64,000 nt of DNA, from positions 5,183 to 69,182 of the forward strand of contig JAKLFP010000001.1 of assembly GCA_022711115.1 (NCBI GenBank), given 5' to 3'. This DNA comes from Candidatus Omnitrophota bacterium (lineage in GTDB: Bacteria; Omnitrophota; Omnitrophia; Omnitrophales; Aquincolibacteriaceae). Numbering within the stretch: the stretch's first letter is position 1; every line of letters begins with the position of its first letter. The translations under genes were made by a program, and so were the position numbers. Positions 1 through 64,000 of the stretch are shown piece after piece. The notes under the pieces are model-generated. The model had not been told where the DNA came from and searched no databases. It saw only the letters and a list, made by a program, of their open reading frames with translations.

Positions 1-1716
1 AAGGTATTCGCCTGTGATGGAAGGAGCATATTTTTTAAGCTCCTCAACGCTGCCTTGAAACACAAGATCCCCCCCTTTGGCACCGCCCCGCGGCCCGAGA
101 TCGATCACGCCATCCGCAGACTGGATCATGGTCCGGTCATGTTCCACCACCACAACTGTGTTCCCGAGATCGCGAAGTTTTTTCAAAAGGTCAATCAACA
201 TCTGATTATCGCGTTCATGAAGGCCGATGCTAGGCTCATCCAACACATAAAGTGTATCCACAAGCGCTGAGCCGAGAGAACTTGCCAAGTGGATCCTCTC
301 GACTTCCCCGCCCGACAGTGTCCGTGACATCCGGTCCAGCGTCAGGTAACCGAGCCCGACGTCCTTCAGAAACCGCACACGGCTCAAAAGTTCTTTATGA
401 ACCGGTTCAATTTTTTCTTTTTCTTCAGCACGGAATTCGAGCGACTCCAGAAAGAGCAAAAGTTCTTCAATGCTCAAAGCTTGGACCTCGGCAATATTTT
501 TTCCACCAAGCAGGAAATGGAGTCCTTCAGGCTTGAGCCGTGTCGCATGACAAACATGACACGGCACATACCCGCGGTAACGGTTCAAAAAAATCCGGAC
601 ATGCATTTTGTAAGTTTTCCGGTTCAGATAATCGAAAAAGGCTTGCACGCTAACAAAATCATCCCCGTCATACCCACGGAGGATCCATTTGCGATGCTGT
701 GGCTTTAATTTACCCCAAGGAATCCGTGTCGGAATACGCTTGCGCTCACAAAAATCTAAAAGTTGCCCTTGTTCCCAACGCGCACTCCCCTTGGTGAAGG
801 GTTCAATGGCGCCATCCCGAATCGATTTTGAAGGATCCGGAACCACAAGATCCCAATCAATCGTAATCACACGGCCAAACCCCTGACAGGTGGGGCACGC
901 GCCAAGCGGGCTATTGAAAGAAAAAAGATTTGGGGTTGGCTTCACAAAGGATCTCCCGCAAGAGAAGCAGCGCAACGCCCCTGAAAATTTTAGAATACGA
1001 CCGGCGATCCAGACTTCCCCTTCCCCGCGTCCCAGGCGAAAGGACTGTTCTAGAGAATCCGTAAGACGTTCTTTGTTGTTTTGTAAAATTTTCAAACGAT
1101 CCGCGCAAACTGAAAGTTCTTTAAAAACAACTTTTTTCCGTAGAAGAGTCTCCGCACACAGCCATTCCCCGCCATAAAAAAATTCGCTAAATCCTTGTCT
1201 CTCAAGCTCTTCGAAATTCTCCCGAACATATTTTTGACTTTTCTGGCTAAAAAGAACCGAGAAAACGATCCTTGCTTCTTGCCCTTGGAATTCGGAAAGT
1301 AATCGTTCTGCAGCTTTCGCTGGATCGTGTTCTTGGACCTCGATATGGCAATCAGGACATATCAAGCGGCCGGCACGTGCGAAAGCCACGCGCAGGTAAT
1401 CATTGATCTCGGTTTGAGTCCCGACAGTGGAGCGGGCATTGCTGATGGCATTTTTGGCCTGAATGGCCAGCGCTGGCGGAATACCTGCTGCGGAAGTAAT
1501 ATCGGGTTTCGGCATACGCTCCAGAAATTGGCGGGCATAAGCGGAAACAGATTCAATATAGCGGCGTTGGCCTTCGGCATAAAGTGTGTCAAAGGCCAGA
1601 GAGGATTTTCCGGAACCGGAAACACCCGTCACGACATAAAATTTTCGGTGCGGAAGAACCAGATCAAAGTTCTTTAGATTGTGGGTCTTGATCCCACGTA
1701 GCAGAATCGCATCCAA
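1..1716 (-). CDS. uvrA: excinuclease ABC subunit A (UvrA), N-terminal ~570 aa; gene continues beyond the window start
   Basis: Manual translation of the reverse strand gives LDAILLRGIKTHNLKNFDLVLPHRKFYVVTGVSGSGKSSLAFDTLYAEGQRRYIESVSAYARQFL... with Walker A, a zinc-finger CPDC...CxxC region, the ABC signature LSGGE and VLDEPSIGLH. The frame stays open to position 1. The probable TTG start at 1716 lies 6 nt after the stop of the upstream gene. It is absent from the ORF track only because the gene has no stop inside the window. Confidence 0.85.
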   Translation of the reverse strand, partial: MDAILLRGIKTHNLKNFDLVLPHRKFYVVTGVSGSGKSSLAFDTLYAEGQRRYIESVSAYARQFLERMPKPDITSAAGIPPALAIQAKNAISNARSTVGTQTEINDYLRVAFARAGRLICPDCHIEVQEHDPAKAAERLLSEFQGQEARIVFSVLFSQKSQKYVRENFEELERQGFSEFFYGGEWLCAETLLRKKVVFKELSVCADRLKILQNNKERLTDSLEQSFRLGRGEGEVWIAGRILKFSGALRCFSCGRSFVKPTPNLFSFNSPLGACPTCQGFGRVITIDWDLVVPDPSKSIRDGAIEPFTKGSARWEQGQLLDFCERKRIPTRIPWGKLKPQHRKWILRGYDGDDFVSVQAFFDYLNRKTYKMHVRIFLNRYRGYVPCHVCHATRLKPEGLHFLLGGKNIAEVQALSIEELLLFLESLEFRAEEKEKIEPVHKELLSRVRFLKDVGLGYLTLDRMSRTLSGGEVERIHLASSLGSALVDTLYVLDEPSIGLHERDNQMLIDLLKKLRDLGNTVVVVEHDRTMIQSADGVIDLGPRGGAKGGDLVFQGSVEELKKYAPSITGEYL

Positions 1717-1722
1717 GGGAGA

Positions 1723-2118
1723 TCAGCTTTTGACCTCGCGACTCAAAGCCTCCCCGATCACTTTAAGAAGTTGCTGCCCTCCGTAAACATGCTGGGTGTC
1801 TGGAAGGATATTGACCGAGGTTGTTCCAATATCAACACGTTTCACAATAAAAGAGATGCTCCGAAGATCAGAATCGTCAAGCCGGCTATAATTGACGTTA
1901 CGAACACTGATGATTCCTTTTTCCTTGTCCGTCGCATCAAGCTGCCAGTCTGCCTGAGAATTCAAAGCTTCGAGTGTTTTCAAGTAGGTCTGATCATATG
2001 CGAGTTTATAGGTCAGAACTTGGTCATTGGGCGGCATGACCTTTCCCACCGAGTTGCAACCGAACAAACCCGAAACAAGAATTAAAACAAGCATTACCTT
2101 TAAGATTTGGTTCATCAT
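1723..2118 (-). CDS. small lipoprotein (signal peptide + lipobox LFGC), unknown function
   Basis: 131-aa ORF. N-terminus MMNQILKVMLVLILVSGLFGC has a hydrophobic core plus a Cys lipobox. It sits 9 nt downstream of the giant OMP gene and 6 nt upstream of uvrA. Confidence 0.6.
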   Translation of the reverse strand: MMNQILKVMLVLILVSGLFGCNSVGKVMPPNDQVLTYKLAYDQTYLKTLEALNSQADWQLDATDKEKGIISVRNVNYSRLDDSDLRSISFIVKRVDIGTTSVNILPDTQHVYGGQQLLKVIGEALSREVKS

Positions 2119-2127
2119 ATTTTCTCC

Positions 2128-5100
2128 TTAAAATTTACCTGTCATGCGTATAAAGGGTCCATGACTTTGAGAATTATTTGCATTTCTGAGGTCATCGTTA
2201 AAGTCCGTGAAATTATACCCTAATCCGAGCCGAACGTATTCATAAAATTCACGATCAATTTCTACCAACGCGCCGTGTTTGAGGTTGTCCGCCGAGGACG
2301 TTTGGAAAAGAATTCGGTATTCTATGGCCAGATCCCATTTTCGGGTGACATGAAAGTTGATGCGATTGGCGGACAAAAAGGTATTCACCCCAAGCATGTC
2401 TCCGACGGAAGTGCTCACCGACGATCGTTTAAAAGCCAGTTTTTCTACCAAACCGAAATAACGATTCAGGTCATAAGCGACGTCCATCGCAAAAATATGC
2501 GCGGCCTGATCAAATTGAAAGCCGTCATAATAGGAATTATCATATTGGGCATCACTCCCCAAATCCTGCAAATAGGTATAGCGTGCCAGCATATTCAGTT
2601 TATCAAGTTTGACCGGCCGTATCGCGAACCCGCTCGTCAATTCCACAAATGTCGCCGGACTATTATCCGGATTGTATTGCATCGTATCTCCTAAATTGAA
2701 TCTTGTCAGAAAAGCCACGTCTTCATTAATCTGATATTGCAAAGAGTTTTGCGTCACAAGCTGACTCATTTTGGGAAGAGTCTGATCCGCCCGAATTTCC
2801 ACGTAGCTCCGGGCCCGGAACTTCTTCCCAAGGGCATAAGCCACATTGCCACCAACTGTATTAAAGGTATTGGCGCGTGCCAGCGCGTTCTGGGCGGCAT
2901 CATTGATCAACTGCATATTCGCGTTATTCAAGTGGCGACGTTCAAATTTGCCGCCATAATCCCAATGATCGCCCGCCTTTCCTTCGTAACCTAAAATATC
3001 CGAAAAACCATCCTGATTCTGATAACTCGAATATTGCCGTTCGGAATAGAAACGGGAGTGTTCGCTCAGTGAGAAAGAGTTGCCGATCGCTGTGGAAAGG
3101 GTTTTATCTCCGATCCCGCGATCAAAGGAACGAATATTCGCGTAACTACGAACACCGTTCCCGTGTTGACGCTCAAACCCGAAATTGGTCGAATCCCCAA
3201 GCGGCCCGAACATTTGCTCCAAATAAGCAAACAGATTGTTGATGATTTCATACCGCACACCGCCGCCGAACTGTTGATCCGCCTTGCCGTCCAACACAGT
3301 CTGAACTTTCACATAAGGCAGCAGGCGGTCGTTGATATGGTAACCGACCTTGCCGGTCACACCGTTTTTGAAAGGAAGCTGATTGTCCATGGTAGGGGTG
3401 ATATTGCTGATGCTTGTCACAGGGTCGAGATTCCGCCGCTGGTATTCAATCTCTCCGAGATACTTGCCGTCATCGTAAACGATCTGGGCTGTGTGTGTTC
3501 TCATGTTTTGATAAGGCGCGGAATTATTGGTCACATTCAGCGGTTCCAGTTGACTGACCACACCCCCATCGTCAAAACGGTAACGGATTGCCAAACTATC
3601 GGTGAATTTATATTTGCTTGCAAGCCCGTATTTTTTTAGACCTTCCTGGCTTCGCATATTGTTATTAGAAAAACCGGGGTCCAGTTCCTGCACATAACCG
3701 GTCATCTCAAGATTTTTCACAGGCTTGGACTGAGCCTTGATCAGATACGCCTCGCTGAGATCTTTGGTGTGTCGACCATGCAGAGGACTGAGATTCGCAT
3801 AACTGATCCCGCCATCGTAAGAGACTGAATTGCTAAGCTGCTGATTGATCGATTGTGCGTATTCTGCTGTTATTTTGGTATTGCGGCCGAATTTAAGCGT
3901 GGCATCGACACCCCGCAAATTATAATCATCATTCCCGGGCCGGCTTTCATTGACCGCGGTAGCACCTATCTTGATATGGTCGCCCATATCCGTATAACCT
4001 CGAATACCTTGGTTCGTACTCGAATCCAGGCTAGGCCCCGGATCGTATTCATAATCCACGATCAAATAGACAGGATTGCCATTCAGCATGTCGGCAGTGG
4101 TCATCGTATCCGTCGCAGACACGGAAGAAAGAGGCCGGGTAAGAAGAATACGACCTTCTTCATAATTGATTTCATAATCCGCCCCAGGCTGCAGATCATA
4201 ACTGGAAATCGCCATGTTCTGGATCTTGTCGCGGATCTCCACACGGACTTTTTCACTGCCTTCGATCATATTGCGATTACGCGTGTAAAAAAGTGTTCCC
4301 CCTGTGGCATAAAGTTCATTATGGTCTGCCTGACGATCGGATTTGGCCGAAAAGACCTTGAAACCCCGCTTGGGATCCCCGTAGATATTCGTCCCAACCG
4401 TTTCATAATTGACCTTGAGACCGGAAAGTGTCCGGCTGTAAGTAGTAAGCTCGGTATCATTGAATTCGGTTTTATAACTTCCCCATTGAGCGTACGAACG
4501 GTCCATTTCTACAAGCAAGAAAAGCCGTTGTGCCGTGTCCCGAGCCTCATAGTCACGCGTGGAACCATCTCCGTAAATCGGGTAATATTTGTTCGGATCA
4601 AGGCTCGTGAAAAAATTACTGCGGTTGTCCGCAGTATCATAATGCGCCTTCACAAGAAATTTTCCCTTCAGCTTGCCTTTCAGGAAAAAGGCCATTCGCC
4701 CGTCCTGGCGGAACCCATTCCGGTAGACATCCGAATCCGCGGTCTCCATGGCCCCTTTTGCAAAATTCTCGCCAAATTGCTGCTCGCCCAACGCGACCAT
4801 GAAGAACGTGCTGTCCTTCACTTTGATTTTCTTATGAAAGGATGTCGTTTCTCCGGAAGGCGTGATCGCCGTAATTTTCGCTTCATATTCCCCAGGCTCC
4901 ACAAAAAATTCTTTCTGAAACATGCCATTTTCCGGATCAACCGTCACCGGGGTGTCATTGATTTTGATCACATTGTTGGGCTGGGTTTTCCCCTGAACCC
5001 GCACCACGGGCTTGGCAACGAGCGGGATGCTCTGTTTGCCGTCTTTAAAAATATTGAAATCGCCGACCGGCGGGATCTCGGGGTGATAATTCTTTTCCGC

Positions 5101-6873
5101 TCTTGCATCCAACTTTGAATATACCTCAAAAAATTTCAAGGGCGTCCAATCTTCACGGTTTTTGGAATCACGCACCTTGAGTTGGTAGGAATAAATCCCA
5201 GGAGGAATCAAAAGTCCGGCCTCAGTCATTCCCGACCAAACGACTTCCGAAGGCGGTTGCCCGACGCCATAACCGATCCACATTGGTTTTCCGAATTCAT
5301 CACGAATTTCAAGAGCCCATTTCTTGATGAATCTTCCATAATTATTATTAAAAGTGAACACCGGATCTTTTTCCAAAACACCAATGCCCAGCTTCACCAC
5401 AGAAGGCTCCATCTGAACATCCAGCGTCGGGCGGGAGACATCGACCCCTTGCGTCACCATGACCATCAGATCTTTTTTGAAGTTCTCAGGAATACCGGAC
5501 GGCGGCAAGAGTACCGCAAAATTCGCTTTATTCATAATTCCCGGCGTGGTTTTTACAAGATAGGCTTCTTCCGTAACGAATTTTGTACCTTCCGGCAGGC
5601 TGTGCCCGTCGATTTTAATCACATGCCGTCCCGGCGTGACCCCGGGAATATGATAACGCCCATGTTCATCCGTCACGATTCCAATCCCTTCTTCTGTGTA
5701 CAGTCTGACCCAAGGGACACCATCTTCACCGCAATCCTGAACGCTGTTCTGATTGAGGTCATTAAAGACCTTGCCGATGACCGTCCCTTGTTCAAATACA
5801 GGATCCCCTTCGACAGAAAATTGAGTCGTCACTTTTTGTGATAATTTTCCAGGTGTCAAAACATTATCAATGGTCCCTGCGTAATCCGCTTGGACAGAAA
5901 CGCCGTCCACGCTTGATTCCAACGCATACGTCCTACCCAGTTGTACGCCGCTTGAAACCAGCATCACAAAACTAACATGGATCTCTTGATTGGGAACCAT
6001 ATTCCCGACATCCACAACCAGAAAGCCATCGCGATAACCCGCAGGGAGTCCGTTCACTCTGACCGACTGATCCGCATAGTCAAAACCTTGCGGGATTTTA
6101 AACTTCATTTGAGTATTTTGATAAGTATTGCCTGACGCATTTTTAAAACGCGCGTTAATCCCCACAGCATCGCCCGGGGCAACATTTTTTTTCGAAGCAG
6201 ACACTGAAAGTCCTACCGGATTGATGCCGCCGATGGCTTGAGTGACGATTAAGTATCGATTTGCAACGGCCGCACCGGCACTCTTCCGTGTCTTAATCGT
6301 AAAAACAACCCGGTTTGTTTCCTCCGGCGCCGTACCGGCGATTGAAAAAGCCTGATAACCACCCCCCGGAGGCGCTTGGGCCGAGCGAATCGAAAAACCA
6401 TTATCCGACAAATTGATGGGACTGCCGATCAGCTGATCTGTGCCATCTTCATTTTTATGTTTGAATTCAATCGCAATATCACCTCTTCCGGATCCTTGAA
6501 TATTCGTTTCCGCGTAAACCGTAAATGTCACATAATCGCCTGGTTTCACATTGTCATAGGTCTGAAATGTAAAACGATCTGTTCCCGCAGCCGCATCAGG
6601 CAGTTGTAAAGCAGAGCCGTTCGGAAGTGTCGAAAAGGTCCCCGGCGGATTAGGTGCTGTCGTAATCCTTGTTGCCCCGTTGGTATTGTCCCAATTCGCC
6701 GCAGTACCGTTACCAATAGATTGGCTAAAATCGCCATTGCCAAGGACATTGGCATAAGCAAAAGGGGTGTTAGAGGTAAAAAGGAAAACAAGAAAGAGCG
6801 CAAGCGATAAGAAAATACGCGCTGCTTTGTTTTTTTCTTTTTTAGCTCCCCACATCATAGCTAACAATTTCAC
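2128..6873 (-). CDS. giant outer-membrane-type protein (1581 aa): N-terminal signal peptide, extracellular beta-sandwich/DUF11-like and SdrD-B/CarboxypepD_reg-like modules, C-terminal ~700-aa putative beta-barrel ending in Phe
   Basis: Single uninterrupted ORF. Signal peptide ...FLVFLFTSNTPFAYA/NV. Internal segment VIGKVFNDLNQNSVQDCGEDGVPWVRLYTEEGIGIVTDEHGRYHIPGV resembles a Cna-B/SdrD-B fold. The C-terminal half is rich in alternating aromatic/Gly/Asn/Tyr beta-strand patterns and ends ...FIRMTGKF (OMP-type terminal Phe). Confidence 0.7.
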   Translation of the reverse strand: MKLLAMMWGAKKEKNKAARIFLSLALFLVFLFTSNTPFAYANVLGNGDFSQSIGNGTAANWDNTNGATRITTAPNPPGTFSTLPNGSALQLPDAAAGTDRFTFQTYDNVKPGDYVTFTVYAETNIQGSGRGDIAIEFKHKNEDGTDQLIGSPINLSDNGFSIRSAQAPPGGGYQAFSIAGTAPEETNRVVFTIKTRKSAGAAVANRYLIVTQAIGGINPVGLSVSASKKNVAPGDAVGINARFKNASGNTYQNTQMKFKIPQGFDYADQSVRVNGLPAGYRDGFLVVDVGNMVPNQEIHVSFVMLVSSGVQLGRTYALESSVDGVSVQADYAGTIDNVLTPGKLSQKVTTQFSVEGDPVFEQGTVIGKVFNDLNQNSVQDCGEDGVPWVRLYTEEGIGIVTDEHGRYHIPGVTPGRHVIKIDGHSLPEGTKFVTEEAYLVKTTPGIMNKANFAVLLPPSGIPENFKKDLMVMVTQGVDVSRPTLDVQMEPSVVKLGIGVLEKDPVFTFNNNYGRFIKKWALEIRDEFGKPMWIGYGVGQPPSEVVWSGMTEAGLLIPPGIYSYQLKVRDSKNREDWTPLKFFEVYSKLDARAEKNYHPEIPPVGDFNIFKDGKQSIPLVAKPVVRVQGKTQPNNVIKINDTPVTVDPENGMFQKEFFVEPGEYEAKITAITPSGETTSFHKKIKVKDSTFFMVALGEQQFGENFAKGAMETADSDVYRNGFRQDGRMAFFLKGKLKGKFLVKAHYDTADNRSNFFTSLDPNKYYPIYGDGSTRDYEARDTAQRLFLLVEMDRSYAQWGSYKTEFNDTELTTYSRTLSGLKVNYETVGTNIYGDPKRGFKVFSAKSDRQADHNELYATGGTLFYTRNRNMIEGSEKVRVEIRDKIQNMAISSYDLQPGADYEINYEEGRILLTRPLSSVSATDTMTTADMLNGNPVYLIVDYEYDPGPSLDSSTNQGIRGYTDMGDHIKIGATAVNESRPGNDDYNLRGVDATLKFGRNTKITAEYAQSINQQLSNSVSYDGGISYANLSPLHGRHTKDLSEAYLIKAQSKPVKNLEMTGYVQELDPGFSNNNMRSQEGLKKYGLASKYKFTDSLAIRYRFDDGGVVSQLEPLNVTNNSAPYQNMRTHTAQIVYDDGKYLGEIEYQRRNLDPVTSISNITPTMDNQLPFKNGVTGKVGYHINDRLLPYVKVQTVLDGKADQQFGGGVRYEIINNLFAYLEQMFGPLGDSTNFGFERQHGNGVRSYANIRSFDRGIGDKTLSTAIGNSFSLSEHSRFYSERQYSSYQNQDGFSDILGYEGKAGDHWDYGGKFERRHLNNANMQLINDAAQNALARANTFNTVGGNVAYALGKKFRARSYVEIRADQTLPKMSQLVTQNSLQYQINEDVAFLTRFNLGDTMQYNPDNSPATFVELTSGFAIRPVKLDKLNMLARYTYLQDLGSDAQYDNSYYDGFQFDQAAHIFAMDVAYDLNRYFGLVEKLAFKRSSVSTSVGDMLGVNTFLSANRINFHVTRKWDLAIEYRILFQTSSADNLKHGALVEIDREFYEYVRLGLGYNFTDFNDDLRNANNSQSHGPFIRMTGKF

Positions 6874-6879
6874 CTCTTT

Positions 6880-8445
6880 TTAAGAACGATTGCTGGAAAT
6901 GTTAATTCCGAAACGGAGGTCATAATTCGGCGGTTTTGGATTCGGGTCACCATCCTGTTTGACCCGCTGGGCTCTTCCGATGCCGACCCACTCCGCAAAA
7001 ACCTTGGTCTTGAAAAGCCACTGATTATCCTTCCAGCGGTAGCACCTGAACGGCATCCAACGGATTCCCGGTGCTAAAAAGTATTGGTTCTGGTACCAGA
7101 AGGAAAATTCGCTGTTATTGGTGGCATCAAAACGAAGGTAAGGCATAAGAGCAAATTCATCATTGATGGGATTGTCAGGCAAAGGGATACCGGGCAATTT
7201 GATACCAACCATGACCGAGGAATTGGCAATGAGCGCATTAAAACTTTTTTCCGGACCGAAATTAGTTTTATCCACATAGTAATTCCCGTAATACTCCCCC
7301 CATACATACTGGCGAAGATAATCCGTAAATTTCTCGGGACGTCCCTCCACCAACGTCGGAAGTTCGATGCCCCATTCATAAAAAATATCAACACCCCAGA
7401 TAAGATCATAATCCTTGCTGCCCTGGATATCATTTTTGATGTTGTAGCGGTTACCGTACATAATGTAAGTGCGATAGCTGCGTATCCAATCGAGGATCGG
7501 AATACCGCCAAACGGGCGATAATTCTGGAGCCAAACATTACGGCGCAAGGGATACCATTCAAGACCGGCAAAAAGTTTTAAATTATTGCTGTAGGGAGTG
7601 GAGGTAGAATCCAGATTGATCGTGCTTTCCAAAAATGGATCGATCGTGTTCAGAGGAAAGCGGATCCCTTTGAATACAATGCGGTTCGTCCAGTATCCCA
7701 CTTGACTATCGTATTGATTTTCAGAAAGATTGGTGTTCCGCCAACTCGTTTCTCCGAAAGATTGCCAGAGGATCGGTTCTCCCGCGGGAGTCCCTTGGAA
7801 CGGTCCCCAGAGTTTTTCGCCGATATCCATCTGATCGGTAAATTTAAGGATGAGTTCTTCTTCTTTTTTGAACTGTGCCGGCGTTTTGATTTCGACCGGC
7901 GGCTCGGGTTCAACGGGGACATAGACCGGAGCTTCACGGACGAACTTTTCAAAATCACCGCCTTTTGCTTGAACCGATTTTTTCATGGAAGCAATTTCGG
8001 CTGTGGCTTCTCCCGTGGTCTTGTATGCCTTGTCCCCGATCCAATACAGCTCCGTCGTTTTACCGCTCGCGTCAGGAATAGGCAGCTGACGAATCTCAAC
8101 GCCCTCGTACGCGGCTGTTTTTAGATTTTTTTTGATGTATTGGTCGATCTCTTTGATGTCCTTCAAACCGGAAAGAAATCGGGATTTCAAGACCCCTCCG
8201 CCAAAGTCCGTTACAATGGAATATTCCGCTTTCTGTTGCCGGGACGGCGTCTTCAGGATGGAAAAACCGCGAACTTCGTTAATCTTATTGTCGAGTCTTT
8301 GATCGGACGGAGCAAAGAAGTATTCGGCGTAAGGGTTAGGAACGGGCGCTTCAGAAGAAATTCTTGCTTTTTCTTGAGCAAAGGCTGGGATGGCTATGGA
8401 TAGAAAGATGGCGATGAGAAAAATTAAATTTTTTTTAATTTTCAT
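6880..8445 (-). CDS. secreted/envelope protein (521 aa), signal peptide, Trp/Tyr-rich C-terminal half; unknown function
   Basis: ORF with signal peptide MKIKKNLIFLIAIFLSIAIPAFA/QE. Its stop lies 6 nt before the giant OMP start codon (tight coupling). The C-terminal region is W/Y/N rich with alternating hydrophobic residues. Confidence 0.55.
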   Translation of the reverse strand: MKIKKNLIFLIAIFLSIAIPAFAQEKARISSEAPVPNPYAEYFFAPSDQRLDNKINEVRGFSILKTPSRQQKAEYSIVTDFGGGVLKSRFLSGLKDIKEIDQYIKKNLKTAAYEGVEIRQLPIPDASGKTTELYWIGDKAYKTTGEATAEIASMKKSVQAKGGDFEKFVREAPVYVPVEPEPPVEIKTPAQFKKEEELILKFTDQMDIGEKLWGPFQGTPAGEPILWQSFGETSWRNTNLSENQYDSQVGYWTNRIVFKGIRFPLNTIDPFLESTINLDSTSTPYSNNLKLFAGLEWYPLRRNVWLQNYRPFGGIPILDWIRSYRTYIMYGNRYNIKNDIQGSKDYDLIWGVDIFYEWGIELPTLVEGRPEKFTDYLRQYVWGEYYGNYYVDKTNFGPEKSFNALIANSSVMVGIKLPGIPLPDNPINDEFALMPYLRFDATNNSEFSFWYQNQYFLAPGIRWMPFRCYRWKDNQWLFKTKVFAEWVGIGRAQRVKQDGDPNPKPPNYDLRFGINISSNRS

Positions 8446-8502
8446 CGCCAGTAAGTTTTCCCTTTTTTTGTAACACCTTGAAAAACTTATAGAAAGAGAC
8501 GG

Positions 8503-9303
8503 CTATGCCATGTTTAATACTTGTTGCATATCATAAAGACCAGGCTTTTTTTTCGCAAGAAATTTTGCTGCTAAAAGAGCCCCGCGAGCAAAGGCTTCGC
8601 GCGAGGAAGCCCTGTGAATGAGCTCGACTCGTTCACCGTCGCCTAAAAACGAAATGGTGTGGTCCCCCACAACATCACCCCCGCGAAGCGCAAAGACACC
8701 GATCTTCCCTTTTTCTCGGGCACCGGTTTCACCGTTGCGCCCATAGACCACATCTTTCTTTGTACATCCTCTAACTTCGGCAAAAATCTCAAGAAGCTTT
8801 AAAGCCGTACCGCTGGGCGCATCTTTTTTCATCCGGTGATGGATCTCCGTAATTTCAAGGTCATAACTTTTATCCAGGATGGACCCGGCCAGTGCCGCTA
8901 ATTTAAAAAGCAGATTGACACCGATACTCATATTCGGAGATTGCAAAATCGGGATCTTTTTGGAAGCAGACTTGACCTGTTTGATCGTTACCGGAGGAAT
9001 TCCCGTGGCACCGATCACATAGGCCGTGTGGGTTTGGACTGCTGCCTTTAAATTTTCAGGGATCGCCGAAAAATGGCTGAAATCGATCATAACGTCCGCC
9101 TGCGACAAAACGGCAACGGCATCCTGCGTTACTTTGACACCCATCAGGTCTTTACCGATAAGCGGACCTATGTCCTGTCCGAGCGCTGCATGGCCTCGTT
9201 GTTCGATGCCACCCACGATCTTGAAAGCTTTGTCCTGGCTGGCGAGCTGAAGAATGATTTTTCCCATCCGGCCCGCGGCACCGGCCATCACAAGTTTTAT
9301 CAT
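8503..9303 (-). CDS. dapB: 4-hydroxy-tetrahydrodipicolinate reductase
   Basis: MIKLVMAGAAGRMGK... (NAD(P)-binding GxxGxxG) and EITEIHHRMKKDAPSGTAL motif. Start trimmed from the track ORF (9369) to the ATG at 9303, which overlaps the dapA stop (ATGA). Confidence 0.85.
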   Translation of the reverse strand: MIKLVMAGAAGRMGKIILQLASQDKAFKIVGGIEQRGHAALGQDIGPLIGKDLMGVKVTQDAVAVLSQADVMIDFSHFSAIPENLKAAVQTHTAYVIGATGIPPVTIKQVKSASKKIPILQSPNMSIGVNLLFKLAALAGSILDKSYDLEITEIHHRMKKDAPSGTALKLLEIFAEVRGCTKKDVVYGRNGETGAREKGKIGVFALRGGDVVGDHTISFLGDGERVELIHRASSREAFARGALLAAKFLAKKKPGLYDMQQVLNMA

Positions 9304-10184
9304 TTCACAACCCCTATTTTTTTCAAAACTTCCGCCAGTTTTCTCTCGTTCTCCGGCTTCATTTCGCAAAGCGGCAAGCGAATTTCCGGATGGATCATGC
9401 CCATCATCCCGAGAGCTGTTTTTACAGGGATCGGATTCGTTTCGATAAATGCAACTTTGGAAAGCGGATAAAGTTTTTTATGAAGAAGTCTGGCTTCGTT
9501 CATATCCCCGTGCAATGCCGCCGTCACCATATTCTTGACCAGCCTGGGAATGATATTCGCCGTCACCGAAATCACCCCTCGCGCACCGATTGCCAACAGC
9601 GGGTAGGTAAGGCTGTCCTCCCCGGAGAGAATCGGCAGGTCACAAAGTTGGGCGATCTGATCCGCCTGATCCATACTTCCGCTCGCTTCTTTGATCGCAA
9701 CAATATTATCAATTTTGGAGAGACGCGCTACGGTCTCAGGTGCGATTGAAACTCCCGTTCGGCCTGGCACATTGTAAAGCACCATGGGAATATCCACCCG
9801 TGAGGCAAGATACTGGTAATGCCGGTAAAGACCTTCCTGTGTCGGCTTGTTGTAGTAAGGCGTTACCACAAGCACTCCGTCCGCTGAGATTTTTTTGGCA
9901 TGCTGGACAAGGCCAAGAGCTTCCGTGGTATTGTTGGAACCGCAACCACAGATCACCGGGATGCGATGGTGGATATATTCCACCACAAAGGACATCACGC
10001 CGCGATGTTCTTCATGCGACATCGTGGCAGACTCTCCCGTTGTCCCGCACGGCACGATCACGTCCGTTCCTTCCTTAAGATGAAAATCTAAAAGACCTTT
10101 AAGTGCTTTTTCGTCCACTTTGCCGTTACGAAACGGTGTGACCAACGCAACCATGGACCCTTCAAATAAAACTTTCTTTTTCAT
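9300..10184 (-). CDS. dapA: 4-hydroxy-tetrahydrodipicolinate synthase
   Basis: 294 aa. TPF...CGTTGES and the AIKEASG (Schiff-base Lys) motifs typical of DapA. Confidence 0.9.
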   Translation of the reverse strand: MKKKVLFEGSMVALVTPFRNGKVDEKALKGLLDFHLKEGTDVIVPCGTTGESATMSHEEHRGVMSFVVEYIHHRIPVICGCGSNNTTEALGLVQHAKKISADGVLVVTPYYNKPTQEGLYRHYQYLASRVDIPMVLYNVPGRTGVSIAPETVARLSKIDNIVAIKEASGSMDQADQIAQLCDLPILSGEDSLTYPLLAIGARGVISVTANIIPRLVKNMVTAALHGDMNEARLLHKKLYPLSKVAFIETNPIPVKTALGMMGMIHPEIRLPLCEMKPENERKLAEVLKKIGVVK

Positions 10185-10993
10185 AGAAAATATTTCCCTT
10201 CATAAACGAATTGAGCTTTGCCCTCGAGATAAACCTTGATGACCTCATTGCCTTTTCTCCGGACATCGACCCTCAGTTTTTCACCGCCCCGCGTTGACAC
10301 ACTCACGGGCGAATCGGCATATCCCTTGAGAACGCTCATGACCGCGGAAGCCGTAGAGCCGGTCCCGCAGGCAAGGGTTTCATTTTCGACGCCGCGTTCA
10401 TAAGTTCTGACTGCGATTTCTTTTTTGCTTCTCACTTCCACAAAATTGACATTGGTCCCGAAAGGTTGAAAATGTCCATGCTGCCGGATGGCTTTTCCGA
10501 TCTCAAAAACTTCGACTTTCGCCAGTCCTTCGACAAAAATCACCACGTGAGGAACGCCTGTGTCAAGAAACGCGTAGTGCAACCGATGTCCGCGAACTTC
10601 CAAAACACCGTCCATCTCAAAAATTCTCGGTTTGATCAGCTGAGCCTTGACATTCCCATTGGACCCAACTTCCGCCTCAATGATCCCAGACCCTGATTCA
10701 AAACGCATGCGCGAAGAATATTTTAGAACTTCATGGGCATAAAGCGCAATACAACGGAACCCGTTCCCGCAAGCCGCTGCCTCGGATCCGTCAGGATTGA
10801 TGATCCTCATTTTGAAATTCGCCTTTTTAGAAGATTCAAAAAGGAGCAATCCGTCTGCGATAATCCCCTGATGAGCCCGGCAAATCGTCCTGGCAAAAAC
10901 AGTCGCATCTTTGATGATCTGGCGCCGGTTATCCACCACCACGAAATCATTACCTGAAGCAACCATTTTGTAAAAAGGAATAAAATTTTTCAT
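10181..10993 (-). CDS. dapF: diaminopimelate epimerase
   Basis: 270 aa. N-terminal FYKMVASGNDFVVVD, catalytic Cys motifs AACGNGFRC and LACGTGSTA. A 4-nt overlap with the dapA start suggests translational coupling. Confidence 0.85.
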   Translation of the reverse strand: MKNFIPFYKMVASGNDFVVVDNRRQIIKDATVFARTICRAHQGIIADGLLLFESSKKANFKMRIINPDGSEAAACGNGFRCIALYAHEVLKYSSRMRFESGSGIIEAEVGSNGNVKAQLIKPRIFEMDGVLEVRGHRLHYAFLDTGVPHVVIFVEGLAKVEVFEIGKAIRQHGHFQPFGTNVNFVEVRSKKEIAVRTYERGVENETLACGTGSTASAVMSVLKGYADSPVSVSTRGGEKLRVDVRRKGNEVIKVYLEGKAQFVYEGKYFL

Positions 10994-11144
10994 TGCTAAC
11001 TATTTGCTACTCCTTTGGTTAGATGTGGCCGTATTCTACCAAAAAATTCACGAAAGGGGAAATGAGAAACAACAGGCAAAAAAAGCTTTTCTTTTGTCTT
11101 TAGCGGGCCGCTCTTGGGAACGAGGAAACAGGATTTTTATATCT

Positions 11145-12323
11145 TTAGACTAAGATGATTTTGGCGGGTTCGAAACCATTAAAATTCGCAACAGCACTGG
11201 CACACGAATAAGCCCCGATATTCTTTACGTAGATCACATCCCCGACGAAAAGCTCCGGAAGCTCTTCATTTGTCGAAAGCGTATCCAGAGAATCACATGT
11301 CGGCCCGGCAAGAGCACTCATGTATTTTTGACCGCGTCTCAAGGTTTTAAATTCGTATTTGCAGTGATCAAAGACCATCCCTGAAAAATCCTGATAAACA
11401 CCGTCATTCAAATAATAGAAATTCTTATTGTCGCGAAAGGCGCGCCCGATCACCTGAACCACCAAGACCCCCGCAGGGCCGACAAAAAAACGCCCGGGTT
11501 CCGCAATAAATTTAACATTTTTGCTAAAAAGGGTTTTCATCTGCTTGCGAATTTGAGCGGCCATGCGTTCAAAGTTGATCCCGATTTCATTGTCAAAATG
11601 CTGGATCGGGAATCCGCCGCCGAGATCCACGATCTGAAGCGGCATATCATTTTCTTTTGCTTCCTTGAAAATATTTGCCGTGATCTCCAGCGCCTGAAGA
11701 TAATTTTCTACGTTGGTGGATTGCGAACCGACGTGAAAACTCACGCCTTTCGGCGCCAATCCAAGATTCTGTGCTTTCCGCAAAAGATAGACCGCCTGAT
11801 CCGGTTCTGCGCCAAACTTCAAAGAGAGTTGGACCACACTGCCCCGGTTTGCGACCCTGATTCTTAAAAGCACATGCGCCCCAGGATAACTCTCTGCAAT
11901 CTTGTAAAGCTCAGGCTCATTATCAAAAGTCATAAGCCGTACTCGGCGGCGCCTTGCCGTCACGAGATCCTCTTTGGATTTAATGGTATTGGCGAAGATG
12001 ATCCTGCTTGGCTTGACGCCTTGTTTCAAAACAAGTTTCATTTCTGCCGCGCTTGCCACATCGAACGAAGCACCGAGTTCCGCGAAAAACTTCACGATTT
12101 TGGGATGGGGATTGGCCTTAATAGCATAATAAGGCGTCACTTCAGGGAACGCTTTCCGAAAACGGTTGAATTGTTTTTCAAGCGTTCCTTTCCGAATAAG
12201 CATAAAAGGGGTCTTGTGTTTTTTGAGCATTTCCCGGATAAGCCCTTCAGACCCAGAAATGTCCGCAGGTTTCACTTTTACAGAGACGGGTGTATTTCCG
12301 TTCAACAGCGGTTGTTGTGCCAT
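11145..12323 (-). CDS. PLP-dependent ornithine/lysine decarboxylase (fold-III, eukaryotic-type ODC family)
   Basis: 392 aa. YAIKANP (PLP Lys), FDVAS, GGGFP, EPGR and PTCDSLD motifs of the ODC/DapDC family. It is distinct from lysA elsewhere in the window. Confidence 0.8.
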   Translation of the reverse strand: MAQQPLLNGNTPVSVKVKPADISGSEGLIREMLKKHKTPFMLIRKGTLEKQFNRFRKAFPEVTPYYAIKANPHPKIVKFFAELGASFDVASAAEMKLVLKQGVKPSRIIFANTIKSKEDLVTARRRRVRLMTFDNEPELYKIAESYPGAHVLLRIRVANRGSVVQLSLKFGAEPDQAVYLLRKAQNLGLAPKGVSFHVGSQSTNVENYLQALEITANIFKEAKENDMPLQIVDLGGGFPIQHFDNEIGINFERMAAQIRKQMKTLFSKNVKFIAEPGRFFVGPAGVLVVQVIGRAFRDNKNFYYLNDGVYQDFSGMVFDHCKYEFKTLRRGQKYMSALAGPTCDSLDTLSTNEELPELFVGDVIYVKNIGAYSCASAVANFNGFEPAKIILV

Positions 12324-12329
12324 CGAAAT

Positions 12330-13838
12330 TCAGATTCTTTCATCCACAAGGAACGTGGTGAACTGCCATTGATCTTTTTCTTTGGGCAAGGATGCCCCGA
12401 ATTTCAGATATTTTTGGTTGAGATGCTGAAGTGGCGTCCAATTCACGGGCATGGACACAAACGGAACGATATAAGGCGTTGCAAATTTTAAAATGAATTC
12501 ATGGTCAATGTCATCCGGCATGAGAAAACCTTCGCAAGGATTTTCAATCATCCAGAGAGCTGCCGCAACCACCGAAACGGCTACCTGCAAAGTAGTCGCT
12601 TGTTGATGAGGAACCAGTTTGCGCGTTGTGTGGATATCAAGCAACGAACCGCACCACCAGGATTTGAAATCATGCCCCATAAGGAGCACCCCAAGCTCAT
12701 CCCGGCCGTCAATGATCTCATCAGCAAGAATGCGCTGTTTTTCCTGCATTTCATATTGGCGCATCCGGGTTTCCTGCAGCGAATTCATCGCGGAATCGGA
12801 AGGACAATATGCGTAATGCACGGTCGGGCGATAAACGGCTTTTCCTTTTTGCCAGACCGTAAGACGGTCCGAAATACTGAAGGCTTCTCCGTGACGGATC
12901 ACCATACCTTGGATTTCGCCGCATGGCACCCAGGAACGAACCAGCGTGTTCATGCCAAGCGAGCCGAGACAAATCTGATTTTTCGGACCTGTCTTGTGAA
13001 AATAAGCGCCTTTCGGGGCTCGTTTTTCGTGAGTCCCCCAACCAAGTTCGGCCGGAGCCACACCCTCTTCATAAAAACCCTCGATCGACCAGGTATTGAC
13101 GAACTCGTTCACTTGCTTGGGCCTATCCGTGATCTGCGTGTCGCGCTCGCTCACATGAATGACTTTCACTCCTGTCGTTTGAGCGATTTTTGGAAAATTC
13201 TTTTCAGCAAGAAAACACTCCAGATTTTTCGCCCGGGGATCTTTGGGTTTTTCTTTAAGAATTTTCTCTGCAATATCGATCAGGGATTTTTTGGTGAAGT
13301 GTGAGACAAGCCCCGGATTTGCGCCATGATCCACTACGGCCGTAGAGCCTTTAACAGGACCCCATTTTTTTGCCATGAGTTTACGGAGTCTCATATGACG
13401 ATAGTAAAGTGTATACCGAGTCGGATCAGTCCGTTTGTCATCCCGGTAAGGATCCCATTCTTCAATCGAGGTGTTCACATAAAGAACATTGTTTTCACGA
13501 CACCAATCAAGGATCGCCCAGCAATCGATGTTCCACGCCAGGTCAATGATCATGTCCCCTGAACCGACATAGCTTGCAAGCAACTTCTTATAATTCTGCT
13601 CGGTGACTTTATTAAAAACATAACGCACGCCGCGCTTCAGGGCATTCTTCACGCGAGCACGATTGTCTACATAATCCATAATGGTGATCTTTGTGGCAGG
13701 CATGCCAAAGTGCCGCAGGACAAGCGGGACTGTGCATTGCGACACACCCCCGCAGCCAAGAATGAGCAGCTTGCCATCAAACTTGACCTTAGTGTTCGGG
13801 ATCTCAACTTTCGCTTTCGGATATTTAAATTCGCTCAT
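12330..13838 (-). CDS. hss: homospermidine synthase (saccharopine dehydrogenase-like fold)
   Basis: 502 aa. N-terminal LILGCGGVSQ Rossmann motif. The ERDTQ, NTWSIEGF, PAELGWGTHE, YRPTVHYAY and DELGVLLMGH blocks match bacterial homospermidine synthase as I recall its sequence. Stop lies 6 nt before the decarboxylase start. SD GGAG sits 5 nt upstream of the ATG. Confidence 0.75.
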   Translation of the reverse strand: MSEFKYPKAKVEIPNTKVKFDGKLLILGCGGVSQCTVPLVLRHFGMPATKITIMDYVDNRARVKNALKRGVRYVFNKVTEQNYKKLLASYVGSGDMIIDLAWNIDCWAILDWCRENNVLYVNTSIEEWDPYRDDKRTDPTRYTLYYRHMRLRKLMAKKWGPVKGSTAVVDHGANPGLVSHFTKKSLIDIAEKILKEKPKDPRAKNLECFLAEKNFPKIAQTTGVKVIHVSERDTQITDRPKQVNEFVNTWSIEGFYEEGVAPAELGWGTHEKRAPKGAYFHKTGPKNQICLGSLGMNTLVRSWVPCGEIQGMVIRHGEAFSISDRLTVWQKGKAVYRPTVHYAYCPSDSAMNSLQETRMRQYEMQEKQRILADEIIDGRDELGVLLMGHDFKSWWCGSLLDIHTTRKLVPHQQATTLQVAVSVVAAALWMIENPCEGFLMPDDIDHEFILKFATPYIVPFVSMPVNWTPLQHLNQKYLKFGASLPKEKDQWQFTTFLVDERI

Positions 13839-14213
13839 GATGCTCCGTGTTTAAATTTTAAAATTTTTTCAAATCCTTGAAAATGGATTTTGAATATTAC
13901 AACAAATCTATTTTCACATCAAGCAATACCACTCTTTTTTTCAACAATTGTGAGCCAGAAAAAAATGGGGTCCCAGAATTTAGTTTGAAAAATTATTTTC
14001 CGTAGGCTTCTCAAACCTCCAAAGAAAACAATGATCATCCCGACAAAACACCCAACGCTATTTGAAACTACAGATCAAAATGAAAAGAATCATTAAAATC
14101 CAGCAACAGAAAAATTTTAAAATTGTTTTTTGTTTATCGAAAGTTTGAAGAAAAAAAGGCAGATCATTGATTCCGCTTTTGGCTTTTTAATCAATGGCTT
14201 GTCACCCTCGGGT

Positions 14214-15497
14214 TTAAGCCGAAGCTTTTTCTCCGCGGATAAGATCCTGATAAGTTTCCCGTTTGCGGATCACTTTGAAAGTGTTTCCTTTGACCATAAC
14301 TTCGCAGGCGCGCCGCCTGGAGTTGTAGTTGGACGCCATGGAAAAACCATAAGCCCCCGTAGTCATGATCGCCAAATAATCCCCGCCTTTTATTTCCTGA
14401 AGTTCGCGATCCTTGGCGAAAAAATCCCCGCTTTCGCAAACCGGCCCGACCACATCATAAACCCATTGAGGTGCGTTTTCTCTTTTTTTAAGCGGCCAAA
14501 GATGATGGTAGGCGTTATAAAAAGCCGGACGGATGAAATCGTTCATGCCGGCATCCACGATCGCGAAATTCTTCACAGCAGTCTTTTTTACATAAATGGC
14601 CTTCATAAGAAGGATGCCGCTATTGGCCGCGATAAAACGGCCGGGTTCGAAAATAAGCTGGCATTTGCGTTTTTTAAAAAGCGGCAGGATTCTTTTCGCA
14701 AAGGCATCTGCAGTCTGGGGGTTTTCATCGCTATAAATCGCTCCCAATCCGCCCCCAAGATTCAGGTATTTAATCCGAATGCCCTCTTCCACCTCTAACT
14801 CATCGATAAATTCAAGGATTTTTTGAAATGCTTCGACAAAAGGGTCGCCGGTTTCAATTTGAGAACCAATGTGCACGTGAACCCCGCAAACCTGCGCATG
14901 AGAGAAACGTTTACTACCCACAAAAATTGTTTTAGCGCTTTCAAAATCAATGCCGAATTTATTCTCGGATTTTCCGGTGGTAATGTAGTCATGAGTGTGG
15001 GGATCGACATTGGGATTGATGCGCAGCGACACATTCACTCTTTTGCGCATCTTCTTGGCAATGGCGTTGATCTGCTCAAGTTCGGGGATGGACTCCACAT
15101 TAAAAAGCAAGATCCTAGCCTTGATCGCCTCGCGGATCTCTTCTTCGGTTTTGCCGACACCCGCATAAACGATCTTTTTGCCCTGGCAATGGATTTTTTT
15201 CGCGCGAAAAAGCTCGCCGCCGGAAACAATATCAAGACCCGCCCCCTTTTTGACAAGCGTTCGGAGCACGGCCAGATTGGAATTAGCTTTGACGGAATAA
15301 CAGATCAGCGGGCGGACAGACCGAAACGCCTTTTGGAGCTTAGCGAGATGTCCCGTGAAGGTTCTATAACTATAGACATAAATCGGCGTGCCAAGCTTTT
15401 TAATCATTTTGCTGAGAGGGACTTTTTCACAGTAAAGTTCTCCGTTTTTATAATAAAAATCATGCATTTTTTCTTTATGAAAATCAGCATGGGTCAT
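14214..15497 (-). CDS. lysA: diaminopimelate decarboxylase
   Basis: YSVKAN (PLP Lys), GGGLG and CESGD motifs. Start set at MTHADFHK... (ATG with GAGGTG SD 6 nt upstream) rather than the track's TTG at 15542. Confidence 0.85.
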   Translation of the reverse strand: MTHADFHKEKMHDFYYKNGELYCEKVPLSKMIKKLGTPIYVYSYRTFTGHLAKLQKAFRSVRPLICYSVKANSNLAVLRTLVKKGAGLDIVSGGELFRAKKIHCQGKKIVYAGVGKTEEEIREAIKARILLFNVESIPELEQINAIAKKMRKRVNVSLRINPNVDPHTHDYITTGKSENKFGIDFESAKTIFVGSKRFSHAQVCGVHVHIGSQIETGDPFVEAFQKILEFIDELEVEEGIRIKYLNLGGGLGAIYSDENPQTADAFAKRILPLFKKRKCQLIFEPGRFIAANSGILLMKAIYVKKTAVKNFAIVDAGMNDFIRPAFYNAYHHLWPLKKRENAPQWVYDVVGPVCESGDFFAKDRELQEIKGGDYLAIMTTGAYGFSMASNYNSRRRACEVMVKGNTFKVIRKRETYQDLIRGEKASA

Positions 15498-15578
15498 TTC
15501 AACACCTCGCAGTCCCAATTTTGTTCCATTTCCGTCTCCCAAAAATTAGCCCGGCTTTGGCTATCCTTTTTTAAAAAA

Positions 15579-16958
15579 CTAGGACAGCTTTTTTCCCCAC
15601 TTTGCAATTTCTTTTTTTACACGTACAGGGTGTGTGCTGCCAATTGTTTTCTTACCCCATACGGAATCCTTGAGATCAAATAGCTCATGGATATCTGCCC
15701 CGAATTTGGGGGAGAATTTTTTCCATTCTTGAATGGATAATTCGCGTAATTTTTTACCGGATTCGGCCGCATACCGGACAACCTTGCCTACCATTTGATG
15801 CGCTTCGCTAAAAGCAAGTTTTTTTCGCACGAGATATTCCAGAATATCCGTCGCAAAAAGGCTGTCATCTTCAACAGCTCTCGCAATGGCTCTTTTATGC
15901 CAACTCACGGAACTGATGGCCAGCGACAAAATTTCAAGCGCGGTGGTTGTCTTTTTGATCGAATCAAAAACGCCGGGCTTGTCTTCCTGAAGATCCCGGT
16001 TATAGGAAAGCGGCAAGCCCTTCTGGATCGTGAGCATGGCTTGGAGGTACCCGAAGATCACCCCGGACCGGCCTCGCACCAGTTCAAAAACATCCGGATT
16101 TTTCTTTTGCGGCATCAGACTGGAACCTGTGGCAAACGCGTCGTCCAATTCCATAAAACCGAAAGCTTCGGAATTCCAGAGAATAAAATCCTCGGCAAGC
16201 CGGGAAAGATGCATCCAAAGAATAGATACCACACCTAAAAATTCAGCAAGAAATCCACGGTCGCTCACTGCTGCCATACTGTTTTCTGCAATCTTGGTAA
16301 ATCCGAGTTCCTTTGCGAGAAATTTCTGATCGAGCGGTAATGCCGAACCCGCGAGCGCCGCGGAGCCGAGCGGCAGTACATTGACCCTCTTCATCGAATC
16401 CGCCAACCGCGCGTTGTCCTCATCCAACATTTCGACATACGCCAGCAAATGATGCGCGAGAAGAACAGGCTGGGCCCTTCTCAGATGTGTCATCCCCGGA
16501 ATAATGATTTCCCCTGCTTTTTCAGCAGTGATCACAAGGGCCTTTTGGAGCTTCTTGACCATAAACCAGATCACTGCGACTTTGTCCCGGAGATAAAGCC
16601 TTGTGGAAGTCACGACAAGATCGTTACGGCTGCGACCCGTATGGATTTTTTTGGCCACAGCACCTGCTTTTTTTTCGAGTTCCATTTGAATAAGCGTGTG
16701 GATATCTTCATACTGATCAGCGTACGCTGCAAGATCCCGGCCTGTTAAAATTTGGCCCACCGACTTGAGACCGCGCAAGATGGTCTTGGATTCCGCAACC
16801 GTGATGAGACCCATCCTTGCTAGCATTTTCGCATAGGCTTCATTGACACGGATCTCCGCATCAAAAAGCTCTTTGTCTGTCTCCAGTGAATAGCTGAAAC
16901 ATTTAAGCGCCGGATGCATTTCCTTTTTGAATCTGCCACCCCACAGTTTTTTACTCAT
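15579..16958 (-). CDS. argH: argininosuccinate lyase
   Basis: MSKKLWGGRF... start, fumarate-lyase signature GSSLMPQKKNPD. Start trimmed ~10 codons from the track ORF. Confidence 0.9.
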   Translation of the reverse strand: MSKKLWGGRFKKEMHPALKCFSYSLETDKELFDAEIRVNEAYAKMLARMGLITVAESKTILRGLKSVGQILTGRDLAAYADQYEDIHTLIQMELEKKAGAVAKKIHTGRSRNDLVVTSTRLYLRDKVAVIWFMVKKLQKALVITAEKAGEIIIPGMTHLRRAQPVLLAHHLLAYVEMLDEDNARLADSMKRVNVLPLGSAALAGSALPLDQKFLAKELGFTKIAENSMAAVSDRGFLAEFLGVVSILWMHLSRLAEDFILWNSEAFGFMELDDAFATGSSLMPQKKNPDVFELVRGRSGVIFGYLQAMLTIQKGLPLSYNRDLQEDKPGVFDSIKKTTTALEILSLAISSVSWHKRAIARAVEDDSLFATDILEYLVRKKLAFSEAHQMVGKVVRYAAESGKKLRELSIQEWKKFSPKFGADIHELFDLKDSVWGKKTIGSTHPVRVKKEIAKWGKKLS

Positions 16959-17036
16959 ATTCATCACCATTTTCCATGCCGCGCACAACGTGCAAAGCTC
17001 AACAAATTAATTTTACGTCGGGCGTTCACTGTTATA

Positions 17037-18221
17037 TTATTTTTCCCCCATGCCTTCGTAAGGAAGTCCCCAGATTTTCATAAAACCGACAGAAGCCTTC
17101 CTGTCAAAAACATCCCCTTTGGAATAGGTTGCAAGTTTTTCCTTATAAAGCGCGTACTTGGATTGGCGCCCAACACAAACCGCATGGCCGTGGTCCAATT
17201 TGATCCGGACCTTGCCCGTGACTCGTTTCTGGTTCGATTTGAAAAATTCATCGAGAGCTGATTTTAACGGCGAGAACCAGAGACCAAAATAAACCAGCTC
17301 GGCATATTTTTCAGAAAGTAATCTCTTATAATGGAGAAACTCCCTGTCCATCACAAACCCTTCGAGCTCTTCATGCGCCTTGAGCAACACTTCGGCGGCC
17401 GGGGCTTCATAGATCTCCCGGCTCTTGATTCCGATAAGCCGGTTCTCGATCATGTCAAAACGCCCGACACCGTACTGACCGGCGACGGCATTCAAATACT
17501 CGATCATCTCGACGAGATCTTTTTCAACACCATTTACTTTCACGGGAACACCTTTATCAAATTCAATTATGAGATATTTCGGTTTCTTCGGGGCCTTTGC
17601 CGCGGCACGCGTCATCACATAGGCCTCTTCCGGCGGTTCGACCATCGCATCCTCAAGGATTCCGGCTTCGATGGCAATCCCCCAAATATTCTTGTCAATG
17701 GAATAAGGGCTCGCCTTGGTTACTTCAATCGGGATATTGCGCTCTTTGGCGTATTCGATCTCCTCTTCGCGTGTCTTGAATTCCCAATCTCGGAGCGGGG
17801 CGATGATCTTGAGTTTCGGATCCAGAGTCCTGACACCGACTTCGATCCGGACCTGATCATTCCCTTTTCCCGTACAGCCGTGCGCTACAAATTCAGCGCC
17901 TTCTTTTTGCGCCACTCTGACAAGGTGTTTTGCAATAAGCGGACGGCCCAGCGCGGTCGCAAGCGGGTATTTGCCTTCATACCTGGCATGCGCCCACAAC
18001 GCTGGCATAATGAAATCCTTCGCAAATTCTCTTTTGAGATCTTCAATGTAAGATTTAACTGCCCCCGCGGCTTGGGCTTTTTGGATCAGTTTGCCTTTGT
18101 CCTTCACCTCTCCGATGAAAGCGGAAAAACAAACCACATCCAATCCATGATTTTCGCTAAGCCATTTCACCGCACAAGAGGTATCCAAACCTCCAGAATA
18201 TGCCAACACTACTTTTTTCAT
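17037..18221 (-). CDS. argG: argininosuccinate synthase
   Basis: MKKVVLAYSGGLDTS (PP-loop). 394 aa. Confidence 0.9.
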   Translation of the reverse strand: MKKVVLAYSGGLDTSCAVKWLSENHGLDVVCFSAFIGEVKDKGKLIQKAQAAGAVKSYIEDLKREFAKDFIMPALWAHARYEGKYPLATALGRPLIAKHLVRVAQKEGAEFVAHGCTGKGNDQVRIEVGVRTLDPKLKIIAPLRDWEFKTREEEIEYAKERNIPIEVTKASPYSIDKNIWGIAIEAGILEDAMVEPPEEAYVMTRAAAKAPKKPKYLIIEFDKGVPVKVNGVEKDLVEMIEYLNAVAGQYGVGRFDMIENRLIGIKSREIYEAPAAEVLLKAHEELEGFVMDREFLHYKRLLSEKYAELVYFGLWFSPLKSALDEFFKSNQKRVTGKVRIKLDHGHAVCVGRQSKYALYKEKLATYSKGDVFDRKASVGFMKIWGLPYEGMGEK

Positions 18222-19147
18222 TGAATCGCTCCTTGATTGAGAAGATGTAAAAGAATTGCTTTCTGGATATGAAGACGGTTTTCAGCTTCGTCAAATACGA
18301 TCGCACATTTGCTTTCCATCACATCGTTCGTAATCTCTTCGCCCCGGTGCGCCGGCAAACAATGCATGATCAAAGCGCCTTTTTTTGCTTTGGCGATCAG
18401 CGCCTTATTGACCTGCATCCCCTTGAAGTCCTTAAGCTTTTTCTTGCGAATATCCTCTTCTCCCATGCTGACCCAAACATCCGTATAGATGGCATCCGCA
18501 CCCTCGACAGCCTTACCCGGATCCAAAAACTTTTCAATCGAGGCACCTGTTTTTTTAGCAAGCTCTTGAGCCGTCTTCAAAATCTTTGGGTTGGGTTGAT
18601 ATTTTTTCGGTGTCGCATAGCGGATCTTGGCACCAAGCTTTGCGGCAACAAGCATCAGAGAATGCAACACATTGTTGCCGTCTCCCACAAACGCGAGAAC
18701 TGGATCCTGATCGGCAGGTATTTTCTCATAAAGCGTCATATAGTCCGCAAGAGCCTGGCAAGGATGTTCCTTATCGCTCAAGCCATTAATCACTGGTTTC
18801 TCAAAATAATCCTGAAATTCGGTGATGGTCCAGTGCGAGAAAGTCCGCATGACGACGCCTGAAAGATAACGGTTGAGCACACGCGCCACATCCCGGACTT
18901 CTTCGCGAACACCCAGTTTGATATCTTCGGGACCAAGGTAGATCACCCCGCCCCCCATCGAAAAAATCCCCGCCTGAAAAGAGACCCACGTCCGTGTCGA
19001 TGGTTTCTCAAAAATAAAACCGAACATCCGGCCTTCGAGAACATTACGGAAATCCTGCGGCCGCTTTTTTACATCGGCCGCAATTTCCAGAAGTTTCCGG
19101 ATCTCTTCCGTGCTGAGATCGTTAATTGAAATCAATGACTGAAACAT
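18218..19147 (-). CDS. argF: ornithine carbamoyltransferase
   Basis: STRTWVSF (carbamoyl-phosphate site), HCLPAHRGEE. A 4-nt overlap with the argG start. Confidence 0.9.
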   Translation of the reverse strand: MFQSLISINDLSTEEIRKLLEIAADVKKRPQDFRNVLEGRMFGFIFEKPSTRTWVSFQAGIFSMGGGVIYLGPEDIKLGVREEVRDVARVLNRYLSGVVMRTFSHWTITEFQDYFEKPVINGLSDKEHPCQALADYMTLYEKIPADQDPVLAFVGDGNNVLHSLMLVAAKLGAKIRYATPKKYQPNPKILKTAQELAKKTGASIEKFLDPGKAVEGADAIYTDVWVSMGEEDIRKKKLKDFKGMQVNKALIAKAKKGALIMHCLPAHRGEEITNDVMESKCAIVFDEAENRLHIQKAILLHLLNQGAIQ

Positions 19148-19170
19148 AAAAACCTCACACTTCCTGAATA

Positions 19171-19581
19171 TTATTTCAAACGATATCGATAATAAAATCT
19201 TCCCTGGCCACCATCTAGAACAACTTCAGCCGCTGTCCCGCGAGGCGAGAAGTACACACCGACACGATCCTTATGCTCCCCCAGTTCAACCCACCAATTC
19301 ATCTTAAGACCCAAAATATTACGGTGGGGCTTCCCCAGTAAGGATATAACTTCATCCTGTGAATGGCGCGTTGTTATTTTGGATAACGTTTCCAAACAAA
19401 AGTTTTTTTCCGCATCACTCATCAGCAACCATTGATGCTGCATATCTTGGGGCAGGGACCCTACAAAATTCACCCCTATCCCGGAAGAAATCTCTGCAGT
19501 TTCTTCCGCATGAGCAGATAATCCACTCAGTGTCACTAACGCCACAAAAACAAAAAAACCAATGGGGGTTTTTATCCACAT
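19171..19581 (-). CDS. small secreted protein (136 aa, signal peptide), unknown function, embedded in the arg operon
   Basis: MWIKTPIGFFVFVALVTLSGLSAHA/EE signal peptide. Same strand, with 16 nt and 23 nt gaps to argD and argF. Confidence 0.5.
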   Translation of the reverse strand: MWIKTPIGFFVFVALVTLSGLSAHAEETAEISSGIGVNFVGSLPQDMQHQWLLMSDAEKNFCLETLSKITTRHSQDEVISLLGKPHRNILGLKMNWWVELGEHKDRVGVYFSPRGTAAEVVLDGGQGRFYYRYRLK

Positions 19582-19597
19582 GCGAAATTTCTTTTCA

Positions 19598-20833
19598 TTA
19601 TACGGTTTCTGATTTTGAAAGCTTCAGAAAAACACTGTCCAGAATATTTATGCCAAGTTTTATTTCCTTTGGCGTTACCGTCATGGGCGGCATGATACGC
19701 AACACATCACCTTGCGTCGCATTAATCAAAAGCCCCTGCGTCCGGGCCTCATTGGCATATGGGACCGAAGGCTCTTTCAGTTTTAAGGCACGCATCAAAG
19801 CCATCCCCCGTGATGTTTCGATCAGTGCCGGATACTTCGCCTGAAGCTTCTCACATGCTTGCCCCAAAAGTTCCCCCATTTCGATCGTATGCGTCAGTAA
19901 TTTTTCTTTCTTGATGGCCTTGAACACCGCGAGCGCTGCTGCGCAAACAAGTGGACTCCCGCCAAACGTCGATCCGTGCATTCCCGCCGTCAGCACTTCT
20001 CTTTTGATCTTCCGGTTCACAACAAAAGCGCCGATCGGGATACCGCCGCCTAACGTCTTGGCGAGCGTCATGATATCCGGTTCAAGTCCATAATGCTGGT
20101 ACGCGAACATCTTGCCCGTACGGCCCATGCCGGTCTGGACTTCGTCGAAAATCATAAGCATGTCTTTTTCATCGCAAAGTTTTCGGATTCCCTCAAGAAA
20201 CTCCCGAGTCGCTACGTTAACACCGCCCTCCCCCTGGATCGGTTCGAGCATGATCGCGATGGTTTTGTCCGTCACAAGTTTCTTTACCGAATCGAGATCA
20301 TTGAAATCTGCATAAGAAAACTTTTCCATCAGCGGTTGAAAACCTTGATGGAACTTCTCCTGTCCTGTCGCGGTCATGGCCACAAGCGTTCTCCCGTGGA
20401 AGGAGTTCTTCATGGTAATAATCTCAAAACGTCCGGTCTCACTTCCGTATTTTTTGACAAATTTGATCGCACCTTCATTGGCTTCGGCGCCGCTATTACA
20501 AAAAAAGACACGCGCGGGAAACGAGGCTTCCGAGATTGTTTTCGCGAGCTCAGCCTGTTTGATATTCAAAAAATTATTCGAAATATGGAGCATCTTCCGA
20601 GCTTGATCCTTGATCGCATTGACCACCCGGGGATGGCAATGACCGATCCCGGAAACCGCCCATCCGGGAAAGAAATCCAGATATACTTTGCCCTCGAGAT
20701 CCCAAACACGCGAACCTTTACCTTTGACCAGACAGATCGGCAACCGGGCGTAGGTCGGCAAAATATAATCTTCGTAGAGTTTTTGAACGTCAGTGGTTTT
20801 CATAAAATTCGTCATCTGTGAAGTGTGAAGCAT
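19598..20833 (-). CDS. argD: acetylornithine aminotransferase
   Basis: Class-III aminotransferase: YILPTYARLPICLVKGKGSRVWD, FDEVQTGMGRTG (PLP Lys region). The exact start among three in-frame Met codons is uncertain. Confidence 0.85.
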   Translation of the reverse strand: MLHTSQMTNFMKTTDVQKLYEDYILPTYARLPICLVKGKGSRVWDLEGKVYLDFFPGWAVSGIGHCHPRVVNAIKDQARKMLHISNNFLNIKQAELAKTISEASFPARVFFCNSGAEANEGAIKFVKKYGSETGRFEIITMKNSFHGRTLVAMTATGQEKFHQGFQPLMEKFSYADFNDLDSVKKLVTDKTIAIMLEPIQGEGGVNVATREFLEGIRKLCDEKDMLMIFDEVQTGMGRTGKMFAYQHYGLEPDIMTLAKTLGGGIPIGAFVVNRKIKREVLTAGMHGSTFGGSPLVCAAALAVFKAIKKEKLLTHTIEMGELLGQACEKLQAKYPALIETSRGMALMRALKLKEPSVPYANEARTQGLLINATQGDVLRIMPPMTVTPKEIKLGINILDSVFLKLSKSETV

Positions 20834-20858
20834 CTCTCGAATTCCGCTTCACGTTTCA

Positions 20859-21725
20859 CTATAAGGTAATCTCCGTTCCGATACCTTGATCGGTGAAAAT
20901 TTCAAGCAAAAGAGCGTGCGTGATGCGGCCATCAATGATATGAGCCTTCGGGATACCACCCTCCAGGGCATCGATGCAGGCCTTCACTTTGGGGATCATA
21001 CCGCCGGAAATAATTTTTTGATCAATCAATTGCTGCGTATCTTTCACGCGAAGCGACGGAATTAAGGTTTCTTCGTTCGCCGGATCTCGCATAATCCCTT
21101 GTACGTTTGTGAGCACCATAAATTTTTGTACATTCATGGCTGCCGCAATATTAGCCGCCGCTTCATCCGCGTTCACATTATACATTTCCCCGTCCGGACC
21201 TTTACCTACGGGAAAAATCACGGGAATTCTGCCAAATTCCGTAAGCTCTTTAAGAGGAACTGTGTTAACGGAGGCAACATCCCCGACATAACCAACATCC
21301 CCATTTTCCGTATGCTTGACAACGTTAAGAATCTCCGCATTAAAACCAGAAAGCCCGACTGCGGCACCTCCCAAACGTTCAATGTCACGCACGATGCTTC
21401 GATTAAGTTCCCCCAACGTCTCATTAACCACTTCAATCGTCGCCTTGTCTGTCACACGTAAACCGTTCACAAACTGACTCTGGATTCCTTTTTTCTTCAT
21501 ATTATCCGTAATAAACTTCCCGCCCCCGTGGATCAGAATCGGCCGGATCCCCACACAACTCATGAACACAAGATCCTGAAGCACCATATCACGAACTTCC
21601 TGATAAGTCAGTGCTGCGCCTCCGTATTTAATAAGGATTTCCTTGCCTCGGAACTTCTGAATATAAGGAAGCGCTTCAATCAGAACATTGGCTTTTGCGA
21701 TATATTCTTTCATCATGGTAATCAT
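20859..21725 (-). CDS. argB: acetylglutamate kinase
   Basis: 288 aa. ILIKYGGAA amino-acid-kinase motif. A 4-nt overlap with the argJ stop. Confidence 0.9.
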   Translation of the reverse strand: MITMMKEYIAKANVLIEALPYIQKFRGKEILIKYGGAALTYQEVRDMVLQDLVFMSCVGIRPILIHGGGKFITDNMKKKGIQSQFVNGLRVTDKATIEVVNETLGELNRSIVRDIERLGGAAVGLSGFNAEILNVVKHTENGDVGYVGDVASVNTVPLKELTEFGRIPVIFPVGKGPDGEMYNVNADEAAANIAAAMNVQKFMVLTNVQGIMRDPANEETLIPSLRVKDTQQLIDQKIISGGMIPKVKACIDALEGGIPKAHIIDGRITHALLLEIFTDQGIGTEITL

Positions 21726-22942
21726 GAATAAGCGGCATTGATGAGCACATATTTCGTCGTCAGATCCGACGTAATAAACTCTGCCCGTCCTCTTCCCTTT
21801 CCAATCACCACATCAATCGTGTATTCTTTTTTCTGTAAGATACGCCTCGCCCTTGGAAGATTAAGCACCCTCAGCCTTCCCTGATTCACCACCTGCGCGT
21901 CTCCGAACCAGATACTCAAATGATTGGGATTGAAATCCACACCACTGGCACCAACCGCGGCCGCGATGCGTCCCCAGTTCGGATTCGAACCCGCAAGCAT
22001 CGTCTTGAAAAGCATAGAATTGGCAATCTGCCGCGCGGCACGTTCTGCATCCGTGGGCTTTTTTGCACCCGAGACCCGGAGCCGGCAAACATGTGTTACG
22101 CCTTCACCGTCAGTGACCATTTCATGTGCAATATAGCGCATAACTTCTTCCAAAGTTTCCCGGAACATCCAGTAGTCTTTGCCGATTTTTTGGATCGTGG
22201 GATTGCCAGCTTCTCCGTTTGCAAGACAAAGCACCATATCGTTTGTGCTCATATCATTATCTATTGCCATCTGATTGAATGTATCATCCGCCGCATGGCG
22301 TACCGCCCGCCGGAGAAGGGATTTTGTGATAGCAGCATCCGTCGTGATAAAACAAAGCATGGTCGCCATATTCGGATGGACCATGCCAGCGCCTTTCGCA
22401 CAAGCTGCAATCGTGACTTTTTTCCCGCTTAATTCCAACGACAATGCAATCTCTTTACTGGAAAGATCGGTCGTCAGGATTCCTTTTGCCGCGCCATGTC
22501 CACCGCTCTCGGAAAGACGTTTCGCTAATTTCGGGATTGCGCGTTTGACGCAACTGATCGGGAAAGGAACACCAATGATTCCAGTCTGCGCGAGCAGGAC
22601 TTCCTGAGGCAGGATCTCAAGATATTTCGCGGCCTCCCACGTGATCTCATCAACCGCTTTTTTACCAATAGCCCCATTTAGACAGTTTGCGTTCCCGCTT
22701 GTCCCGAGAATTGCGTGATGTTTCGCCCCCTGAATAGCTTTCATGGAATAAAGCACCGGCCAAGCCTTGGCGCGGTTTGTTGTAAAAGTCCCGGCAGCCA
22801 CACAAGGCGCTTTGGAATAAATCAGAGAAACGTCATATTTTTTCTTTTTCTTTTTGATGCCGGCATGAATCCCGCCCGCAACAAAGCCAAGCGGCGTCGT
22901 AACCGAACCATTCCGTTCCTTTTTCCAAAATAACTTTTTCAT
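21722..22942 (-). CDS. argJ: bifunctional ornithine acetyltransferase / N-acetylglutamate synthase
   Basis: 406 aa. The ATML autocleavage motif is present (HPNMATMLCFITTD). Confidence 0.9.
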   Translation of the reverse strand: MKKLFWKKERNGSVTTPLGFVAGGIHAGIKKKKKKYDVSLIYSKAPCVAAGTFTTNRAKAWPVLYSMKAIQGAKHHAILGTSGNANCLNGAIGKKAVDEITWEAAKYLEILPQEVLLAQTGIIGVPFPISCVKRAIPKLAKRLSESGGHGAAKGILTTDLSSKEIALSLELSGKKVTIAACAKGAGMVHPNMATMLCFITTDAAITKSLLRRAVRHAADDTFNQMAIDNDMSTNDMVLCLANGEAGNPTIQKIGKDYWMFRETLEEVMRYIAHEMVTDGEGVTHVCRLRVSGAKKPTDAERAARQIANSMLFKTMLAGSNPNWGRIAAAVGASGVDFNPNHLSIWFGDAQVVNQGRLRVLNLPRARRILQKKEYTIDVVIGKGRGRAEFITSDLTTKYVLINAAYS

Positions 22943-23018
22943 CGATACTGTTCTCCATTAAATCTTAGGGGTTAACAGCATTCTATCGTGTACCCCTAGA
23001 AATTAACATAACACGGTG

Positions 23019-24041
23019 CTAAAGGAGCCCCGCTTCTTCCGGAAAACCAAACCGGATGTTCATATTCTGCACAGCCTGACCGGCTGCACCTTTCACAAGA
23101 TTATCAATTGCTGTCAAAATCACAACACGCCCCGTCCTTGTATCCACCGAAAGTCCGATATCGCAAAAATTGGTGTGCTGAACTTCCTTTGTAGAAGGGA
23201 ACTGGCCTCCGGGTTTGATCCTTATGAATACATCATCGCCGTAAGCCGATATTAAGACTTTCCGTAATTTTGCTTCGGTAGCTTGCCTGGTCGGTTCGGC
23301 ATAAAGGGTGGCCAGAATGCCCCTTGAAATCGGCAAAAGATGCGGCACAAAAGTGATTTTTACTGTTTTTCCGGCAGCTTGCGAAAGATTCTGTTCGATC
23401 TCGGGCGTGTGCTGGTGTTTATTGACTTTGTAAGCGTTGAAATTCTCATGAGCTTCGCAAAAATGCGTTGCCGCCACAAGCTTTTTCCCGGCCCCACTGA
23501 CTCCGGATGCCGCATTAATAATAATTGAGTCGGGGTTGATCAATTTTTTTTTCAATAGCGGGATTAATGCAAGCGACGGTCCGGTCGGATAGCATCCAGG
23601 ATTGGAGATTAAATCTGCTTTTTTGATCTTTGCCCTGTTCACTTCTGAAAGCCCGTAAACAGCCTGTTTTAAACGCGCAGGAAAATTGTGCTGTACCCCG
23701 TACCATTTAGGATAAAGTTCCGGATCTTTAAGTCGGAAATCAGCAGAAAGGTCGATCACAACTTTTCCTGCATTCAGAAATTGATCCCCAACCGTCATCG
23801 CCTCCGTATGAGGAAGACAAAGAAAAACAACATCCGCCTTCTTTTTGACTTCGTCAAAAGAATAAGGTGTGATTTGGAGCTTGATTTTTTTAGAGACCGA
23901 AGGCAGGATTTCTTCAATAGGAATCGCTTTTTCCTGCCGGGTGGTCAGAATGGAAACCCGAACGTGGGGATGAGCCAAAAGCAATTTTGTAAGTTCGGCT
24001 CCAGTATATCCCGTGGCGCCCAGAACCGCGCAATTAAGCAT
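23019..24041 (-). CDS. argC: N-acetyl-gamma-glutamyl-phosphate reductase
   Basis: MLNCAVLGATGYTGAELTKLL... Rossmann N-terminus, catalytic Cys region PGCYPTG. First gene of the arg run. Confidence 0.9.
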   Translation of the reverse strand: MLNCAVLGATGYTGAELTKLLLAHPHVRVSILTTRQEKAIPIEEILPSVSKKIKLQITPYSFDEVKKKADVVFLCLPHTEAMTVGDQFLNAGKVVIDLSADFRLKDPELYPKWYGVQHNFPARLKQAVYGLSEVNRAKIKKADLISNPGCYPTGPSLALIPLLKKKLINPDSIIINAASGVSGAGKKLVAATHFCEAHENFNAYKVNKHQHTPEIEQNLSQAAGKTVKITFVPHLLPISRGILATLYAEPTRQATEAKLRKVLISAYGDDVFIRIKPGGQFPSTKEVQHTNFCDIGLSVDTRTGRVVILTAIDNLVKGAAGQAVQNMNIRFGFPEEAGLL

Positions 24042-24058
24042 TTTTTTCGTTTTTTCTC

Positions 24059-24072
24059 CTTCACTAGTGAAG
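24059..24072. promoter_or_regulatory. 14-bp perfect palindrome CTTCACTAGTGAAG between the arg promoter -10 and the argC RBS; candidate operator
   Basis: Read directly from the sequence. It sits in the 5' UTR of the arg transcript. It does not match the E. coli/B. subtilis ARG-box consensus. Confidence 0.4.
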
Positions 24073-24082
24073 CAAATTTTGT

Positions 24083-24111
24083 ATTATAGGAATAGCTCTA
24101 TCCTTTGTCAA
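24083..24111 (-). promoter_or_regulatory. sigma70-type promoter for the arg operon: TTGACA-17 nt-TATAAT (both hexamers perfect consensus), read on the minus strand
   Basis: Reverse complement of 24083-24111 is TTGACAAAGGATAGAGCTATTCCTATAAT. An AGGAGA Shine-Dalgarno follows before the argC ATG. Confidence 0.7.
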
Positions 24112-24204
24112 TTTAAGAAGTTACGAAAAATGCCTGTTTTTTTATGCGTTTTAATCGATCCTTCCTATCCTATAGGTATAAAAGAACTTATGACATTTTC
24201 CCTA

Positions 24205-24233
24205 TTGACAGAAATTGAAAAAACTTTTATGGT
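24205..24233 (+). promoter_or_regulatory. promoter for rnc: TTGACA-17 nt-TATGGT, -10 ending 6 nt before the ATG (probably leaderless mRNA)
   Basis: TTGACAGAAATTGAAAAAACTTTTATGGTACAAGCATGG. No room for an SD. Confidence 0.5.
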
Positions 24234-24239
24234 ACAAGC

Positions 24240-24965
24240 ATGGCAAAAAGATCGACCTCTAAAGATCCTCATACAAAGATTTCTTTACGTAAGGTCCTGA
24301 AAATACCACTTCACAATCTTTCCTGGTATCGCGCTGCCTTGAGTCATCCTTCTTTCCGGAATGAAAACTTCTCCAAAACAAAGGAACTGGAGGATTTTGA
24401 CAGGCTTGAATTCCTTGGTGACTCCATCCTCAATGAGGTCATTTGCCAAAAGCTATTCGTTGTTTTCCCGGAAGCCGATGAAGGTATGCTTAGCAAATTA
24501 CGCTCGATCCTGGTTTCGCAAAGAATTTTGAGCCGTATCGCCAAAACTCTCAAACTTCGAAAAATACTTCTGCTCGGAAGACACCTCCAACACAATTTTA
24601 ACGGGCAACTTGAGATCAAGATTCTGACGGATGCCCTAGAAGCTCTTTTTGCCGCGATCTACTTCGATCACGGCCACGAAAAAATCGAAGCTTTTATCCT
24701 AAAACATTTCAAGGGCTATTTTGACCCAAAACTTCTTTTTCGCCTGGATCCGAATCCTAAAAGCACTCTCCAGGAAATGACACTCAAAAAATGGAAGAAA
24801 CTTCCAGAATATCGCCACAGTTATTCCCCAAAGGGGGTAAAAACCATTGCCTCGATCGGGCGAAAACGAAAAGCCGTCGGGTGGGACAAAATCAAGCGGG
24901 AATCGGAATTAAAAGCTGCGCGTGCTTTAATCCAGCTTTTAAGAAAAGAATTCAAGAAAAAGTAA
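24240..24965 (+). CDS. rnc: ribonuclease III
   Basis: 241 aa. RNase III signature ERLEFLGDS, C-terminal dsRBD with a basic tail. Confidence 0.85.
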   Translation: MAKRSTSKDPHTKISLRKVLKIPLHNLSWYRAALSHPSFRNENFSKTKELEDFDRLEFLGDSILNEVICQKLFVVFPEADEGMLSKLRSILVSQRILSRIAKTLKLRKILLLGRHLQHNFNGQLEIKILTDALEALFAAIYFDHGHEKIEAFILKHFKGYFDPKLLFRLDPNPKSTLQEMTLKKWKKLPEYRHSYSPKGVKTIASIGRKRKAVGWDKIKRESELKAARALIQLLRKEFKKK

Positions 24966-24995
24966 CGTGCAGCAAAACGCTTTGCGCGTCTCCCT

Positions 24996-27479
24996 TTATT
25001 CTATGACAAGTTCGCAAAGAATATCTTTTACATTACCTCGAAAGATTTTTTTAACTAGATTTTCAACCTGCGCCGGATCCGGTTTGAGTTCGGGAGATGA
25101 AAGCGCACCGGAAAGCAGTATCGGGATCGGCCCCAAGTGAGCTTTGGTTTCCTTGCTCAGGGATGAAGCCATGCCCGGTAAAATTTTTGAAGCTAGCTCG
25201 GCGGACAGAAAATTATCCGTTCGAAAATTCATAAGCCCGTCAAACCCCAAGGTTCCTTCTCCATCTATAATATAATCTCGGCTTTTAATCAGGAGATCGT
25301 CTGTTGAGATTTTTTCGTCAGAAACTTGCCAATGCAAGTTCATCGAATCAAACTCGCTCAAAGATGGCACCGCATCCTTAATGCGGCTTAAGGGTTCGAT
25401 CGCTGCAATCACGTTTTTGAGATCAAAAGATTGAAACCGACCTTTTGTCACCATCAACTCGCCTTGTCCCTTAAGCGATTTGGCCCCAATGTTCTTGTCC
25501 CACCCTGCTCCTTCAAGTTTGCCTTTCAGCGAAAGTGTCCCTTCAAGAATTTTCAAAGACGCATCCTGACGGCTCAAAAAAAGCCCCAAATTCAAGCCTT
25601 GGATTTCACCTTCACCATAATAACTGGGTTCTTTGCCGTGATAATGGATCCATCCCTTGAGGTTCGCCTGGCCTTCATAGCTTTCGAATTTCAACGAAGT
25701 GATCGCCGCTTTCTTGTCGCTATATTCAATCTCTGTCGAAAGATTCTTCAACGAACGGTCCCCCGGGAAAAGATTCCCCAGGGATTCCTTCACCTGATCA
25801 TAAATATCCGGCTCGGACTTTTTAGATTTATCCTGAAAAATCGCGGCAACCGATTGCCATGCTTCAAATGGCTTGAGTTCTTCGGAAGTCAACTTTCCTT
25901 CCGCTTTTATTTTTTCAAAATCCCCGGTAATTTTGAGATCCGCCATAAGCCTTGACCCTCCCAGATCAAACTGCATCTGACGAGCCTCAAACATCAGCGG
26001 GCTATAATCGATGGACAACACCGCGTTGCTTATCCCTTTGCCTTCCGAAGTGGTTAAAGCACCCTGTTCGATGGTCACATTCAAAATGCGTTCGGCCTTT
26101 TCCAGTTTAAGAAGGTCCCCTTTCCAATCCGCAAGTATTTTTGCATCCCCTGCCAGTTTGTAGTTAGCAAGCGCGGGAATATATTCTTCCCATCCAGTCA
26201 TGGAAAATTTATTTGTAATAAGATTGAGTTGCCCTCTTCCCGTTTTTATATTGAGATCCGCCAAAGTCCCTTTTAAACTCATGTCCTGGAACTTTAATGA
26301 AAAATCGCCTGATATCGTTTCGCCTTTTTGGACCAAAACATCCATGCTCAGATCAAGCGGAACATCCTTGGGTTTGAAAAAATATTGCCCATAAGTAAGG
26401 AGCGTCTGGGCAAGAGCCCAATTGAGATGGACTGATAAATGATCCAGCGTCCCTTCCAAGGACAGGGCCCATTTGTTCGGACCCGAAAATCCAATATGAA
26501 ACGGGAGAGCTTTCTCAAGTCTTGGCCAATATTTCAACAGATTTTCAAGCACCATTTGGGATCCCGTCAGATGCATGCCTGCAATCTCTCCCGTACTGAG
26601 CTTCAATCCCCCGTTCGCTTCAAAATCGCCAAAAGGCATTTTGATTTTCATTTTTTGCAACTTCAGTTCCTCTGTATTATGATTCCAATGTGCCGAAACA
26701 TCCCACTCCATATCGAGAGAAGGCGGTATGACCCATTCTTTTTCCTGCAAAACTTCATAAGTCAGGCCTTTGCCGCTGCCGCTCGCTTTCAGCTCCAGAA
26801 AAGCTTCATTCGCTTTTTTGTGAATCTCCATAAGTGTATTGATCTGACCGGCTTTGAATAAAAAAGAACGTTTGGGGTCATAATTGTTCTCTTTCGCGAC
26901 ATGGTTCATGGAAAGTTCTTTTATTTCCGCAATAAAATGCCCCACTGCTTTGAGCCAATCCCATTTTTCGATTGAATCTAAAATAGCATACCCTTTCACT
27001 GAAAAAACCTTGGATTGACCGTTAACGCTGCTCACAAAATTCAAGGGGATAGGCATCTTCGGACGAATCGCTCCTATCTGAAGAGAGAAATTTTCCAATT
27101 TGACTGGGCTCATGAAGCTTGAGAATGGCAGCGAGAAGTTGGCTTCCCCCGACTGAATAAAAAAAGCGACGGGATCGGCCCGGCCCAAGAAAAGCGGCAG
27201 AATGCTAAAATCAAAGCTTATTTTCTCCGCTTCCACCTTAAGCGACTCATTGACAAAAGTAAGTTGCGGACTTTCAAGAATAAGCTGAGGCTGCGGGAAG
27301 TAAGCTACTTGAAAACCTTGATAGCGGAGCGTACCTTCGGTGAGCGTTTGGATCTTCTGGACAAGCATCTCCTGTATTTTGGGAGACGGAAGCAAGCGCT
27401 TTGTCTGAAACCAAAGACCCAAGATAAAAAACGCGGCAACAAGAACAATGAGGATCAGAAATTGATAGCGTTTTTTCAT
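24996..27479 (-). CDS. AsmA-family-like large envelope protein (827 aa, N-terminal membrane anchor)
   Basis: N-terminal TM QFLILIVLVAAFFILGLWF followed by a long, predicted periplasmic beta-rich region. Size and architecture resemble AsmA/TamB-like proteins. Family assignment is by resemblance only. Confidence 0.5.
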   Translation of the reverse strand: MKKRYQFLILIVLVAAFFILGLWFQTKRLLPSPKIQEMLVQKIQTLTEGTLRYQGFQVAYFPQPQLILESPQLTFVNESLKVEAEKISFDFSILPLFLGRADPVAFFIQSGEANFSLPFSSFMSPVKLENFSLQIGAIRPKMPIPLNFVSSVNGQSKVFSVKGYAILDSIEKWDWLKAVGHFIAEIKELSMNHVAKENNYDPKRSFLFKAGQINTLMEIHKKANEAFLELKASGSGKGLTYEVLQEKEWVIPPSLDMEWDVSAHWNHNTEELKLQKMKIKMPFGDFEANGGLKLSTGEIAGMHLTGSQMVLENLLKYWPRLEKALPFHIGFSGPNKWALSLEGTLDHLSVHLNWALAQTLLTYGQYFFKPKDVPLDLSMDVLVQKGETISGDFSLKFQDMSLKGTLADLNIKTGRGQLNLITNKFSMTGWEEYIPALANYKLAGDAKILADWKGDLLKLEKAERILNVTIEQGALTTSEGKGISNAVLSIDYSPLMFEARQMQFDLGGSRLMADLKITGDFEKIKAEGKLTSEELKPFEAWQSVAAIFQDKSKKSEPDIYDQVKESLGNLFPGDRSLKNLSTEIEYSDKKAAITSLKFESYEGQANLKGWIHYHGKEPSYYGEGEIQGLNLGLFLSRQDASLKILEGTLSLKGKLEGAGWDKNIGAKSLKGQGELMVTKGRFQSFDLKNVIAAIEPLSRIKDAVPSLSEFDSMNLHWQVSDEKISTDDLLIKSRDYIIDGEGTLGFDGLMNFRTDNFLSAELASKILPGMASSLSKETKAHLGPIPILLSGALSSPELKPDPAQVENLVKKIFRGNVKDILCELVIE

Positions 27480-27585
27480 GGCCCTTGATTTCTCGCTTTA
27501 AGCCCATCGTCTTTGTAAAGACTTCGGACCGGGAGAACTGCAATTACTGGTTTGAATTCAATTGCACCGCCCCGACAGGGTTGTA

Positions 27586-27613
27586 ATTATAATCATCCAG
27601 GAATCCTTGGCAA
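27586..27613 (-). promoter_or_regulatory. promoter for the AsmA-like gene: TTGCCA-17 nt-TATAAT (minus strand)
   Basis: Reverse complement reads TTGCCAAGGATTCCTGGATGATTATAAT. It is located ~110 nt upstream of the ATG at 27479. Confidence 0.55.
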
Positions 27614-27668
27614 CCTATCAGGATAAAAGCGAGGGCTAATAAGAAAAGTCCGAAAAAAAAGAACCGCA

Positions 27669-28067
27669 TTAACGTTTTGTAAATTGGAAGCTTCTGCGAG
27701 CACCCTTGCGACCCGGTTTTTTCCGTTCTTTTTCCCGCGGATCACGCGTCATAAAACCACCCTTACGCATGGTCGCACGCATCTCGGGATTGAAACTCAC
27801 AAGTGCTCTTGCTATACCGAGTTGAATTGCCCCAGCCTGTCCCGAAACACCACCGCCTTCCACGCGTGCCCGGACTCGTACTTGTCCGATTAAGTTAGCG
27901 GATTTGAGCGGTTGCTCGACAAGCATTTGAAGGTTTGCGCGTTTCAGGTACTTTGCAGAATCCTGACCGTTAACAATGAAGCCCTTTTGCCCCGGAAAAA
28001 CCCAAACACGGGCAATAGCAGATTTACGGCGTCCTGTAGCATAAAAAGATGTGGCAGAAGCTGTCAT
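27669..28067 (-). CDS. rpsI: 30S ribosomal protein S9
   Basis: GRRKSAIARVWVFPGQ... and the C-terminal ...FQFTKR typical of S9. Confidence 0.9.
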   Translation of the reverse strand: MTASATSFYATGRRKSAIARVWVFPGQKGFIVNGQDSAKYLKRANLQMLVEQPLKSANLIGQVRVRARVEGGGVSGQAGAIQLGIARALVSFNPEMRATMRKGGFMTRDPREKERKKPGRKGARRSFQFTKR

Positions 28068-28069
28068 AC

Positions 28070-28501
28070 TTATTTAACCTCAATTAAAGTGGGTTTTTGC
28101 GCCTTATTCCGATATTCGGCTCCCGCATAAACGCGAAGCCTTTTGAGCATCACATCACCGTTGCGCGTCTTGGGAAGCATACGGGAAACCGCGCGCATAA
28201 TAATTTCAGTCGGTTTTTTTTCCATAAGTTCTTCATAGGTATAAGTTTTCAAGCCCCCGGGAAAACCCGTAAAATGCTTATAGATCTTATCCTCTTTCTT
28301 TTTCCCTGTCACAAGAACTTTCTCGGCGTTAATGATGATCACTTGATCCCCTGTGAGCATATCCTTGGCGAAGCAGGTCTTCCCCTTACCGATAAGAAGG
28401 GTTGCCACACGCGTTGCGAGGCGCCCCAGGGTTTTCCCCGTGGCGTCAATCAAATAGCTCTTACGATTAATGTCTTTGTCCTTTGGGATAAAAGTCTTCA
28501 T
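28070..28501 (-). CDS. rplM: 50S ribosomal protein L13
   Basis: MKTFIPKDKDINRKSYLIDATGKTLGRLATRVA... Start trimmed to the MKTF codon. Lies 2 nt upstream of rpsI. Confidence 0.9.
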   Translation of the reverse strand: MKTFIPKDKDINRKSYLIDATGKTLGRLATRVATLLIGKGKTCFAKDMLTGDQVIIINAEKVLVTGKKKEDKIYKHFTGFPGGLKTYTYEELMEKKPTEIIMRAVSRMLPKTRNGDVMLKRLRVYAGAEYRNKAQKPTLIEVK

Positions 28502-28751
28502 AAATCTCTCTTCTATGATCAATATCAATTAGGGGAAACTGTATAGGAGGAAAATACTTTCCTGCAGCTTAGATTTCCCGAAAAGTTGACAAAGTATACC
28601 AAAGCCCTTGGAACCTGTCAAAACTATTTGGAAAAATCTTTACAACTTGATTCTCTGCTTATAAAGGAGTAAATTCCTATGTTTTCTTTTCTTGATTCTG
28701 ATACGCTAGTAAAATAATTTTTATATTATCAGAAATCGTATTAACCTCATT

Positions 28752-31700
28752 TTATTCCAACGGCACATAATACAATCCGCGTGTGTTCACGATCATGCGG
28801 CCCACCGTAGCGCTGGGATCATCCACCACCAAAATAATCGCCTTGATCTGGGTCGCGTCAAATCCAGCAATCCCCACACTCTGCAGCACGGCGTTAGAGA
28901 TCGCGATCCTTCCGTTCGTCAGATTGACTCGCACCGTCACCTTCCGTCCATTAGCGTCTTCCACCTCAACCTTGTAATACCTCGCACCCGTCACATTCAC
29001 ATCCAACACTATTGGCGCTGCCGCCGCGTTGAAATAGGCTCCCGGGGAAAATAACATCATCGCTGCAGCCCAACGCTGATTCCCCCCGGCCGCTAAATTA
29101 AAATCCATCACAAATTGATTCGCTGACGGCTGCACGAAACTCGCCACCGTCGTATGCGCCACGGCCTCAATCGGAGAAACGCTCGGCTGCAACGCAATGA
29201 AATCCGTCAGCGGCGCTGTTGTTGTCCAGGAAATCACGGGAATATACGGATACCCTCCCAACCGGACTTGCAACTGCCCTGTTTTTAAACTGATATTGTT
29301 ATTCTCGACAACGAAATTTACATTTTTGACATGTGCCAAATCCACCCCGGTTAAAGCGTTGATCGGTATACGGTAAAATTGCTCCGTTATTCCAACGTTC
29401 AACAGGTAAATCATAGCGCGACCGCCGTTGGCGTCTTCAACCTGGAACTTGATCCGACCGGTCCCTGCCGAAAGTTTCAACCCTACGACAATCGAGGAGA
29501 TACTTCGTAAATCTGCTGCCTCAACCGCCGGGGTCCCAAAATCATCAAAACTCGACAGCAAAAGAGACCAACTTCCCGCGGTTGTCACATTATATTGCAG
29601 CGCTGACACCGATGAAGAACTCTGAAACACACTGGACTGCCCGGCTCCTCCCCCCTCGATAGCAGTTACACTTCGAATTCCTGGAAGCGTGCTGATATTG
29701 CTAATGCCCAGTGTCGGATCTGTTGTTACGGTTGGTTCGTAATACAACCCACGGGTATTGACCGTCAGTGTCCCCGTTGTCGCGCTTGGATCATCCACCA
29801 CCAAAATAATCGCCTTGATCTGGGTCGCGTCAAATCCAGCAATCCCCACACTCTGCAGCACGGCGTTAGAGATCGCGATCCTTCCGTTCGTCAGATTGAC
29901 TCGCACCGTCACCTTCCGTCCATTAGCGTCTTCCACCTCAACCTTGTAATACCTCGCACCCGTCACATTCACATCCAACACTATTGGCGCTGCCGCCGCG
30001 TTGAAATAGGCTCCCGGGGAAAATAACAGCATCCCCGCCGCCCATCGCTGTGACCCTCCGTTCGTCAGGTTGTAATTCAGCGAAAATTGACTGCTGCTTG
30101 ACTGTGTCAAACTCGTGACCGTATTGGCCGGACTCGGCTCGATCTCGGACACCGATGGCCGCAACCCGCTGAAATCCGTCAGTGGTGCTGTCGTCGGAGG
30201 AACCAATGGAACATAAGCTAGCCCCTTGGTCTCTACCGCCACCTGACCGCTTGCCCCCATGTGCGCACGATCCGCGACAAATAAAATTTGAGCCACTCTC
30301 GTCGCATCAATCCCCATGCCCGCGAAATTAAGAGCGTAATTCTGAGTCGTCCCGCTCAGGTTTAAATAATAGACCGCCACCCGCCCGGTCGTGTCTTTCA
30401 CCTCGACCTTCAACTGCTTCCCCGCAGGACCGTTCGCCGCCAGCACTAGCCCCGAACTCAAATTCATCGCCGTACCAATCCAAACATTGTTATTGAAATA
30501 ACCGTTCCCCGCAGAGCTAAACACAAAATCGTCCGAGTCCGCTAACGTGTAATTCATCGCGAAATTGCGAGACGAGGTCTGCGTGACCGCAATCGTCCCG
30601 TTCGCAGTCGCCGTCCCCACCGCCCCTGACCCGCTGCTTAAAACCGGAACGTTCGGAAGCTGTGTAATCAGGCTCTGATTGTAAACCGAACCGTTCACAA
30701 CTGGCGTATACGGATACTTTCCAAACCGGACTTCTAAAGCTCCTATCTTGTTCGTCACTTTGTGGGTTTCTAAAATAAAGTTGATATTCTTTACATGCGA
30801 GAAATCAAAAGACGTAAATAGCGTGCGCAACGCACCGATCGGAATCTGGACAAATTTCTCCGTCGTGGTGATATCGGTGGCTATCACCTTCGCCCGGTGC
30901 CCGCTCGCGTCTTCAAACTCTACATAAACCGATCCGCTTCCACTTGCGAAGCGTAATCCCGCTATCAAGGTTGTTGCCGTGCTTAGATCATAACTCTCAA
31001 CCCCCGCGGTCCCGAAATTATCAAAGGATGAAATGCTCCCCGCATAACTTCCCGCCTGACTCAGGTTATAATTCAACCGGAACCGGTCGGCGTCGTACTG
31101 TACCAAATTCGCAGCCCCGGCCGGATTGGAAAATACCGTCAAACTCGGGAAAGAGTAACTCGACGGAACCGCAGTCCCCGGAACCCCTATGATCACCGGA
31201 ATGTAATACATCCCGTTCACTTCCACGTTCACCTGGCCCGTGGCCTGCATATGACTTCGATCGGCAATAAACGCGACCTGAGCCACTCTCGTCGCATCAA
31301 TCCCAAGCCCTGTCAGATTGATCGTGTAATTTTGCTTCGTTCCGTTCAAAGCCAAATACACCACCGCTTGCTGGCCGTTCACGTCTTTGATCTCCACTTT
31401 AAGCTGCTGGCCCAAAGCGCCTTGGGCCGCCAAAGTCAAACCAGCACTCAAATTCACGGTCTGGCCATTGAAATGCGTGTCATCGGTAAAATAGCCATTA
31501 CTTAAATATGCGAACACAAAATCGTCCGCGTCCGCCAAGTTATAGTTAAAGCTGAAATCTCGCGGCGAGGTCTGCGTGAGCGTGATCGTCCCATTCGCTA
31601 TCCCGTCCACGGACCCGCTCCCGGAATTCAAAATCGGCTGATTCGCAAGTTGCGTGATCAGCGAGGGATTGTAGGTCGTACCCGAAATGCTCAAAAAAAG

Positions 31701-34544
31701 TCTCTGTAAGGTAGCCAGATCGACACGAATCGTGCCATTGATCACGGCGATTTTCCCTGCGGATTCATAGGTAATGGATTGAAGTGCTATTCCGTTTAAC
31801 GCCAACTTAGCCGCAGGATCACTGATCCGCTGCAAATAAGTCGTATGAGGAACAGGCGTGGGATACAAGGGTCCTTCAATATCATAAATGACCGTTGACC
31901 CATCCGGCGAGACATCATAAACGCCTGTATATCCACCATAAGGATCCATCCGCGTTGCGATATTCTGCACCTGGCCAGTGACTAGATTCATCAGCTGAAG
32001 CGTGTACCGGCTATATCCCCCCACACGTTCATAGAGGGATTGAAACGCATAATTTTTATTTGATGTTGCGAGCGTCCAGGTCGCCTTCCAGAAACCTGTC
32101 GCGGTCTCATATTCATAAACATGCATCGCGGTAACAATGACCGCTATCTTTTTGCCGTCTTGCGCGGTCACAAATTTCAAAGCTTCGATCTTTTCACCCG
32201 TAATGGATGTCCGAGTAATGCCTCCGCCAGACAGGAGCGCCGGCAATGATTGAATATAAATCACATCCGTGGGCGGAATGGGAGAGGTGGTGCGTCCGTA
32301 ACCGTCATAAATGATCTGTTGGCCATCCGGAGAGACATCAAAGCTTCCGGCTTTTTCAAAAGCCCAGACCCAATAATCTTTATTCGTTGTCAGGTCCTTG
32401 AGCGTAATCGTACCGCCATCGACCTTAAACGCATAATTCGCATTCGATGCCGCCCGCGTCCAGCCGGCCGGCAACGGCGGCATCAGATAAAGTCCTCCTG
32501 TCGTACGAATGTCGACTCGCCCCGTTTTATTGGGCAGATTGGCATTTTCAAAAATAAAGGCCATTTGAACAATATGGGTCAGATCCAGGGCCGGAAAAAA
32601 TTGCCGGATCATGGAGATCGAAATCGATCTTGTGCTGTAAGTCGACGCCAGCCCGCTCATCCAGAAAAAGGCAGAATGACCGGTAGCATCCTTGAGCTCG
32701 AATTTCAGACAACGAGCAGTCCCCGAACAGGCTGCCGTCGTCTTCATGTCAAAACTAACCGCACTCCAATTGCTGATGTCCTTCGAGCCTCCAGAAAGTG
32801 ATGCGAAATTAATGACCGCTCCCGAAAAACTTCCCACCGGCACAACATTATAATTAATAGAAAATTCCATCGGAGAGCTCTGGCTTACAACCGGCATCGT
32901 AGTCCCACTGCCAAAAACATCAAGAAATGGCGCCGGCACAAGTTTTACGGTCGTAAGATCGATATGATAAGTCCAGGCAGGATTCGCTGTGTCCACCAAC
33001 ACTTCATTCCCTGACATCTGAATCACATCCGGCCGATTCGCAGGAGAGGCATTGATAAACACGTATTGCTTCAAAGCTCCTTCCTGCAGTGCTTGAATAC
33101 AAACATTGATCCCGCCGCCTGCTACCCGCTCAAGATAGATGATCTTTGTTTCATCCGGCGTAATCACCGGGTATCCCCAAAAATCGTTCTGCCTTGTCTG
33201 CACCACATCCACAATATAGATATGGCCAGTCACAAGATTTTGAACTTTCAGTGTCGTGGTCCCGGTCATAGGATCCTGTGGATTGGAAAAGCCATACTGA
33301 TACGCATATTTCGTATTCGATGGCACATACGTCCAACCGGCCAGAGCAATCGGATCCGGATAGGCTCCTTTGCCGAGAGCTGGAGAACCGGGCTGAAGAC
33401 GATAATTCCCCTGCGCAGCATTCACAAACTTCGGATCCGCAATTATATTTCCCTGGATCCGGGTCTCGACGCTGGGCGGCAATGCGCTGCCGTAATAGCT
33501 TCCTTTTTCCGTATTGTTGAAGAAAATATTTCCTTCTACGGCCGCAAAACCGCGGCTAGGTGTTTGTCCCCAGCAAAATTCATAAATGGAAGCATAGGTA
33601 CTGCCGGTAATAATGTTGTTGCGAACCACGGGTTTGACACCGTTAAGCAAATTGATCCCGATACGGCTGTTCACGATCGTATTATTTTTGATGACCGCTC
33701 CGGAGGCTGATGTGAGAGGATGCTGGATCGAAAGGTTATTATTCAGGAAAAGATTATATTCGATGAGGGCATTTTGACCGGACCGCAGATAAATTCCGTA
33801 ATTTGCATTATTTCTTATGTTCGTTCCGGAAATAATAACATTATCTCCTTCGACTCGAATAGCGCTGAACGGCGTGCCCTGATAGGCAACCCCGCCAGTG
33901 ATGGTAAGGTTTCCAATCCTGTTATTACCGCTGGCAACAATAATATCTTCATACCGACCCTGGCCGCTGATAATGGTTGTTTCTCTATTTTCACCCTGAA
34001 GATTAACACCCGGTTTCAAAACAAGCGATTGAAGATAAATACCGGCATCAAGGAGAACAACATCCCCTGCTTGCGCTTGATTAATGGCTGTCTGGATGGA
34101 TTCGCCTGCACGCACTCGGATGATACTGAATTTCGCCACCGAATTTGCATCCAAAACATTATCCTTCTCTTGCGCAGGAACAAACGCAAGAGAAGGATTG
34201 CCGTCCTGCTGGAGTGGTGTTGTCGATGCTGAGGAAACAGATAAAGGATTAGGATTCTGAAATTCGAAACCCGAAGGAATTTGTGTTTGCAATTTCGGAG
34301 CGGTTGTGTTCGTCGTTTGATTCGCATCAAATTTCACAACAGGAACTAATTCCTGGCGCTCATTTTGTGTCAATGTCGCTATAGCTGCAACGGAAGTGGG
34401 CACAGGAATCCCTTGAAAAATAAAAAAGGCGGTTACAATAATTGCAACCGCCTTCTGGGGTAATTTATGATTTCGATTATTTTTTGTGTTATTTGTGTTA
34501 CATGACTTCTGCCATTTTCTTTTCTGCGAGTCGAGGGTAGCCAT
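28752..34544 (-). CDS. giant modular exoprotein (1930 aa): N-terminal signal-anchor, right-handed parallel beta-helix (PbH1/pectate-lyase-like) domain, PD40/TolB-like SPDG repeats, then six ~160-aa beta-sandwich modules of three sequence types
   Basis: Beta-helix block IQTAINQAQAGDVVLLDAGIY...NNTIVNSRIGINLL...RNNIITGS...GNIFFNN. SPDG..IIYD PD40-like repeats. Repeated modules A (FDNFGTAGVE.../FDDFGTPAVE...), B (SLITQL...SGSGS...TQTS...) and C (LFSPGAYFNAAAAPIVLDVNVTGARYYKVEVEDANGRK...). SD AGGAGGTG precedes the ATG. Confidence 0.7.
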   Translation of the reverse strand: MATLDSQKRKWQKSCNTNNTKNNRNHKLPQKAVAIIVTAFFIFQGIPVPTSVAAIATLTQNERQELVPVVKFDANQTTNTTAPKLQTQIPSGFEFQNPNPLSVSSASTTPLQQDGNPSLAFVPAQEKDNVLDANSVAKFSIIRVRAGESIQTAINQAQAGDVVLLDAGIYLQSLVLKPGVNLQGENRETTIISGQGRYEDIIVASGNNRIGNLTITGGVAYQGTPFSAIRVEGDNVIISGTNIRNNANYGIYLRSGQNALIEYNLFLNNNLSIQHPLTSASGAVIKNNTIVNSRIGINLLNGVKPVVRNNIITGSTYASIYEFCWGQTPSRGFAAVEGNIFFNNTEKGSYYGSALPPSVETRIQGNIIADPKFVNAAQGNYRLQPGSPALGKGAYPDPIALAGWTYVPSNTKYAYQYGFSNPQDPMTGTTTLKVQNLVTGHIYIVDVVQTRQNDFWGYPVITPDETKIIYLERVAGGGINVCIQALQEGALKQYVFINASPANRPDVIQMSGNEVLVDTANPAWTYHIDLTTVKLVPAPFLDVFGSGTTMPVVSQSSPMEFSINYNVVPVGSFSGAVINFASLSGGSKDISNWSAVSFDMKTTAACSGTARCLKFELKDATGHSAFFWMSGLASTYSTRSISISMIRQFFPALDLTHIVQMAFIFENANLPNKTGRVDIRTTGGLYLMPPLPAGWTRAASNANYAFKVDGGTITLKDLTTNKDYWVWAFEKAGSFDVSPDGQQIIYDGYGRTTSPIPPTDVIYIQSLPALLSGGGITRTSITGEKIEALKFVTAQDGKKIAVIVTAMHVYEYETATGFWKATWTLATSNKNYAFQSLYERVGGYSRYTLQLMNLVTGQVQNIATRMDPYGGYTGVYDVSPDGSTVIYDIEGPLYPTPVPHTTYLQRISDPAAKLALNGIALQSITYESAGKIAVINGTIRVDLATLQRLFLSISGTTYNPSLITQLANQPILNSGSGSVDGIANGTITLTQTSPRDFSFNYNLADADDFVFAYLSNGYFTDDTHFNGQTVNLSAGLTLAAQGALGQQLKVEIKDVNGQQAVVYLALNGTKQNYTINLTGLGIDATRVAQVAFIADRSHMQATGQVNVEVNGMYYIPVIIGVPGTAVPSSYSFPSLTVFSNPAGAANLVQYDADRFRLNYNLSQAGSYAGSISSFDNFGTAGVESYDLSTATTLIAGLRFASGSGSVYVEFEDASGHRAKVIATDITTTEKFVQIPIGALRTLFTSFDFSHVKNINFILETHKVTNKIGALEVRFGKYPYTPVVNGSVYNQSLITQLPNVPVLSSGSGAVGTATANGTIAVTQTSSRNFAMNYTLADSDDFVFSSAGNGYFNNNVWIGTAMNLSSGLVLAANGPAGKQLKVEVKDTTGRVAVYYLNLSGTTQNYALNFAGMGIDATRVAQILFVADRAHMGASGQVAVETKGLAYVPLVPPTTAPLTDFSGLRPSVSEIEPSPANTVTSLTQSSSSQFSLNYNLTNGGSQRWAAGMLLFSPGAYFNAAAAPIVLDVNVTGARYYKVEVEDANGRKVTVRVNLTNGRIAISNAVLQSVGIAGFDATQIKAIILVVDDPSATTGTLTVNTRGLYYEPTVTTDPTLGISNISTLPGIRSVTAIEGGGAGQSSVFQSSSSVSALQYNVTTAGSWSLLLSSFDDFGTPAVEAADLRSISSIVVGLKLSAGTGRIKFQVEDANGGRAMIYLLNVGITEQFYRIPINALTGVDLAHVKNVNFVVENNNISLKTGQLQVRLGGYPYIPVISWTTTAPLTDFIALQPSVSPIEAVAHTTVASFVQPSANQFVMDFNLAAGGNQRWAAAMMLFSPGAYFNAAAAPIVLDVNVTGARYYKVEVEDANGRKVTVRVNLTNGRIAISNAVLQSVGIAGFDATQIKAIILVVDDPSATVGRMIVNTRGLYYVPLE
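28817..29068. repeat. copy 1 (extreme C-terminal module) of a 252-bp segment 100% identical to 29780-30031
   Basis: Direct comparison of the two stretches. Identical from GGATCATCCACCACCAAAATAATCG through GGCTCCCGGGGAAAATAACA. Flanking DNA is only ~60-70% identical. The track also shows the same antisense ORF (VALGSSTTKIIALIWV...) twice. Confidence 0.9.
29780..30031. repeat. copy 2 of the 252-bp perfect repeat (internal module, 963 bp upstream of copy 1)
   Basis: See copy 1. Encodes the identical 84 aa LFSPGAYFNAAAAP...VVDDPSAT in both modules. Confidence 0.9.
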
Positions 34545-34653
34545 GACCGCACCTCCTGTTTTTAGTTTTCAAAGAAATTTATCTTTCTTTTTAGCTCCCC
34601 CGAACACTTAACACTTTTCAAAAAACCTTAAAAAGTATTCTAAAAAAAAGATT

Positions 34654-34682
34654 TTCTGAAATTAATATTAACACATTTTAAT
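34654..34682 (-). promoter_or_regulatory. promoter of the giant exoprotein gene: TTGACA-17 nt-AATATT, followed by a ~100-nt 5' UTR
   Basis: Reverse complement reads TTGACAATTTATTAAAATGTGTTAATATT. Perfect -35, AT-rich -10. Confidence 0.5.
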
Positions 34683-34729
34683 AAATTGTCAAGCCTCCGC
34701 TTCTTTTTGCTAGGCGCAATCAGAAAGCA

Positions 34730-35476
34730 CTAGTACGTAACCCTTAATAGGGTAAGCCCTTTGGATGGAGCTGTCATGCCTGCTAGACGGCGGTCTTTAG
34801 ATTGAAGAATGGCTTTTATTTCTTCCGGCTTCCGCTTGGACCGCCCTACTTCCATAAGCGTTCCAACCATGTTGCGGATCATGTGATAAAGGAATCCGTC
34901 CGCTTCGACATGAAAAATAAGTAAATGCCCTTGCTTCTTGATCCGAAATTGTCTGATTGTGCGAACACAGGAACGTTCTTTTTTCATGGCTGAGATAGAC
35001 GTAAAAGAACGGAAATCGCGTTTTCCGAGAAAATATTTTGCTGCCTGTCGCATCCAGGCAACATTCAAAGAATACGGCACATGAAAAACTCGCTTCGCCA
35101 GAAGCGGCGAACGGCACGGATGATTCCAGATCCGGTATTCATAGACTTTGGATTTGACATTATAGCGGGCGTGAAAATCAAGCGGGACTTCTTTAATCTC
35201 TTTCACCACGACAGGCGCCGGTAAAAGTGCGTTCAATCCCTTTTGAATCTGTCGGATGTTCCTGCCACTGGTAGTTTTGAAATTGACGACTTGTCCCTCG
35301 GCATGGACGCCGGTATCCGTTCTGCCGCTTGCAGCTGCGATTTTTATTTTGCGATCAAAAAAACTTGAGAGCGCCTTTTCGAGTGCCTCTTGGACGGTGG
35401 GTTGGCTAGGCTGGCGTTGAAAACCGAAGAAAGTCGAGCCGTCGTACTCTAAAACGAGCTTGATGTTGCGAACCAT
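34730..35476 (-). CDS. truA: tRNA pseudouridine(38-40) synthase
   Basis: MVRNIKLVLEYDGSTFFGFQRQP...RTDTGVHA with the catalytic Asp motif. Confidence 0.85.
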   Translation of the reverse strand: MVRNIKLVLEYDGSTFFGFQRQPSQPTVQEALEKALSSFFDRKIKIAAASGRTDTGVHAEGQVVNFKTTSGRNIRQIQKGLNALLPAPVVVKEIKEVPLDFHARYNVKSKVYEYRIWNHPCRSPLLAKRVFHVPYSLNVAWMRQAAKYFLGKRDFRSFTSISAMKKERSCVRTIRQFRIKKQGHLLIFHVEADGFLYHMIRNMVGTLMEVGRSKRKPEEIKAILQSKDRRLAGMTAPSKGLTLLRVTY

Positions 35477-35520
35477 TCCTCCCGCTCCCTTTGAAACAAA
35501 TCCCGGAAAAATTTTGCGTT

Positions 35521-36531
35521 TTATTTTATGCTAAAAGCAATCTCTGCAATCTGAACGGCATTCAGTGCGGCGCCTTTGCGGATCTGATCACCCGAAACGA
35601 ACATGGAAAGACCGTTCGCCACCGTTGTATCTTCGCGAAGACGGCCCACAAGGATATCGTCCTGTCCGGTCGCCTCAAGCGGCATCGGGAAATAATTCTT
35701 TTCACGATCATCAACAAGCTTGATGCCGGGCGCGTTCGAAAGCAGCGTTCGTACCTGCTCAACCGATATCTTTTTTTCCGTCTCGATAAAAATCGCCTCG
35801 GAATGAGCCCGGAGCACCGGCACTCGCACGCAAGTAGCCGTCACTTGAATATCAGGCGCATGAAAAATCTTTTTGGTTTCTTTGACCATTTTCGTTTCTT
35901 CTTCGCAGTACCCGTCCGCCCCAATCTTGCTGTTGTGAGAAAACACATTAAACGCAATCTGGTGCGGCAGCACTTTCGGTGTCACCTTTTTTCCTTCCAG
36001 AAAATCCCTGGCCTGGATTTTGAGCTCTTCCATAGCCTTGGCTCCGGCACCGCTTGCAGCCTGATAGGTAGCAGACACAATGCGCTTAATTTTGACAGCT
36101 TTATGAATCGGAAAAAGAGGTACAAGCATGATGATGGTGGAGCAATTCGGATTCGCAATAATCCCTTTATGTTTTGCGATATCTTCCGGATTGATCTCAG
36201 GCACCACCAGCGGGATCTCGGGATCCATGCGAAAAGCACTGGTGTTATCCACCATCAGCGCACCGGATTTCACGATATGGGGCGCAAGTTCACGGCTGAC
36301 CGCTCCGCCGGCGCTGGAAAGAACCAGATCAAGCCCTGCAAAGGAATCCGGTTTGGCTTCCTCGACCTTATAGGTTTTCCCCATGAATTCGATCGACTTC
36401 CCGGCCGAGCGACCGGACGCCAAAAGTTTCAACTCCGCGATCGGAAATTTTCTTTCCTTGAGAAGCTCGAGAAATTCCTGTCCCACCGCGCCTGTCACGC
36501 CTAAAACTGCTACTTTCAATTTCTTGCTCAT
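35521..36531 (-). CDS. asd: aspartate-semialdehyde dehydrogenase
   Basis: VAVLGVTGAVGQEF N-terminus, active-site NPNCSTI. Confidence 0.9.
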   Translation of the reverse strand: MSKKLKVAVLGVTGAVGQEFLELLKERKFPIAELKLLASGRSAGKSIEFMGKTYKVEEAKPDSFAGLDLVLSSAGGAVSRELAPHIVKSGALMVDNTSAFRMDPEIPLVVPEINPEDIAKHKGIIANPNCSTIIMLVPLFPIHKAVKIKRIVSATYQAASGAGAKAMEELKIQARDFLEGKKVTPKVLPHQIAFNVFSHNSKIGADGYCEEETKMVKETKKIFHAPDIQVTATCVRVPVLRAHSEAIFIETEKKISVEQVRTLLSNAPGIKLVDDREKNYFPMPLEATGQDDILVGRLREDTTVANGLSMFVSGDQIRKGAALNAVQIAEIAFSIK

Positions 36532-36560
36532 TGCTATGTCCTTCCGTTCTATATTAATTT

Positions 36561-37643
36561 TTATGCAATTCGTGCTTTCGGATCCAGTCCTTTAACCACC
36601 AGATCCCCCACCTCAGTTGTGGAATATCCCATTTTGCCTGCCGCAAGGCTCTTGAGCTTTTTCGCCGTCACCCATTTGACAGATTCTTCAATTTCCGCGG
36701 CAGCCTTCGTTTCTCCGAGATGTTCCAAGAGCATCTGCCCTGCGCAAATGGCCGCCAACGGGTTGATTACGTTCTTTCCTGTGTATTTGGGCGCCGAACC
36801 GCCGATCGGTTCGAACATGGAAACTCCTTGAGGATTCAAATTCCCGCCGGCTGCGATCCCCATACCCCCCTGGATCATAGCACCAAGATCCGTGATGATA
36901 TCGCCGAACATATTGTCCGTCACGATCACATCAAACCAATCGGGATTTTTCACCATCCACATACAGGTAGCATCCACATGGGCGTAATCTCGTTTGACAT
37001 CCGGATAATCCTTCGCGCCGATCTCATGAAAAACGCGTTCCCAAAGGTCAAAGGCATAGGTCAACACATTGGTCTTCCCGCAAAGAGTCAGTGTTTTTTT
37101 CTTGGAATTGCGTTTGCGGGTGTATTCAAAAGCATAGCGCAGGCAGCGCTCCACACCGTGACGCGTGTTGCGGCTCACTTGAACCGCAACTTCCTGGGGT
37201 GTCCCTTTATTGATGAATTCGCCTTCCCCTACATAAAGGCCTTCGTTATTTTCGCGGACTACGACAAAATCAATGTCTTCCGGTTTTTTATTTTTGAGGG
37301 GACAATCCACTCCTGGAAAAAGCTTCACCGGCCGAAGGTTGATATATTGTTCGAGTGAAAAACGGAGCTTGAGCAGAAGCCCCTTCTCAAGAATGCCGGG
37401 TTTAACATCCGGATGCCCCACCGCACCAAGATAGATCGCTTGATACCCGCGCAATTCTTCAAGCACACTGTCAGGAAGGACCTCACCGGTCTTGAGATAA
37501 CGTTCCCCTCCGAGATCGTATTCATGCCGATCGAGTTTAAAACCATATTTCTCCGCCACCGCGGTCAGAACCTTGTTCCCTTCTCGCACCACTTCACCGC
37601 CGGTTCCGTCTCCAGGGATCACTGCTATTTTATATGTCTTCAT
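36561..37643 (-). CDS. isocitrate/isopropylmalate dehydrogenase family enzyme (3-isopropylmalate or tartrate dehydrogenase-like)
   Basis: [19 protein letters not shown]-terminus and the [25 protein letters not shown] block of the IDH/IMDH family. No other leu genes are nearby, so the substrate is not assignable. Confidence 0.7.
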
Positions 37644-37748
37644 AGTTATTCCTTTGAGTTTAGAATGGTTTTTAAAATGTTAAACGATAGACCTTTTTAT
37701 AATCATCAACGGCCGAATGAAAAATCACGGGGGGATCTTCTTTCAGAC

Positions 37749-39218
37749 TCAGCTCTTTGCGATATTAAAAGGACGACGCTTCACCGTTTCGTAGAGCTGT
37801 TCATATTTCTTTGCCGATGCCGTCCAAGAAAAATCGCTTTCCATCGCGTTCTCCACAAGCGTTTTCCAAAGCTTTTCCTGCTTAAAAATCTTCAAGGCCC
37901 GGCGGATCACGGCAAGAAGCGCTTCACTCGAATAATCCTCAAAAAGAAAACCATTCCCTTGATGCAACACGGGATCGAATTCCTGGATCGTGTCCGCCAA
38001 TCCTCCGACCGCCCGACCGATCGGAACGGCACCATAGCGCAATCCGATAAGCTGTCCTAGACCACATGGCTCATAATAAGACGGGAACAGGAACATATCC
38101 GATCCCGCATAGATCTTCTTTGCCAATTTCGCATCAAAAAGAATATGGACCCCCAACCATTTTTTATTCTTTTTGGCAAGATCGCGAAGGATCTGATGAT
38201 ATTTTTCATCACCGGTCCCAAGCACAACCAGTTGCATGTTTTCTTGCGCCAGTTGGTCCAAAATAGGGATCAGGATCTCTAAACCCTTTTGGTCCACAAG
38301 ACGAGCTACAAAACCTATCAACGGAATGTTTTCATCCGTTTTAAAACCGTTTTCTTTCTGAAGTACCGCCTTGTTGACTTTTTTGGGAGAAACATTTCGA
38401 ACGCTGTATTGAGCATCAATATCCCGATCCGTTTCCGGATCCCAATCCTTCGGGTCGATCCCATTGATGATCCCCGTCACACTTTCTTTGCGCGCAGTCA
38501 ACACACCTTCCATGCCGCACCCGAACTCTTTGGTCTGGATCTCCCGGCTGTAACGTTCGCTCACCGTCGTCACGGCATCGGCGAAAACCAAACCTCCTTT
38601 CAAAAAGCTGAACTTTCCGTAAAATTCCAAAAAATCCGATTTGAAGAATTCCCATCCCAGCCCTGTCGCCAGAAAAGAATCGGGAGGGAAATTTCCCTGA
38701 TAGCCAAGGTTATGAATCGTAAAAATGCTCCGTGCTTTTTGGAACGGCGCATAATTCGCTTCCAGCGTTTTAAGATACACCGGAATAAATCCCGTCTGCC
38801 AATCATTGCAGTGAATGATGTCGGGCGCCAGCTTTAATTTTTCCACAGCCTTCAGCGTGGCCCGCTGAAAATACGTGAAACGGCGATCATTGTCCTGATA
38901 ATCTCCCAGCACAGTCCCGTAAAGTTCATCCCGCATAAAAAAGTCGGGGTGCTCCACAAAATAAACCTTCACCCCGTTGGCGAACTTTTTCATGAAAATA
39001 CGCGTCGCTTCAAGCTGGTTCCCGATAATGACCTCGAAATAATCAATGACCTTTTCGAGTTCCCATTGCTGGATGTCAATCGAGCGGTAGCGCGGCATAA
39101 AAACAGAGACATCGTGACCCAAACCACGGATCGCATTTGTCAGAGAGCCGATCACTTCGCCAAGCCCCCCTGTTTTGGCAAAGGGAGCCATTTCGGAAGT
39201 AACGAAGAGAATCTTCAC
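37749..39218 (-). CDS. glgA: glycogen (starch) synthase
   Basis: MKILFVTSEMAPFAKTGGLGEV GT5 N-terminus. 489 aa. Confidence 0.85.
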   Translation of the reverse strand: MKILFVTSEMAPFAKTGGLGEVIGSLTNAIRGLGHDVSVFMPRYRSIDIQQWELEKVIDYFEVIIGNQLEATRIFMKKFANGVKVYFVEHPDFFMRDELYGTVLGDYQDNDRRFTYFQRATLKAVEKLKLAPDIIHCNDWQTGFIPVYLKTLEANYAPFQKARSIFTIHNLGYQGNFPPDSFLATGLGWEFFKSDFLEFYGKFSFLKGGLVFADAVTTVSERYSREIQTKEFGCGMEGVLTARKESVTGIINGIDPKDWDPETDRDIDAQYSVRNVSPKKVNKAVLQKENGFKTDENIPLIGFVARLVDQKGLEILIPILDQLAQENMQLVVLGTGDEKYHQILRDLAKKNKKWLGVHILFDAKLAKKIYAGSDMFLFPSYYEPCGLGQLIGLRYGAVPIGRAVGGLADTIQEFDPVLHQGNGFLFEDYSSEALLAVIRRALKIFKQEKLWKTLVENAMESDFSWTASAKKYEQLYETVKRRPFNIAKS

Positions 39219-39246
39219 AGAATTTTAAATACCGGAAAGATTGTTC

Positions 39247-39555
39247 TTAGCGGACTTCAACAACGCAATTCCAACTGCCAAAAGCGTTGGGAACACACTC
39301 GACAGGCTCTTGAGCGCTTTGCCAATCACCGTCAACACAATAACGGTATTCATACCGCCCGGGAGCGAGTTTTACGGCCGCTTTCCAGTTCCCGTTCTCG
39401 TCTTTTTTGAGAGGGTTCTTTTCGGCCTTCCATCCGTTGAAGGTGCCACCGACACCGACTTTCTTGGACAACGGCGCATAAAATTTAAATTCAATTTCTT
39501 TTGCGCAGGTGGAGGTGCAACACTTTGAGGTACTTGCTTTTGCTACTCTTGCCAT
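39247..39555 (-). CDS. small standalone glycogen-binding-domain protein (CBM48 / AMPK-beta-GBD-like), Cys-rich N-terminus
   Basis: 102 aa. FKFYAPLSKKVGVGGTFNGW...WKAAVKLAPGRYEYRYCVDGDW matches the E-set/CBM48 fold motif. It lies immediately upstream of glgA on the same strand. Confidence 0.55.
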   Translation of the reverse strand: MARVAKASTSKCCTSTCAKEIEFKFYAPLSKKVGVGGTFNGWKAEKNPLKKDENGNWKAAVKLAPGRYEYRYCVDGDWQSAQEPVECVPNAFGSWNCVVEVR

Positions 39556-39639
39556 TTCAAAGCTCCTTCTTGTTGGATGATTTAATAGGGTGCACTATGA
39601 TAGTTGAAGTGAAAATAAGTATATATCAGAAAAAAGCGC

Positions 39640-39667
39640 TTGCCAAGAAACATCTCTTCACTATAAT
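39640..39667 (+). promoter_or_regulatory. promoter for rpmB: TTGCCA-16 nt-TATAAT, followed by a ~90-nt leader with a CCCGAC...GTCGGG hairpin
   Basis: Read from sequence: TTGCCAAGAAACATCTCTTCACTATAAT. Confidence 0.55.
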
Positions 39668-39759
39668 GAACGCCCTATCCCGACTTTAGATTGCTTTTAT
39701 TAAACGGTTGTCGGGATTGCCCCAATTTCAAAAAATTGAAATTGAAAGGTATTGGGACT

Positions 39760-40023
39760 ATGAGAACATGCGTCATCTGCCATAAAAAACCACTGACTGG
39801 AAATTCGATTGCGCGGCGCGGTCTTGCAAAAAAGACCGGCGGTATCGGTAAGAAAATCACCGGCATCACGCGCCGTCGTTTCTTCCCGAATCTCCAGAGG
39901 GTGAAGGTTCTTTTCCCCAATGGAACAGTGCGGCGTGTGAATGTCTGCGTGAGTTGCCTGAAGGCCGGAAAGATCAAAAAAGCACCTTCGCGCCGTCTGG
40001 TCGAAGTTAAAGCCTCAGCTTAA
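39760..40023 (+). CDS. rpmB: 50S ribosomal protein L28
   Basis: MRTCVICHKKPLTGNSIARRGLAKKTGG...RRRFFPNLQRVKV... L28 family. Start trimmed by 23 codons from the track ORF. Confidence 0.8.
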   Translation: MRTCVICHKKPLTGNSIARRGLAKKTGGIGKKITGITRRRFFPNLQRVKVLFPNGTVRRVNVCVSCLKAGKIKKAPSRRLVEVKASA

Positions 40024-41783
40024 GCAGCGTTTTCCTTCAATTCTTTCACACTGAGGATGAGTGTTTTCATGCCATTCCACTGTTTCGTTTTTACACCGTA
40101 AGCTGCTTGAAAATTCGTTCCAGGTCGTGACCCCGTGCATAGAAGCATTTGGCTTTCATTGATCTGCGCCTGATAATTCAAAAAACCATCCGTCATAACA
40201 ATTTCGTACGTTTCGCCGTAAAGACGGCGGGGTTTGGACCGCAACTGAATTCCTTCACTTCTAAAAACCGGCCGCGGGTTACCGACTCCATAAGGCTCAA
40301 GAAGTTCGAGTTCTTCTAAAAAATGGTTCGTCAGCTCGCCAAGTTTTAAATCCATATCCACTTTGACGTATCGTGTCAATAATTCGGGCGAGAGATTTTC
40401 AGATGCAAAAGCATTGATCTTTTCACGCAAGAAAGAAATATTTTCTTCCCGGATCGTCAGACCCGCGGCTTGTTCATGTCCGCCGAATTCTTCAAGTAAT
40501 GATTCGCAATTTTGAAGCGCTTGGAAAAGATGAAAACCCTTCATAGAACGCCCGGAGCCGCGTCCCATGCCTTCGGCTATGGCAATCACGATCGCAGGTC
40601 TGGAAAATTTTTCCACAAGTCTCGAAGCCACGATCCCGATGACACCCACATGCCAGTCTTTCCCGTCCACAACCAGCACACGCTCCCGGTTGAAGTTCAC
40701 GGTCCGCTCGACCTTCTGGATAGCCGATCGCGTAATTTCTCTTTCATATTGCTGTCGGACTTTATTCTCTTCGTTCAGGATCTTTGCGAGACTTTCCGCC
40801 TCCCGAGGTTCTTCGGTTAAAAGCAACCGCAAAGCGGTGTCCGGCGAACTCATCCTCCCCGCCGCATTCAGCCGGGGCCCAAGAATAAATCCGACATGAC
40901 CGGTATCGACTTTGGTTGTTTTCATTTTTGCGATTTCCGCGAGCGCGGTAAGCCCCGCGCTTTTTTTGCCCGAAAGCATCTCGAGTCCTCTTCTAACGAG
41001 AATACGGTTTTCTCCTGTAAGAGGCGCGATATCACTGATCGTGGATAAAGTCACCAGATCAAGAAACTTGAAAGCCTGCTCGCCTAAAAGGGCCTGGCTC
41101 AATTTGAAAGCAAGCCCTGCCGCGGAAAGCTCTTTAAAAGGATAAGGACAATCGGGTTGAAGCGGGTTAAGGATCAGATGGGTATCCGGAAGTCCTTCAG
41201 GCGGCAAGCGATGGTGATCGATCACTACGACATCCAATCCCAAGGACTTGGCAATCTCAATTTCCCTTTTAGCGGTGATCCCGCAATCCACCGTCACGAT
41301 CAATCCCGCGCCGTCATGATAAGCTTTCCGGATCGCAGTTTCGCTGACACCGTACCCGTCGCGCTCCCGTTCCGGAAGAAAAGTCGTGACAATCCCGCCA
41401 AGTCTCTCAAGCGTCTGGACCATTAAAGCAACGCCCGTGATGCCGTCAACATCATAATCGCCGTGAAGAAAAATCTTCTCTTTGGTTTCCACCGCTTTTT
41501 CCAGGCGCGCCTTAACCTCACGCATGTTTTTCATCAGGAAAGGATCATGGAGGGATTCGAGACCGGAAAAAAGAAAGGACTCGATTTCCGAGTCCTTTCT
41601 CAAATTCCGTATTTCAAGAAGGCGACGAAATGCCAGGCTAAAATTTTGCGCGGTCTGAACCACCTTAGTCGCGGGCTTTCCAATCCGCCGCCAGAGCCGA
41701 AGCAACGAATACGGACGAATAAATACCAACCACAAACCCGACGAACAAAATGAATGCAAAATCCGCAATCGCACTGCCTCCAA
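40020..41783 (-). CDS. recJ: single-stranded-DNA-specific exonuclease RecJ
   Basis: DHH motifs LHGDYDVDGITG, VTVDCG, VVVIDHH and the DHHA1 region. The ATG at 41783 overlaps the secDF 3' end by 119 nt, so the true start may be a downstream alternative codon. Confidence 0.8.
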   Translation of the reverse strand: MEAVRLRILHSFCSSGLWLVFIRPYSLLRLWRRIGKPATKVVQTAQNFSLAFRRLLEIRNLRKDSEIESFLFSGLESLHDPFLMKNMREVKARLEKAVETKEKIFLHGDYDVDGITGVALMVQTLERLGGIVTTFLPERERDGYGVSETAIRKAYHDGAGLIVTVDCGITAKREIEIAKSLGLDVVVIDHHRLPPEGLPDTHLILNPLQPDCPYPFKELSAAGLAFKLSQALLGEQAFKFLDLVTLSTISDIAPLTGENRILVRRGLEMLSGKKSAGLTALAEIAKMKTTKVDTGHVGFILGPRLNAAGRMSSPDTALRLLLTEEPREAESLAKILNEENKVRQQYEREITRSAIQKVERTVNFNRERVLVVDGKDWHVGVIGIVASRLVEKFSRPAIVIAIAEGMGRGSGRSMKGFHLFQALQNCESLLEEFGGHEQAAGLTIREENISFLREKINAFASENLSPELLTRYVKVDMDLKLGELTNHFLEELELLEPYGVGNPRPVFRSEGIQLRSKPRRLYGETYEIVMTDGFLNYQAQINESQMLLCTGSRPGTNFQAAYGVKTKQWNGMKTLILSVKELKENAA

Positions 41784-43839
41784 AGAACAATAGCGAGAGT
41801 GAACCGAAAATAACCGCCAAACCGGTCAGTATCGTACGACCGAGTGTTTGGTTGATGCTAAGGTTGACAATCTCATAGAACGAAGCCTTGCGCATCAATT
41901 TCCGGTTGTCCCGAATGCGGTCGAAAGTCACGATCGTGTCATTGACCGAATAACCCATGATCGTCAAAACCGCCGCAATCGTCGCCAGATTGATCTCCCG
42001 CCCGGTAAACGCATAGAGACCGAACGTGAACAGCGTGTCATGGATCAAGGCCAGCACCGCCGCCAGAGCGAGTTTCCATTCAAACCGCCAGCCCAGATAG
42101 ATCAAGATCCCAAGCGAAGACCATATGACCGCCCAAAAAGCCTTGTCCCGAAGTGAGCCGCTTACTGAAGGACCTACCTGGTCCACGCGCTTGATTTCAA
42201 AATTTTCTTTTCCCACTAACGCACGGGCCGCCGATTCAATCTTGCCAGGATTTCCTTCGTTCATTTTAAGGATATATTCATAATTCTTGACGTCTCCAAA
42301 CCTCTGCAGAGTGAAGGCCTTGAGACCTTCCTTTTCAAGCAATGACCTGAATTTCGCCTGATCGATATCCTGTTTAAATCCTACCTGAACAAAAGTGCCT
42401 CCTGTAAATTCCACACCATAATTTTCCTGACCCCGCATGACAAAAGCTGAGATCCCGAGGACAAGACAGATCACGGAAAAAACATAGGCCCACCGCCGCT
42501 TCGCAAGAAAAGCGACATTAGGACTTTTAAAGAATTGAAGCATCTTTAAATTCATATTTGGGTTTTTCTTGGCCAGATAATCAAAAATGACCCGCGTAAC
42601 AAAGATCGCCGAAAACATGCTGGCAATGATACCGATGCTCAGCGTAACGGCAAACCCTTGGATCGGTCCTGTCCCGAAGATAAAAAGAAGGACCGAAGTG
42701 ATCAAGGTTGTTACATTGGAATCCAAAATGGCCGAAAAAGCGCGGTGATAACCCGCGGAAATCGCAGCGCGGGCTCCTTTTCCCGTTTGTATCTCTTCTC
42801 TCATTCTCTCAAAGATAAGGATGTTCGCATCAACCGCCATACCGATGGACAAAATAAAACCCGCAATACCGGGCATCGTCAGCGTCGCCCCGAAAGCGGC
42901 CATGCCTCCGACCACCAAAATAACATAAACAATCAACCCAATATTCGCGATCCACCCGCAAAAAAAATAATAAACCGGCATAAATATAACGACAAAAAGA
43001 ACGCCGATAAGGCTGGCACGCATGCCGCTTTCTATAGAATCCTTGCCCAAACTGGGCCCGACTGTTCTTTCTTCCGCAACGATGACAGGGGCAGGCAATG
43101 CGCCGGCACGAAGCACAAGCGCCAGATCACTGGCTTCTTCCGCCTTGAAATTCCCGGAAATTTGTGCTTTTCCGTTGGGGATTCGGTCACGGATCACCGG
43201 AGCAGAATAAACCTGACCGTCCAGCACAATCGCCAGACGCTTGCCGATATTTTGGAAGGTCACTTTATCAAAAATCTTGCCGCCTTCCCGGTCCAATGTC
43301 AGAGAGACAATCGCCTGACCGTACTGATCAAAACTTACCGTTGCCGTAGTCAAATGTTCCCCTGTCAATGCCGCCTTCACGTCCATGAGCACCATTTCCT
43401 CATTCGGGCTCCCTTTGACCTTCCGATATTCATAGCCTTCCGGAACTTTCCCTTCGTCGGCCTTTTTGATCAACTCGGCATCTTCAGAGACGAGCTTGAA
43501 TTCCAGGTGAGCGGCCTTTCCGGCGATTTCCTTGGCCCGCTCGCGGTCGGTAACACCCGGTAATTTCACCACCACTTGATCTTTGCCCTGTGTGGAAATG
43601 TCTGGTTCTTTGACGCCGAATTCATCAATGCGGTTCCGGATGATCTCCGCGACCCGTTCCGTCACATCTTTGCGGGCTTCTTCGGGCACTTTGTCCATAT
43701 CGACCTGAAGCAGAAGCTGGATGCCTCCCTGAAGATCCAGACCTAAACTGATTTTCTGATCAGGCGGGTAAGCCTTCCAAAGTGAAAAAACAACCAGCCC
43801 AATAATGAGAAGTACTTTCCATTTATAATATTTGTCCAT
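41665..43839 (-). CDS. secDF: fused protein-export membrane protein SecD-SecF
   Basis: 724 aa. SecD N-terminal TM plus periplasmic domain (GLDLQGGIQLLLQ), then 12 TM segments typical of a SecD/SecF fusion. Confidence 0.85.
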   Translation of the reverse strand: MDKYYKWKVLLIIGLVVFSLWKAYPPDQKISLGLDLQGGIQLLLQVDMDKVPEEARKDVTERVAEIIRNRIDEFGVKEPDISTQGKDQVVVKLPGVTDRERAKEIAGKAAHLEFKLVSEDAELIKKADEGKVPEGYEYRKVKGSPNEEMVLMDVKAALTGEHLTTATVSFDQYGQAIVSLTLDREGGKIFDKVTFQNIGKRLAIVLDGQVYSAPVIRDRIPNGKAQISGNFKAEEASDLALVLRAGALPAPVIVAEERTVGPSLGKDSIESGMRASLIGVLFVVIFMPVYYFFCGWIANIGLIVYVILVVGGMAAFGATLTMPGIAGFILSIGMAVDANILIFERMREEIQTGKGARAAISAGYHRAFSAILDSNVTTLITSVLLFIFGTGPIQGFAVTLSIGIIASMFSAIFVTRVIFDYLAKKNPNMNLKMLQFFKSPNVAFLAKRRWAYVFSVICLVLGISAFVMRGQENYGVEFTGGTFVQVGFKQDIDQAKFRSLLEKEGLKAFTLQRFGDVKNYEYILKMNEGNPGKIESAARALVGKENFEIKRVDQVGPSVSGSLRDKAFWAVIWSSLGILIYLGWRFEWKLALAAVLALIHDTLFTFGLYAFTGREINLATIAAVLTIMGYSVNDTIVTFDRIRDNRKLMRKASFYEIVNLSINQTLGRTILTGLAVIFGSLSLLFFGGSAIADFAFILFVGFVVGIYSSVFVASALAADWKARD

Positions 43840-43848
43840 GCTCTGCTC

Positions 43849-44163
43849 CTATGTGCGCAGTCCAATAATGGCGCTTTTAAGAACCTCGATTTTAGTAGTA
43901 TCCGAATCACCGACCTTTAAAACCAAATAATCATTCTGAATCCCAGTGATCACTCCGATAATGCCTCCCGAGGTGATCACGCGATCGCCCTTTTTGAGAT
44001 TCGCGATCATATTTTGCAATTCTTTTTGCTTTTTTTGCTGTGGGCGTATCATGAAAAAATAAAGAATGCCAAACATAATAAGATACATCGGTAGAAAAGC
44101 CATGATCGAGCCCCCTTGGCCCGCCGGCACTCCATCTGCTGCATAAGCAATTTGTTCGAACAT
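43849..44163 (-). CDS. yajC: preprotein translocase subunit YajC
   Basis: 104 aa. Single TM then IRPQQKKQKELQNMIANLKKGDRVITSGGIIGVI typical of YajC. Confidence 0.8.
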   Translation of the reverse strand: MFEQIAYAADGVPAGQGGSIMAFLPMYLIMFGILYFFMIRPQQKKQKELQNMIANLKKGDRVITSGGIIGVITGIQNDYLVLKVGDSDTTKIEVLKSAIIGLRT

Positions 44164-44193
44164 AAAAATTCCTTTCTTTCTAGGGATTATCCC

Positions 44194-45315
44194 CTACCTT
44201 GTTTCCGGATCAAACCGGTTAAAAAACGCTTTTTTGAACTGCAGGAACCGGCCTTGCCGGATCTTGGCCCGCATATTCTTTACTAAGTTTACGAAAAAAT
44301 GAACATTATGCAAGGTAATCAATTCAGCTCCCAGGATCTCATGGCTGTTCACCAGATGCCTCAGATACGCCCGGGAAAAGTTGCGGCAGGTGTAACAGGC
44401 GCAATCTTTCTGGATCGGAGCCGCGTCTTTCTGATATTTCCCGTTGCGCACCACCACCAATCCGTCACTGGTAAAAGCCGTTCCGTTCCTCCCGTAGCGT
44501 GTCGGGTTCACACAATCGAACATGTCCGCGCCGCGCTCCACAGCCTCGAAAAAATCAAGCGGCGTTCCCACCCCCATCAGGTATCTCGGCCGATCGGTGG
44601 GCATCATCGGTAGTATTTCATCCAGAACGCTGAGCATTTCCGGTTTCGGTTCGCCGACACTTAGGCCTCCAAGTGCGTAGCCGTCAAACCCGATCTCAAG
44701 TGTTCGTTCCAGCGATTCTCTTCTCAGATCTCTGAAAGTCCCGCCTTGCACGATACCAAAGAGAGCCTGCGAGCTGAGCTTGTGGTGCTTCTTCGCGCGT
44801 CTGGCCCATCGCAGGGTTATATGAACGGCTTTTTCGATCACGGCTTTATCTTTTGTTGCCGCAGGGCATTCGTCAAAGATCATCGCGATATCGCTTCCAA
44901 GCGCTTCCTGGATTTCAATGACTTTTTCCGGAGTAAGAAATATCTCGCGGCCGTCAAAATGAGAATTGAATTTTACGCCTTCCTCAGAAATACTCCGGAG
45001 TTTGCTCAGCGAGAAAACCTGATAACCGCCACTGTCTGTAAGGATCGGGCCGTCCCAGGCCATAAACTTGTGAAGCCCTTTGAGTTTTCGGATGATCTCT
45101 GTCCCCGGACGAATGTAAAGGTGATAGGCATTGGAGAGCAGAATCTCAGTCCCGGCATCTTTGAGATCGCGCGGCATCAACGCCTTGACGGTCCCCTGCG
45201 TCCCGACCGGCATGAAAACCGGCGTCTCAAACGTCCCGTGCGGTGTCGTCACTTTCCCGACCCGCGCCTTGCATTTTTTATCTATGGTGATTAATTTAAA
45301 TCCGAATTTCTTCAT
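44194..45315 (-). CDS. tgt: queuine tRNA-ribosyltransferase
   Basis: TPVFMPVGTQGTVK and DSGGYQVFSL motifs, C-terminal zinc site CxCxxC...H. Confidence 0.9.
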   Translation of the reverse strand: MKKFGFKLITIDKKCKARVGKVTTPHGTFETPVFMPVGTQGTVKALMPRDLKDAGTEILLSNAYHLYIRPGTEIIRKLKGLHKFMAWDGPILTDSGGYQVFSLSKLRSISEEGVKFNSHFDGREIFLTPEKVIEIQEALGSDIAMIFDECPAATKDKAVIEKAVHITLRWARRAKKHHKLSSQALFGIVQGGTFRDLRRESLERTLEIGFDGYALGGLSVGEPKPEMLSVLDEILPMMPTDRPRYLMGVGTPLDFFEAVERGADMFDCVNPTRYGRNGTAFTSDGLVVVRNGKYQKDAAPIQKDCACYTCRNFSRAYLRHLVNSHEILGAELITLHNVHFFVNLVKNMRAKIRQGRFLQFKKAFFNRFDPETR

Positions 45316-45319
45316 AGTT

Positions 45320-45482
45320 CCTCTAGAAAATGGGCATCACGTCGCCGCCCTAAAGAACGGCTTGTCAAATCAGCTTATGAACATTGCCGTGTCGTAGACG
45401 TCTTTCCTTTTAAAGTCACGACACGGTACTTATCCATTGAGGATAAGTGCCTCGCCGCCCTGATCTCAATAAAAACTAGAGG
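45320..45482. repeat. structured intergenic element between queA and tgt: 7-bp terminal inverted repeats (CCTCTAG/CTAGAGG), internal 10-bp direct repeat (AGGGCGGCGA x2, 110 bp apart) and two hairpins (9-bp and 7-bp stems)
   Basis: Terminal inverted repeats at 45320-45326/45476-45482, direct repeat at 45342-45351 and 45452-45461, and the two stems were all read directly from the sequence (coordinates in the finding for this element). Confidence 0.5.
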
Positions 45483-45504
45483 TGATCAGGACGGTTCGCC
45501 ATGC

Positions 45505-46542
45505 TCAACTGATAAGCATGGCATCACCGTAACTCGCAAAACGGTAATCTGAGCTCAGGGCCTCATGATAAGCGGCCATCATTTTATCGTATCCTAAAAA
45601 TGCCGCAACCATCACAAGCAACGTGCTTTTGGGCATGTGAAAGTTCGTGATCAATCCGTCCATGACCTTAAAATCATACGGCGAATGGATAAAAATAGAG
45701 GTTTTGCTTTTTTGGGCAATCACCTCGCCCTTCCCTGCCGCAGAAGATTCCAATGCCCGCACACAAGTCGTCCCGCAAACGATAACGCGGCGGCCTTCGC
45801 GCTTTGCTTGGTTGATTTTTAACGCAGCATCCGGCAAGATCTCATACTCTTCTTCGAACATCCGGTGTTCTTCGATCTTCTCCACGGCAATCGGCTGGAA
45901 AGTCCCGTAACTCACATGAAGCGTGATGGGAACGATCTGAACCCCTTTCGCCTCAATCTCTGTCAGAAGAGCTTCATCGAAATGAAGTCCCGCTGTCGGC
46001 GAAGCCACCGCCCCTTCGGTTTTTGCGAACACAGTCTGATACATGCTCCGGTCGATCTCGAGATCTTCCCGGTCGATATAAGGTGGTAACGGAATATGCC
46101 CCAGTTTTGTGATCTTTTCTTTTACTTCGGTCCCGATGAATTTGATAAAGCGCTGGCCGGAATCCGGAACGGGTTTCGTGATCACCTCCGCCGCAAGTTC
46201 AACGCCGTCCGAGCCGAAATCGATCCTCTGTCCTTCCCTAACCCGACCGCCGGGTTTCAGCAAGGTTTGCCAAATGTTCTCGCCGATTTCTTTTAAAAGA
46301 AGCGCCTCAATCCGCCCGCCGGTCACTTTTTTTCCAAAAAGCCGCGCGGACAAAACTTTGGTATTGTTCAAAACAAGAACATCCGTTGGCTTCAAAAAGC
46401 TTGGAAGGTCACGAAAAATCCGGTGCGCGCAAACTCCCGTTTTCTTATCCACACACAGCAACTTGGCATCCGTTCTATTCTGAGAAGGAAATAAAGCTAT
46501 TTTTTCTTTGGGCAAAGGATAATCGAAATCGGAAAGTTTCAC
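45505..46542 (-). CDS. queA: S-adenosylmethionine:tRNA ribosyltransferase-isomerase
   Basis: MKLSDFDYPLPKEKIALFP... and the conserved TGG..HFDE, CGTTCVRALES blocks. Confidence 0.9.
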   Translation of the reverse strand: MKLSDFDYPLPKEKIALFPSQNRTDAKLLCVDKKTGVCAHRIFRDLPSFLKPTDVLVLNNTKVLSARLFGKKVTGGRIEALLLKEIGENIWQTLLKPGGRVREGQRIDFGSDGVELAAEVITKPVPDSGQRFIKFIGTEVKEKITKLGHIPLPPYIDREDLEIDRSMYQTVFAKTEGAVASPTAGLHFDEALLTEIEAKGVQIVPITLHVSYGTFQPIAVEKIEEHRMFEEEYEILPDAALKINQAKREGRRVIVCGTTCVRALESSAAGKGEVIAQKSKTSIFIHSPYDFKVMDGLITNFHMPKSTLLVMVAAFLGYDKMMAAYHEALSSDYRFASYGDAMLIS

Positions 46543-46548
46543 TGAAAT

Positions 46549-47121
46549 TTAGCCTTGGAGATTTCTAACGACCGCGGGAATCGTTGACGCAAATTGCATC
46601 TGTTTCGGGATTTTCACTGAAGGATCTTTTTTAAGAAATTGCACCAAGACACGAAGCCGTTTCCCGATAAGAATGATCGGTCTATCAAGTAAGCCTTTGT
46701 TCGTCATTTCCCAGATAAAAAAGAGTTCGTTGAGCGTTCCCGTCGCACCGTCCAGAAAGATATAGGCGTCCCCCATGTCAACCAGCTTGAAAAGCCGGGC
46801 CTGCCAGAACGGCATCCGGATTTCTCGGTCAATCCAAGGATTTTTGGAACGCAAGCCCCGTTGCTTAACCGTTTTGACACCGGGTCTCGAAACATTGAGA
46901 CCCGGTGTCAAATGCGGTAATTTTTTAATTGTGATTCCTATATTTTTTCCTCCGGCTTCATGACAGCCGCGGGCTACGGCTTCCATCACGCCGCCATAGC
47001 CTCCGTGACAAATTTTAAACCCAGCTTTAGCGAGCAAAGCGCCAAGCTTTATCGCCTGTTGGTAGGTCGCGTGATCGGATTTGACGGTGCCGCTCCCCAA
47101 AACTGCAATACAACGAACCAT
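46549..47121 (-). CDS. LOG-family protein (TIGR00730; cytokinin-riboside-5'-monophosphate phosphoribohydrolase / 'lysine decarboxylase-like' Rossmann fold)
   Basis: IAVLGSG...HGGYGGVMEA...DGATGTLNEL motifs (GGxGxMEA and PGGxGT-like). Start trimmed to MVRCIAV (ATG 47121) because the track ORF's 114-codon N-extension overlaps the upstream gene. Confidence 0.7.
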   Translation of the reverse strand: MVRCIAVLGSGTVKSDHATYQQAIKLGALLAKAGFKICHGGYGGVMEAVARGCHEAGGKNIGITIKKLPHLTPGLNVSRPGVKTVKQRGLRSKNPWIDREIRMPFWQARLFKLVDMGDAYIFLDGATGTLNELFFIWEMTNKGLLDRPIILIGKRLRVLVQFLKKDPSVKIPKQMQFASTIPAVVRNLQG

Positions 47122-47146
47122 TTCATCTGCGTAGGTTGAATCGGTT

Positions 47147-47839
47147 TTATGCTTGCGCGGGATTTTCAATCTTCTCTCCCTTAAGGATCTCGGGCACAGG
47201 CTGCGCGTCGATACGAATCCCTCCGTCATGTTCGATTCGAAGGGTATAGATCGTGCCGGGAAGGAACATGGAACCGGGCGCTTCAATCTGGACATTCTTA
47301 ATACCGGCACGTTCGCGCTTTTGGGGATCAAGCGCATAACGCCAAAATTCTGTCCAAAGTTTTTTTTCAAATTCATTTTCCTCACCGACCACCTGGTAGC
47401 CGCCCGGGATTTCATCGGTTTTTGTAATGTCGAAAACCTGCGTGTTCGCGCCGGCAAGCACAAAAGCCTTCATGAAAAAATAAGCGCTTTTCCCGCGCAA
47501 CCGGTCCCCCGTTTCGACAAGCTTATCGGCAAAACGAACTACAAGCGATTGGAATTGAATAATATTGCCTTCGAATGTGAAAAATTTGGGTTCCAACGGC
47601 ATGCCTTGCGCGTCATATTCCAAGAACTTGATCGTAGTCTTAATCTTCTTCGTAGTTTCATCGTATTCACTCCGTGTGACCAGAACATCTGCGACACGGC
47701 TTTCCGCCGTCAGCCGTTCGACGACCTTGCGCAAAACACGTTCCCTTTGAATCCATTGATTCAACCCGAATCCGGCAAGCGCTACCGCAACAACTAATAT
47801 GCCTATGGAGATGATATTGAAAAGTTTTGTAGGTTTCAT
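47147..47839 (-). CDS. membrane-anchored hypothetical protein (single N-terminal TM)
   Basis: MKPTKLFNIISIGILVVAVALAGFGL... Start trimmed because the track ORF start (47896) runs into the tRNA gene. Confidence 0.5.
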   Translation of the reverse strand: MKPTKLFNIISIGILVVAVALAGFGLNQWIQRERVLRKVVERLTAESRVADVLVTRSEYDETTKKIKTTIKFLEYDAQGMPLEPKFFTFEGNIIQFQSLVVRFADKLVETGDRLRGKSAYFFMKAFVLAGANTQVFDITKTDEIPGGYQVVGEENEFEKKLWTEFWRYALDPQKRERAGIKNVQIEAPGSMFLPGTIYTLRIEHDGGIRIDAQPVPEILKGEKIENPAQA

Positions 47840-47866
47840 AAGTCCTGAATTTTTGATTTTAAAAAA

Positions 47867-47943
<77 letters not shown>

Positions 47944-48016
47944 ACTAAATCTTGTTGATTTAGTACGGCACCGTCGAAGCTCAACGAAGCTCCGTACGGT
48001 GACCGCATCTTATCAA

Positions 48017-48084
48017 GCCCGTAGCGAAATTGGATAGTTCCAATTGCCTGTTTGCCGATGTTTTGTGGCAGAAGCTACGGGCGC
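48017..48084 (+). other. tRNA-5'-half-like remnant (GCCCGTAGC-AATTGGATAG) closed by an inverted copy (GCTACGGGCGC); not a foldable tRNA
   Basis: 20/22 nt match to the first 24 nt of the adjacent tRNA-Arg but on the opposite strand. The 3' arm repeats the 11-mer GCTACGGGCGC found at 47933-47943. No anticodon or T arm can be formed. Confidence 0.4.
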
Positions 48085-48188
48085 TTATTATGGTGCTAAT
48101 CTTGGATGCCAGTCCTTTAGGACAGGTATATCTATACCTAAAAATGAAACGAGAGTATAGCAGAATTTCCTACAGCAGTCTCGGTGGA

Positions 48189-49436
48189 CTATGCTGCCGC
48201 AATTGCGTCTATTTTTGCAACTTGAGCACCCGGATAATAATAGCCGAGGATTTCCTGATAGCCGTAACCGAGTTCTCCGAGGTATTTCATCCCATATTGG
48301 CAAAGGCCGACACCGTGTCCCCAGCCTTTTCCCTTAAATATAAAAGAGCCCTCCGGGCCTTCTTTGATCTTTGTGATGAGACCACTTTTAAGACGCATGG
48401 GATCGATCCAGATCCGAAAAGCGTCCGCATCGACCGTCTTTTCCGCCCAAGTGCTTTGAATGATAATCGCATGGGCCCTTCCGGTACGATCGATTTTCCC
48501 GAATTTAAGGCCTAAAACCTCTTTGACAGGCACCCCGTTTTTTGCGAGTTTTTCCTTAATCTCCGCACGAGTCACTTTCGTTTGCCATCGATAGTGTGGT
48601 GACTTCTCGCAAAATTTACATTCCACACCGGTTAGCGCGGGATGCGACTTTACGGGCCACACCAGATTGGCGGCCGTCGTTGCGCCTCCGCAAGTTGAAT
48701 GAAAATAGGCCGGAAAAAGTTTATTGTTATACATCAGCACTTCACCCCGGGTCATTTCTATTGCCTGCGTCGTTCGGCTGTTCTCAATATTCCTGCCGAC
48801 ATAGACTTGACTTAAGACACCGGAAGAAACATCGTATTCTTCTTTTTGACGTTCGATCATTCGTGTCAATGCAAAAGTACGGGACACTACGGCCTGGGTT
48901 TTCAGTGCTTCCAAAGACCATTGTGGATTTCCTTCAAACGGAATCACGCTTTTCAAATAATCATCAAGGTCCAGTTTATTAACGATATCCAGCTTCCCTT
49001 TTGGATTTTTGCAAATCAGAATCATGTCCCGATAAAGTCCTTTGCCACCTACCCGGATACTGTTTTTTAAGCTTTGCACAAGAAGGAATCGCGTCGGGAT
49101 ATCTTGATTCCACCACCGAAGCCCCATAGCAAGGGGTTTGACAGACGCGCCAGAAAGTTTCGCCCCCTGGAAAATGGATCTTCCCTGATCATCATAAACT
49201 TTAAAGGGAGCCTCACAACTGACCTTTACTTCCGCTTTGTCGTGTAACACCAAGACGCGTATTTTGCGGAAGGATTGAAGATCCGTGGGCAAAGAAAATG
49301 AAAGCTCCTTTAGCGGTTCACTGGCATACGGAAACCCGGTGAAAAAAAAAGAAAAAAGAGTGACGCTTGCGATTAATTTAAAATTCCGGATGAGCATAAG
49401 AAATTTATTGTCACTAGGCATTCCTAATAACAACAA
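48189..49436 (-). CDS. SpoIID/LytB-domain protein (peptidoglycan amidase-enhancer family), secreted
   Basis: C-terminal GHGVGLCQYGMKYLGELGYGYQEILGYYYPG SpoIID signature. Signal peptide after MLIRNFKLIASVTLFSFFFTGFPYA. Confidence 0.75.
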   Translation of the reverse strand: MLLLGMPSDNKFLMLIRNFKLIASVTLFSFFFTGFPYASEPLKELSFSLPTDLQSFRKIRVLVLHDKAEVKVSCEAPFKVYDDQGRSIFQGAKLSGASVKPLAMGLRWWNQDIPTRFLLVQSLKNSIRVGGKGLYRDMILICKNPKGKLDIVNKLDLDDYLKSVIPFEGNPQWSLEALKTQAVVSRTFALTRMIERQKEEYDVSSGVLSQVYVGRNIENSRTTQAIEMTRGEVLMYNNKLFPAYFHSTCGGATTAANLVWPVKSHPALTGVECKFCEKSPHYRWQTKVTRAEIKEKLAKNGVPVKEVLGLKFGKIDRTGRAHAIIIQSTWAEKTVDADAFRIWIDPMRLKSGLITKIKEGPEGSFIFKGKGWGHGVGLCQYGMKYLGELGYGYQEILGYYYPGAQVAKIDAIAAA

Positions 49437-49610
49437 TCCTTCTATCTTTTAAAATATTAAAGGTCCCCTGGAAATAGATCTTGTTGCTTTCGATCACTAT
49501 GAAAAATTTCATAAATCAGAAAAAACCCGGCTTGTCTTTACCAATAAAAAATCAAGGTTAGAAAAACTATCGATGAAATGAAATCTCAGACAGCAATAAG
49601 ATACGGTTCA

Positions 49611-49653
49611 AAAAAAGAAACCGGTTGAATCTTTTGCAAGATCCAACCGGTTT
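49611..49653 (-). terminator. intrinsic terminator for the lipoprotein gene: GAAACCGGTTGGATCTT-GCAA-AAGATTCAACCGGTTTC followed by TTTTTTTG (minus strand)
   Basis: A 13-bp stem with one mismatch plus a U-run, read from the reverse complement. A second perfect 9-bp palindrome GTCAGAGAA-ATAT-TTCTCTGAC lies at 49664-49685, just after the stop codon. Confidence 0.6.
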
Positions 49654-49690
49654 CAGCTCAAGTCAGAGAAATATTTCTCTGACCGATTTC

Positions 49691-50185
49691 TTATTTTATA
49701 GCTTCCAGATATGATTTGAGCTTGGACCAGGTTTGACGGCCGCAAACACCATCTGCGTTCAAGCCATTATCCTTTTGAAAAGCACGAATGGCATCACGTG
49801 TCGCGGGACCAATCTTCCCATCAAGGGCACCATTGTAATAACCAGCTTTCTTGAGGGCTTTTTGAATATTGACTGAAGGCAATTCAAAACCCGAAGGTGT
49901 GCGATAGATCCCCTTGATCACTCCCTCTTCTTCTCTCAAACTGCCAATGGTAGATTCCGTAATTCCCAATTGACCTTGTAACTGGCTCTTCTTGGCTTCT
50001 TCGGCCTGAAGTGCCGCACGGGTATCCTGCAAGGATTGGTCCAAACGCACGAGTTCATCCGTCATAACGCCCATTTGCGCTTGGAGCGTATCCACTTTCT
50101 TACCTGTTTTCCTTGAGGCGCAACCACTCAAAGCGATCAAACCGACCATGACCAATACCATTGTGACACGCGAAGCTTTTCCCAT
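49691..50185 (-). CDS. lipoprotein with coiled-coil region and C-terminal peptidoglycan-binding domain (PG_binding_1)
   Basis: Lipobox LIALSGC, Gln/Leu-rich heptads, C-terminal GYYNGALDGKIGPATRDAIRAFQKDNGLNADGVCGRQTW. Confidence 0.6.
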   Translation of the reverse strand: MGKASRVTMVLVMVGLIALSGCASRKTGKKVDTLQAQMGVMTDELVRLDQSLQDTRAALQAEEAKKSQLQGQLGITESTIGSLREEEGVIKGIYRTPSGFELPSVNIQKALKKAGYYNGALDGKIGPATRDAIRAFQKDNGLNADGVCGRQTWSKLKSYLEAIK

Positions 50186-50336
50186 ATTTTTCTCCTGTTT
50201 GACATTTGCTGCAGTTTTTTAAAGAATTAATGCATTCGAAGGTGTTAGTTTATCAGATTGGATTTCCGAAATCAATGAGAAATCTGTAGAAATATTTCAA
50301 AGACACAAATCTTTTATCTTCTTGCAAACAATCCTT

Positions 50337-51161
50337 TTAAGAATTGACATCCGGTACTTGCTGAACCTCTTCGGATACGCGAATCGCAAACAACATAAAC
50401 TCTGTGTGTCCAATCATTCGTTGTACAGGCCGTGTTTTCCCGGCACGCGCGAGAATCTCTCGTTCCAGAAGTTCCCGGCTTTCAACACAAATGAACCCTT
50501 GTTCCCGAAGCGCCTCAGCCATTTTTTCAATTTGATTGAAGGTGGGGTTCAAACTCACAAGCCGGCCGCCGGGTTTGAGCGCTTGTTTGACCACAAGCAC
50601 TTCTTCCCATGGTTGCGGTATATCCAGGATGACCGCATCAAAATCCTTTTCCGTAAAAGGTTCGCTCGCCGTTCGCTGACAAAACGTCACGTAGGGGCTA
50701 AGACCGGCCCGCGCCACATTTTTATAAGCGTTCTTCGGAAGATCTTCGCGCCGGTCATAACTGAAAACATGACCGTTCGGCGCCACCGCCTGCGCGAGCG
50801 CCATGGTCAGCGAGCCGGAACCCGTCCCGATCTCCATGACCTTGGAATCGCTGCGGATACCGGCTTTCATAATGAGCAATGCGGCATCTTTCGGGTAGAT
50901 AATGCCACTTTCACGCGAGGCCTTCATCATGAGATCTTCCATGGTCGGTTTCAGAAGATAGGCGAACCCGTGCTCGCAAACGACTTTCTTTCCGAAAGGC
51001 TGACCAATCCAATCATCCGCAAGCAACGGCTTGCCGCAATGGATAGAGATGCGCTTCCCGCGCACCACATCGATCATATAGGTACGTTCATCATCGAACC
51101 AAAGAAGGACAAGATCTCCTTCCGCGATCAATCCTGTATTTTGAACCATATGCTCCATCAT
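50337..51161 (-). CDS. trmI: tRNA (adenine-N1)-methyltransferase TrmI/Gcd14 family
   Basis: N-terminal GDLVLLW beta-barrel domain plus the SAM motif VMEIGTGSGSLTMALAQAV and DAVILDIPQPW. Confidence 0.7.
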   Translation of the reverse strand: MMEHMVQNTGLIAEGDLVLLWFDDERTYMIDVVRGKRISIHCGKPLLADDWIGQPFGKKVVCEHGFAYLLKPTMEDLMMKASRESGIIYPKDAALLIMKAGIRSDSKVMEIGTGSGSLTMALAQAVAPNGHVFSYDRREDLPKNAYKNVARAGLSPYVTFCQRTASEPFTEKDFDAVILDIPQPWEEVLVVKQALKPGGRLVSLNPTFNQIEKMAEALREQGFICVESRELLEREILARAGKTRPVQRMIGHTEFMLFAIRVSEEVQQVPDVNS

Positions 51162-51180
51162 GTCCTTATGTCTTCCTATT

Positions 51181-52290
51181 TCATTGTTTAAAACCGTTTG
51201 GAATAAGTGCTTTCTTTTGTGAATCTAACAGATTATGCTTGATTAAGAAATCATAAAGATACCCCGCCATTAATTCATGCCCTTTTTTATTATAATGCTT
51301 ATCATATTCACCAAGGACAATCTCTTTTTTGGAAATGCCCTTCCGCGCCTCATAAAAATCACATTTGTTTTCTATTCCTAATTCATTCTGTATTTGAAGA
51401 GCTTTCTTGGTGAATTCCCCGCTGCTAACCCACGGAATACCGTATTGCTTTAAAAGATCCTTAATGTTACCCAGATGTACCTTGTAAGAATCATATCCCA
51501 GCATATACCAATAGCGCGATGGCACTTGCATGGGGTCACGAGAAGGATTAAAGCCTTTAAGCATTTCCGAGCGTTCAAGACCTGGGTAAGGATAAATAGG
51601 CTGGTTGTAGTAAAACATGCCTAAGACATGGTTTTTAAACCATAACCAAGCTTGCAATATTCCTTTGGAAACAAAAAAGGAAGTTTTCATTTGCATAAAG
51701 ATCCCGTCCAAAAATCTCAGGATCCCATGGATTAAATAGGATTGATTATAAAAAAAATTCATACGGGTCTGATTCGGCTTAATGAAATTGCAAAGGTGTA
51801 CATCGTTACCACAAAAAATCAAAACCACCAGATCAGGATGGAATGGCAGGACCTTTCTCCGGATCACCTCCGCTTCCTGCGAAGTGTTGTATCCTGGCAC
51901 GGAAAAATTAATAACCTCGAATTTTTGCCCCTCATCATTGGAATTCAATAACCGTTCCAAGACCTTTGGGAAACTATTTTCGGCTCCGACCTTCCACCCG
52001 AAAGACGTAGAATCACCGACAATCGCCATCCTAAAAATTGCTGGATTCTTTTGAACAGAAAAATAGCGGTCATTCAGCCCTTGGGAACTTATTTTTGCTT
52101 TTAAAGATTTGATTTCGTATCCGGGATAAAGCTCATACACAATCCGGTCATCGGGAGACGCCCGATAGCCTTCACAGAATAATTTAGGATTCAGGCGAAG
52201 TAGGATCTCACCGCCCATACCGAACAAAATGATAGCTCCGATGGAAACGCTTAAATTTAAAAGTGTATTTTTAAGCGAGGTGCTTACCAT
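51181..52290 (-). CDS. SGNH/GDSL-family hydrolase, membrane-anchored
   Basis: Block I AIVGDSTSFGW (catalytic Ser), block III FCGNDV. N-terminal TM LSVSIGAIILFGMGG. Confidence 0.6.
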   Translation of the reverse strand: MVSTSLKNTLLNLSVSIGAIILFGMGGEILLRLNPKLFCEGYRASPDDRIVYELYPGYEIKSLKAKISSQGLNDRYFSVQKNPAIFRMAIVGDSTSFGWKVGAENSFPKVLERLLNSNDEGQKFEVINFSVPGYNTSQEAEVIRRKVLPFHPDLVVLIFCGNDVHLCNFIKPNQTRMNFFYNQSYLIHGILRFLDGIFMQMKTSFFVSKGILQAWLWFKNHVLGMFYYNQPIYPYPGLERSEMLKGFNPSRDPMQVPSRYWYMLGYDSYKVHLGNIKDLLKQYGIPWVSSGEFTKKALQIQNELGIENKCDFYEARKGISKKEIVLGEYDKHYNKKGHELMAGYLYDFLIKHNLLDSQKKALIPNGFKQ

Positions 52291-52934
52291 TTTTTTTCAT
52301 GGGCGAGACGGAGAAGTTCTGAAAAATCGCTGACAAGATAATCCGGTTTAGCCTCACGCAGAACAGGTTCGGACACAAAACCGTGCGATAAAGTCACAAT
52401 CTCCACACCGGCATTCCGCGCGGCCTCAATATCGATCTGACTGTCTCCCACAAAAAGGGTTTCTGTCTCCGTCGCGCCTGTTTCATCCATTAAATGATGG
52501 ATGGCGGCCGGATCCGGTTTAAACGGCAGTCCGTTATCCCCTGCCAGAATCGCGATAAAATAATGTGCCACACCAAGCGCTTCCAAAATCTGGGAAGAAT
52601 AAGGATTGGGCTTGTTCGTGATGACGGCCTGCTTTCGATTTTTAAAATATTCCAGAAATTCCTTAGCGCCAGGATAAAGTTGCGTATGGTCCAACATGTG
52701 CAGTTTGTAATGTTCCCGATAAGTCTTAGAACCCTTGTCCGCAAGTTTTTCATCCTCGGTCCGAAAAACCTTTTTGATCAATGCGTGAAGGCCTGTACCC
52801 ACACAATCCTTGATCTCATCATCCGTCAGCTGGGGCCCGTTTAGGGTTTGGAGCGCATACCGCACGCTGTTGATAATATCTCGACGCGTATCCACCAGCG
52901 TTCCGTCTAAATCATAAAGAATCAATTTTTTCAT
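52284..52934 (-). CDS. HAD-superfamily phosphatase (phosphoglycolate-phosphatase-like)
   Basis: Motif I LYDLDGTLVDT. Motifs II-IV follow (VITNKP, GDSQIDIEAA). A 7-nt overlap with the SGNH gene start. Confidence 0.7.
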   Translation of the reverse strand: MKKLILYDLDGTLVDTRRDIINSVRYALQTLNGPQLTDDEIKDCVGTGLHALIKKVFRTEDEKLADKGSKTYREHYKLHMLDHTQLYPGAKEFLEYFKNRKQAVITNKPNPYSSQILEALGVAHYFIAILAGDNGLPFKPDPAAIHHLMDETGATETETLFVGDSQIDIEAARNAGVEIVTLSHGFVSEPVLREAKPDYLVSDFSELLRLAHEKKW

Positions 52935-53000
52935 TGGAAGGTTAACCTTTTTATAAATTGCTTTGATGAGGGCAAATGGCTGCGCGCAATGAGTCCGATC

Positions 53001-53780
53001 TTAAAAATTGATCACCTGTTTAAAAACCTGGGCTCCGATATGCGAGCTCCCGGTAAAGGGATAATCAAAAAGCAGGATCGTGAAAAGGATTAAAGAGATA
53101 ATAACGGCCAGCGTTGATGCCATAATAATATGCGCACCAAAACTATCCGCTCCGAAAAAAAATGTGAAACTGACAGTGGTCATGCCTCCGATAATCAGAA
53201 CAAACCAGAGCACGGGATGGACCCCTGGCCCCGACTCCACAATGCGCAACCGTCTCATTTCCCGCAAGTTTTCAAGTTTTTGTACGGATGCGGCAAAAAA
53301 TATTTTTTCTTTTTCATTTTTCGGGTCGTAACTGGTATAAAGAGACCATAGTTTTCTCAAGAGTTCGCGAGCCTGCATGCTTTCTTCCCCACGGGCGAGC
53401 ATTTCCCACTCTTCATTCACAACCGTATCCGCATAACCTTTCAAAAGAAGATGCGCCGTATTTTGAAAAGGTTGGGAAAAAGCAGCGCTGTTTCTGTGGA
53501 GGTCCACGAGAGAATTCGCCTCTGTTTCCGCGTAGTATTTGGCTTTATCAAAATTTTGCCAGGATACCACCACCACAAAAGCCAGCAGAACCGCGTAGGC
53601 TGTTGTCAGCGCGTTAAAAATCGCTCCGGTCAATTCGTTATGGGTTTTAAGAATCCGGCTCGGCGCGTACCGGCGCACAAGACTTAGTCCGATGATGGAT
53701 AACCCAACCGCTGTTATGATAATAATGATCCCAAGCGGTATGACGGGAATGCTCCATAATATCTTTTGACCGAACGGCAT
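53001..53780 (-). CDS. hypothetical polytopic membrane protein (possibly DUF4239-like)
   Basis: Hydrophobic N-terminal segments, central soluble region, C-terminal TM pair. Family name is from memory only. Confidence 0.45.
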   Translation of the reverse strand: MPFGQKILWSIPVIPLGIIIIITAVGLSIIGLSLVRRYAPSRILKTHNELTGAIFNALTTAYAVLLAFVVVVSWQNFDKAKYYAETEANSLVDLHRNSAAFSQPFQNTAHLLLKGYADTVVNEEWEMLARGEESMQARELLRKLWSLYTSYDPKNEKEKIFFAASVQKLENLREMRRLRIVESGPGVHPVLWFVLIIGGMTTVSFTFFFGADSFGAHIIMASTLAVIISLILFTILLFDYPFTGSSHIGAQVFKQVINF

Positions 53781-53846
53781 AAACCTTCCTTCATTTCCTC
53801 ATCGAAAAAAGCGGTCCGCTTGGGGGAATTCTTATAGCGTTTTTGA

Positions 53847-54338
53847 TTATTTAAAAAGCGTGTGGGTGATCCAGAGATACCAAGCTTGGAATTCACTGAC
53901 CTTTTGACGGATTCGTTTCTTTCCTTTTACGTCGCGAAAAATAAATTCCGTGTCTGTTATTTTGTCGATGCTTTCGTAAATATAATTCCCCACCTTAAAA
54001 GGCCATATGCCTTCAACCCTCGTCACTTGATATCTGATTCTATTTTCATCGATTTCGTATTTCTGGTCTACTTCGCTCGGTGATTTTGTGTCACTGATGA
54101 TAAAAAAGGACTTGAAGTGGCATGTTTTATCACTAGAAAATGTTACAATCTGAACCCCTTTGATGTCCTTATCGTCATATTCGATAAACCAGGTCCCTAG
54201 GATCTTTTCTTCGAACGGATTTTTGCCGGTACCCTTTGCCGGGAGGGTCGTGGCTGCGATGAGGAAAAAACAAGCTGCAAAACCAAAGATGCAGACTCTT
54301 TTCCGTAAAAAAGCACTCGAAGTTTTAGGCATTATCAC
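53847..54338 (-). CDS. secreted hypothetical protein (163 aa, signal peptide, beta-rich)
   Basis: Signal peptide CIFGFAACFFLIAATTLPAKG. No recognisable motif. Confidence 0.45.
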   Translation of the reverse strand: MIMPKTSSAFLRKRVCIFGFAACFFLIAATTLPAKGTGKNPFEEKILGTWFIEYDDKDIKGVQIVTFSSDKTCHFKSFFIISDTKSPSEVDQKYEIDENRIRYQVTRVEGIWPFKVGNYIYESIDKITDTEFIFRDVKGKKRIRQKVSEFQAWYLWITHTLFK

Positions 54339-54401
54339 TGTTTTTCCCTCCGATAAAAATCTGGTTATTTTCTATTTTTAAATTGAGTCGGTGAAATTGT
54401 T

Positions 54402-54821
54402 TTATTTCAAAAAATGAACAGCAAAATGAAGAATATCCATGGCGGTAATGATGCCGACCACTTTGTTCTCTGTATCAACCACCGGCACACAACCGTATTT
54501 TTTGTCCCACATCAGGGAAACAGCTTTGGAAATCGATTCTTCAGGAGAAAGTGATTCCGGCACTTTATGCATAACATCCCGCAAAGTATGACGACGAAGA
54601 ATCTCCTGATCGATAGGATCCTCCTCTTTGAGCCGTGAAGGCAGGATCCGATAAAGATCCCTTTGCGTGAACAGGCCCATCAACCGTCCTTCCCGATCCA
54701 CCACCGGAAGATGCCGGATCCCGTGTTTACGCATTTTCTCCTCCACCTCACTCAACAAAGAATCCTGTTGGACGGTAATCACCCTGGATTCCATCATTTC
54801 CTTGATCGGAACATTCAACAT
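54402..54821 (-). CDS. CBS-pair domain protein
   Basis: Two CBS motifs (VITVQQDSLLSEV...HGIRHLPVVD and HKVPESLSPE...KYGCVPVVD). 139 aa. Confidence 0.7.
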   Translation of the reverse strand: MLNVPIKEMMESRVITVQQDSLLSEVEEKMRKHGIRHLPVVDREGRLMGLFTQRDLYRILPSRLKEEDPIDQEILRRHTLRDVMHKVPESLSPEESISKAVSLMWDKKYGCVPVVDTENKVVGIITAMDILHFAVHFLK

Positions 54822-54952
54822 AAATCCTTTCTTGAAATAAAAAAGTATTTTAGTCGGTTAAAAGTTGAAAGCAAAACCTATTTTCTTCCCGCTGCAAACC
54901 CATTGCTTCATTTTTTACCGATTCCTAAAAGGAAAAACTCTGCCTTTTCCAT

Positions 54953-56347
54953 CTACGGCTTCCCCAAGATATCCATAAAAGTATCCGTAATGGCCGGATT
55001 GAATTGAAGCCCGCGGTTTTTTTTAAGTTCGTCGAACGCCTGTTGGCGGCTCAGCGCATCGCGGTACGGCCTTGTGGACGTCATCGCATCATACGCATCT
55101 GCCACAGAAAGGATTTGCGCAAAAATATTAATATCTTCTCCCGCAAGTTTGTCTGGATAACCTTGTCCATCATAGCGTTCATGATGCCCGCGAACAACTG
55201 CCAGCATTTCCGGATTCAAAAACACAGGTTTGAGAATATCTTCTCCGATAACCGGATGACTCCTGAGAATTTCCCATTCCTCGGGCGTAAGCTTCTCCGA
55301 TTTTCTGAGAATTTGTTCGTGAATGCCAAGTTTCCCGATATCATGAAGCAACGCCGTCTGGTGAAGCATCTCCATTTTATCAGGCGTAAAGCCCATCCGT
55401 TTGGCAATCTTGCAGGCGTATTCCGCCACTCTCTCCGAATGACCTCGCGTACATGGATCCCTGGCTTCCACGATCAACACTAACGTGCGGATGATCCCAT
55501 AAAAATATTCTCGATTCTTCCGATGCGATTCCCGAAGATCCTCCGCCATTTGATTAAAATCTTTTGAAAGCTCCGCGATTTCATCATGACCGAGGACTTC
55601 GATTTTATATTCCAAATCTCCCTGACTGACGCGGCGGATTCCCTCGGCAAGGAGCGCTATGGACTCCGTAATCTTTTTGGAAAACCACATCCCAAGCATA
55701 AGGGAAAGGCCCACTCCAAACAAAAACACTATCAGCACACGCTCGTGAATGGCTTTTCGCGTCCGATAAATATCAGAGGCCATCATATCCACACCGACAA
55801 TCGCGACAGATTTCCCCTGTTTATCCCGTATCGGAGCATAACCCGAAAGCATGGTTCCCCACTCGTCGGTCTGGATCTCATCTTCCGCCAATGCCTTGTC
55901 AAATGCCTTGATCATATTCGGAAAACGAGATGCGTCATAGAGATCACCCGGATAAGCCGTCGTAGAACCTTTTTTAGATAAGTATGGATCCGGGTCTACA
56001 ATAAACCTCAGGATGTTTTTTTGATCCGTTTTTTTCAAGATATAGATATAGCCCACACAAGGATTATTTTGTTTGATATCTTCCAGCTTCTCATAGAGAG
56101 ACAGATAGGCCGGATCCCGGACTCCGTCCCTGTTTAAAGGAACCGCTGTAACCATATCAGGGTCAATGGTCAAAGCGACAGCACTTGCAACGGCTTTTAA
56201 TTGATCCCGTAACTGCGCGAATTGGGCATGAATGGCGAATTGCTGTACGATCAGATTGCTTGCAAGCGCCATAAAAAACATGGCCATAATCAGGACAAGC
56301 GCAACCCGAACCCGAAAGCTCTCAAGAAAAACCCTTATTTTCTTCAC
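54953..56347 (-). CDS. membrane sensor HD-GYP phosphodiesterase (TM - periplasmic sensor domain - TM - HAMP - HD-GYP)
   Basis: The HAMP block is RVSQGDLEYKIEVLGHDEIAELSKDFNQMAEDL. The HD motif is LLHDIGKLG, and the GYP signature is GHHERYDGQGYP. Confidence 0.8.
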   Translation of the reverse strand: MKKIRVFLESFRVRVALVLIMAMFFMALASNLIVQQFAIHAQFAQLRDQLKAVASAVALTIDPDMVTAVPLNRDGVRDPAYLSLYEKLEDIKQNNPCVGYIYILKKTDQKNILRFIVDPDPYLSKKGSTTAYPGDLYDASRFPNMIKAFDKALAEDEIQTDEWGTMLSGYAPIRDKQGKSVAIVGVDMMASDIYRTRKAIHERVLIVFLFGVGLSLMLGMWFSKKITESIALLAEGIRRVSQGDLEYKIEVLGHDEIAELSKDFNQMAEDLRESHRKNREYFYGIIRTLVLIVEARDPCTRGHSERVAEYACKIAKRMGFTPDKMEMLHQTALLHDIGKLGIHEQILRKSEKLTPEEWEILRSHPVIGEDILKPVFLNPEMLAVVRGHHERYDGQGYPDKLAGEDINIFAQILSVADAYDAMTSTRPYRDALSRQQAFDELKKNRGLQFNPAITDTFMDILGKP

Positions 56348-56441
56348 GGTTTTTGAAGCCCTTTTTTATTTTTTAAAATAATACAGATGCTTTTTCAGGA
56401 AAGCCACTCGCTCACAGACATTTCCCGCACCTTTGGAAGAC

Positions 56442-59400
56442 CTACCCCAAGGATGCCGGGCACTCAATATTAGCGGACATTTTCCTATTAGAAAAGTCCA
56501 GAATTTTTTTTTGTAAACCCGAAATCTTTTTCCCAAGACTTTGAAAAAACACTTTTTTTTGATCCGCGGTCAAATTTGAAGGCAAAGGTATCGTAACTTC
56601 CTTTTGATTCTTGAGATAATAAATAATTCCTGAAGATACCGGAATCTTCAAAATCCTTTGCGCCGCAAGCGCATAAATCTCAATCTGAAGATCATAAGCG
56701 CTCTGATGCGCGGCCTCTTCATCCCCCCATGCCGTCTTATAATCAAGAATGTGCCAATCGCCTTTTTCATCTTCAAAAAGGACATCCAGTTTTCCCTGGA
56801 TAAGCCCGTGCCGTTCATTCAACACAAAATCGACCTCACGTTTGATCCTTCTTGCTTTTTGTAAACGCTGGAAAACCGGCTGGCGAATAAAACTCTTGAG
56901 GAGCGTCACGGCTTCATCCGTGACCGATTCACCGAAACGATCGAAAAAATGATTAAAAACAGCTGTCTTAAAATGTTTTTCAGGATCCTTAAAATCAAGA
57001 TGTTCAAGAAAATGGTGCATCGCCGTTCCAAAATCAGCCGCCGAAACATTTCCTTCTTCTGGATCTTCGCTTTCTCCGGCCCGCTCGTTTTCCATAACCG
57101 TCCATCCGATCTGATAAGTCCGCCAAAATGCTTGCGGGTCTTTTTGGAAAAGCACATAAGCAGAAACTGGCAAGTCTATGGACCTTGGAGAAACGCATGT
57201 GGAATCTTTGGCGATTGGGATAGTAGGCTTGATTTCTTTTTTTTCAGACTTTTCAGCAATTTGCTCCAGTTGCCTGAGGACCTCTTCTGTCCCGACTTTT
57301 GGTTTAGGATTGAGCCGCATGTTTATCTCCCCGGTATTTTCAATCACGTTGACGCCCAAATCTCCACAAAGTGCCATCGCCCAATCCATCCAGGAGCTCA
57401 TTTCACGAAAATTTTCTTTTGTCTCTTTTTTCTTTTTATAGACACCGCTCAGAAATAGCCTTGATTTAGCGCGAGTAACCGCGACATAAAAAAGCCGTTT
57501 CCGTTCGTCCTCTTCTCTTTTTTTGATCTTTTCGTCAACCCAATGAAAAAAATACGGCTTTTTCATTTCCAGATCGGTTTCATCCCTCACTTGGATCGCG
57601 TAACCGTCTGCCGCATGCGCAATGACAACTTTCGAATCCGCGTGCGATCCCTGATGCCCCATATCGGCCACAAAAACGACGGGGAATTCAAGCCCCTTGG
57701 CGCCATGGATGCTCATGATGCGCACGGCCTCCTTACTTGTTTCCAAAGCGATTTGAGCTTCAGACTCTCGAACCTCCTGCGCTTGAAGCCGTTTAAGGAT
57801 GTTTAAAAAAGAGGCCAGCGACATCCGGTCATAGCTTTCATATTCCCGTATCCGGGCGATAAGTTTCTTGAGATTGGCATAGCGTCTCACCCCCGTCCGG
57901 TCGACCAACAAAGAAAGCTCATAACCTGTTTTTTCCAGGATTTGGTCGACCAGTTCGGTGAGGGAGATCCTATCCTTGAGACTCTTTAATTCAAGCGTCA
58001 GTGTCATAAAAAATTGCAGCCGTTCTTTTTGCTCCCCGGAAATTTCCAGGATTTTTTCCGATTGCTTCAGCGCATGAAAAAGCGATTCCTTGGAATCTTT
58101 TATTTTGGCATAACGCGACAGCCAGAAAAGCGTATCGTCCGTAATATGAAAAAGCGGAGAACGGAGCGTGGCGGCAAGAGGAATGTCCGCGAGCGGCTTT
58201 TCAAGATGCTTCAGTAAGCACATAATGTCTTGTATCTCGGGTTGCTCATAAAAACCGCGGCCGGCCACTATAAAATAGGGAATACCCGCTGATTTGAACG
58301 CGTCTTCATAAATGCCGCTGAGTGTCATCGCCTGAAAAAGAACGGCCATATCACCATAAGGCATATTTTCTTTATCATGAAGTTCACGGATTTTCGAAGC
58401 AATCCCACGAGCCTCCCGCAAACGGGCATATCGCATATCCTCATCCTCTTTCAACGTGGTCACCCACATCTCGACCGCAGGGCATGACCGCGTTGGCTGT
58501 GCCTTGTCTTTTCCGGTTGGGACAAGCGGCTCAAAAGGGAAACCGTCTTCATCCCACAAGGCCTTGAAAAAACGGTTGATAAAATCAAGGATGGGAGGTT
58601 CGCTTCGGAAACTTTCGGAAAGAAAAAAACATTCCCCTTGTTCCCCGCTCTCGTAAAGACGTTCTTTTTCCAGAAAAATCCGAGGCTCCGCTCCGCGGAA
58701 ACTATAGATCGACTGCTTGTAATCACCCACCATGAAAAGATTGGTCCCCGAAGAAAGAAGCTCTACGAATTCCATCTGCAGGAAGTTCGTATCCTGAAAT
58801 TCATCGATCAAGATGAATTTGTATTTTTTTTGATATCGCTCCCGAAGTTTTGCGAAAATGGGCTTCTCTCCACGAAAAAGACCGACGGCTTTCATTTGAA
58901 GATCATCAAAATCCAGAAAACCTTTTTCTTTTTTCTTCGCTTCATAGATGGTTTCAAAAGCCAGCGCCATTTGCTCGAATTTTTCCCGCCACGGCATGGC
59001 TAAAGAACGAAGGCGCAACGCAGAAACCGTTTCTAAAAGCTCACGCCACTCTTTCCATTCCGGCTTGCGTTGCTTTTTATAAGCAGCACTCCAATCCTTA
59101 AAATCGCGGACCGTGTCCCAATTCCATTCCTGATTCTTCAAAAAACGTTCCCATCCATCCGTGTCCACTCCGTCAAGTTTCCGGATCAGCATTTTTGCTG
59201 TATGCGATAATCTGCTTTCTTGTTGCGAGCAAATTTCTTCCTCTTGCTGATTATTCTCCTGAAAAAATGCCTGCAGTTTTTTTCCTTCGTGTCGCGCCGC
59301 AGTAAAAACCTTCGAAATGCCGCTGACCACCGATGCCTCACCGTAAACATTCAACAGCTCAAAATGATCCTCTTTCCTTTCATAGCATTGTTCGAGAGTT

Positions 59401-59786
59401 TCACGCAGTGCTTCCTCTTTGAGAAGTTCGGATTGTTCACTTTCAATAACTCTGAAATCCGGGTCCACCCCCGCCTCGATCGGATGTTCTTTTAAAAGAC
59501 GGGAGGCAAAACCGTGAAAAGTGGAAATGGAAGATTTTTCCAGATCCCGTCTGGATTGTTTGAGATCTAATTCCTTGAATTGTCGAGAAAGACGTGTTTT
59601 GATTTCATTGGCGGCTTTTTCCGTGAAAGTGAGAACTAAGAGCTCATCAACTACCGCTTTTTGAGTCCTCAAAAGGTGAAGAATTCTCTCAACTAAAACT
59701 CGCGTTTTCCCTGTGCCTGCTCCAGCGGAAATGAGAATGTTTTTGTGGATCGTTCGGACGGCTTTTTTTTGAGTTTCTGTTAACAT
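56442..59786 (-). CDS. AddA/RecB-like helicase-nuclease (UvrD-family SF1 helicase fused to a C-terminal PD-(D/E)xK RecB nuclease domain), 1114 aa
   Basis: Helicase motifs I AGAGTGKT, II LIDEFQD, III MVGDYKQSIYSFRGA, V SIHGAKGLEFPVV, VI YVAVTRAKSRL. The C-terminal block GKLDVLFEDEKGDWHILDYKT...QLQIEIYALAA matches the RecB nuclease motif. Confidence 0.8.
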   Translation of the reverse strand: MLTETQKKAVRTIHKNILISAGAGTGKTRVLVERILHLLRTQKAVVDELLVLTFTEKAANEIKTRLSRQFKELDLKQSRRDLEKSSISTFHGFASRLLKEHPIEAGVDPDFRVIESEQSELLKEEALRETLEQCYERKEDHFELLNVYGEASVVSGISKVFTAARHEGKKLQAFFQENNQQEEEICSQQESRLSHTAKMLIRKLDGVDTDGWERFLKNQEWNWDTVRDFKDWSAAYKKQRKPEWKEWRELLETVSALRLRSLAMPWREKFEQMALAFETIYEAKKKEKGFLDFDDLQMKAVGLFRGEKPIFAKLRERYQKKYKFILIDEFQDTNFLQMEFVELLSSGTNLFMVGDYKQSIYSFRGAEPRIFLEKERLYESGEQGECFFLSESFRSEPPILDFINRFFKALWDEDGFPFEPLVPTGKDKAQPTRSCPAVEMWVTTLKEDEDMRYARLREARGIASKIRELHDKENMPYGDMAVLFQAMTLSGIYEDAFKSAGIPYFIVAGRGFYEQPEIQDIMCLLKHLEKPLADIPLAATLRSPLFHITDDTLFWLSRYAKIKDSKESLFHALKQSEKILEISGEQKERLQFFMTLTLELKSLKDRISLTELVDQILEKTGYELSLLVDRTGVRRYANLKKLIARIREYESYDRMSLASFLNILKRLQAQEVRESEAQIALETSKEAVRIMSIHGAKGLEFPVVFVADMGHQGSHADSKVVIAHAADGYAIQVRDETDLEMKKPYFFHWVDEKIKKREEDERKRLFYVAVTRAKSRLFLSGVYKKKKETKENFREMSSWMDWAMALCGDLGVNVIENTGEINMRLNPKPKVGTEEVLRQLEQIAEKSEKKEIKPTIPIAKDSTCVSPRSIDLPVSAYVLFQKDPQAFWRTYQIGWTVMENERAGESEDPEEGNVSAADFGTAMHHFLEHLDFKDPEKHFKTAVFNHFFDRFGESVTDEAVTLLKSFIRQPVFQRLQKARRIKREVDFVLNERHGLIQGKLDVLFEDEKGDWHILDYKTAWGDEEAAHQSAYDLQIEIYALAAQRILKIPVSSGIIYYLKNQKEVTIPLPSNLTADQKKVFFQSLGKKISGLQKKILDFSNRKMSANIECPASLG

Positions 59787-59937
59787 TTAGGATTGATAGT
59801 TTTTGCTATATTTTGAATAAAAAATTATCTTTTTTGAACTATAAAATATGTATTTCATGATCAGACTTGTTATCTATTATATACAAAAAAACCATGTCCG
59901 ATGGAAAAAATGCATTTGCAGGGTTATAATTGAACGT

Positions 59938-60375
59938 ATGGACTCTGAAAAAAGAAAGTTTTATCGACATCCCATTAAGGTTCCTATCCAGCTAACGGAA
60001 GAAGCATCAGAAAGCATCACAAATTCTCGGGCGGAAGATCTTTCACAAGGCGGACTTTCCTTCTTTTGGCCCCATTCCATCGCGGGAGACACTCTCCTCT
60101 TGCTCACCATCCCTGTCGAAAAACAACTATTTAAAATGCATGCGCGAGTGGCTTATTCTCAAAAAGATGACACTTCCGATCTTTTTAAAATCGGGGTTTG
60201 TTTCGAAGATCCCACAAGTGCTTTCCGCGCTAAGCTTGCGGAAGAGATCCTGCAGATACGCCAGTATCAGGAGAAAATGTCGATCTTGCGTGGTAAGACT
60301 CTTTCAGAAGAAGACGCCGCTAAGCTTTGGATCGAACGAAATGCCAAGGAATTTTCGAAATTGATCGGGAACTAG
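59938..60375 (+). CDS. PilZ-domain protein (c-di-GMP receptor)
   Basis: RKFYRHPIKVPIQL (RxxxR) and AEDLSQGGLSF (DxSxxG) PilZ motifs. Start trimmed to MDSEKRK. A TTATAAT box ends 5 nt before the ATG (possibly leaderless). Confidence 0.7.
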   Translation: MDSEKRKFYRHPIKVPIQLTEEASESITNSRAEDLSQGGLSFFWPHSIAGDTLLLLTIPVEKQLFKMHARVAYSQKDDTSDLFKIGVCFEDPTSAFRAKLAEEILQIRQYQEKMSILRGKTLSEEDAAKLWIERNAKEFSKLIGN

Positions 60376-60403
60376 AAAGAATAAAAAAGTTCGGGCGGTT
60401 TTC

Positions 60404-61150
60404 TTACTGCGCCGGCGATAAAGAAAAAATCAACTCCCTCGCCGGTTTCGCAAAATAATATCCTTGGCCATAGCGAATTCCCAAATGACGGATAAAATCA
60501 AGCTCTGTCTTTTGTTCAATGCCTTCCGCAATCATCTCAGAACCGTTCATGCGGCCCAAATGAACCATTTCCCGAACGATCTGCTGGTTCGCGTAATTTT
60601 CGGAAATACCTTGGATCAATTGAATGTCGATTTTGAAAAAATCAGGCCTTAAAGAAGCCAGTCTGAATGTCTTGGAACCAATGTCTGAGAGATCATCCAA
60701 AGCAAACCGGTATCCCAACGTCCGGATAAAATCCACGCCTCTCCGTATAAATTCAAAATCGGATTTTTTGACGCCTTCGGTCAGCTCAAAAATAATTTTG
60801 TTGGAATATTCCCTCAGATGCTTCAGGAATACTTCTCCTTCTTTTCCCTGGGTAAAAGCCTGCTCCAGCGTTAGCGGTTCGATATTAAGAAAAAGATTCT
60901 GACCTTCCTGCAGTTTAGGAAGGACTTTGATCGCCGCTTCAAGACAATGGAAATCCAGAGGAATGACGGTTCCCTTTTCATAGGACTTACGGAACATCTC
61001 CGCTGGCATTTCATGCTCGGACCGGGCAAGCGCTTCATAGCCGAACACATCCCATGTCGCAATATCGACAATAGGCTGATAAACGGCAAAAACTTCTTGT
61101 TGAATGAATTCGTCGCGTTGTTTCTTAAAAAAATCGAACTTAAAAGGCAT
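60404..61150 (-). CDS. standalone EAL-domain protein (c-di-GMP phosphodiesterase fold), 248 aa
   Basis: YQPIVDI...GYEALARSEH, NIEP, ELTE, KIDIQLI, EGIE and GQGYYF blocks are present. The DDFGTG loop is atypical (DDLSDIGS). Confidence 0.75.
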   Translation of the reverse strand: MPFKFDFFKKQRDEFIQQEVFAVYQPIVDIATWDVFGYEALARSEHEMPAEMFRKSYEKGTVIPLDFHCLEAAIKVLPKLQEGQNLFLNIEPLTLEQAFTQGKEGEVFLKHLREYSNKIIFELTEGVKKSDFEFIRRGVDFIRTLGYRFALDDLSDIGSKTFRLASLRPDFFKIDIQLIQGISENYANQQIVREMVHLGRMNGSEMIAEGIEQKTELDFIRHLGIRYGQGYYFAKPARELIFSLSPAQ

Positions 61151-61247
61151 AAGCGTGAATCACCATGATTTGAATTTTGGAATTTTGAAAAAGATGGCGG
61201 GATTATACACGATACCTCCCCAAATTACCAGAACCCGAAATAACATT

Positions 61248-62162
61248 TCATGCGTTTTTCTTTGAAAGAATTGCTGCAAGCGCAGGCTTGAGATCTTCAT
61301 ATTTAAAACGATAACCTTGGTCGGAAAGCTTTTGAGGAACAACGCGCTGTCCCTCCAGCACCACCGAGGACATTTCTCCCATAATAAGACGAATCACGAA
61401 AGAAGGAACTTTCAGCCAAGACGGCCGATGAAGCAGATTCCCCAACAAAGAGCTGAATTCCTTCATAAACACCGGCTTCGGAGCTGCGACATTCACAGGC
61501 CCTGATAAGGAAGGGTGTGTCATCAGAAACGAAAAAATACCGGCCACATCATCGCGGTGAATCCATGAGATCCATTGTTCGCCCGAACCCAAGGATCCTC
61601 CTAAAAAAAAGTAATAAGGAAAAATCATTTTGGAAAGCATTCCACCTTTTTCTCCCAGGACGGGTCCCAGCCGCGCAAGCACCACGCGCACACCGAATCG
61701 TTCGGCTTGCATAGCTTCGTTTTCCCACATTTCGCAGGTCTCCGCAAGAAATCCTTCACCCCGCCCGTTTCCTTCTGTCATGAGTGCAAACGGAACATGA
61801 CCGTAGTACCCGACCGCCGAGGCATTGATCAGTGTGGATGGTTTCTTCCGGGCCTGGCCTATGGCCGCAACGATCATACGGGTGGCATTCACCCGGCTTT
61901 GTACGATCCGTTGTTTTTGAGATTCGGTCCAATATCTCCCGGCAATATTTTCTCCGGAAAGATTGATCACAACATCCGCCCCATCAAAACAGGCTGCCCA
62001 ATCCCCCAACCGCTCAGGATTCCAATAAATAAATTTCTCTTGTTCGTGCGCTGAAAGAATCTTTTGGCGCGTCAGAATATAAATTTGATGAGCCTCCGAA
62101 AGAAGTTGCCGACGCACCGCCGTACCGATAAAGCCTGTGCCACCCGTCAAAATGATTTTCAT
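61248..62162 (-). CDS. epimerase-family protein (TIGR01777/YfcH-like, NAD-binding plus DUF1731)
   Basis: MKIILTGGTGFIGTAVRRQL Rossmann N-terminus. 304 aa. Confidence 0.7.
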   Translation of the reverse strand: MKIILTGGTGFIGTAVRRQLLSEAHQIYILTRQKILSAHEQEKFIYWNPERLGDWAACFDGADVVINLSGENIAGRYWTESQKQRIVQSRVNATRMIVAAIGQARKKPSTLINASAVGYYGHVPFALMTEGNGRGEGFLAETCEMWENEAMQAERFGVRVVLARLGPVLGEKGGMLSKMIFPYYFFLGGSLGSGEQWISWIHRDDVAGIFSFLMTHPSLSGPVNVAAPKPVFMKEFSSLLGNLLHRPSWLKVPSFVIRLIMGEMSSVVLEGQRVVPQKLSDQGYRFKYEDLKPALAAILSKKNA

Positions 62163-62166
62163 GAAG

Positions 62167-62649
62167 TTAATAAACTTGTTTCATCGGCTGGCAATCCCAC
62201 AACCGAAGAAGCTGCAGACACTCTTTTCGCATGAAACCGGCCGTAATGACAACGCTGCTTTTTCCATGAGACTTCATTTTTTTGCTTGGAATCGACAACT
62301 CATGGAAACCGCGTTTCTGAACATCCTGAATCTTCGTTCCGAAAATCAATCTCGGGATCCTCGCCCAATGGATCGCGGAAAAGCACATCGGACATGGCTC
62401 TGTCGTGGAGTAAATCACACAATCCGAAAGATCAAAACGTTTTAGTTTGCGGCAGGCAATACGGATGGCATTCATTTCGGCATGGCATGTGGCATCTTGA
62501 TTCTTAAGAACGGTATTGTGCGTTACCGCTATCGCCTTCCCCTGACGAATAATCGCCGCACCAAAAGGCCCGCCGTCAAGTCGCCGAATTCCTTTTTGGG
62601 CAGAATTTACAGCGCGCTTCATCCATGGCTTCTGCGGCTTTGATTTCAT
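62167..62649 (-). CDS. tadA: tRNA-specific adenosine deaminase (CDA fold)
   Basis: Zinc-binding motifs CHAEMNAI and TEPCPMCFSA. 160 aa. Confidence 0.8.
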   Translation of the reverse strand: MKSKPQKPWMKRAVNSAQKGIRRLDGGPFGAAIIRQGKAIAVTHNTVLKNQDATCHAEMNAIRIACRKLKRFDLSDCVIYSTTEPCPMCFSAIHWARIPRLIFGTKIQDVQKRGFHELSIPSKKMKSHGKSSVVITAGFMRKECLQLLRLWDCQPMKQVY

Positions 62650-63686
62650 GCGGCTGTTACCTTCTGCAGTGTTTCCAGCACCGCATCATGAAAAACACCG
62701 TTGGTGGCGAGAAAACCAGGATTGTGGGCTAAAGTGCTTCCCGTGCTGAAATCCAACAACTTTCCTTCCAGATCGGTGACGCGGCCTCCTGCTTCTTCAA
62801 TCGCCAAAACCCCGGCGGCCACATCCCATATTTTTTCTCGGAATGCGGGCTTTGTAACGGGAAGTGTCCGGAAGAAAATTTCCGCACCGCCGGCGGCAAG
62901 CAAACCATGCTTGGCCATACTGTCCAGGGAAATGATTTCAGGGATGATCCCCAGTAAATTTTTTATTTGCTGATTTTTTTCAAGGTCCTTGTGCCCGAGG
63001 TCAAAGGAATCCAAAATTCTGGCTTGCGTGATATCCTGACATTGGGAAACCTTCAAACGGACCCAACGCCTCGGATCTTCCAGATCTTCGAAAGCAGCCG
63101 CCCAACATCCTTGATCCTTTAATGCCAAAATGCCGACGCCTTTGCCAAGACCGTAATGAGCGGGCAAATCGAGAACCGGACAACCGAGAGCCGCTAAAAC
63201 TACTTTCCCATCCCGAATAAGCGCTAATGCCGTGGCATATTGACCTCCCCGCAAGAATCCTTTGGTTCCGTCAATCGGATCAAGCGTCCAAAAAGATTTC
63301 TTGAGAGGACCTTTGCCCCGATCAATCCATGCACACACCTTTCCGGGCGTTGCCTGCGGAAGGAAGGAATGGACAAGCCCCGTCACTTTATCAAGATTTG
63401 CTCCCCCTCCTACTTCTTGAAAAATATCCGCGCTTTCTTCCGCTAAAAAGGAACTTCCCGGAAAATATTGCGCAAGCAATCCCCCCACAATCGCCTGAAT
63501 GCCAAGATCGGCCAAAGTGACGGGCGAGTGATCTGGTTTGATAATAATCTTGATCGGAGCTTCCGAGCGTATGCGGTAAGCTAATTCGGAAGCAAATCCT
63601 ACGGCTTCAAGCGCAAATTGGACTTCGGGGCTCTGGAGATCAATCTTCAAGTTTGAACTATTCCTGTCTGTGTTGAATGAGATCAT
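62646..63686 (-). CDS. 3'(2'),5'-bisphosphate nucleotidase / inositol-monophosphatase-family protein (CysQ/HAL2-like)
   Basis: WTLDPIDGTKGF and WDVAAG IMPase-family motifs. A 4-nt overlap with the tadA start. Confidence 0.75.
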   Translation of the reverse strand: MISFNTDRNSSNLKIDLQSPEVQFALEAVGFASELAYRIRSEAPIKIIIKPDHSPVTLADLGIQAIVGGLLAQYFPGSSFLAEESADIFQEVGGGANLDKVTGLVHSFLPQATPGKVCAWIDRGKGPLKKSFWTLDPIDGTKGFLRGGQYATALALIRDGKVVLAALGCPVLDLPAHYGLGKGVGILALKDQGCWAAAFEDLEDPRRWVRLKVSQCQDITQARILDSFDLGHKDLEKNQQIKNLLGIIPEIISLDSMAKHGLLAAGGAEIFFRTLPVTKPAFREKIWDVAAGVLAIEEAGGRVTDLEGKLLDFSTGSTLAHNPGFLATNGVFHDAVLETLQKVTAA

Positions 63687-63845
63687 TTTTGTTGATCGGT
63701 TTGCGGTGAACTGCTTTCAAATTATTTTATCATACCCGTACTCTTTATTTTAACGGTATAATGCACACTAAAATCAAGTGCTGTTTCTTATTTGAATTGG
63801 TGGATTAACGGTACTTGTACCGCTGACTCATTTCATGAATCTCAA

Positions 63846-64000
63846 AGCGGTATAAGGAGCAATTATGTTTCTTTTTTTGAAACTCATCCTGGCGCATCTT
63901 GTTGCAGATTTTGTTCTGCAGTTTGAAGAACTTTACCGCCTGAAAGTCAAAAGTCTTCTCGGCCATATCGCTCATGTCCTCATACACGGGATCGTGACGC
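63846..64000 (+). CDS. partial ORF (N-terminal 51 aa), DUF3307-like hydrophobic protein; continues beyond the window
   Basis: AAGGAG SD 6 nt upstream of the ATG. MFLFLKLILAHLVADFVLQ... resembles the DUF3307 N-terminus (family name from memory). Confidence 0.45.

Follow-up and report, generated by a model that had tools for sequence, protein, structure and literature searches.

A predicted outer-membrane protein trio with a giant β-barrel next to uvrA in Omnitrophota

Why should a DNA repair gene be packed tightly against genes for outer-membrane proteins, and what could these proteins be? In the 64,000-nucleotide stretch of Omnitrophota DNA analysed here (the window), the genes A, B, C, and uvrA follow each other on the minus strand, to which all coordinates below refer. 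Judged by their sequences, all four are real genes. Their intergenic gaps of 6, 9, and 6 nucleotides, already given in the original prediction, are confirmed by the ORF coordinates, and its view of A, B, and C as envelope proteins is borne out by Sec signal peptides on A and B and a lipobox on C. Every named homologue of the trio is assigned to Omnitrophota. Co-transcription of the four genes in the source genome is plausible. No terminator-like site was found at the three junctions, and a promoter-like candidate (TTGCGA-17-TATGAT, 8530..8558, scoring 9/12 in a consensus scan) lies upstream of A in the 3' end of dapB. The scan found 18 such sites compared to 14.7 ± 3.1 in shuffled sequences, a total not above expectation. 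The short junctions are not exceptional either, because such gaps are the norm in a window that is about 94% coding: 45 of its 50 ORFs are on the minus strand, and 15 of its 39 same-strand junctions (38%) span at most 10 nucleotides. Even a real co-transcription would not imply a functional link between uvrA and the trio.

The window contains only the N-terminal 572 codons of uvrA (1..1716), which runs off the window start and is a neighbour outside the envelope set. The fragment matches the profiles NF001503 (E 7e-168) and TIGR00630 (E 3.5e-165) and contains the UvrA_DNA-bind and UvrA_inter domains. It shares the reading frame of C and begins with a TTG codon two codons past the C stop, without a Shine-Dalgarno sequence; this start is fixed because the in-frame TGA of C stands two codons upstream. 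The 6-nucleotide junction, the TTG start, and the missing Shine-Dalgarno sequence together imply translational coupling of C and uvrA in the window, which would be compatible with a functional tie of uvrA to the trio, for example in envelope-stress or DNA-uptake-coupled repair. Such a tie would also explain the adjacency found across the phylum. Practically all Omnitrophota loci that we examined (about 57) have the order dapB-A-B-(C)-uvrA. In 40 of 41 loci from metagenomes, and in each of the 15 loci compared before whose flanks were long enough, the gene following B or C is uvrA. However, the whole surroundings are equally syntenic. The housekeeping block of at least 20 kb (dapF-dapA-dapB ... 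uvrA ... ftsH ... hrcA-grpE) is conserved throughout the phylum, and dapF-dapA-dapB upstream as well as a small ORF, ftsH, and hrcA-grpE downstream keep their places as faithfully as trio and uvrA do. Within the cassette the median gaps widen from 4 nucleotides (A-B) to 29 (B-C) and 40 (C-uvrA), the spacing before uvrA being the loosest (6-410 nucleotides, with a 3.2-kb insertion in one locus). In addition, an A-like/B-like pair in locus L041 is found in a different context without dapB or uvrA, and relatives of the B barrel in other phyla do not adjoin uvrA. We also know of no mechanism linking UvrA to outer-membrane proteins. Because the gaps widen, the flanks are syntenic, short gaps are common, and family members of other phyla are located away from uvrA, the coupling that the original prediction had called unusual reflects a gene order that has been conserved, here in a compact genome, and is no evidence of shared function; we regard a functional tie as extremely improbable. 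The adjacency to uvrA is kept down to 38% identity in B, a degree of conservation that unrelated genes do not usually show and that counts against a mere neighbourhood.

The trio itself is a stable unit. The search for the three-gene cassette in related genomes, proposed earlier, found A-B-(C) across Omnitrophota, with A adjoining B in every locus where this is visible (16 + 52 loci) and C present in most loci. Concerning A and C, it had been stated that neither has a recognisable family, which holds for sequence families in Pfam, NCBIfam, and PDB but not for the structure of A. Gene A (6880..8445, ATG start) encodes a 521-residue secreted outer-membrane protein of an orphan family known only from Omnitrophota, with more than 240 homologues; none of the 61 members searched matched a Pfam family. 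Its signal peptide (residues 1-23, ...PAFA/QEK, 8377..8445) is predicted from the basic N-terminus, the hydrophobic core, and the AxA motif. Then follows an α/β domain (residues 35-175, 7921..8343), modelled by AF2 with a pLDDT above 90 over residues 40-170, which has no sequence match in PDB or Pfam. The C-terminal region of about 290 residues (residues 226-517, 6895..7770) contains 12 long strands according to DSSP, and the mean pLDDT of the entire A model is 82.5. Foldseek matches of this region in the PDB are autotransporter β-domains (BrkA, Hbp, EspP), Tsx, PcoB, and COG4313 channels, at probability 1.0 and TM-scores to the target of 0.38-0.54. The model of A is thus an outer-membrane barrel of 12 strands, preceded by an orphan domain at the N-terminus. 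Gene C (1723..2118, ATG start, GGAG Shine-Dalgarno sequence 5 nucleotides upstream) encodes a 131-residue lipoprotein with the lipobox L-F-G-C, in which the cysteine is Cys21. Among its 41 homologues the lipobox cysteine is at least 90% conserved (34 homologues compared). Of 40 metagenome loci, 33 have C between B and uvrA, as do about 13 of 19 others; about 15-30% of the orthologous loci do not contain it.

Gene B (2128..6873, GTG start) encodes a giant outer-membrane protein of 1581 residues, for which we found more than 115 full-length orthologues of 1530-1720 residues with 38-77% identity. A Shine-Dalgarno sequence (GAGGTG) is located at 6876-6871, and the true start might instead be the TTG at 6867 or the ATG at 6858 behind it. 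The predicted signal peptide comprises residues 1-41 (...PFAYA/NVLGNG, 6751..6873), and in 15 orthologues the conserved block begins at the motif ANxLGN. The mature protein starts with a CBM_4_9-like β-jelly-roll tip (residues 42-215, 6229..6750), assigned by PF02018 matches in 5 of 15 orthologous N-termini (best E 1.1e-6; E 0.33 for the copy in the source genome). This tip is variable, with a mean identity to the query of 0.37 and a length s.d. of 26 residues, and is duplicated in tandem in two loci (L003 and L041). The following DUF11/CLIPPER-like Ig module (residues 220-345, 5839..6216) has weak PF01345 matches in 8 of 15 orthologues, a TIGR01451 match (E 0.006), and a conservation of 0.36. 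Next comes an SdrD_B module of the Cna-B type (residues 361-457, 5503..5793), with the loop motif DxNxN..QDxGE. Its PF17210 match (E 1.4e-5, 25.7 bits) is below the Pfam gathering cut-off of 29.7 bits, but most orthologues have SdrD_B in their precomputed Pfam annotation. Conservation within B is highest in this module (0.80), where about 50 positions are at least 90% invariant when 105 orthologues are compared. The next two Ig-like modules (residues ~480-690, 4804..5436; weak FlgD_ig match at residues 520-568) have a conservation of 0.64-0.66 and align with the Ig/Glucodextran_B region of the distant relative P0118, and the last of them joins the first strand of the C-terminal module without a linker. 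Thus, the β-sandwich modules and the very large barrel-type C-terminus ending in Phe (...MTGKF) that the original prediction had described are supported by domain matches and AF2, although the C-terminal module comprises about 890 residues and not about 700 as assumed there.

The structure and strand count of this C-terminal module (residues 690-1581, 2131..4806) have been derived from AF2, Foldseek, direct coupling analysis (DCA), and the parity of loops and turns, which yield about 40 wall strands. The AF2 model has a mean pLDDT of 75 and a pTM of 0.74 for 892 residues, with 43 strands in DSSP. Its best Foldseek matches are the barrels of SlpA, SprA, BtuB, MtrB, LptD, and FimD, and the probability reaches 1.0 for the largest outer-membrane barrels with solved structures (SlpA with 30 strands, SprA with 36, LptD with 26). 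In the mean-field DCA of 324 sequences (Meff 270) nearly every strand pairs with its sequence neighbours, at scores of 0.6-1.7 versus a background of 0.26 ± 0.09. Along the 40 wall strands the median length is 13.5 residues for odd connections and 4 for even ones (p = 1.8e-4); the even turns do not vary in length and are better conserved than the odd loops (0.68 versus 0.51). AF2, coevolution, and parity agree, and we read the module as a single meander of about 40 strands, all of them paired with their next neighbours. From these models we infer that it closes into a single barrel, although the DCA contact between strands 1 and 40 is only weakly visible (93.5th percentile; 98.5th for strand 1 with DSSP strand 41). 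The weak closure would also fit two tandem barrels, an open β-sheet or solenoid, or an AF2 artefact, as would the disordered stretch at model residues 549-600 (pLDDT below 50), around which many distant matches split in two; multi-barrel chains are also described (PMC8346858). However, the DCA contains no closing signal for a split into two barrels (strands 1-25 at the 29th percentile, strands 26-43 at the 78th), neighbour pairing is continuous, the parity stays in register across all 40 strands, and the pTM over the 892 residues is 0.74. Contact maps have also supported single 38- and 40-strand barrels in a large-barrel superfamily to which the B family may belong (PMC8346858). Hence we consider anything other than one closed barrel unlikely. 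Within loop 4 of the predicted barrel a small β domain is found (residues 857-934, EGSEKVRVEIRD...DYEINYEEGRILL, 4072..4305; DSSP, pLDDT 75-83), which holds the most conserved motifs of the superfamily (invariant columns in the superfamily alignments). Because DCA pairs strand 7 with strand 10, strands 8-9 and this domain form an excursion from the wall, which parity places on the extracellular-loop side.

The barrel module is widespread, with 2,747 representative clusters across many Gram-negative phyla, and has no Pfam family. Of 255 family members, 215 have it at the C-terminus, and 94% of these 215 end with F, Y, or W. It carries N-terminal extensions of 0-6,725 residues built from CLIPPER, DUF7507, DUF7619, DUF7927, SdrD_B, and CARDB modules. 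CLIPPER/SdrD_B-type modules form the stalks of extracellular fibrillar adhesins; the anchors listed for CLIPPER adhesins are Por_secre_tail, CHU_C, and LPXTG, with no fused giant barrel among them (PMC12617251). Type Va autotransporters and the Gram-negative fibrillar adhesins resemble B in having a signal peptide, adhesin-type Ig modules, and a C-terminal barrel with an aromatic end (PMC12617251). However, autotransporters have 12 strands, in a fold that the barrel of A resembles, while B has about 40 and no PF03797 match.

What could such proteins do together? In our preferred reading, which we hold with about even confidence, A, B, and C would be an Omnitrophota-specific outer-membrane assembly centred on B, with a self-plugged barrel of about 40 strands, a surface-displayed tip, and uvrA as a mere neighbour, the next gene in the housekeeping block. 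B would be exported by Sec and inserted by the BAM machinery via its C-terminal aromatic β-signal, and its last ~890 residues would form a single barrel with both ends in the periplasm. Because a pore of this width would have to be occluded, the likely occluders are parts of B itself, the loop-4 β domain from outside and the SdrD_B/Ig modules abutting strand 1 from the lumen or the periplasmic side. The variable CBM-like/CLIPPER tip would be the functional end, most likely threading through the lumen to form a short glycan-binding fibril on the cell surface, in an autotransporter-like logic with the giant barrel serving as anchor. The tip (conservation 0.36-0.37) is more variable than the predicted extracellular loops, whereas the SdrD_B and Ig modules (0.64-0.80) are conserved like periplasmic turns. 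Gene adjacency suggests a physical complex, in which A, with its barrel and periplasmic domain, and C may be accessory subunits for assembly, gating, or plugging, like PorV and Plug with SprA or LptE with LptD. Several observations stand against parts of this reading: the last Ig module meets strand 1 on the side that is periplasmic by parity, which speaks against surface display, B has no α-helical lumen linker as classical autotransporters do, and C is absent from part of the orthologous loci.

The candidate plug in loop 4 is reminiscent of the ushers FimD and PapC (FimD matches 9fxb_D, 9fxs_D, 3rfz_B), in which a small β-sandwich is also inserted between barrel strands. However, B has no Usher family match, ushers have 24 strands, their plug faces the periplasm whereas the insert in B is on the side of the extracellular loops, and there are no chaperone or pilin genes nearby. 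LptD-LptE also combines a large barrel with an N-terminal β-rich domain and a small co-encoded lipoprotein that could occupy the lumen, but no LptD/OstA or LptE family match was found, LptD has 26 strands versus about 40, and some lineages do without C.

Alternatively, the N-terminal modules of B could all be periplasmic, with the Ig modules as a stalk and the CBM-like tip on peptidoglycan or another wall glycan. B would then be an outer-membrane tether or major structural protein fastening the giant barrel to the cell wall, perhaps also a porin, in a role comparable to that of Deinococcus SlpA or of OmpM in diderm Firmicutes. The periplasmic beginning of strand 1 with the abutting Ig module agrees with this, and so do the carbohydrate-binding-module similarity of the tip and the position of B as a single-copy gene throughout the phylum, among housekeeping genes right after those for the peptidoglycan precursor DAP (dapF-dapA-dapB). 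In addition, in two distant relatives (P0118 and P0120) the barrel is preceded by an OmpA domain of the peptidoglycan-binding type, the simplest reading being that the N-terminal modules are periplasmic. SlpA of Deinococcus radiodurans (8ae1/8agd/7zgx) is the best PDB match of the barrel (E 3e-8). In SlpA, as in OmpM, the N-terminal region lies outside the membrane, the C-terminus is a very large barrel, and a tethering role is possible. The likeness to giant S-layer-anchoring proteins noted earlier holds to this extent, but it is generic: the TM-score is just 0.24, there is no sequence similarity, and SlpA is a 30-stranded trimer with an SLH domain and a coiled coil, in contrast to the CBM-like and Ig modules and ~40 strands of B. 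Furthermore, no SLH, OmpA, LysM, or other known wall-binding domain was found in the Omnitrophota orthologues, the tip supposed to bind the wall varies more in sequence and in length than any other part although wall ligands are invariant, and family passengers of up to 6,700 residues of adhesin-stalk modules are hard to accommodate in a periplasm. Such a tether is possible but rather doubtful.

The type 9 SprA/PorV/Plug complexes (6h3j, 8gl6, 8gl8), among the top structural matches, parallel the trio in that a 36-strand barrel in need of a plug works together with two small proteins, a partner barrel and the plug. By analogy, B could be a gated channel that secretes large or folded substrates, such as the very long surface proteins typical of Omnitrophota, with A as shuttle or partner barrel and C as plug. 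Omnitrophota do encode many giant secreted proteins (PMC10066038; 10.64898/2026.06.07.730766), but these are confined to some lineages, whereas the trio is found throughout the phylum. There is also no homology to SprA or PorV, whose FadL-like barrel has 14 strands compared to 12 in A, and no other type 9 genes are nearby. SprA is not the C-terminal anchor of its own passenger, while the family barrel is fused to one and its neighbours vary (a TPR protein in one case, a FecR/kinase/GGDEF set in another), so that a self-anchor fits better than a general channel, and we judge the translocon improbable.

A superfamily of large barrels with 38 and 40 strands has been predicted by Solan, Pereira, Lupas, Kolodny and Ben-Tal (PNAS 2021, PMC8346858). 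As described there, it resembles B in that sequence and contact maps point to one giant barrel with about 40 strands, which exceeds any solved one and is functionally uncharacterised. A search of the main text of that paper gave no mention of DUF11, Omnitrophica, or Planctomycetes, and we found no discussion of partner genes or passenger domains in it. With its ~40 strands the predicted barrel of B would be larger than any barrel solved to date, and the trio, with its partner barrel and lipoprotein, would be a lineage-specific variant of a predicted, uncharacterised superfamily of giant barrels.

The three adjoining envelope genes A (8445..6880, 521 aa), B (6873..2128, 1581 aa) and C (2118..1723, 131 aa) and the following uvrA, which has a TTG start at 1716 and continues past the window edge, are all encoded on the minus strand, and the trio and the partial uvrA together form a locus of ~8.4 kb. 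The gaps of 6, 9 and 6 nt between the four ORFs are exactly those of the original prediction. A GGAG ribosome-binding site precedes C by 5 nt, uvrA begins in the frame of C, two codons past the stop of C and without a Shine-Dalgarno sequence, and the true start of B may be the TTG at 6867 or the ATG at 6858, behind GAGGTG. Judged by their sequences all four ORFs are real genes. There are more than 115 full-length orthologues of B (38-77% identity), more than 240 homologues of A and 41 homologues of C, and every named homologue comes from a metagenome-assembled genome (MAG) of Candidatus Omnitrophota/Omnitrophica, which identifies the window as part of an Omnitrophota chromosome. Matches of the uvrA fragment to the UvrA equivalog models have E-values of about 1e-165 (NF001503, E 7e-168, model positions 4-595), and the fragment contains the UvrA DNA-binding and interaction domains (PF17755 and PF17760, both above cut-offs). 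Its NF001503 score is below the full-length cut-off solely because the window edge cuts the gene.

Gene neighbourhoods were compared by local HMM searches on loci fetched via B homologues (L001-L005), on GTDB species representatives, and on 70 metagenome loci fetched via A. The same cassette, looked for in related genomes, is present in the Omnitrophota loci with the essentially invariant order dapB-A-B-(C)-uvrA. dapB is located upstream in all 58 assessable metagenome loci and uvrA at most 1.5 kb downstream in 40 of 41; a single orthologous locus, L127 (about 15618-18856), has about 3.2 kb between C and uvrA. The wider block is also syntenic, with dapF and dapA upstream and a small ORF, ftsH, and hrcA-grpE downstream. 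Among the fetched loci A and C are found solely beside this Omnitrophota 'core' orthologue of B, and C is missing in roughly a fifth of the loci. The median spacing widens along the cassette from 4 nt (A-B) over 29 nt (B-C) to 40 nt (C-uvrA, reaching 410 nt). A divergent pair of A-like (490 aa) and B-like (1835 aa) genes exists in an unrelated context without dapB or uvrA in an 'uncultured bacterium' MAG (L041:2687-9816). We conclude from the sequence comparison that A and B constitute the functional core with C as a frequent accessory, and that uvrA is a neighbour conserved in a genome that is compact and rearranges slowly. The cassette is likely co-transcribed and translationally coupled with uvrA in this genome, which would carry no functional message. 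The coupling had been regarded as unusual but turned out to be ordinary, given the loose C-uvrA spacing, the syntenic block, and the short gaps that are common in the window, where 15 of 39 same-strand junctions measure at most 10 nt and same-strand gaps have a median of 30 nt. The window is compact and strongly strand-biased, with 45 of the 50 ORFs of at least 90 aa on the minus strand and a coding density of about 94%. Promoter and terminator scans were uninformative, the site counts not exceeding those of shuffled sequences.

Some further observations concern this neighbourhood. The listed ORFs of dapB (8503-9369, minus strand) and dapA (9300-10184, minus strand) overlap by 70 nt, possibly because the start of the dapB ORF, a TTG, was called too far upstream. 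In a proteobacterial MAG (L072:2091-9794) a B-like gene lies about 2 kb upstream of a uvrA, a proximity that is probably due to chance. Elsewhere in the window the minus strand encodes a RecJ-like exonuclease (40020-41783) and a fusion of a UvrD-type helicase with a PD-(D/E)XK nuclease (56442-59786), the latter of which we read as AddA-like. Repair genes are therefore scattered and not clustered with the envelope genes.

The C-terminal ~890 aa of B (residues 690-1581), called the barrel module in the following, were modelled with AF2 from an alignment with 67 homologues (mean pLDDT 75, pTM 0.74). The model is nearly all beta, with 43 DSSP strands of 11 residues on average and an additional small beta domain at model positions 168-245 (residues 857-934 of B). 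In a mean-field direct coupling analysis (DCA) of 324 non-identical barrel sequences (Meff 270), the top partners of almost every strand are its neighbours in sequence (0.6-1.7 vs 0.26 +/- 0.09 for non-neighbours). The exceptions are strand 7, which pairs with strand 10, so that strands 8 and 9 and the inserted domain form an excursion, and strand 13, which pairs with strand 15, so that strand 14 is not a wall strand. Removing strands 8, 9, and 14, in agreement with DCA and parity, leaves 40 wall strands. Outer-membrane barrels classically have long extracellular loops and short periplasmic turns. The odd connections of the 40 strands have a median length of 13.5 aa and the even ones of 4 aa (Mann-Whitney p = 1.8e-4), and this parity keeps its register through the entire module. 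In 105 orthologues the even turns are length-invariant and surpass the odd loops in conservation (0.68 against 0.51). The DSSP assignment of the AF2 model, DCA, parity, and conservation all describe a meander in which every strand is antiparallel to its next neighbour, as in outer-membrane barrels, and B ends in ...IRMTGKF, whose aromatic last residue has the form of a putative BAM-type beta-signal. A split into two barrels left no closing signal in the DCA, in which the contact between the first and the last strand is weak (93.5th percentile). A single barrel of about 40 strands is thus well supported, while its closure is predicted. The very large C-terminal beta-barrel ending in Phe that had been suspected for B stands as a ~40-strand meander with a weak closure contact. 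By our geometric estimate the lumen would measure about 6-7 nm. The inserted domain, which belongs to loop 4, is extracellular by parity, and it holds the motifs that are best conserved in the superfamily. A lumenal plug position of this loop-4 insert was considered, but contacts to distant strands (about 28% vs about 20% expected in a hand count of the top-80 DCA pairs) were unconvincing.

A sequence search of B against the PDB gave nothing usable. Foldseek matches the barrel module to the largest known outer-membrane barrels in the PDB with a probability of 1.0 and low TM-scores. The best match is the 30-stranded SlpA of Deinococcus (E 3e-8, TM 0.24), followed by matches to the type 9 translocon SprA (36 strands), BtuB, MtrB, LptD, and FimD. 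The predicted structure therefore gives a generic giant-barrel match and reveals no close relative.

The barrel module is widespread. At E<=1e-3 an exhaustive phmmer search with the 892-aa module yields 2,747 representative clusters, of which 966 also pass E<=1e-30. Among the GTDB species representatives at least 583 loci, almost all from MAGs, were confirmed by a scan with alignment A4 (the broad alignment A3 proved too divergent). They belong to Planctomycetota/Brocadiia, Omnitrophota, Desulfobacterota, Nitrospirota, Nitrospinota, Acidobacteriota, Auribacterota, and several gammaproteobacterial orders. In 215 of the 255 sequences that cover the module as a whole it is located at the extreme C-terminus, and 94% of these 215 end in an aromatic residue (F 129, Y 64, W 10). 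The N-terminal extensions range from 0 to 6,725 aa, and the passengers, meaning everything N-terminal to the barrel, contain CLIPPER/DUF11, DUF7507, DUF7619, DUF7927, SdrD_B, CARDB or beta-propeller modules. The Ig families among these modules are stalk modules of extracellular fibrillar adhesins according to a survey from 2025 (PMC12617251). There is no Pfam family for the barrel module, and we found neither an experimental study of the family nor, in the literature searched, a mention of a 40-stranded outer-membrane protein or, in the Omnitrophota genomics papers searched, of a B-type protein. Single barrels of 38-40 strands have been predicted at the family level by Solan et al. 2021 (PMC8346858). 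B shares with this 38/40-strand superfamily, their family 002/003, the single barrel with 40 wall strands, and its barrel family is probably the same or a related one. What is new is that the barrel is fused to adhesin-type passengers, that it extends across phyla, and that a trio specific to the Omnitrophota joins B with a partner barrel and a lipoprotein in phylum-wide synteny. The size of the Kuenenia S-layer protein Kustd1514 (1,576 aa) and the Planctomycetota matches had suggested a relative, but this was judged unlikely; the protein evolves rapidly and has only six distant homologues in nr (PMC7709395), and none of the fetched sequences contains its diagnostic peptide.

Omnitrophota paralogues and the barrel genes of other phyla have conserved neighbours different from those of the core B orthologue. 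Beside Omnitrophota paralogues and Planctomycetia/Auribacterota members of the family, a TPR protein of ~1,100 aa replaces A or C at gene +1 (L014, L025, L028, L030, L033, L038, L046, L062, L077), and in L008 a TPR protein is accompanied by a TamB-like gene. Downstream of the B-like gene in Nitrospirota, Acidobacteriota, and Gammaproteobacteria (L007, L040, L051, L053, L064, L071, L074, L082, L086, L088) lie genes for a FecR/Glucodextran_B-Ig protein and a Cache-HAMP histidine kinase, often joined by one for a CHASE2-GGDEF protein, which points to a signalling-linked subfamily.

The N-terminal half of B starts with a predicted Sec-type signal peptide (...PFAYA/NVLG), and the mature N-terminus is conserved in an alignment of 15 orthologues. 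Pfam and NCBIfam give only weak matches on B itself, to SdrD_B at 368-434 (E 1.4e-5), DUF11, and other Ig-type families. A scan of the 15 orthologous N-termini identified residues 42-215 as a CBM_4_9-like jelly roll, the tip, with matches in five of them (best E 1e-6; E 0.33 for the copy in the window). Behind the tip come a DUF11/CLIPPER-like module, SdrD_B, and another two Ig-like modules; no linker separates the second of these two from the first C-terminal strand. Conservation is 0.37 in the tip, 0.36 in DUF11, 0.80 in SdrD_B, 0.64-0.66 in the Ig modules, and 0.63 in the barrel strands. An isopeptide Lys-Asn pair in SdrD_B was rejected, as K368 is invariant but the candidate Asn451 falls short of 90% conservation. 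Two B orthologues begin with a tandem of CBM_4_9-like tips (L003:8001-9380, L041:4309-5388), a modular variation of the tip. Two other proteins of the window are encoded on the minus strand: a large, 1930-aa protein (28752-34544) with a right-handed beta-helix (Beta_helix/NosD) region and without the giant-barrel module, which is probably secreted, and an 827-aa AsmA/YhdP-like protein (24996-27479), which may transport lipids to the outer membrane.

A and C had been described as partners without recognisable family, which holds for sequence families but not for the structure of A. None of 61 members of A has a Pfam family and none of 34 members of C a recurrent one, and profile searches gave no usable PDB match for either. 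However, the AF2 model of A (pLDDT 82.5) consists of a confident alpha/beta domain (35-175), a helical linker, and a 12-strand barrel (226-517) that matches autotransporter beta-domains, Tsx, PcoB, and COG4313 channels. Therefore, A is predicted to be an outer-membrane protein in its own right. It starts with a Sec-type signal peptide, as read from the sequence (...PAFA/QEK), and the family consensus ends in ...RRF, whereas the A of the window ends in S. C fits the pattern of a bacterial lipoprotein with the putative lipobox L-F-G-C21, whose Cys is at least 90% conserved in 34 homologues, the common form being [LF]-x-G-C.

All three proteins thus seem to carry export signals, Sec peptides on A and B and the lipobox on C. 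In our preferred reading, to which as a whole we give about an even chance, the trio forms an outer-membrane complex, with display of the tip at the surface as a likelier sub-model than a periplasmic tip. The barrel of B would close, and with ~40 strands and a diameter of roughly 7 nm it would have to be plugged. Candidate occluder is the loop-4 insert together with the hyper-conserved SdrD_B/Ig modules that would join strand 1 from the periplasmic side, with possible contributions from C or from the N-terminal domain of A. Surface display via the lumen, following an autotransporter-like logic, is favoured because the tip varies more than the loops that are predicted to be extracellular, because the module types of B are those of fibrillar adhesins, and because relatives have passengers of thousands of residues. 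Alternatively, the N-terminal modules of B could form a periplasmic stalk or tether with a logic like that of SlpA/OmpM. The direct junction of the last Ig module with strand 1, the OmpA peptidoglycan-binding domain found upstream of the barrel in two relatives, and the housekeeping-like, single-copy nature of B next to the DAP genes argue for such a tether. However, SlpA/OmpM tethers have an N-terminal SLH domain and a coiled-coil stalk, while B has no SLH match in Pfam or NCBIfam and its N-terminal half matches, in contrast to SlpA, beta-sandwich/Ig-type families and CBM_4_9 in Pfam. We regard the tether as rather unlikely. A role of B as a translocon is possible but less likely. The trio has no family matches to the type 9 components SprA and PorV, the fold match is only generic (TM 0.17), and type 9 genes are absent nearby, the neighbours being dap genes, uvrA, and ftsH. 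Pfam and NCBIfam also give no OstA/LptD or LptE matches in B or C.

The preferred surface display differs from type Va autotransporters, which have a 12-strand PF03797 barrel and an alpha-helical linker, whereas the barrel of B has about 40 strands, B lacks a PF03797 match, and strand 1 is not preceded by a helix. A has a similar 12-strand barrel fold but also lacks PF03797, and its N-terminal domain comprises only 140 aa. As a speculation to which we give little credence, B and its relatives could be 'giant-barrel autotransporters', in which the ~40-strand barrel lets folded Ig-type modules of its own passenger, which can be up to 6,700 aa long, pass to the surface. The phylum-wide Omnitrophota version, with a glycan-binding tip and A and C as dedicated partners, would then be a core attachment organelle.

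To our knowledge the largest barrel solved so far is SprA with 36 strands. A ~40-strand barrel raises the questions of how BAM folds such a substrate, how the wide lumen is sealed, and what passes through it. B is conserved as a single-copy, housekeeping-like gene over a whole uncultivated phylum, and with its three proteins the Omnitrophota trio is a compact, highly conserved structural target. If the variable CBM-like tip is exposed at the surface, it would be a candidate device for attachment to hosts, on which most of the phylum is inferred to depend. If the giant-barrel autotransporter were true, it would represent a new, widespread class of self-anchoring surface-protein export, and the attachment organelle would serve the ultra-small, host-dependent cells of the Omnitrophota.

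Follow-up and report, generated by a model that had tools for sequence, protein, structure and literature searches.

An identical 241-bp block in two diverged modules of an Omnitrophota secreted-protein gene as a probable tract of intragenic gene conversion

Two modules of one gene from an Omnitrophota bacterium, strongly diverged over the rest of their length, share 241 nucleotides without a single difference, and in all likelihood ectopic gene conversion within the gene, over a tract of at least 241 nt, produced this block. The gene lies on the minus strand (28752-34544) of the window, the whole 64,000-nt stretch of DNA analysed here, and according to the ORF list and its translation it encodes a modular secreted or anchored protein of 1930 aa. 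One copy of the identical core (28816-29056, minus strand; aa 1830-1910, with partial end codons) belongs to the C-terminal module, C2, and the other (29788-30028, minus strand; aa 1506-1586, again with partial end codons) to an internal module, C1. An ungapped comparison at an offset of 972 and blastn both give this exact run.

The two copies are 972 bp, or 324 codons, apart and in frame, with a unique interval of 731 nt (29057-29787) between them. A direct-repeat scan from 26 to 33 kb returned a single 300-nt family, at the same spacing, and a blastn search of the whole window with the core as query found these two copies and no third. The sequence-only reading had put the block at 252 bp and 100% identity; its position and nature stand, but its length comes down to 241 bp of identical DNA. 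At the protein level the identity covers 83 aa (LFSPGAYF...DDPSAT; C1 aa 1507-1589, C2 aa 1831-1913), encoded by 249 nt whose final codons, for P, A and T, carry three synonymous mismatches (C2 positions 28815, 28809 and 28806). The flanks are 62% identical over 227 aligned nucleotides (53-70% by segment), in agreement with the 60-70% estimated earlier, and every one of the 88 differences in the 468-nt alignment of C1 and C2 falls outside the 241-nt run. Across 20,000 permutations the identical runs reached 59 nt at most, and a hypergeometric bound for a chance run of 241 nt is about 1e-30. At third codon positions C1 and C2 agree completely in the core (identity 1.0), as against 0.52 in the N-flank and 0.30 in the C-flank; because synonymous sites are identical throughout the core, protein constraint cannot explain the block. 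Upstream of the core boundary C1 and C2 remain 85% identical for about 40 nt, and then drop to about 55%. This shoulder is compatible with earlier tracts that had other end points, that is, with concerted evolution of the domain centre.

Self-comparison and a purpose-built HMM resolve seven homologous modules of about 155 aa in the protein, which runs from an N-terminal signal or anchor through a beta-helix and PD40-like segments to D0 ... A1 B1 A2 C1 B2 C2. All lie on the minus strand: C2 at 28755-29219 (aa 1776-1930), B2 at 29232-29714 (aa 1611-1771; within the interval between the cores), C1 at 29727-30191 (aa 1452-1606), A2 at 30201-30677 (aa 1290-1448), B1 at 30696-31178 (aa 1123-1283), A1 at 31191-31667 (aa 960-1118) and D0 at 32472-32960 (aa 529-691). 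A1 and A2 are 59% identical in amino acids and 63% in nucleotides and contain no identical block, and B1 and B2 are 39% identical in amino acids. Self-blastn found no donor for the divergent N-flank of C1 among the gene's other modules. The right-handed parallel beta-helix (NosD / pectate-lyase-like; Pfam Beta_helix/NosD) occupies 33429-34019 (minus strand, aa 176-372). By eye, the N-terminus (34374-34544, minus strand) consists of a basic stretch and a hydrophobic segment (AVAIIVTAFFIFQGIPVPTSVAA), a motif that is kept in homologues P0002-P0009 and is taken for a putative signal peptide or anchor. At its other end the 1930-aa protein closes with ...GLYYVPLE, and no known type of C-terminal anchor can be seen there. 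The protein is identical to NCBI HOW58183.1, which is recorded for a Candidatus Omnitrophota MAG as a right-handed parallel beta-helix repeat protein, and is also encoded on JGI contig Ga0116241_10000053; altogether the identical product is recorded on four contigs of differing lengths, possibly from the same read sets.

The modules are beta-jelly-rolls of 155 aa with a CBM11/30-like fold, a length inside the roughly 150-180 aa of that fold, and their identity to the structural matches is 7-14%. The identical core falls in the central strands of the jelly roll. None of 23 modules matched Pfam, and a sequence search of the PDB with the modules returned no match. They are thus like CBM11, CBM30 and CIA30-type modules in fold, but are not members of the CBM11 or CBM30 families at the sequence level. 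The family is a rare one: a search of 1.84 billion representatives yielded 72 proteins at E <= 1e-3, and so far it occurs mainly in contigs that are labelled Omnitrophota or are syntenic with the window. As an unannotated CBM-like module family it deserves a Pfam entry.

A syntenic orthologue on another Omnitrophota contig (P0002 on L002; gene order asd-truA-gene-rplM-rpsI) allows the conversion reading to be tested. It was the only contig recovered when the C-module alignment was searched against a metagenome collection, and the same alignment found no match among GTDB species representatives. The orthologue has the module order A1 B1 A2 C D, with a single C. Its C module is 81-85% identical in nucleotides (codon alignment) to the N-flank of C2, and 77% identical in DNA to the C1 and C2 cores alike. 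In a three-sequence test with this one outgroup lineage, the core has 54 informative sites and every one of them unites C1 with C2; in the flanks that grouping has the support of 14 sites, against 55 that unite C2 with the orthologue and 22 that unite C1 with the orthologue (Fisher p = 5e-27 for core against flank). The N-flank of C2 mostly sides with the orthologue's C module. Paralogue grouping in the core against orthology in the flanks, as read from these site patterns, is what ectopic gene conversion classically leaves when it follows the divergence of lineages. The 22 flank sites that side with C1 mark the orthologue itself as a mosaic, and lineages have exchanged the gene's central part (aa 694-1250). 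Since both orthologue and gene are mosaic, the phrase "after the species split" times the event relative to the module genealogy and not to the genome tree. The direction of transfer is not decided by third positions, at which identity to the orthologue is 0.59 in the core as against 0.73 and 0.61 in the N-flanks of C2 and C1.

Another Omnitrophota protein with two C-type modules (P0029 on L010) served as a control. Its module pair shows no homogenisation: third-position identity in the core is 0.46 and the longest identical run is 19 nt, with amino acid identity of 0.61 in the core and 0.44 in the N-flank. The missing homogenisation in this pair, together with the results from the orthologue, therefore identifies a lineage-specific event in the window gene. 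The sequence-only reading had proposed that a core no less diverged than its flanks, if found in relatives, would argue against conversion. P0029 shows divergence of that kind and its bearing is the opposite, for it excludes constraint and strengthens the case for conversion. The larger claim of that reading, recent gene conversion or concerted evolution between diverged modules, is borne out by the identity at synonymous sites, the uniform grouping of core sites and the unhomogenised control. The homogenisation comparison comprises one orthologue lineage with DNA and one control paralogue pair.

Further patches of the same kind occur in relatives. Contigs L004 and L005 represent the orthologue's species in other samples, and their first nucleotides fall within the C module, at its nt 150 and 289 respectively. 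Over 2308 nt L004 differs from L002 at only 10 positions, all of them within one 72-nt patch of the C core (P ~3e-13), and 7 of the 10 changes are toward the core sequence of the window. On this alignment the patch is a short recombination tract in the same core in another population. In a third syntenic relative (P0022 on L007) two copies of another domain, with flanks that do not align, share a patch of about 295 nt at about 97% identity, in which up to 94 consecutive nucleotides match exactly. A protein with at least 19 tandem C-like modules (P0025 on L012) has longest exact repeats of 80, 59 and 47 nt, which is weak evidence from a sample biased toward arrays that short reads can assemble. 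P0027, from the slot that the window gene occupies, carries two C modules, and by eye they show no long identical protein stretch.

If the block is a conversion tract, part of one C-type module would have been copied non-reciprocally over the matching part of the other within the same gene, after the modules had reached their present flank divergence and after the C2 type had split from the orthologue's module. The pathway would presumably be RecA-type homologous recombination or template switching, on the same chromosome or between sister chromosomes, and recombination may have been seeded in the better-conserved middle of the domain; the donor would be either C1 or C2. The outcome is two perfect 241-bp direct repeats in frame with one another, which could act as a substrate for deletion or duplication of a B2 + C unit. 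Recombination between the cores would lose or gain exactly one such unit (972 nt = 324 codons), and a loss would leave a protein of 1606 aa. As the direct repeats are a recombination substrate, the gene is predicted to vary in length within the population. No strain variants of it came to light, and the two full-length strain-level sequences of the orthologue (L002 and L006) are equal in length.

Could the block have been produced by the assembler? A single consensus core might have been threaded through two positions, or a loop mis-resolved, so that the identity, the copy number or the order C1-B2-C2 is wrong. A perfect 241-bp repeat at a spacing of 972 bp is a classic de Bruijn loop; it is at or beyond short-read and k-mer length, so the number of (B2 + C) units is the assembler's decision, and bubble-popping may have erased a few true differences in the core. 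Contigs L004 and L005 break within the C module, and L007 has a 100-N scaffold gap inside its slot gene. However, both copies in the window have unique flanks and are in frame in one unbroken ORF with intact domain boundaries, the same product stands on the four contigs of differing length (with read sets possibly shared), and comparable patches are found in independent assemblies of relatives. Furthermore, judging from assembler behaviour, sequences as diverged as the C1 and C2 flanks have so few k-mers in common that they would not be merged. The cores must therefore have been very highly identical to begin with, and the conversion signal would survive a few erased SNPs. An artefact is unlikely as the source of the block; the chance that the copy number is off, or that strict 100% identity should read about 95% or more, is larger and unquantified. 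Short-read MAGs are accordingly not to be trusted for the module number and exact sequence of this gene.

The remaining alternatives accept the identity as real. The whole C module might have been duplicated recently, its flanks then being replaced or diverging fast under diversifying selection, in a family that visibly shuffles modules (slot genes of 1487-2057 aa in varied orders) and in a gene whose central part has moved between lineages. Yet flank synonymous sites are near saturation (0.30-0.52) beside a core with zero changes, a contrast that point mutation cannot yield; replacement of both flanks needs two extra recombination events, so that one conversion tract is more parsimonious; and the flank genealogy puts the C1/C2 split before the split of C2 from the orthologue. 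Recent duplication is therefore improbable. Selection might instead keep the core identical, whether it acts through the protein or through an RNA or DNA element embedded in the sequence, and the core is indeed the most conserved part of the domain across the family, as the amino acid identities of P0029 illustrate. Against this, the orthologue's core is only 77% identical in DNA and 0.59 at third positions, the longest identical run in the P0029 pair is 19 nt, and the region has no match to Rfam families; constraint as the cause of the identity is effectively refuted. A diversity-generating retroelement with template and variable repeats, or another programmed cassette system, is brought to mind by the placement of one repeat at the extreme C-terminus of a surface protein, superficially like that of a variable repeat. 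The copies nevertheless match at every position and show no adenine-specific mismatches, both encode protein and are homologous over entire domains, and they fold as a CBM-like jelly roll and not as a C-type lectin. A scan of the eight neighbouring genes, over about 5.7 kb toward lower coordinates and 3.1 kb toward higher ones, found no reverse transcriptase, recombinase or mobile element. With identical repeats and no reverse transcriptase among its neighbours, the gene is not a target of such a retroelement, and the probability of this explanation is negligible.

The gene sits in a conserved genomic slot. Its neighbours, icd, asd and truA upstream and rplM, rpsI, an AsmA-family gene and rnc downstream, are all housekeeping genes. 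The slot genes of different species measure 1930, 1487, 2057 and 1964 aa and differ in module order and content; the segment of about 300 aa that contains D0 (aa ~396-693), for example, is missing from the orthologue at that position. Between the lineages that exchange slot-gene segments, housekeeping genes are saturated at synonymous sites. A tentative and rather doubtful extension of the gene-conversion reading is that these Omnitrophota keep a dedicated contingency locus between truA and rplM, holding one large secreted protein of beta-helix and CBM-like modules that is continually reshuffled by intragenic conversion, module gain and loss, and segment exchange between lineages, as cassette-like variation for attachment to host or prey. 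The C1/C2 block, the 72-nt patch in the orthologue's strains and the ~295-nt patch on L007 may all be conversion tracts of such a locus. If so, the 241-bp repeats would provide in-frame length switching on the fly, and attachment would vary in an ultra-small, possibly host-dependent phylum. A conserved slot with a fast-evolving, partly laterally exchanged surface protein could in any case inform the study of how nanobacteria attach to their partners.

Cultured pathogens provide well-known cases of intragenic conversion and concerted evolution among surface-protein repeats, and the C1/C2 tract does not overturn current understanding. It is a new example of a familiar process in a poorly known phylum, clean and statistically overwhelming, and it is accompanied by an outgroup, by a negative control and by events in relatives that arose independently. 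My literature search on intragenic gene conversion in surface proteins found nothing specific. Ectopic gene conversion and concerted evolution have been documented in PE/PPE and other antigen loci of M. tuberculosis (PMC13061034, PMC12046097) and in rRNA operons (PMC6002687). The present case resembles these in the non-reciprocal homogenisation of diverged paralogues over a tract of a few hundred bp, in the combination of a long identical run with phylogenetic incongruence relative to the flanks, and in affecting the kind of surface or antigen gene that short reads resolve poorly. The known cases, however, involve separate genes, whereas here the partners are two domains of the same ORF with one module of another type between them, and the host is an uncultured Omnitrophota.

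A second point of comparison is the Periscope Proteins (SasG, Rib, Sgo_0707), surface proteins of variable length with tandem domains that are highly identical in DNA (PMC8201768, PMC9704523). Like them, the 1930-aa protein is large, secreted and built of many domains, identity within its DNA would permit RecA-mediated loss or gain of domains in frame, and domain number differs, in this case between the syntenic-slot genes of relatives. In Periscope Proteins, however, adjacent repeats are highly identical, whereas here adjacent modules differ in type (39-59% aa), the identity is confined to half a domain in one non-adjacent pair (C1/C2), and no C-terminal wall anchor is visible. The tandem array of highly identical adjacent domains that defines the group is absent from this protein.

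The closest setting lies within the phylum itself. Large and giant extracellular proteins of Omnitrophota have been described with CBM-like beta-sandwich repeats, beta-helices, a proposed role in cell adhesion and assemblies that break at repeats (bioRxiv 10.1101/2023.11.21.568195); in a term search of that preprint, "gene conversion" and "recombination" were absent. The protein described here differs in having only 1930 aa, a beta-helix of the pectate-lyase/NosD type and a different repeat family, but it shares with those giants the phylum, the extracellular modular design and the CBM-like repeats.

The gene order asd-truA-[large modular gene]-rplM-rpsI-asmA-rnc is kept in at least five Omnitrophota contigs, represented by the loci L001, L002/L006, L007, L008/L009 and the contig that encodes P0027. 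In the window the slot lies at 24996-37643. The gene occupying it varies in length (1930, 1487, 2057 and 1964 aa, plus one fragmented case), as does its module content from locus to locus, and the slot looks like a hypervariable locus amid housekeeping genes.

The middle of the 1930-aa window gene, which comprises the PD40-like segments and modules A1 and B1 (~30795-32464; aa 694-1250), was compared with positions 3875-5545 of contig L002, which carries the syntenic orthologue P0002. Third-codon identity over this segment is 0.62-0.95, with a peak of 0.93-0.95 at aa 874-933, whereas the housekeeping genes on either side (asd, truA, rplM and rpsI) and the beta-helix part of the window gene itself reach only 0.43-0.47 between the two loci. 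This much lower divergence of the middle than of the remaining locus suggests that the lineages swapped gene segments at a time when their genomes had long been separate. Furthermore, the beta-helix and the shared PD40 region of the window gene are separated by an extra segment of ~300 aa (32465-33358; aa ~396-693), which consists of a PD40-like piece and module D0. The orthologue lacks this segment at that point and instead carries a D-type module, 36% identical to D0 at the amino acid level, at its C-terminus. With the D-type module internal in one gene and C-terminal in the other, the two differ by module rearrangement.

Variation is also found among strains of the orthologue's species, which are identical across 2.2-2.3 kb outside one 72-nt patch in the core of the C module (243-314 of contig L004; 104-175 of contig L005). 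L004 differs from L002 by 10 mismatches within this patch, and L005 has two extra mismatches upstream of it; both contigs start within the C module. In the third syntenic relative, contig L007, a patch of ~295 nt with ~97% identity (5471-5763 versus 6629-6921) is shared by two copies of a PD40/propeller-type domain, the flanks of which are not alignable. The slot gene of this relative is interrupted by a scaffold gap of 100 Ns (3893-3992) bordered by a 63-nt repeat of 94% identity, and its N-terminal part appears to have been split off from the called ORF.

Near its N-terminus (34374-34470; aa ~25-57) the window gene encodes a hydrophobic motif, ...FFIF.GIP.PTS(F/V)A, which, by direct reading of the sequences, is conserved among the beta-helix homologues P0002-P0009. 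Within this group of Omnitrophota proteins it may act as a common signal peptide or sorting signal.

The window gene has seven copies of a 155-aa module (28755-32960), and the module is carried by P0001-P0005 and P0019-P0034, with 18-21 copies in some proteins (P0025 and P0026). It has no match in Pfam, and a search of 1.84 billion representatives found it in only 72 proteins. The module is an unannotated domain family, and its fold is a jelly-roll resembling those of CBM11, CBM30 and CIA30.

Follow-up and report, generated by a model that had tools for sequence, protein, structure and literature searches.

Introduction

Between truA and the rplM-rpsI pair of a Candidatus Omnitrophota bacterium lies a gene for a protein of 1930 residues, and the question raised by this locus is what such a protein does and where it does it. 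The Omnitrophota, abundant nanobacteria of which most are uncultured, are presumed to live attached to other microbes or to prey on them. The analysis presented here followed up a sequence-only reading of the window, i.e. of the whole 64,000-nucleotide stretch of DNA in which the gene is found, and combines domain searches, structure models, synteny and motif scans.

Gene context and expression signals

The coding sequence and the signals upstream of it are the following:

28752..34544, minus strand: coding sequence, 1930 aa, ATG start; 206 kDa, mature ~200 kDa, pI 5.8
34545..34658, minus strand: 5' leader, ~113 nt; Shine-Dalgarno sequence AGGAGG at 34552-34557, AU-rich stem-loop of 13 bp close to the 5' end
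34665..34692, minus strand: sigma-70-type promoter TTGACA-16-TAATAT, with a TG before the -10 (consensus scan, 10/12)

With 1930 aa its ORF is the longest of the window (the runner-up has 1581 aa), in accord with the earlier reading, which called it the largest gene there. It is a genuine gene: the product is 100% identical to P0001, a Candidatus Omnitrophota MAG protein with the NCBI name 'right-handed parallel beta-helix repeat-containing protein [Candidatus Omnitrophota bacterium]', and the same gene is also called on JGI contig Ga0116241_10000053. The position directly upstream of rplM (true ATG at 28501) and rpsI had been read correctly, truA being located on the upstream side, and the same holds for the gene's own strong promoter, whose -35 and TGTTAAT -10 region are kept in L012, the closest orthologue locus. 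The leader, previously put at ~100 nt, is present and nearer 113 nt; conservation of its first ~45 nt extends to L012 and, in part, to L013, and its fold (z = -2.18) indicates modest structure. A strong promoter, a long leader and a strong Shine-Dalgarno sequence typically go with envelope proteins that are made in large amounts.

When the gene was scanned against Rfam together with its leader and flanking DNA, no family reached threshold. An L20_leader match inside the ORF is sub-threshold (28 bits against a cut-off of 58.7) and was judged to be due to chance, while an intragenic terminator-like hairpin at 34424-34456 is kept in the closest orthologue only and was hence left out of the model.

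Modular architecture of the protein

All of the 1930-aa protein can be assigned to a signal peptide, a linker, a beta-helix, PD40-like modules and jelly-rolls. Those that follow the N-terminal signal peptide and linker (see below) are:

33345..34157, minus strand: right-handed parallel beta-helix, aa 130-400, CASH/NosD-like (Pfam PF13229, PF05048)
32934..33347, minus strand: PD40-like module P1, aa 400-537 (self-similarity, module HMM E 9e-33)
32475..32933, minus strand: jelly-roll J0, aa ~538-690, HMM envelope 521-689 (module HMM E 2e-40; aligns with the other six)
31689..32474, minus strand: PD40-like modules P2 and P3, aa 691-952 (691-817 and 819-952; HMM E 1e-35 and 7e-47)
31197..31688, minus strand: jelly-roll A1, aa 953-1116 (AF2 pLDDT 96.7, pTM 0.91, 11 strands)
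30702..31196, minus strand: jelly-roll B1, aa 1117-1281 (self-similarity, module alignment and HMM)
30204..30701, minus strand: jelly-roll A2, aa 1282-1447 (58-62% identical to A1)
29733..30203, minus strand: jelly-roll C1, aa 1448-1604 (self-similarity, HMM; holds a 300-nt repeat copy, 29740-30039)
29238..29732, minus strand: jelly-roll B2, aa 1605-1769 (~40% identical to B1)
28755..29237, minus strand: jelly-roll C2, aa 1770-1930 (self-similarity, alignment, HMM; 300-nt repeat copy, 28768-29067)

The beta-helix is the only part of the protein recognised by Pfam. Beta_helix (PF13229) scores 47 bits over aa 227-372 (cut-off 25.9, E 2.8e-12), which places the fold proposed earlier above threshold, and NosD (PF05048) 32.5 bits against 23.6 (E 7.5e-8); TIGR03804 (para_beta_helix) stays just below its cut-off (19.0 against 19.45) and a precomputed match to PF22842 (Pel9A-like) is weak. 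Assignment to the NosD family proper was rejected, TIGR04247 giving 58.6 bits against a cut-off of 300 and the window holding no nos genes. Among PDB sequences, a profile built from 13 homologues retrieved AlgE4 C5-epimerase (2pyg, E 3.6e-5), PL6 alginate lyase (E 0.003), pectinesterase and xylosidase; the sole solved sequence relatives of the domain are therefore carbohydrate-active beta-helix enzymes. Most of the matched sequence lies within profile positions 18-76, the generic cap motif of the N-terminus, to which the PL6 match is confined, and no catalytic family model was reached. The strongly conserved motifs of the 13 homologues comprise IYEFxW, in which E193 is invariant, and AIQxP with Q145/P147. 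Compared with CASH-type proteins (NosD, AlgE4, PL6/PL9, pectinesterase), the domain passes the Beta_helix and NosD models and carries the cap motif GESIQxAIxxAxxGDTVxVxxGxY common to AlgE4 and PL6, whereas its likeness to the enzymes lies mostly in the cap, the NosD family model fails and a nos operon is lacking here. A scan of genome contigs with the beta-helix yielded one close relative in an Omnitrophota MAG (51% identity) and otherwise distant, generic beta-helix matches in other phyla; as the query was this domain, the scan says nothing on the taxonomic range of the jelly-roll.

Concerning the three SPDG modules (~130 aa each), their description as PD40-like propeller repeats stands on the level of fold only, and is weakened by the scores against PD40 and canonical propellers. 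The AF2 model of the P2-P3 tandem (pLDDT 91.5, pTM 0.83) contains 22 strands, a count that suggests about six four-stranded blades, ~three per module. The top Foldseek PDB matches listed for it are all beta-propeller-containing chains or complexes (E 1e-7 to 1e-5), including eIF3-containing initiation complexes, TolB, G-beta, Atg18, DCAF1 and DPP4, but against canonical propellers TM is 0.30-0.37 and rmsd 12-17 A. Pfam PD40 (PF07676) gives P2-P3 14 bits, below its cut-off of 20.9, and was matched by 3 of 33 module sequences only (best E 1e-3). The modules share with PD40/TolB propellers the DVSPDGxxVIY motif and predicted four-stranded antiparallel blades, with 13-17% identity to TolB; in contrast to these, the ~130-aa unit occurs singly, in pairs or in fours across different proteins, which would not make one closed 6-8-blade ring.

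The jelly-rolls are seven, of ~160 aa each and all mutually homologous (HMM E 2e-40 to 3e-64). The sequence-only reading had counted six beta-sandwich modules, missing the copy between the first and second SPDG modules (aa ~521-689), and had rightly sorted the repeated ones into three types, the pairs A1/A2, B1/B2 and C1/C2 being 58-62%, ~40% and 73-93% identical. The pair identities come from comparisons of fragments with the whole protein; whole-protein BLASTP self-comparison gave the identity match only. C1 and C2 each hold one copy of a 300-nt direct repeat, the two copies being 93% identical.

The best PDB matches of the A1 model in Foldseek are CBM11 structures 6r3m and 1v0a (E 2e-6, TM 0.51-0.53, 9% identity). 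CBM29, CBM4, CBM61 and agarase/mannanase CBM-type domains also appear, as do tail proteins of CBA120 (TSP4) and N4. The likeness to CBMs is moderate (TM ~0.5, 9-13% identity), and the fold is not limited to lectins, as the list also holds the flagellar sheath protein FlaA1 and one chain from an assembly intermediate of complex I, which we take to be the CIA30 assembly factor. Among viral models (BFVD) the matches are distal-tail, host-specificity, minor-tail, esterase and 'CenC-like carbohydrate-binding' proteins (E 4e-5 to 1e-3, TM up to 0.58). With the CBM-like jelly-rolls of phage tail and receptor-binding proteins, which serve cell-surface glycan recognition, the likeness is one of fold only, and the gene studied here is chromosomal and syntenic, amid housekeeping genes and without phage context. 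CBM11 (Clostridium thermocellum Lic26A-Cel5E), CBM4, CBM29, CBM61 and CIA30 have the same fold and size (11 strands, ~160 aa), and like CBMs the jelly-roll is an appended, repeated unit in exported proteins. However, besides the low identity to CBM11, no CBM model of Pfam/NCBIfam is hit by any of 26 module copies, no model for the jelly-roll exists there, and its up to 23 tandem copies per protein are far above typical CAZymes. Membership in CBM11 (PF03425) was thus rejected, the 26 copies showing likeness at the fold level and no sequence match. PDB sequence searches gave nothing meaningful with the whole protein and were empty with the jelly-roll profile (164 positions, built from the 26 modules). 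P18, D102 and G105 are the sole positions that stay invariant from one module type to another; this reveals no binding site shared by all, and many copies may simply act as spacers.

Taken by its beta-helix, the protein could be an enzyme, i.e. a polysaccharide lyase, hydrolase, epimerase or esterase acting on a host/prey wall glycan or on extracellular polysaccharide, with the jelly-rolls as substrate-targeting CBMs. The carbohydrate-active enzymes found by the profile, the weak Pel9A-like match, the strong conservation of the motifs with E193 and Q145/P147, and the beta-helix plus CBM array, a common CAZyme layout, are all consistent with this reading, and cell-wall degradation is proposed for Omnitrophota giant proteins in one preprint (bioRxiv 10.1101/2023.11.21.568195). 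We nevertheless consider it unlikely, since the PDB matches rest mainly on the generic cap, no catalytic signature was identified and no catalytic family model reached, and seven CBM-like plus three propeller-like modules represent far more non-catalytic mass than is typical of enzymes.

Family distribution and evolution of the locus

Screening of 1.84 billion cluster representatives with the jelly-roll profile retrieved 607 proteins at E <= 1e-3 (195 at E <= 1e-30), which mostly begin with signal peptides. Judged by these profile matches, the jelly-roll is a genuine, uncurated protein module family. Few names were returned; of the six named members, five are from Omnitrophota and one carries just the label 'bacterium'. 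The outcome that would have refuted the earlier reading, namely domain searches placing all modules in characterised families with a clear secretion partner, was not obtained, the beta-helix being the only part assigned to a curated family. Many paralogous members are present per genome, e.g. the adjacent P0017 and P0021.

The slot asd-truA-[gene]-rplM-rpsI-asmA-rnc hosts orthologues in three other genomes, with 74%, 55% and ~66% identity in conserved parts. In four related genomes the truA|rplM slot carries differently assembled versions of the gene, with differing module counts and order. Syntenic orthologues in the same slot point to an inherited locus with reshuffled modules and not to recent transfer, in agreement with what had been suggested from the window, and the 93%-identical internal duplication of 300 nt shows that module turnover is ongoing. 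Such rebuilding between relatives is as expected for a protein facing a variable partner.

Base composition is one reason for weighing a recent horizontal transfer, in which a foreign cargo gene would have been inserted beside ribosomal-protein genes. The gene was said to be GC-richer than its neighbours, and it is (0.499 against a mean of ~0.475 for the other genes), the excess being small and inside their range. The explanation offered, a Gly/Ala/Thr-rich composition, accounts for part of it: at 0.445, against 0.376 +/- 0.036, GC2 has the elevation that a protein rich in Ala, Gly, Thr and Ser should show. Amino-acid composition cannot, however, explain the GC3 of ~0.64 in modules A1, A2, C1 and C2, where the window mean is 0.505 +/- 0.044. 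Transfer would fit this GC3 and the slight overall excess, and ribosomal-protein operons are reported inside hypervariable regions of Omnitrophota genomes in a preprint (10.64898/2026.06.07.730766). It is largely refuted by synteny, given the positional orthologues at 55-74% identity in three other genomes; moreover, overall GC lies inside the range of the housekeeping neighbours and the flanks of the gene show neither an integrase nor a transposase nor repeat boundaries, so that we regard it as scarcely credible.

Export and cellular location

The N-terminal segments are:

34383..34544, minus strand: probable signal peptide, aa 1-54; n-region basic, h-region AVAIIVTAFFIFQGI, c-region PVPTSVAA
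34158..34382, minus strand: conserved post-signal linker, aa 55-129, with the motif IPSGxAxQNxNPLS

The sole hydrophobic segment of the protein (aa ~31-55) had been taken for a signal-anchor. Following a basic n-region of 31 aa, the h-region spans ~15 aa and the c-region PVPTSVAA contains Pro and small residues at -3 and -1, which makes a cleavable Sec signal peptide more likely, with the cleavage judged by eye from the A-x-A-like c-region. An uncleaved signal-anchor would tether the protein to the inner membrane, for a periplasmic role such as envelope maintenance (as TolB) or cofactor handling (as NosD). The long n-region and the single hydrophobic segment, the PD40-like units known from periplasmic TolB, the NosD Pfam model passed by the beta-helix and the AsmA-like envelope gene nearby in three genomes would suit such a tether. 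In addition, a 2026 preprint gives TM helices or a signal peptide for 94% of long Omnitrophota proteins and reports the four longest as inner-membrane-anchored (10.64898/2026.06.07.730766). On the other hand, the short h-region and Pro-containing c-region with its small -3/-1 residues are signal-peptide-like, TIGR04247 remains far below its cut-off in a window free of nos genes, a 200-kDa rod of 11 modules fits a nanobacterial periplasm poorly, and module shuffling between relatives favours an exposed over a housekeeping role. We hold the anchored form to be very improbable.

Further export determinants were sought along the protein. Its C-terminus (...GLYYVPLE*) coincides with the end of module C2. 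Regex scans found none of the LPXTG, PEP, GGxGxD (RTX), lipobox or twin-arginine (Tat) motifs in the protein, and Pfam and NCBIfam at E <= 1 returned no T9SS CTD, PEP-CTERM, autotransporter/TpsA, barrel or other sorting domain, which bears out the earlier statement that a C-terminal sorting signal is lacking. Among the ~40 ORFs of the window SecDF was the only secretion component found, with no outer-membrane partner and no dedicated system; extracellular location is hence an assumption.

Pfam and NCBIfam likewise show no SLH or other cell-wall anchoring domain, which is relevant to another reading, that of a coat or S-layer-like protein self-assembling on the cell surface, where jelly-rolls and propeller-like units would be lattice or spacer elements and not lectins. 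Its appeal lies in the near-consensus, conserved promoter, the long leader with its 5' stem-loop and the strong Shine-Dalgarno sequence, in the presence of FlaA1 among the fold matches and in the poor conservation of ligand-site residues in the jelly-rolls; the cultured relative Velamenicoccus is called a 'coated coccus' in PMC10066038. To the missing anchor are added the many paralogous family members per genome and a module number and order that vary greatly among orthologues, a poor fit to a defined lattice, and we give this coat a rather small probability.

The N-terminus is itself a shared element. The motif FFIF[SQN]GIPxPTSFA is common to ~13 related proteins, residues P90, S91, L101 and S102 of the linker are invariant in an alignment of 13 N-termini, and IPSGxAxQNxNPLS is found in P0001-P0009, P0033, P0078 and P0171. 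Together FFIFxGIPxPTSFA, a LEQANAQ-like stretch and IPSGxAxQNxNPLS form a cassette that fronts quite different passenger architectures in at least ~14 proteins. Searched against 5.8 billion proteins, the cassette profile gave one new match, the 162-aa fragment P0171, of the same type; a widespread sorting signal thus gets no support, bearing in mind that a 100-aa leader profile has poor sensitivity at this database size. More speculatively, the cassette may be a device, specific to the lineage, for sorting or anchoring in a new Omnitrophota surface-display route; the truA|rplM slot would then encode a major coat or host-attachment fibre, expressed at a high level and quickly re-tailored, a proposal that we consider quite improbable.

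Proposed function

The reading that we favour, to which we would give an even chance, is that of a Sec-exported, ~200-kDa, multivalent glycan-binding adhesin or polysaccharide-handling protein, placed on or outside the cell, with location, binding and adhesion all inferred. Qualitatively, in this model the near-consensus promoter would drive an mRNA with the ~113-nt leader and strong Shine-Dalgarno sequence, and the signal peptide would take the chain across the inner membrane, with probable cleavage after ..SVA/A. The mature protein would be a string of independently folding beta-rich modules, where the CASH-type beta-helix may act as a 'head' that binds or modifies polysaccharide, to be followed by the three PD40-like, presumably three-blade units and the seven galactose-binding-domain-like jelly-rolls. 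The latter could provide length and avidity for a carbohydrate surface, either a host/prey envelope or extracellular polysaccharide, and, in the fixed slot between truA and rplM, duplication, deletion and swapping remodel the module set from one relative to the next.

A protein of this kind is typical rather than surprising for Omnitrophota, whose large surface proteins have been proposed as adhesins to host cells (PMC10066038; bioRxiv 10.1101/2023.11.21.568195). These two sources and a further preprint (10.64898/2026.06.07.730766) describe giant proteins with lectin-, glucanase- or adhesion-type repeats, for which an adhesin or cell-surface-polymer role is proposed. The protein studied here shares with them (Archaeovorin and Dockerin types; tandem-repeat scaffold class) the phylum, an N-terminal export signal and arrays of repeated modules. 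The label 'giant' given to it earlier is a relative one, as 10,000-147,000 aa are documented in the two preprints (bioRxiv 10.1101/2023.11.21.568195; 10.64898/2026.06.07.730766) against 1930 aa here. It also has one hydrophobic segment only and lacks SecA-DEAD, dockerin, C39 and S8 domains, and while giant genes adjoin a T2SS/T4P-like cluster in bioRxiv 10.1101/2023.11.21.568195, this gene lies among housekeeping genes. Assignment to the Omnitrophota 'giant gene' class was accordingly rejected, as that class is defined there by a length above 10,000-30,000 aa, many TM helices, SecA-DEAD and/or dockerin or C39 domains and an adjacent cluster, none of which is seen here. The module catalogues in the accessible parts of the giant-protein literature contain neither the jelly-roll nor the PD40-like family.

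Implications

Current ideas are not overturned by this protein; rather, detail is filled in, with a known kind of protein built from uncurated domain families. At 1.9 kaa, compared with the giants of 10-150 kaa, the gene offers a compact, tractable example of the Omnitrophota surface-protein toolkit. For the ~160-aa jelly-roll, which is absent from Pfam/NCBIfam and found in ~600 protein clusters, there are now a profile and a model of high confidence, and the ~130-aa PD40-like unit adds a second uncurated module; were the cassette proposal true, the jelly-roll and the three-blade PD40-like unit would be two domain families new to the databases. The truA|rplM slot is a natural system to study module shuffling at a putative host-interaction locus, and any specific glycans bound by the modules would give a clue to the surface chemistry of the partner.

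Domain organization of the beta-helix protein

The gene studied here, whose exact protein sequence is listed as 'MAG TPA: right-handed parallel beta-helix repeat-containing protein [Candidatus Omnitrophota bacterium]' and also appears among the genes called for a 380-kb JGI metagenome contig, is the longest ORF of the window (1930 aa; the runner-up has 1581 aa), as had been claimed from the sequence alone. The HMM domain search proposed in that sequence-only reading was run with Pfam and NCBIfam, and recognized the right-handed parallel beta-helix as the sole known part, leaving the other ~1,500 residues dark. Fragment-versus-whole BLAST, motif positions and iterated HMMs resolve the entire chain, whose end coincides exactly with that of module C2.

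Domain map of the protein (residues)
1-54: leader with the sole hydrophobic segment
55-129: linker
130-400: beta-helix
400-537: SPDG (PD40-like) module P1
~521-689: jelly-roll J0
691-817 and 819-952: modules P2 and P3
953-1928: six jelly-rolls in the order A1-B1-A2-C1-B2-C2

As an observation the sequence-only reading stands, with corrections. The three module pairs it described are borne out (58-62% identity for A1/A2, ~40% for B1/B2 and 73-93% for C1/C2), the six beta-sandwich modules are in fact seven, J0 having been overlooked, and all seven are mutually homologous; its open-ended interpretation is supported in part. C1 and C2 share a 300-nt direct repeat with 93% DNA identity, the copies lying 972 nt apart (29740-30039 and 28768-29067), which points to recent duplication or gene conversion.

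Jelly-roll and SPDG modules

The jelly-roll was modelled with AlphaFold2 from an alignment of 26 copies out of five proteins (alignment A1), yielding an 11-stranded structure with pLDDT 96.7 and pTM 0.91. Its top Foldseek match in the PDB is CBM11 of C. thermocellum Lic26A-Cel5E (E 2e-6, TM 0.51-0.53, 9% identity), followed by the spirochaete flagellar sheath protein FlaA1 and a complex I assembly-intermediate chain, which we take to be a CIA30-type assembly factor, and later by CBM29, CBM4, CBM61 and the CBM-type domains of agarases and one mannanase. Predicted viral structures matched by the module comprise phage proteins of the distal-tail, host-specificity, minor-tail and esterase kinds, plus one protein annotated as 'CenC-like carbohydrate-binding'. 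At the sequence level none of the 26 copies has any Pfam match, and the profile finds nothing among PDB sequences. Searched exhaustively with hmmsearch, a set of 1.84 billion cluster representatives yields 607 proteins at E <= 1e-3, 195 of them at E <= 1e-30, with up to 23 copies per protein and lengths up to 7110 aa; judged by these profile matches, the family is real and sizeable. Five of the six members with source names come from Candidatus Omnitrophota, the sixth being just 'bacterium'. Only P18, D102 and G105 of alignment A1 are invariant across the jelly-roll types, and no common ligand site is evident when these are compared.

Two arrangements within the family should be mentioned. In the homologue P0004 (3038 aa) an inserted ~120-aa domain (ISGIHYVSGTGLRLTIEDPAGVDSYNIQYSDNGGETWQ...) splits one jelly-roll module at residues 2316-2570 and recurs near the N-terminus, a domain-within-a-domain insertion. 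P0017 (MBI3307289.1; 4459 aa, 18 jelly-rolls) and P0021 (MBI3307290.1; 3024 aa, 16 jelly-rolls) have consecutive accessions on the same 34-kb longest contig of one Omnitrophota MAG, and are likely tandem paralogues.

Concerning the SPDG modules, 13 copies occur in six first-round homologues, and further ones in 22 of the 147 best-matching representatives that carry the jelly-roll. The unit is present singly (P0006, P0007), in pairs (P0002), threes (the studied protein) or fours (P0003), hence it folds independently. Pfam PD40 scores below threshold on these modules. Modelled from 33 sequences, the P2-P3 tandem (pLDDT 91.5, pTM 0.83) has 22 strands, which can be read as about six four-stranded blades. 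Its top Foldseek matches are all beta-propellers, namely eIF3-containing initiation-complex chains, TolB (13-17% identity), G-beta, Atg18, DCAF1, DPP4 and a trilobed protease; 395 matches reach E <= 1e-3, yet with TM of just 0.30-0.37 and rmsd of 12-17 A.

The beta-helix domain

Pfam Beta_helix and NosD score 47 and 32.5 bits on the protein, and the NosD family model TIGR04247 falls far short of its cut-off (58.6 vs 300). A scan of GTDB genomes with the beta-helix found a single close relative, likewise an Omnitrophota MAG. A 13-sequence beta-helix profile (A5), searched against solved structures, matches solely carbohydrate-active beta-helix proteins: the AlgE4 mannuronan C5-epimerase (E 3.6e-5), a PL6 alginate lyase, a pectinesterase and a xylosidase. 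The aligned part is mainly a generic N-terminal cap motif; the result supports a CASH-type, sugar-related domain and is compatible with binder and enzyme alike; that the protein is an active polysaccharide enzyme, as its matched relatives would suggest, appears unlikely to us.

The best-supported reading, held with moderate confidence, is that of a Sec-exported, multivalent glycan-recognition protein, either an adhesin or a polysaccharide-handling protein, in which the beta-helix would act as the specific head while the jelly-roll and blade modules would provide reach and avidity.

Export signals and secretion partners

The only hydrophobic segment spans residues ~31-55. Judged by eye, the N-terminus looks like a Sec signal peptide: its n-region is long and basic, its h-region has 15 residues, and PVPTSVAA forms the c-region. 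Retention of the hydrophobic segment as an inner-membrane tether, which would make the protein periplasmic, we consider improbable. Signal peptide and post-signal stretch (LEQANAQ-like, ending IPSGxAxQNxNPLS) form a cassette common to about 14 proteins with differing passengers, and a database-wide search with the cassette profile gained one fragment and nothing else. The protein has no lipobox, twin-arginine, LPxTG, PEP or RTX motif, and no match to the CTD, barrel and TPS models of Pfam and NCBIfam. The ~40 window ORFs scanned are housekeeping genes (lysine/arginine biosynthesis, leuB, asd, glgA, recJ, tgt, queA, uvrD-like, SecDF) and include no T1SS, T2SS, T5SS or T9SS component. An S-layer-like coat is improbable in our estimation.

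Other putatively exported or envelope-related genes in the window
2128-6873, minus: ORF of 1581 aa with a clear N-terminal signal peptide
6880-8445, minus: adjacent ORF of 521 aa, also with a clear N-terminal signal peptide
24996-27479, minus: AsmA/YhdP-like protein of 827 aa, downstream of rpsI

The first two have no Pfam match at E <= 1e-5 and neither jelly-roll nor P module, and seem to be two more exported proteins of the 'dark' kind. AsmA-like proteins are linked to lipid homeostasis of the outer membrane, and the presence of such a gene, in an arrangement kept in the related locus L013, is consistent with a diderm envelope.

Evolution of the locus

The slot asd-truA-[gene]-rplM-rpsI(-asmA-rnc) also houses the homologues P0002 (74% identity), P0003 (55%) and P0005 (~66% in shared parts). 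Four related genomes have a large beta-helix protein at this position, and no two of these proteins share a module set.

Architectures of the proteins in the slot
Studied protein: beta-helix, P, J, 2 P modules, 6 jelly-rolls
P0002: beta-helix, 2 P modules, 5 jelly-rolls
P0003: beta-helix, 4 P modules, ~150 unassigned residues, 6 jelly-rolls
P0005: ~540 other residues, beta-helix, 0 P modules, 4 jelly-rolls

Slot genes in the loci of relatives
L012 (closest orthologue locus): 2699-7162
L013: 117-6290
L017: 2362-7080

The slot thereby has the character of a stable chromosomal position, beside ribosomal-protein genes, for a rapidly evolving gene of a putative surface protein. More distant homologues with leader and beta-helix lie at other locations and carry GLUG, Big_13, S8 peptidase or RHS parts. 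Since the same slot is occupied in the relatives, recent horizontal transfer is effectively excluded, in agreement with the sequence-only reading; the locus is inherited, with rapid module turnover.

That reading had also attributed the base composition to the amino acids encoded, which is only partly so. Overall GC (0.499) lies inside the neighbours' range, and GC2 is high (0.445 vs 0.376 +/- 0.036), which a protein rich in Ala, Thr, Gly and Ser would lead one to expect. Composition leaves unaccounted for the GC3 of ~0.64 in A1, A2, C1 and C2 (28755-29237, 29733-30701, 31197-31688), against 0.505 +/- 0.044 in the other window genes; gene conversion between the modules may be responsible.

Transcription of the gene

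Features of the transcription unit and its neighbour
34692..34665, minus: promoter-like site, TTGACA-16-TAATAT with TG upstream
28752..34544, minus: ORF of 1930 aa, with the ATG start 7 bases past an AGGAGG Shine-Dalgarno
28621..28593, minus: rplM promoter, TTGACA-17-TATACT with TG

The promoter-like site implies a leader of ~113 nt, with transcription predicted to start near 34658. In the locus of the closest orthologue, conservation extends over the -35, the extended -10 and the initial ~45 nt of this leader; when folded, the leader is only modestly more stable than its shuffles (z = -2.2), and its 5' end carries an AU-rich stem-loop of 13 bp. Genes truA, asd, leuB and glgA lie upstream, rplM and rpsI downstream. 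The true rplM start is ATG 28501 (TTG 28528 being an ORF-tool call), and its promoter is invariant in three syntenic loci (window, L012, L013), across which its leader of ~90 nt (28502-28621 region, minus) is well conserved and probably represents an L13/S9 autoregulatory leader, this region giving no Rfam family match at E <= 1. The 3' side of the big gene shows no convincing intrinsic terminator in the window, and the L012 orthologue has a GC-rich hairpin and T-run past its stop codon. The big gene is accordingly a separate transcription unit, with read-through possible.

It should be noted that the ORF itself contains a terminator-like hairpin with a U-run (34424-34456, minus; codons ~30-41), formed by a 15-bp stem (dG -23.6 kcal/mol, z = -4.86) in the DNA coding for the signal-peptide h-region and overlapped by a sub-threshold Rfam L20_leader match. 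It is kept in L012 via two wobble-compatible, amino-acid-altering changes and is missing from L013, L015, L016 and L017, which are more remote orthologues. An attenuator, a pause site or chance could each account for it. The terminator scan also gave a second near-perfect inverted repeat of 14-15 bp in the linker-coding part (34161-34198, minus; ATCCTTCTCTTGCG...CGCAAGAGAAGGAT), where the linker sequence of P0002 differs.

Relation to known Omnitrophota proteins

The described giant classes of Omnitrophota have multiple TM helices and SecA-DEAD, dockerin or C39 domains, whereas the protein studied here has none of these, is 5 to 75 times shorter and is not one of them. It probably belongs instead with the surface proteins already known from Omnitrophota that are modular, exported and carbohydrate-binding. 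Its main points of interest are two domain families that are not curated, and the conserved truA-rplM slot in which modules are reshuffled.
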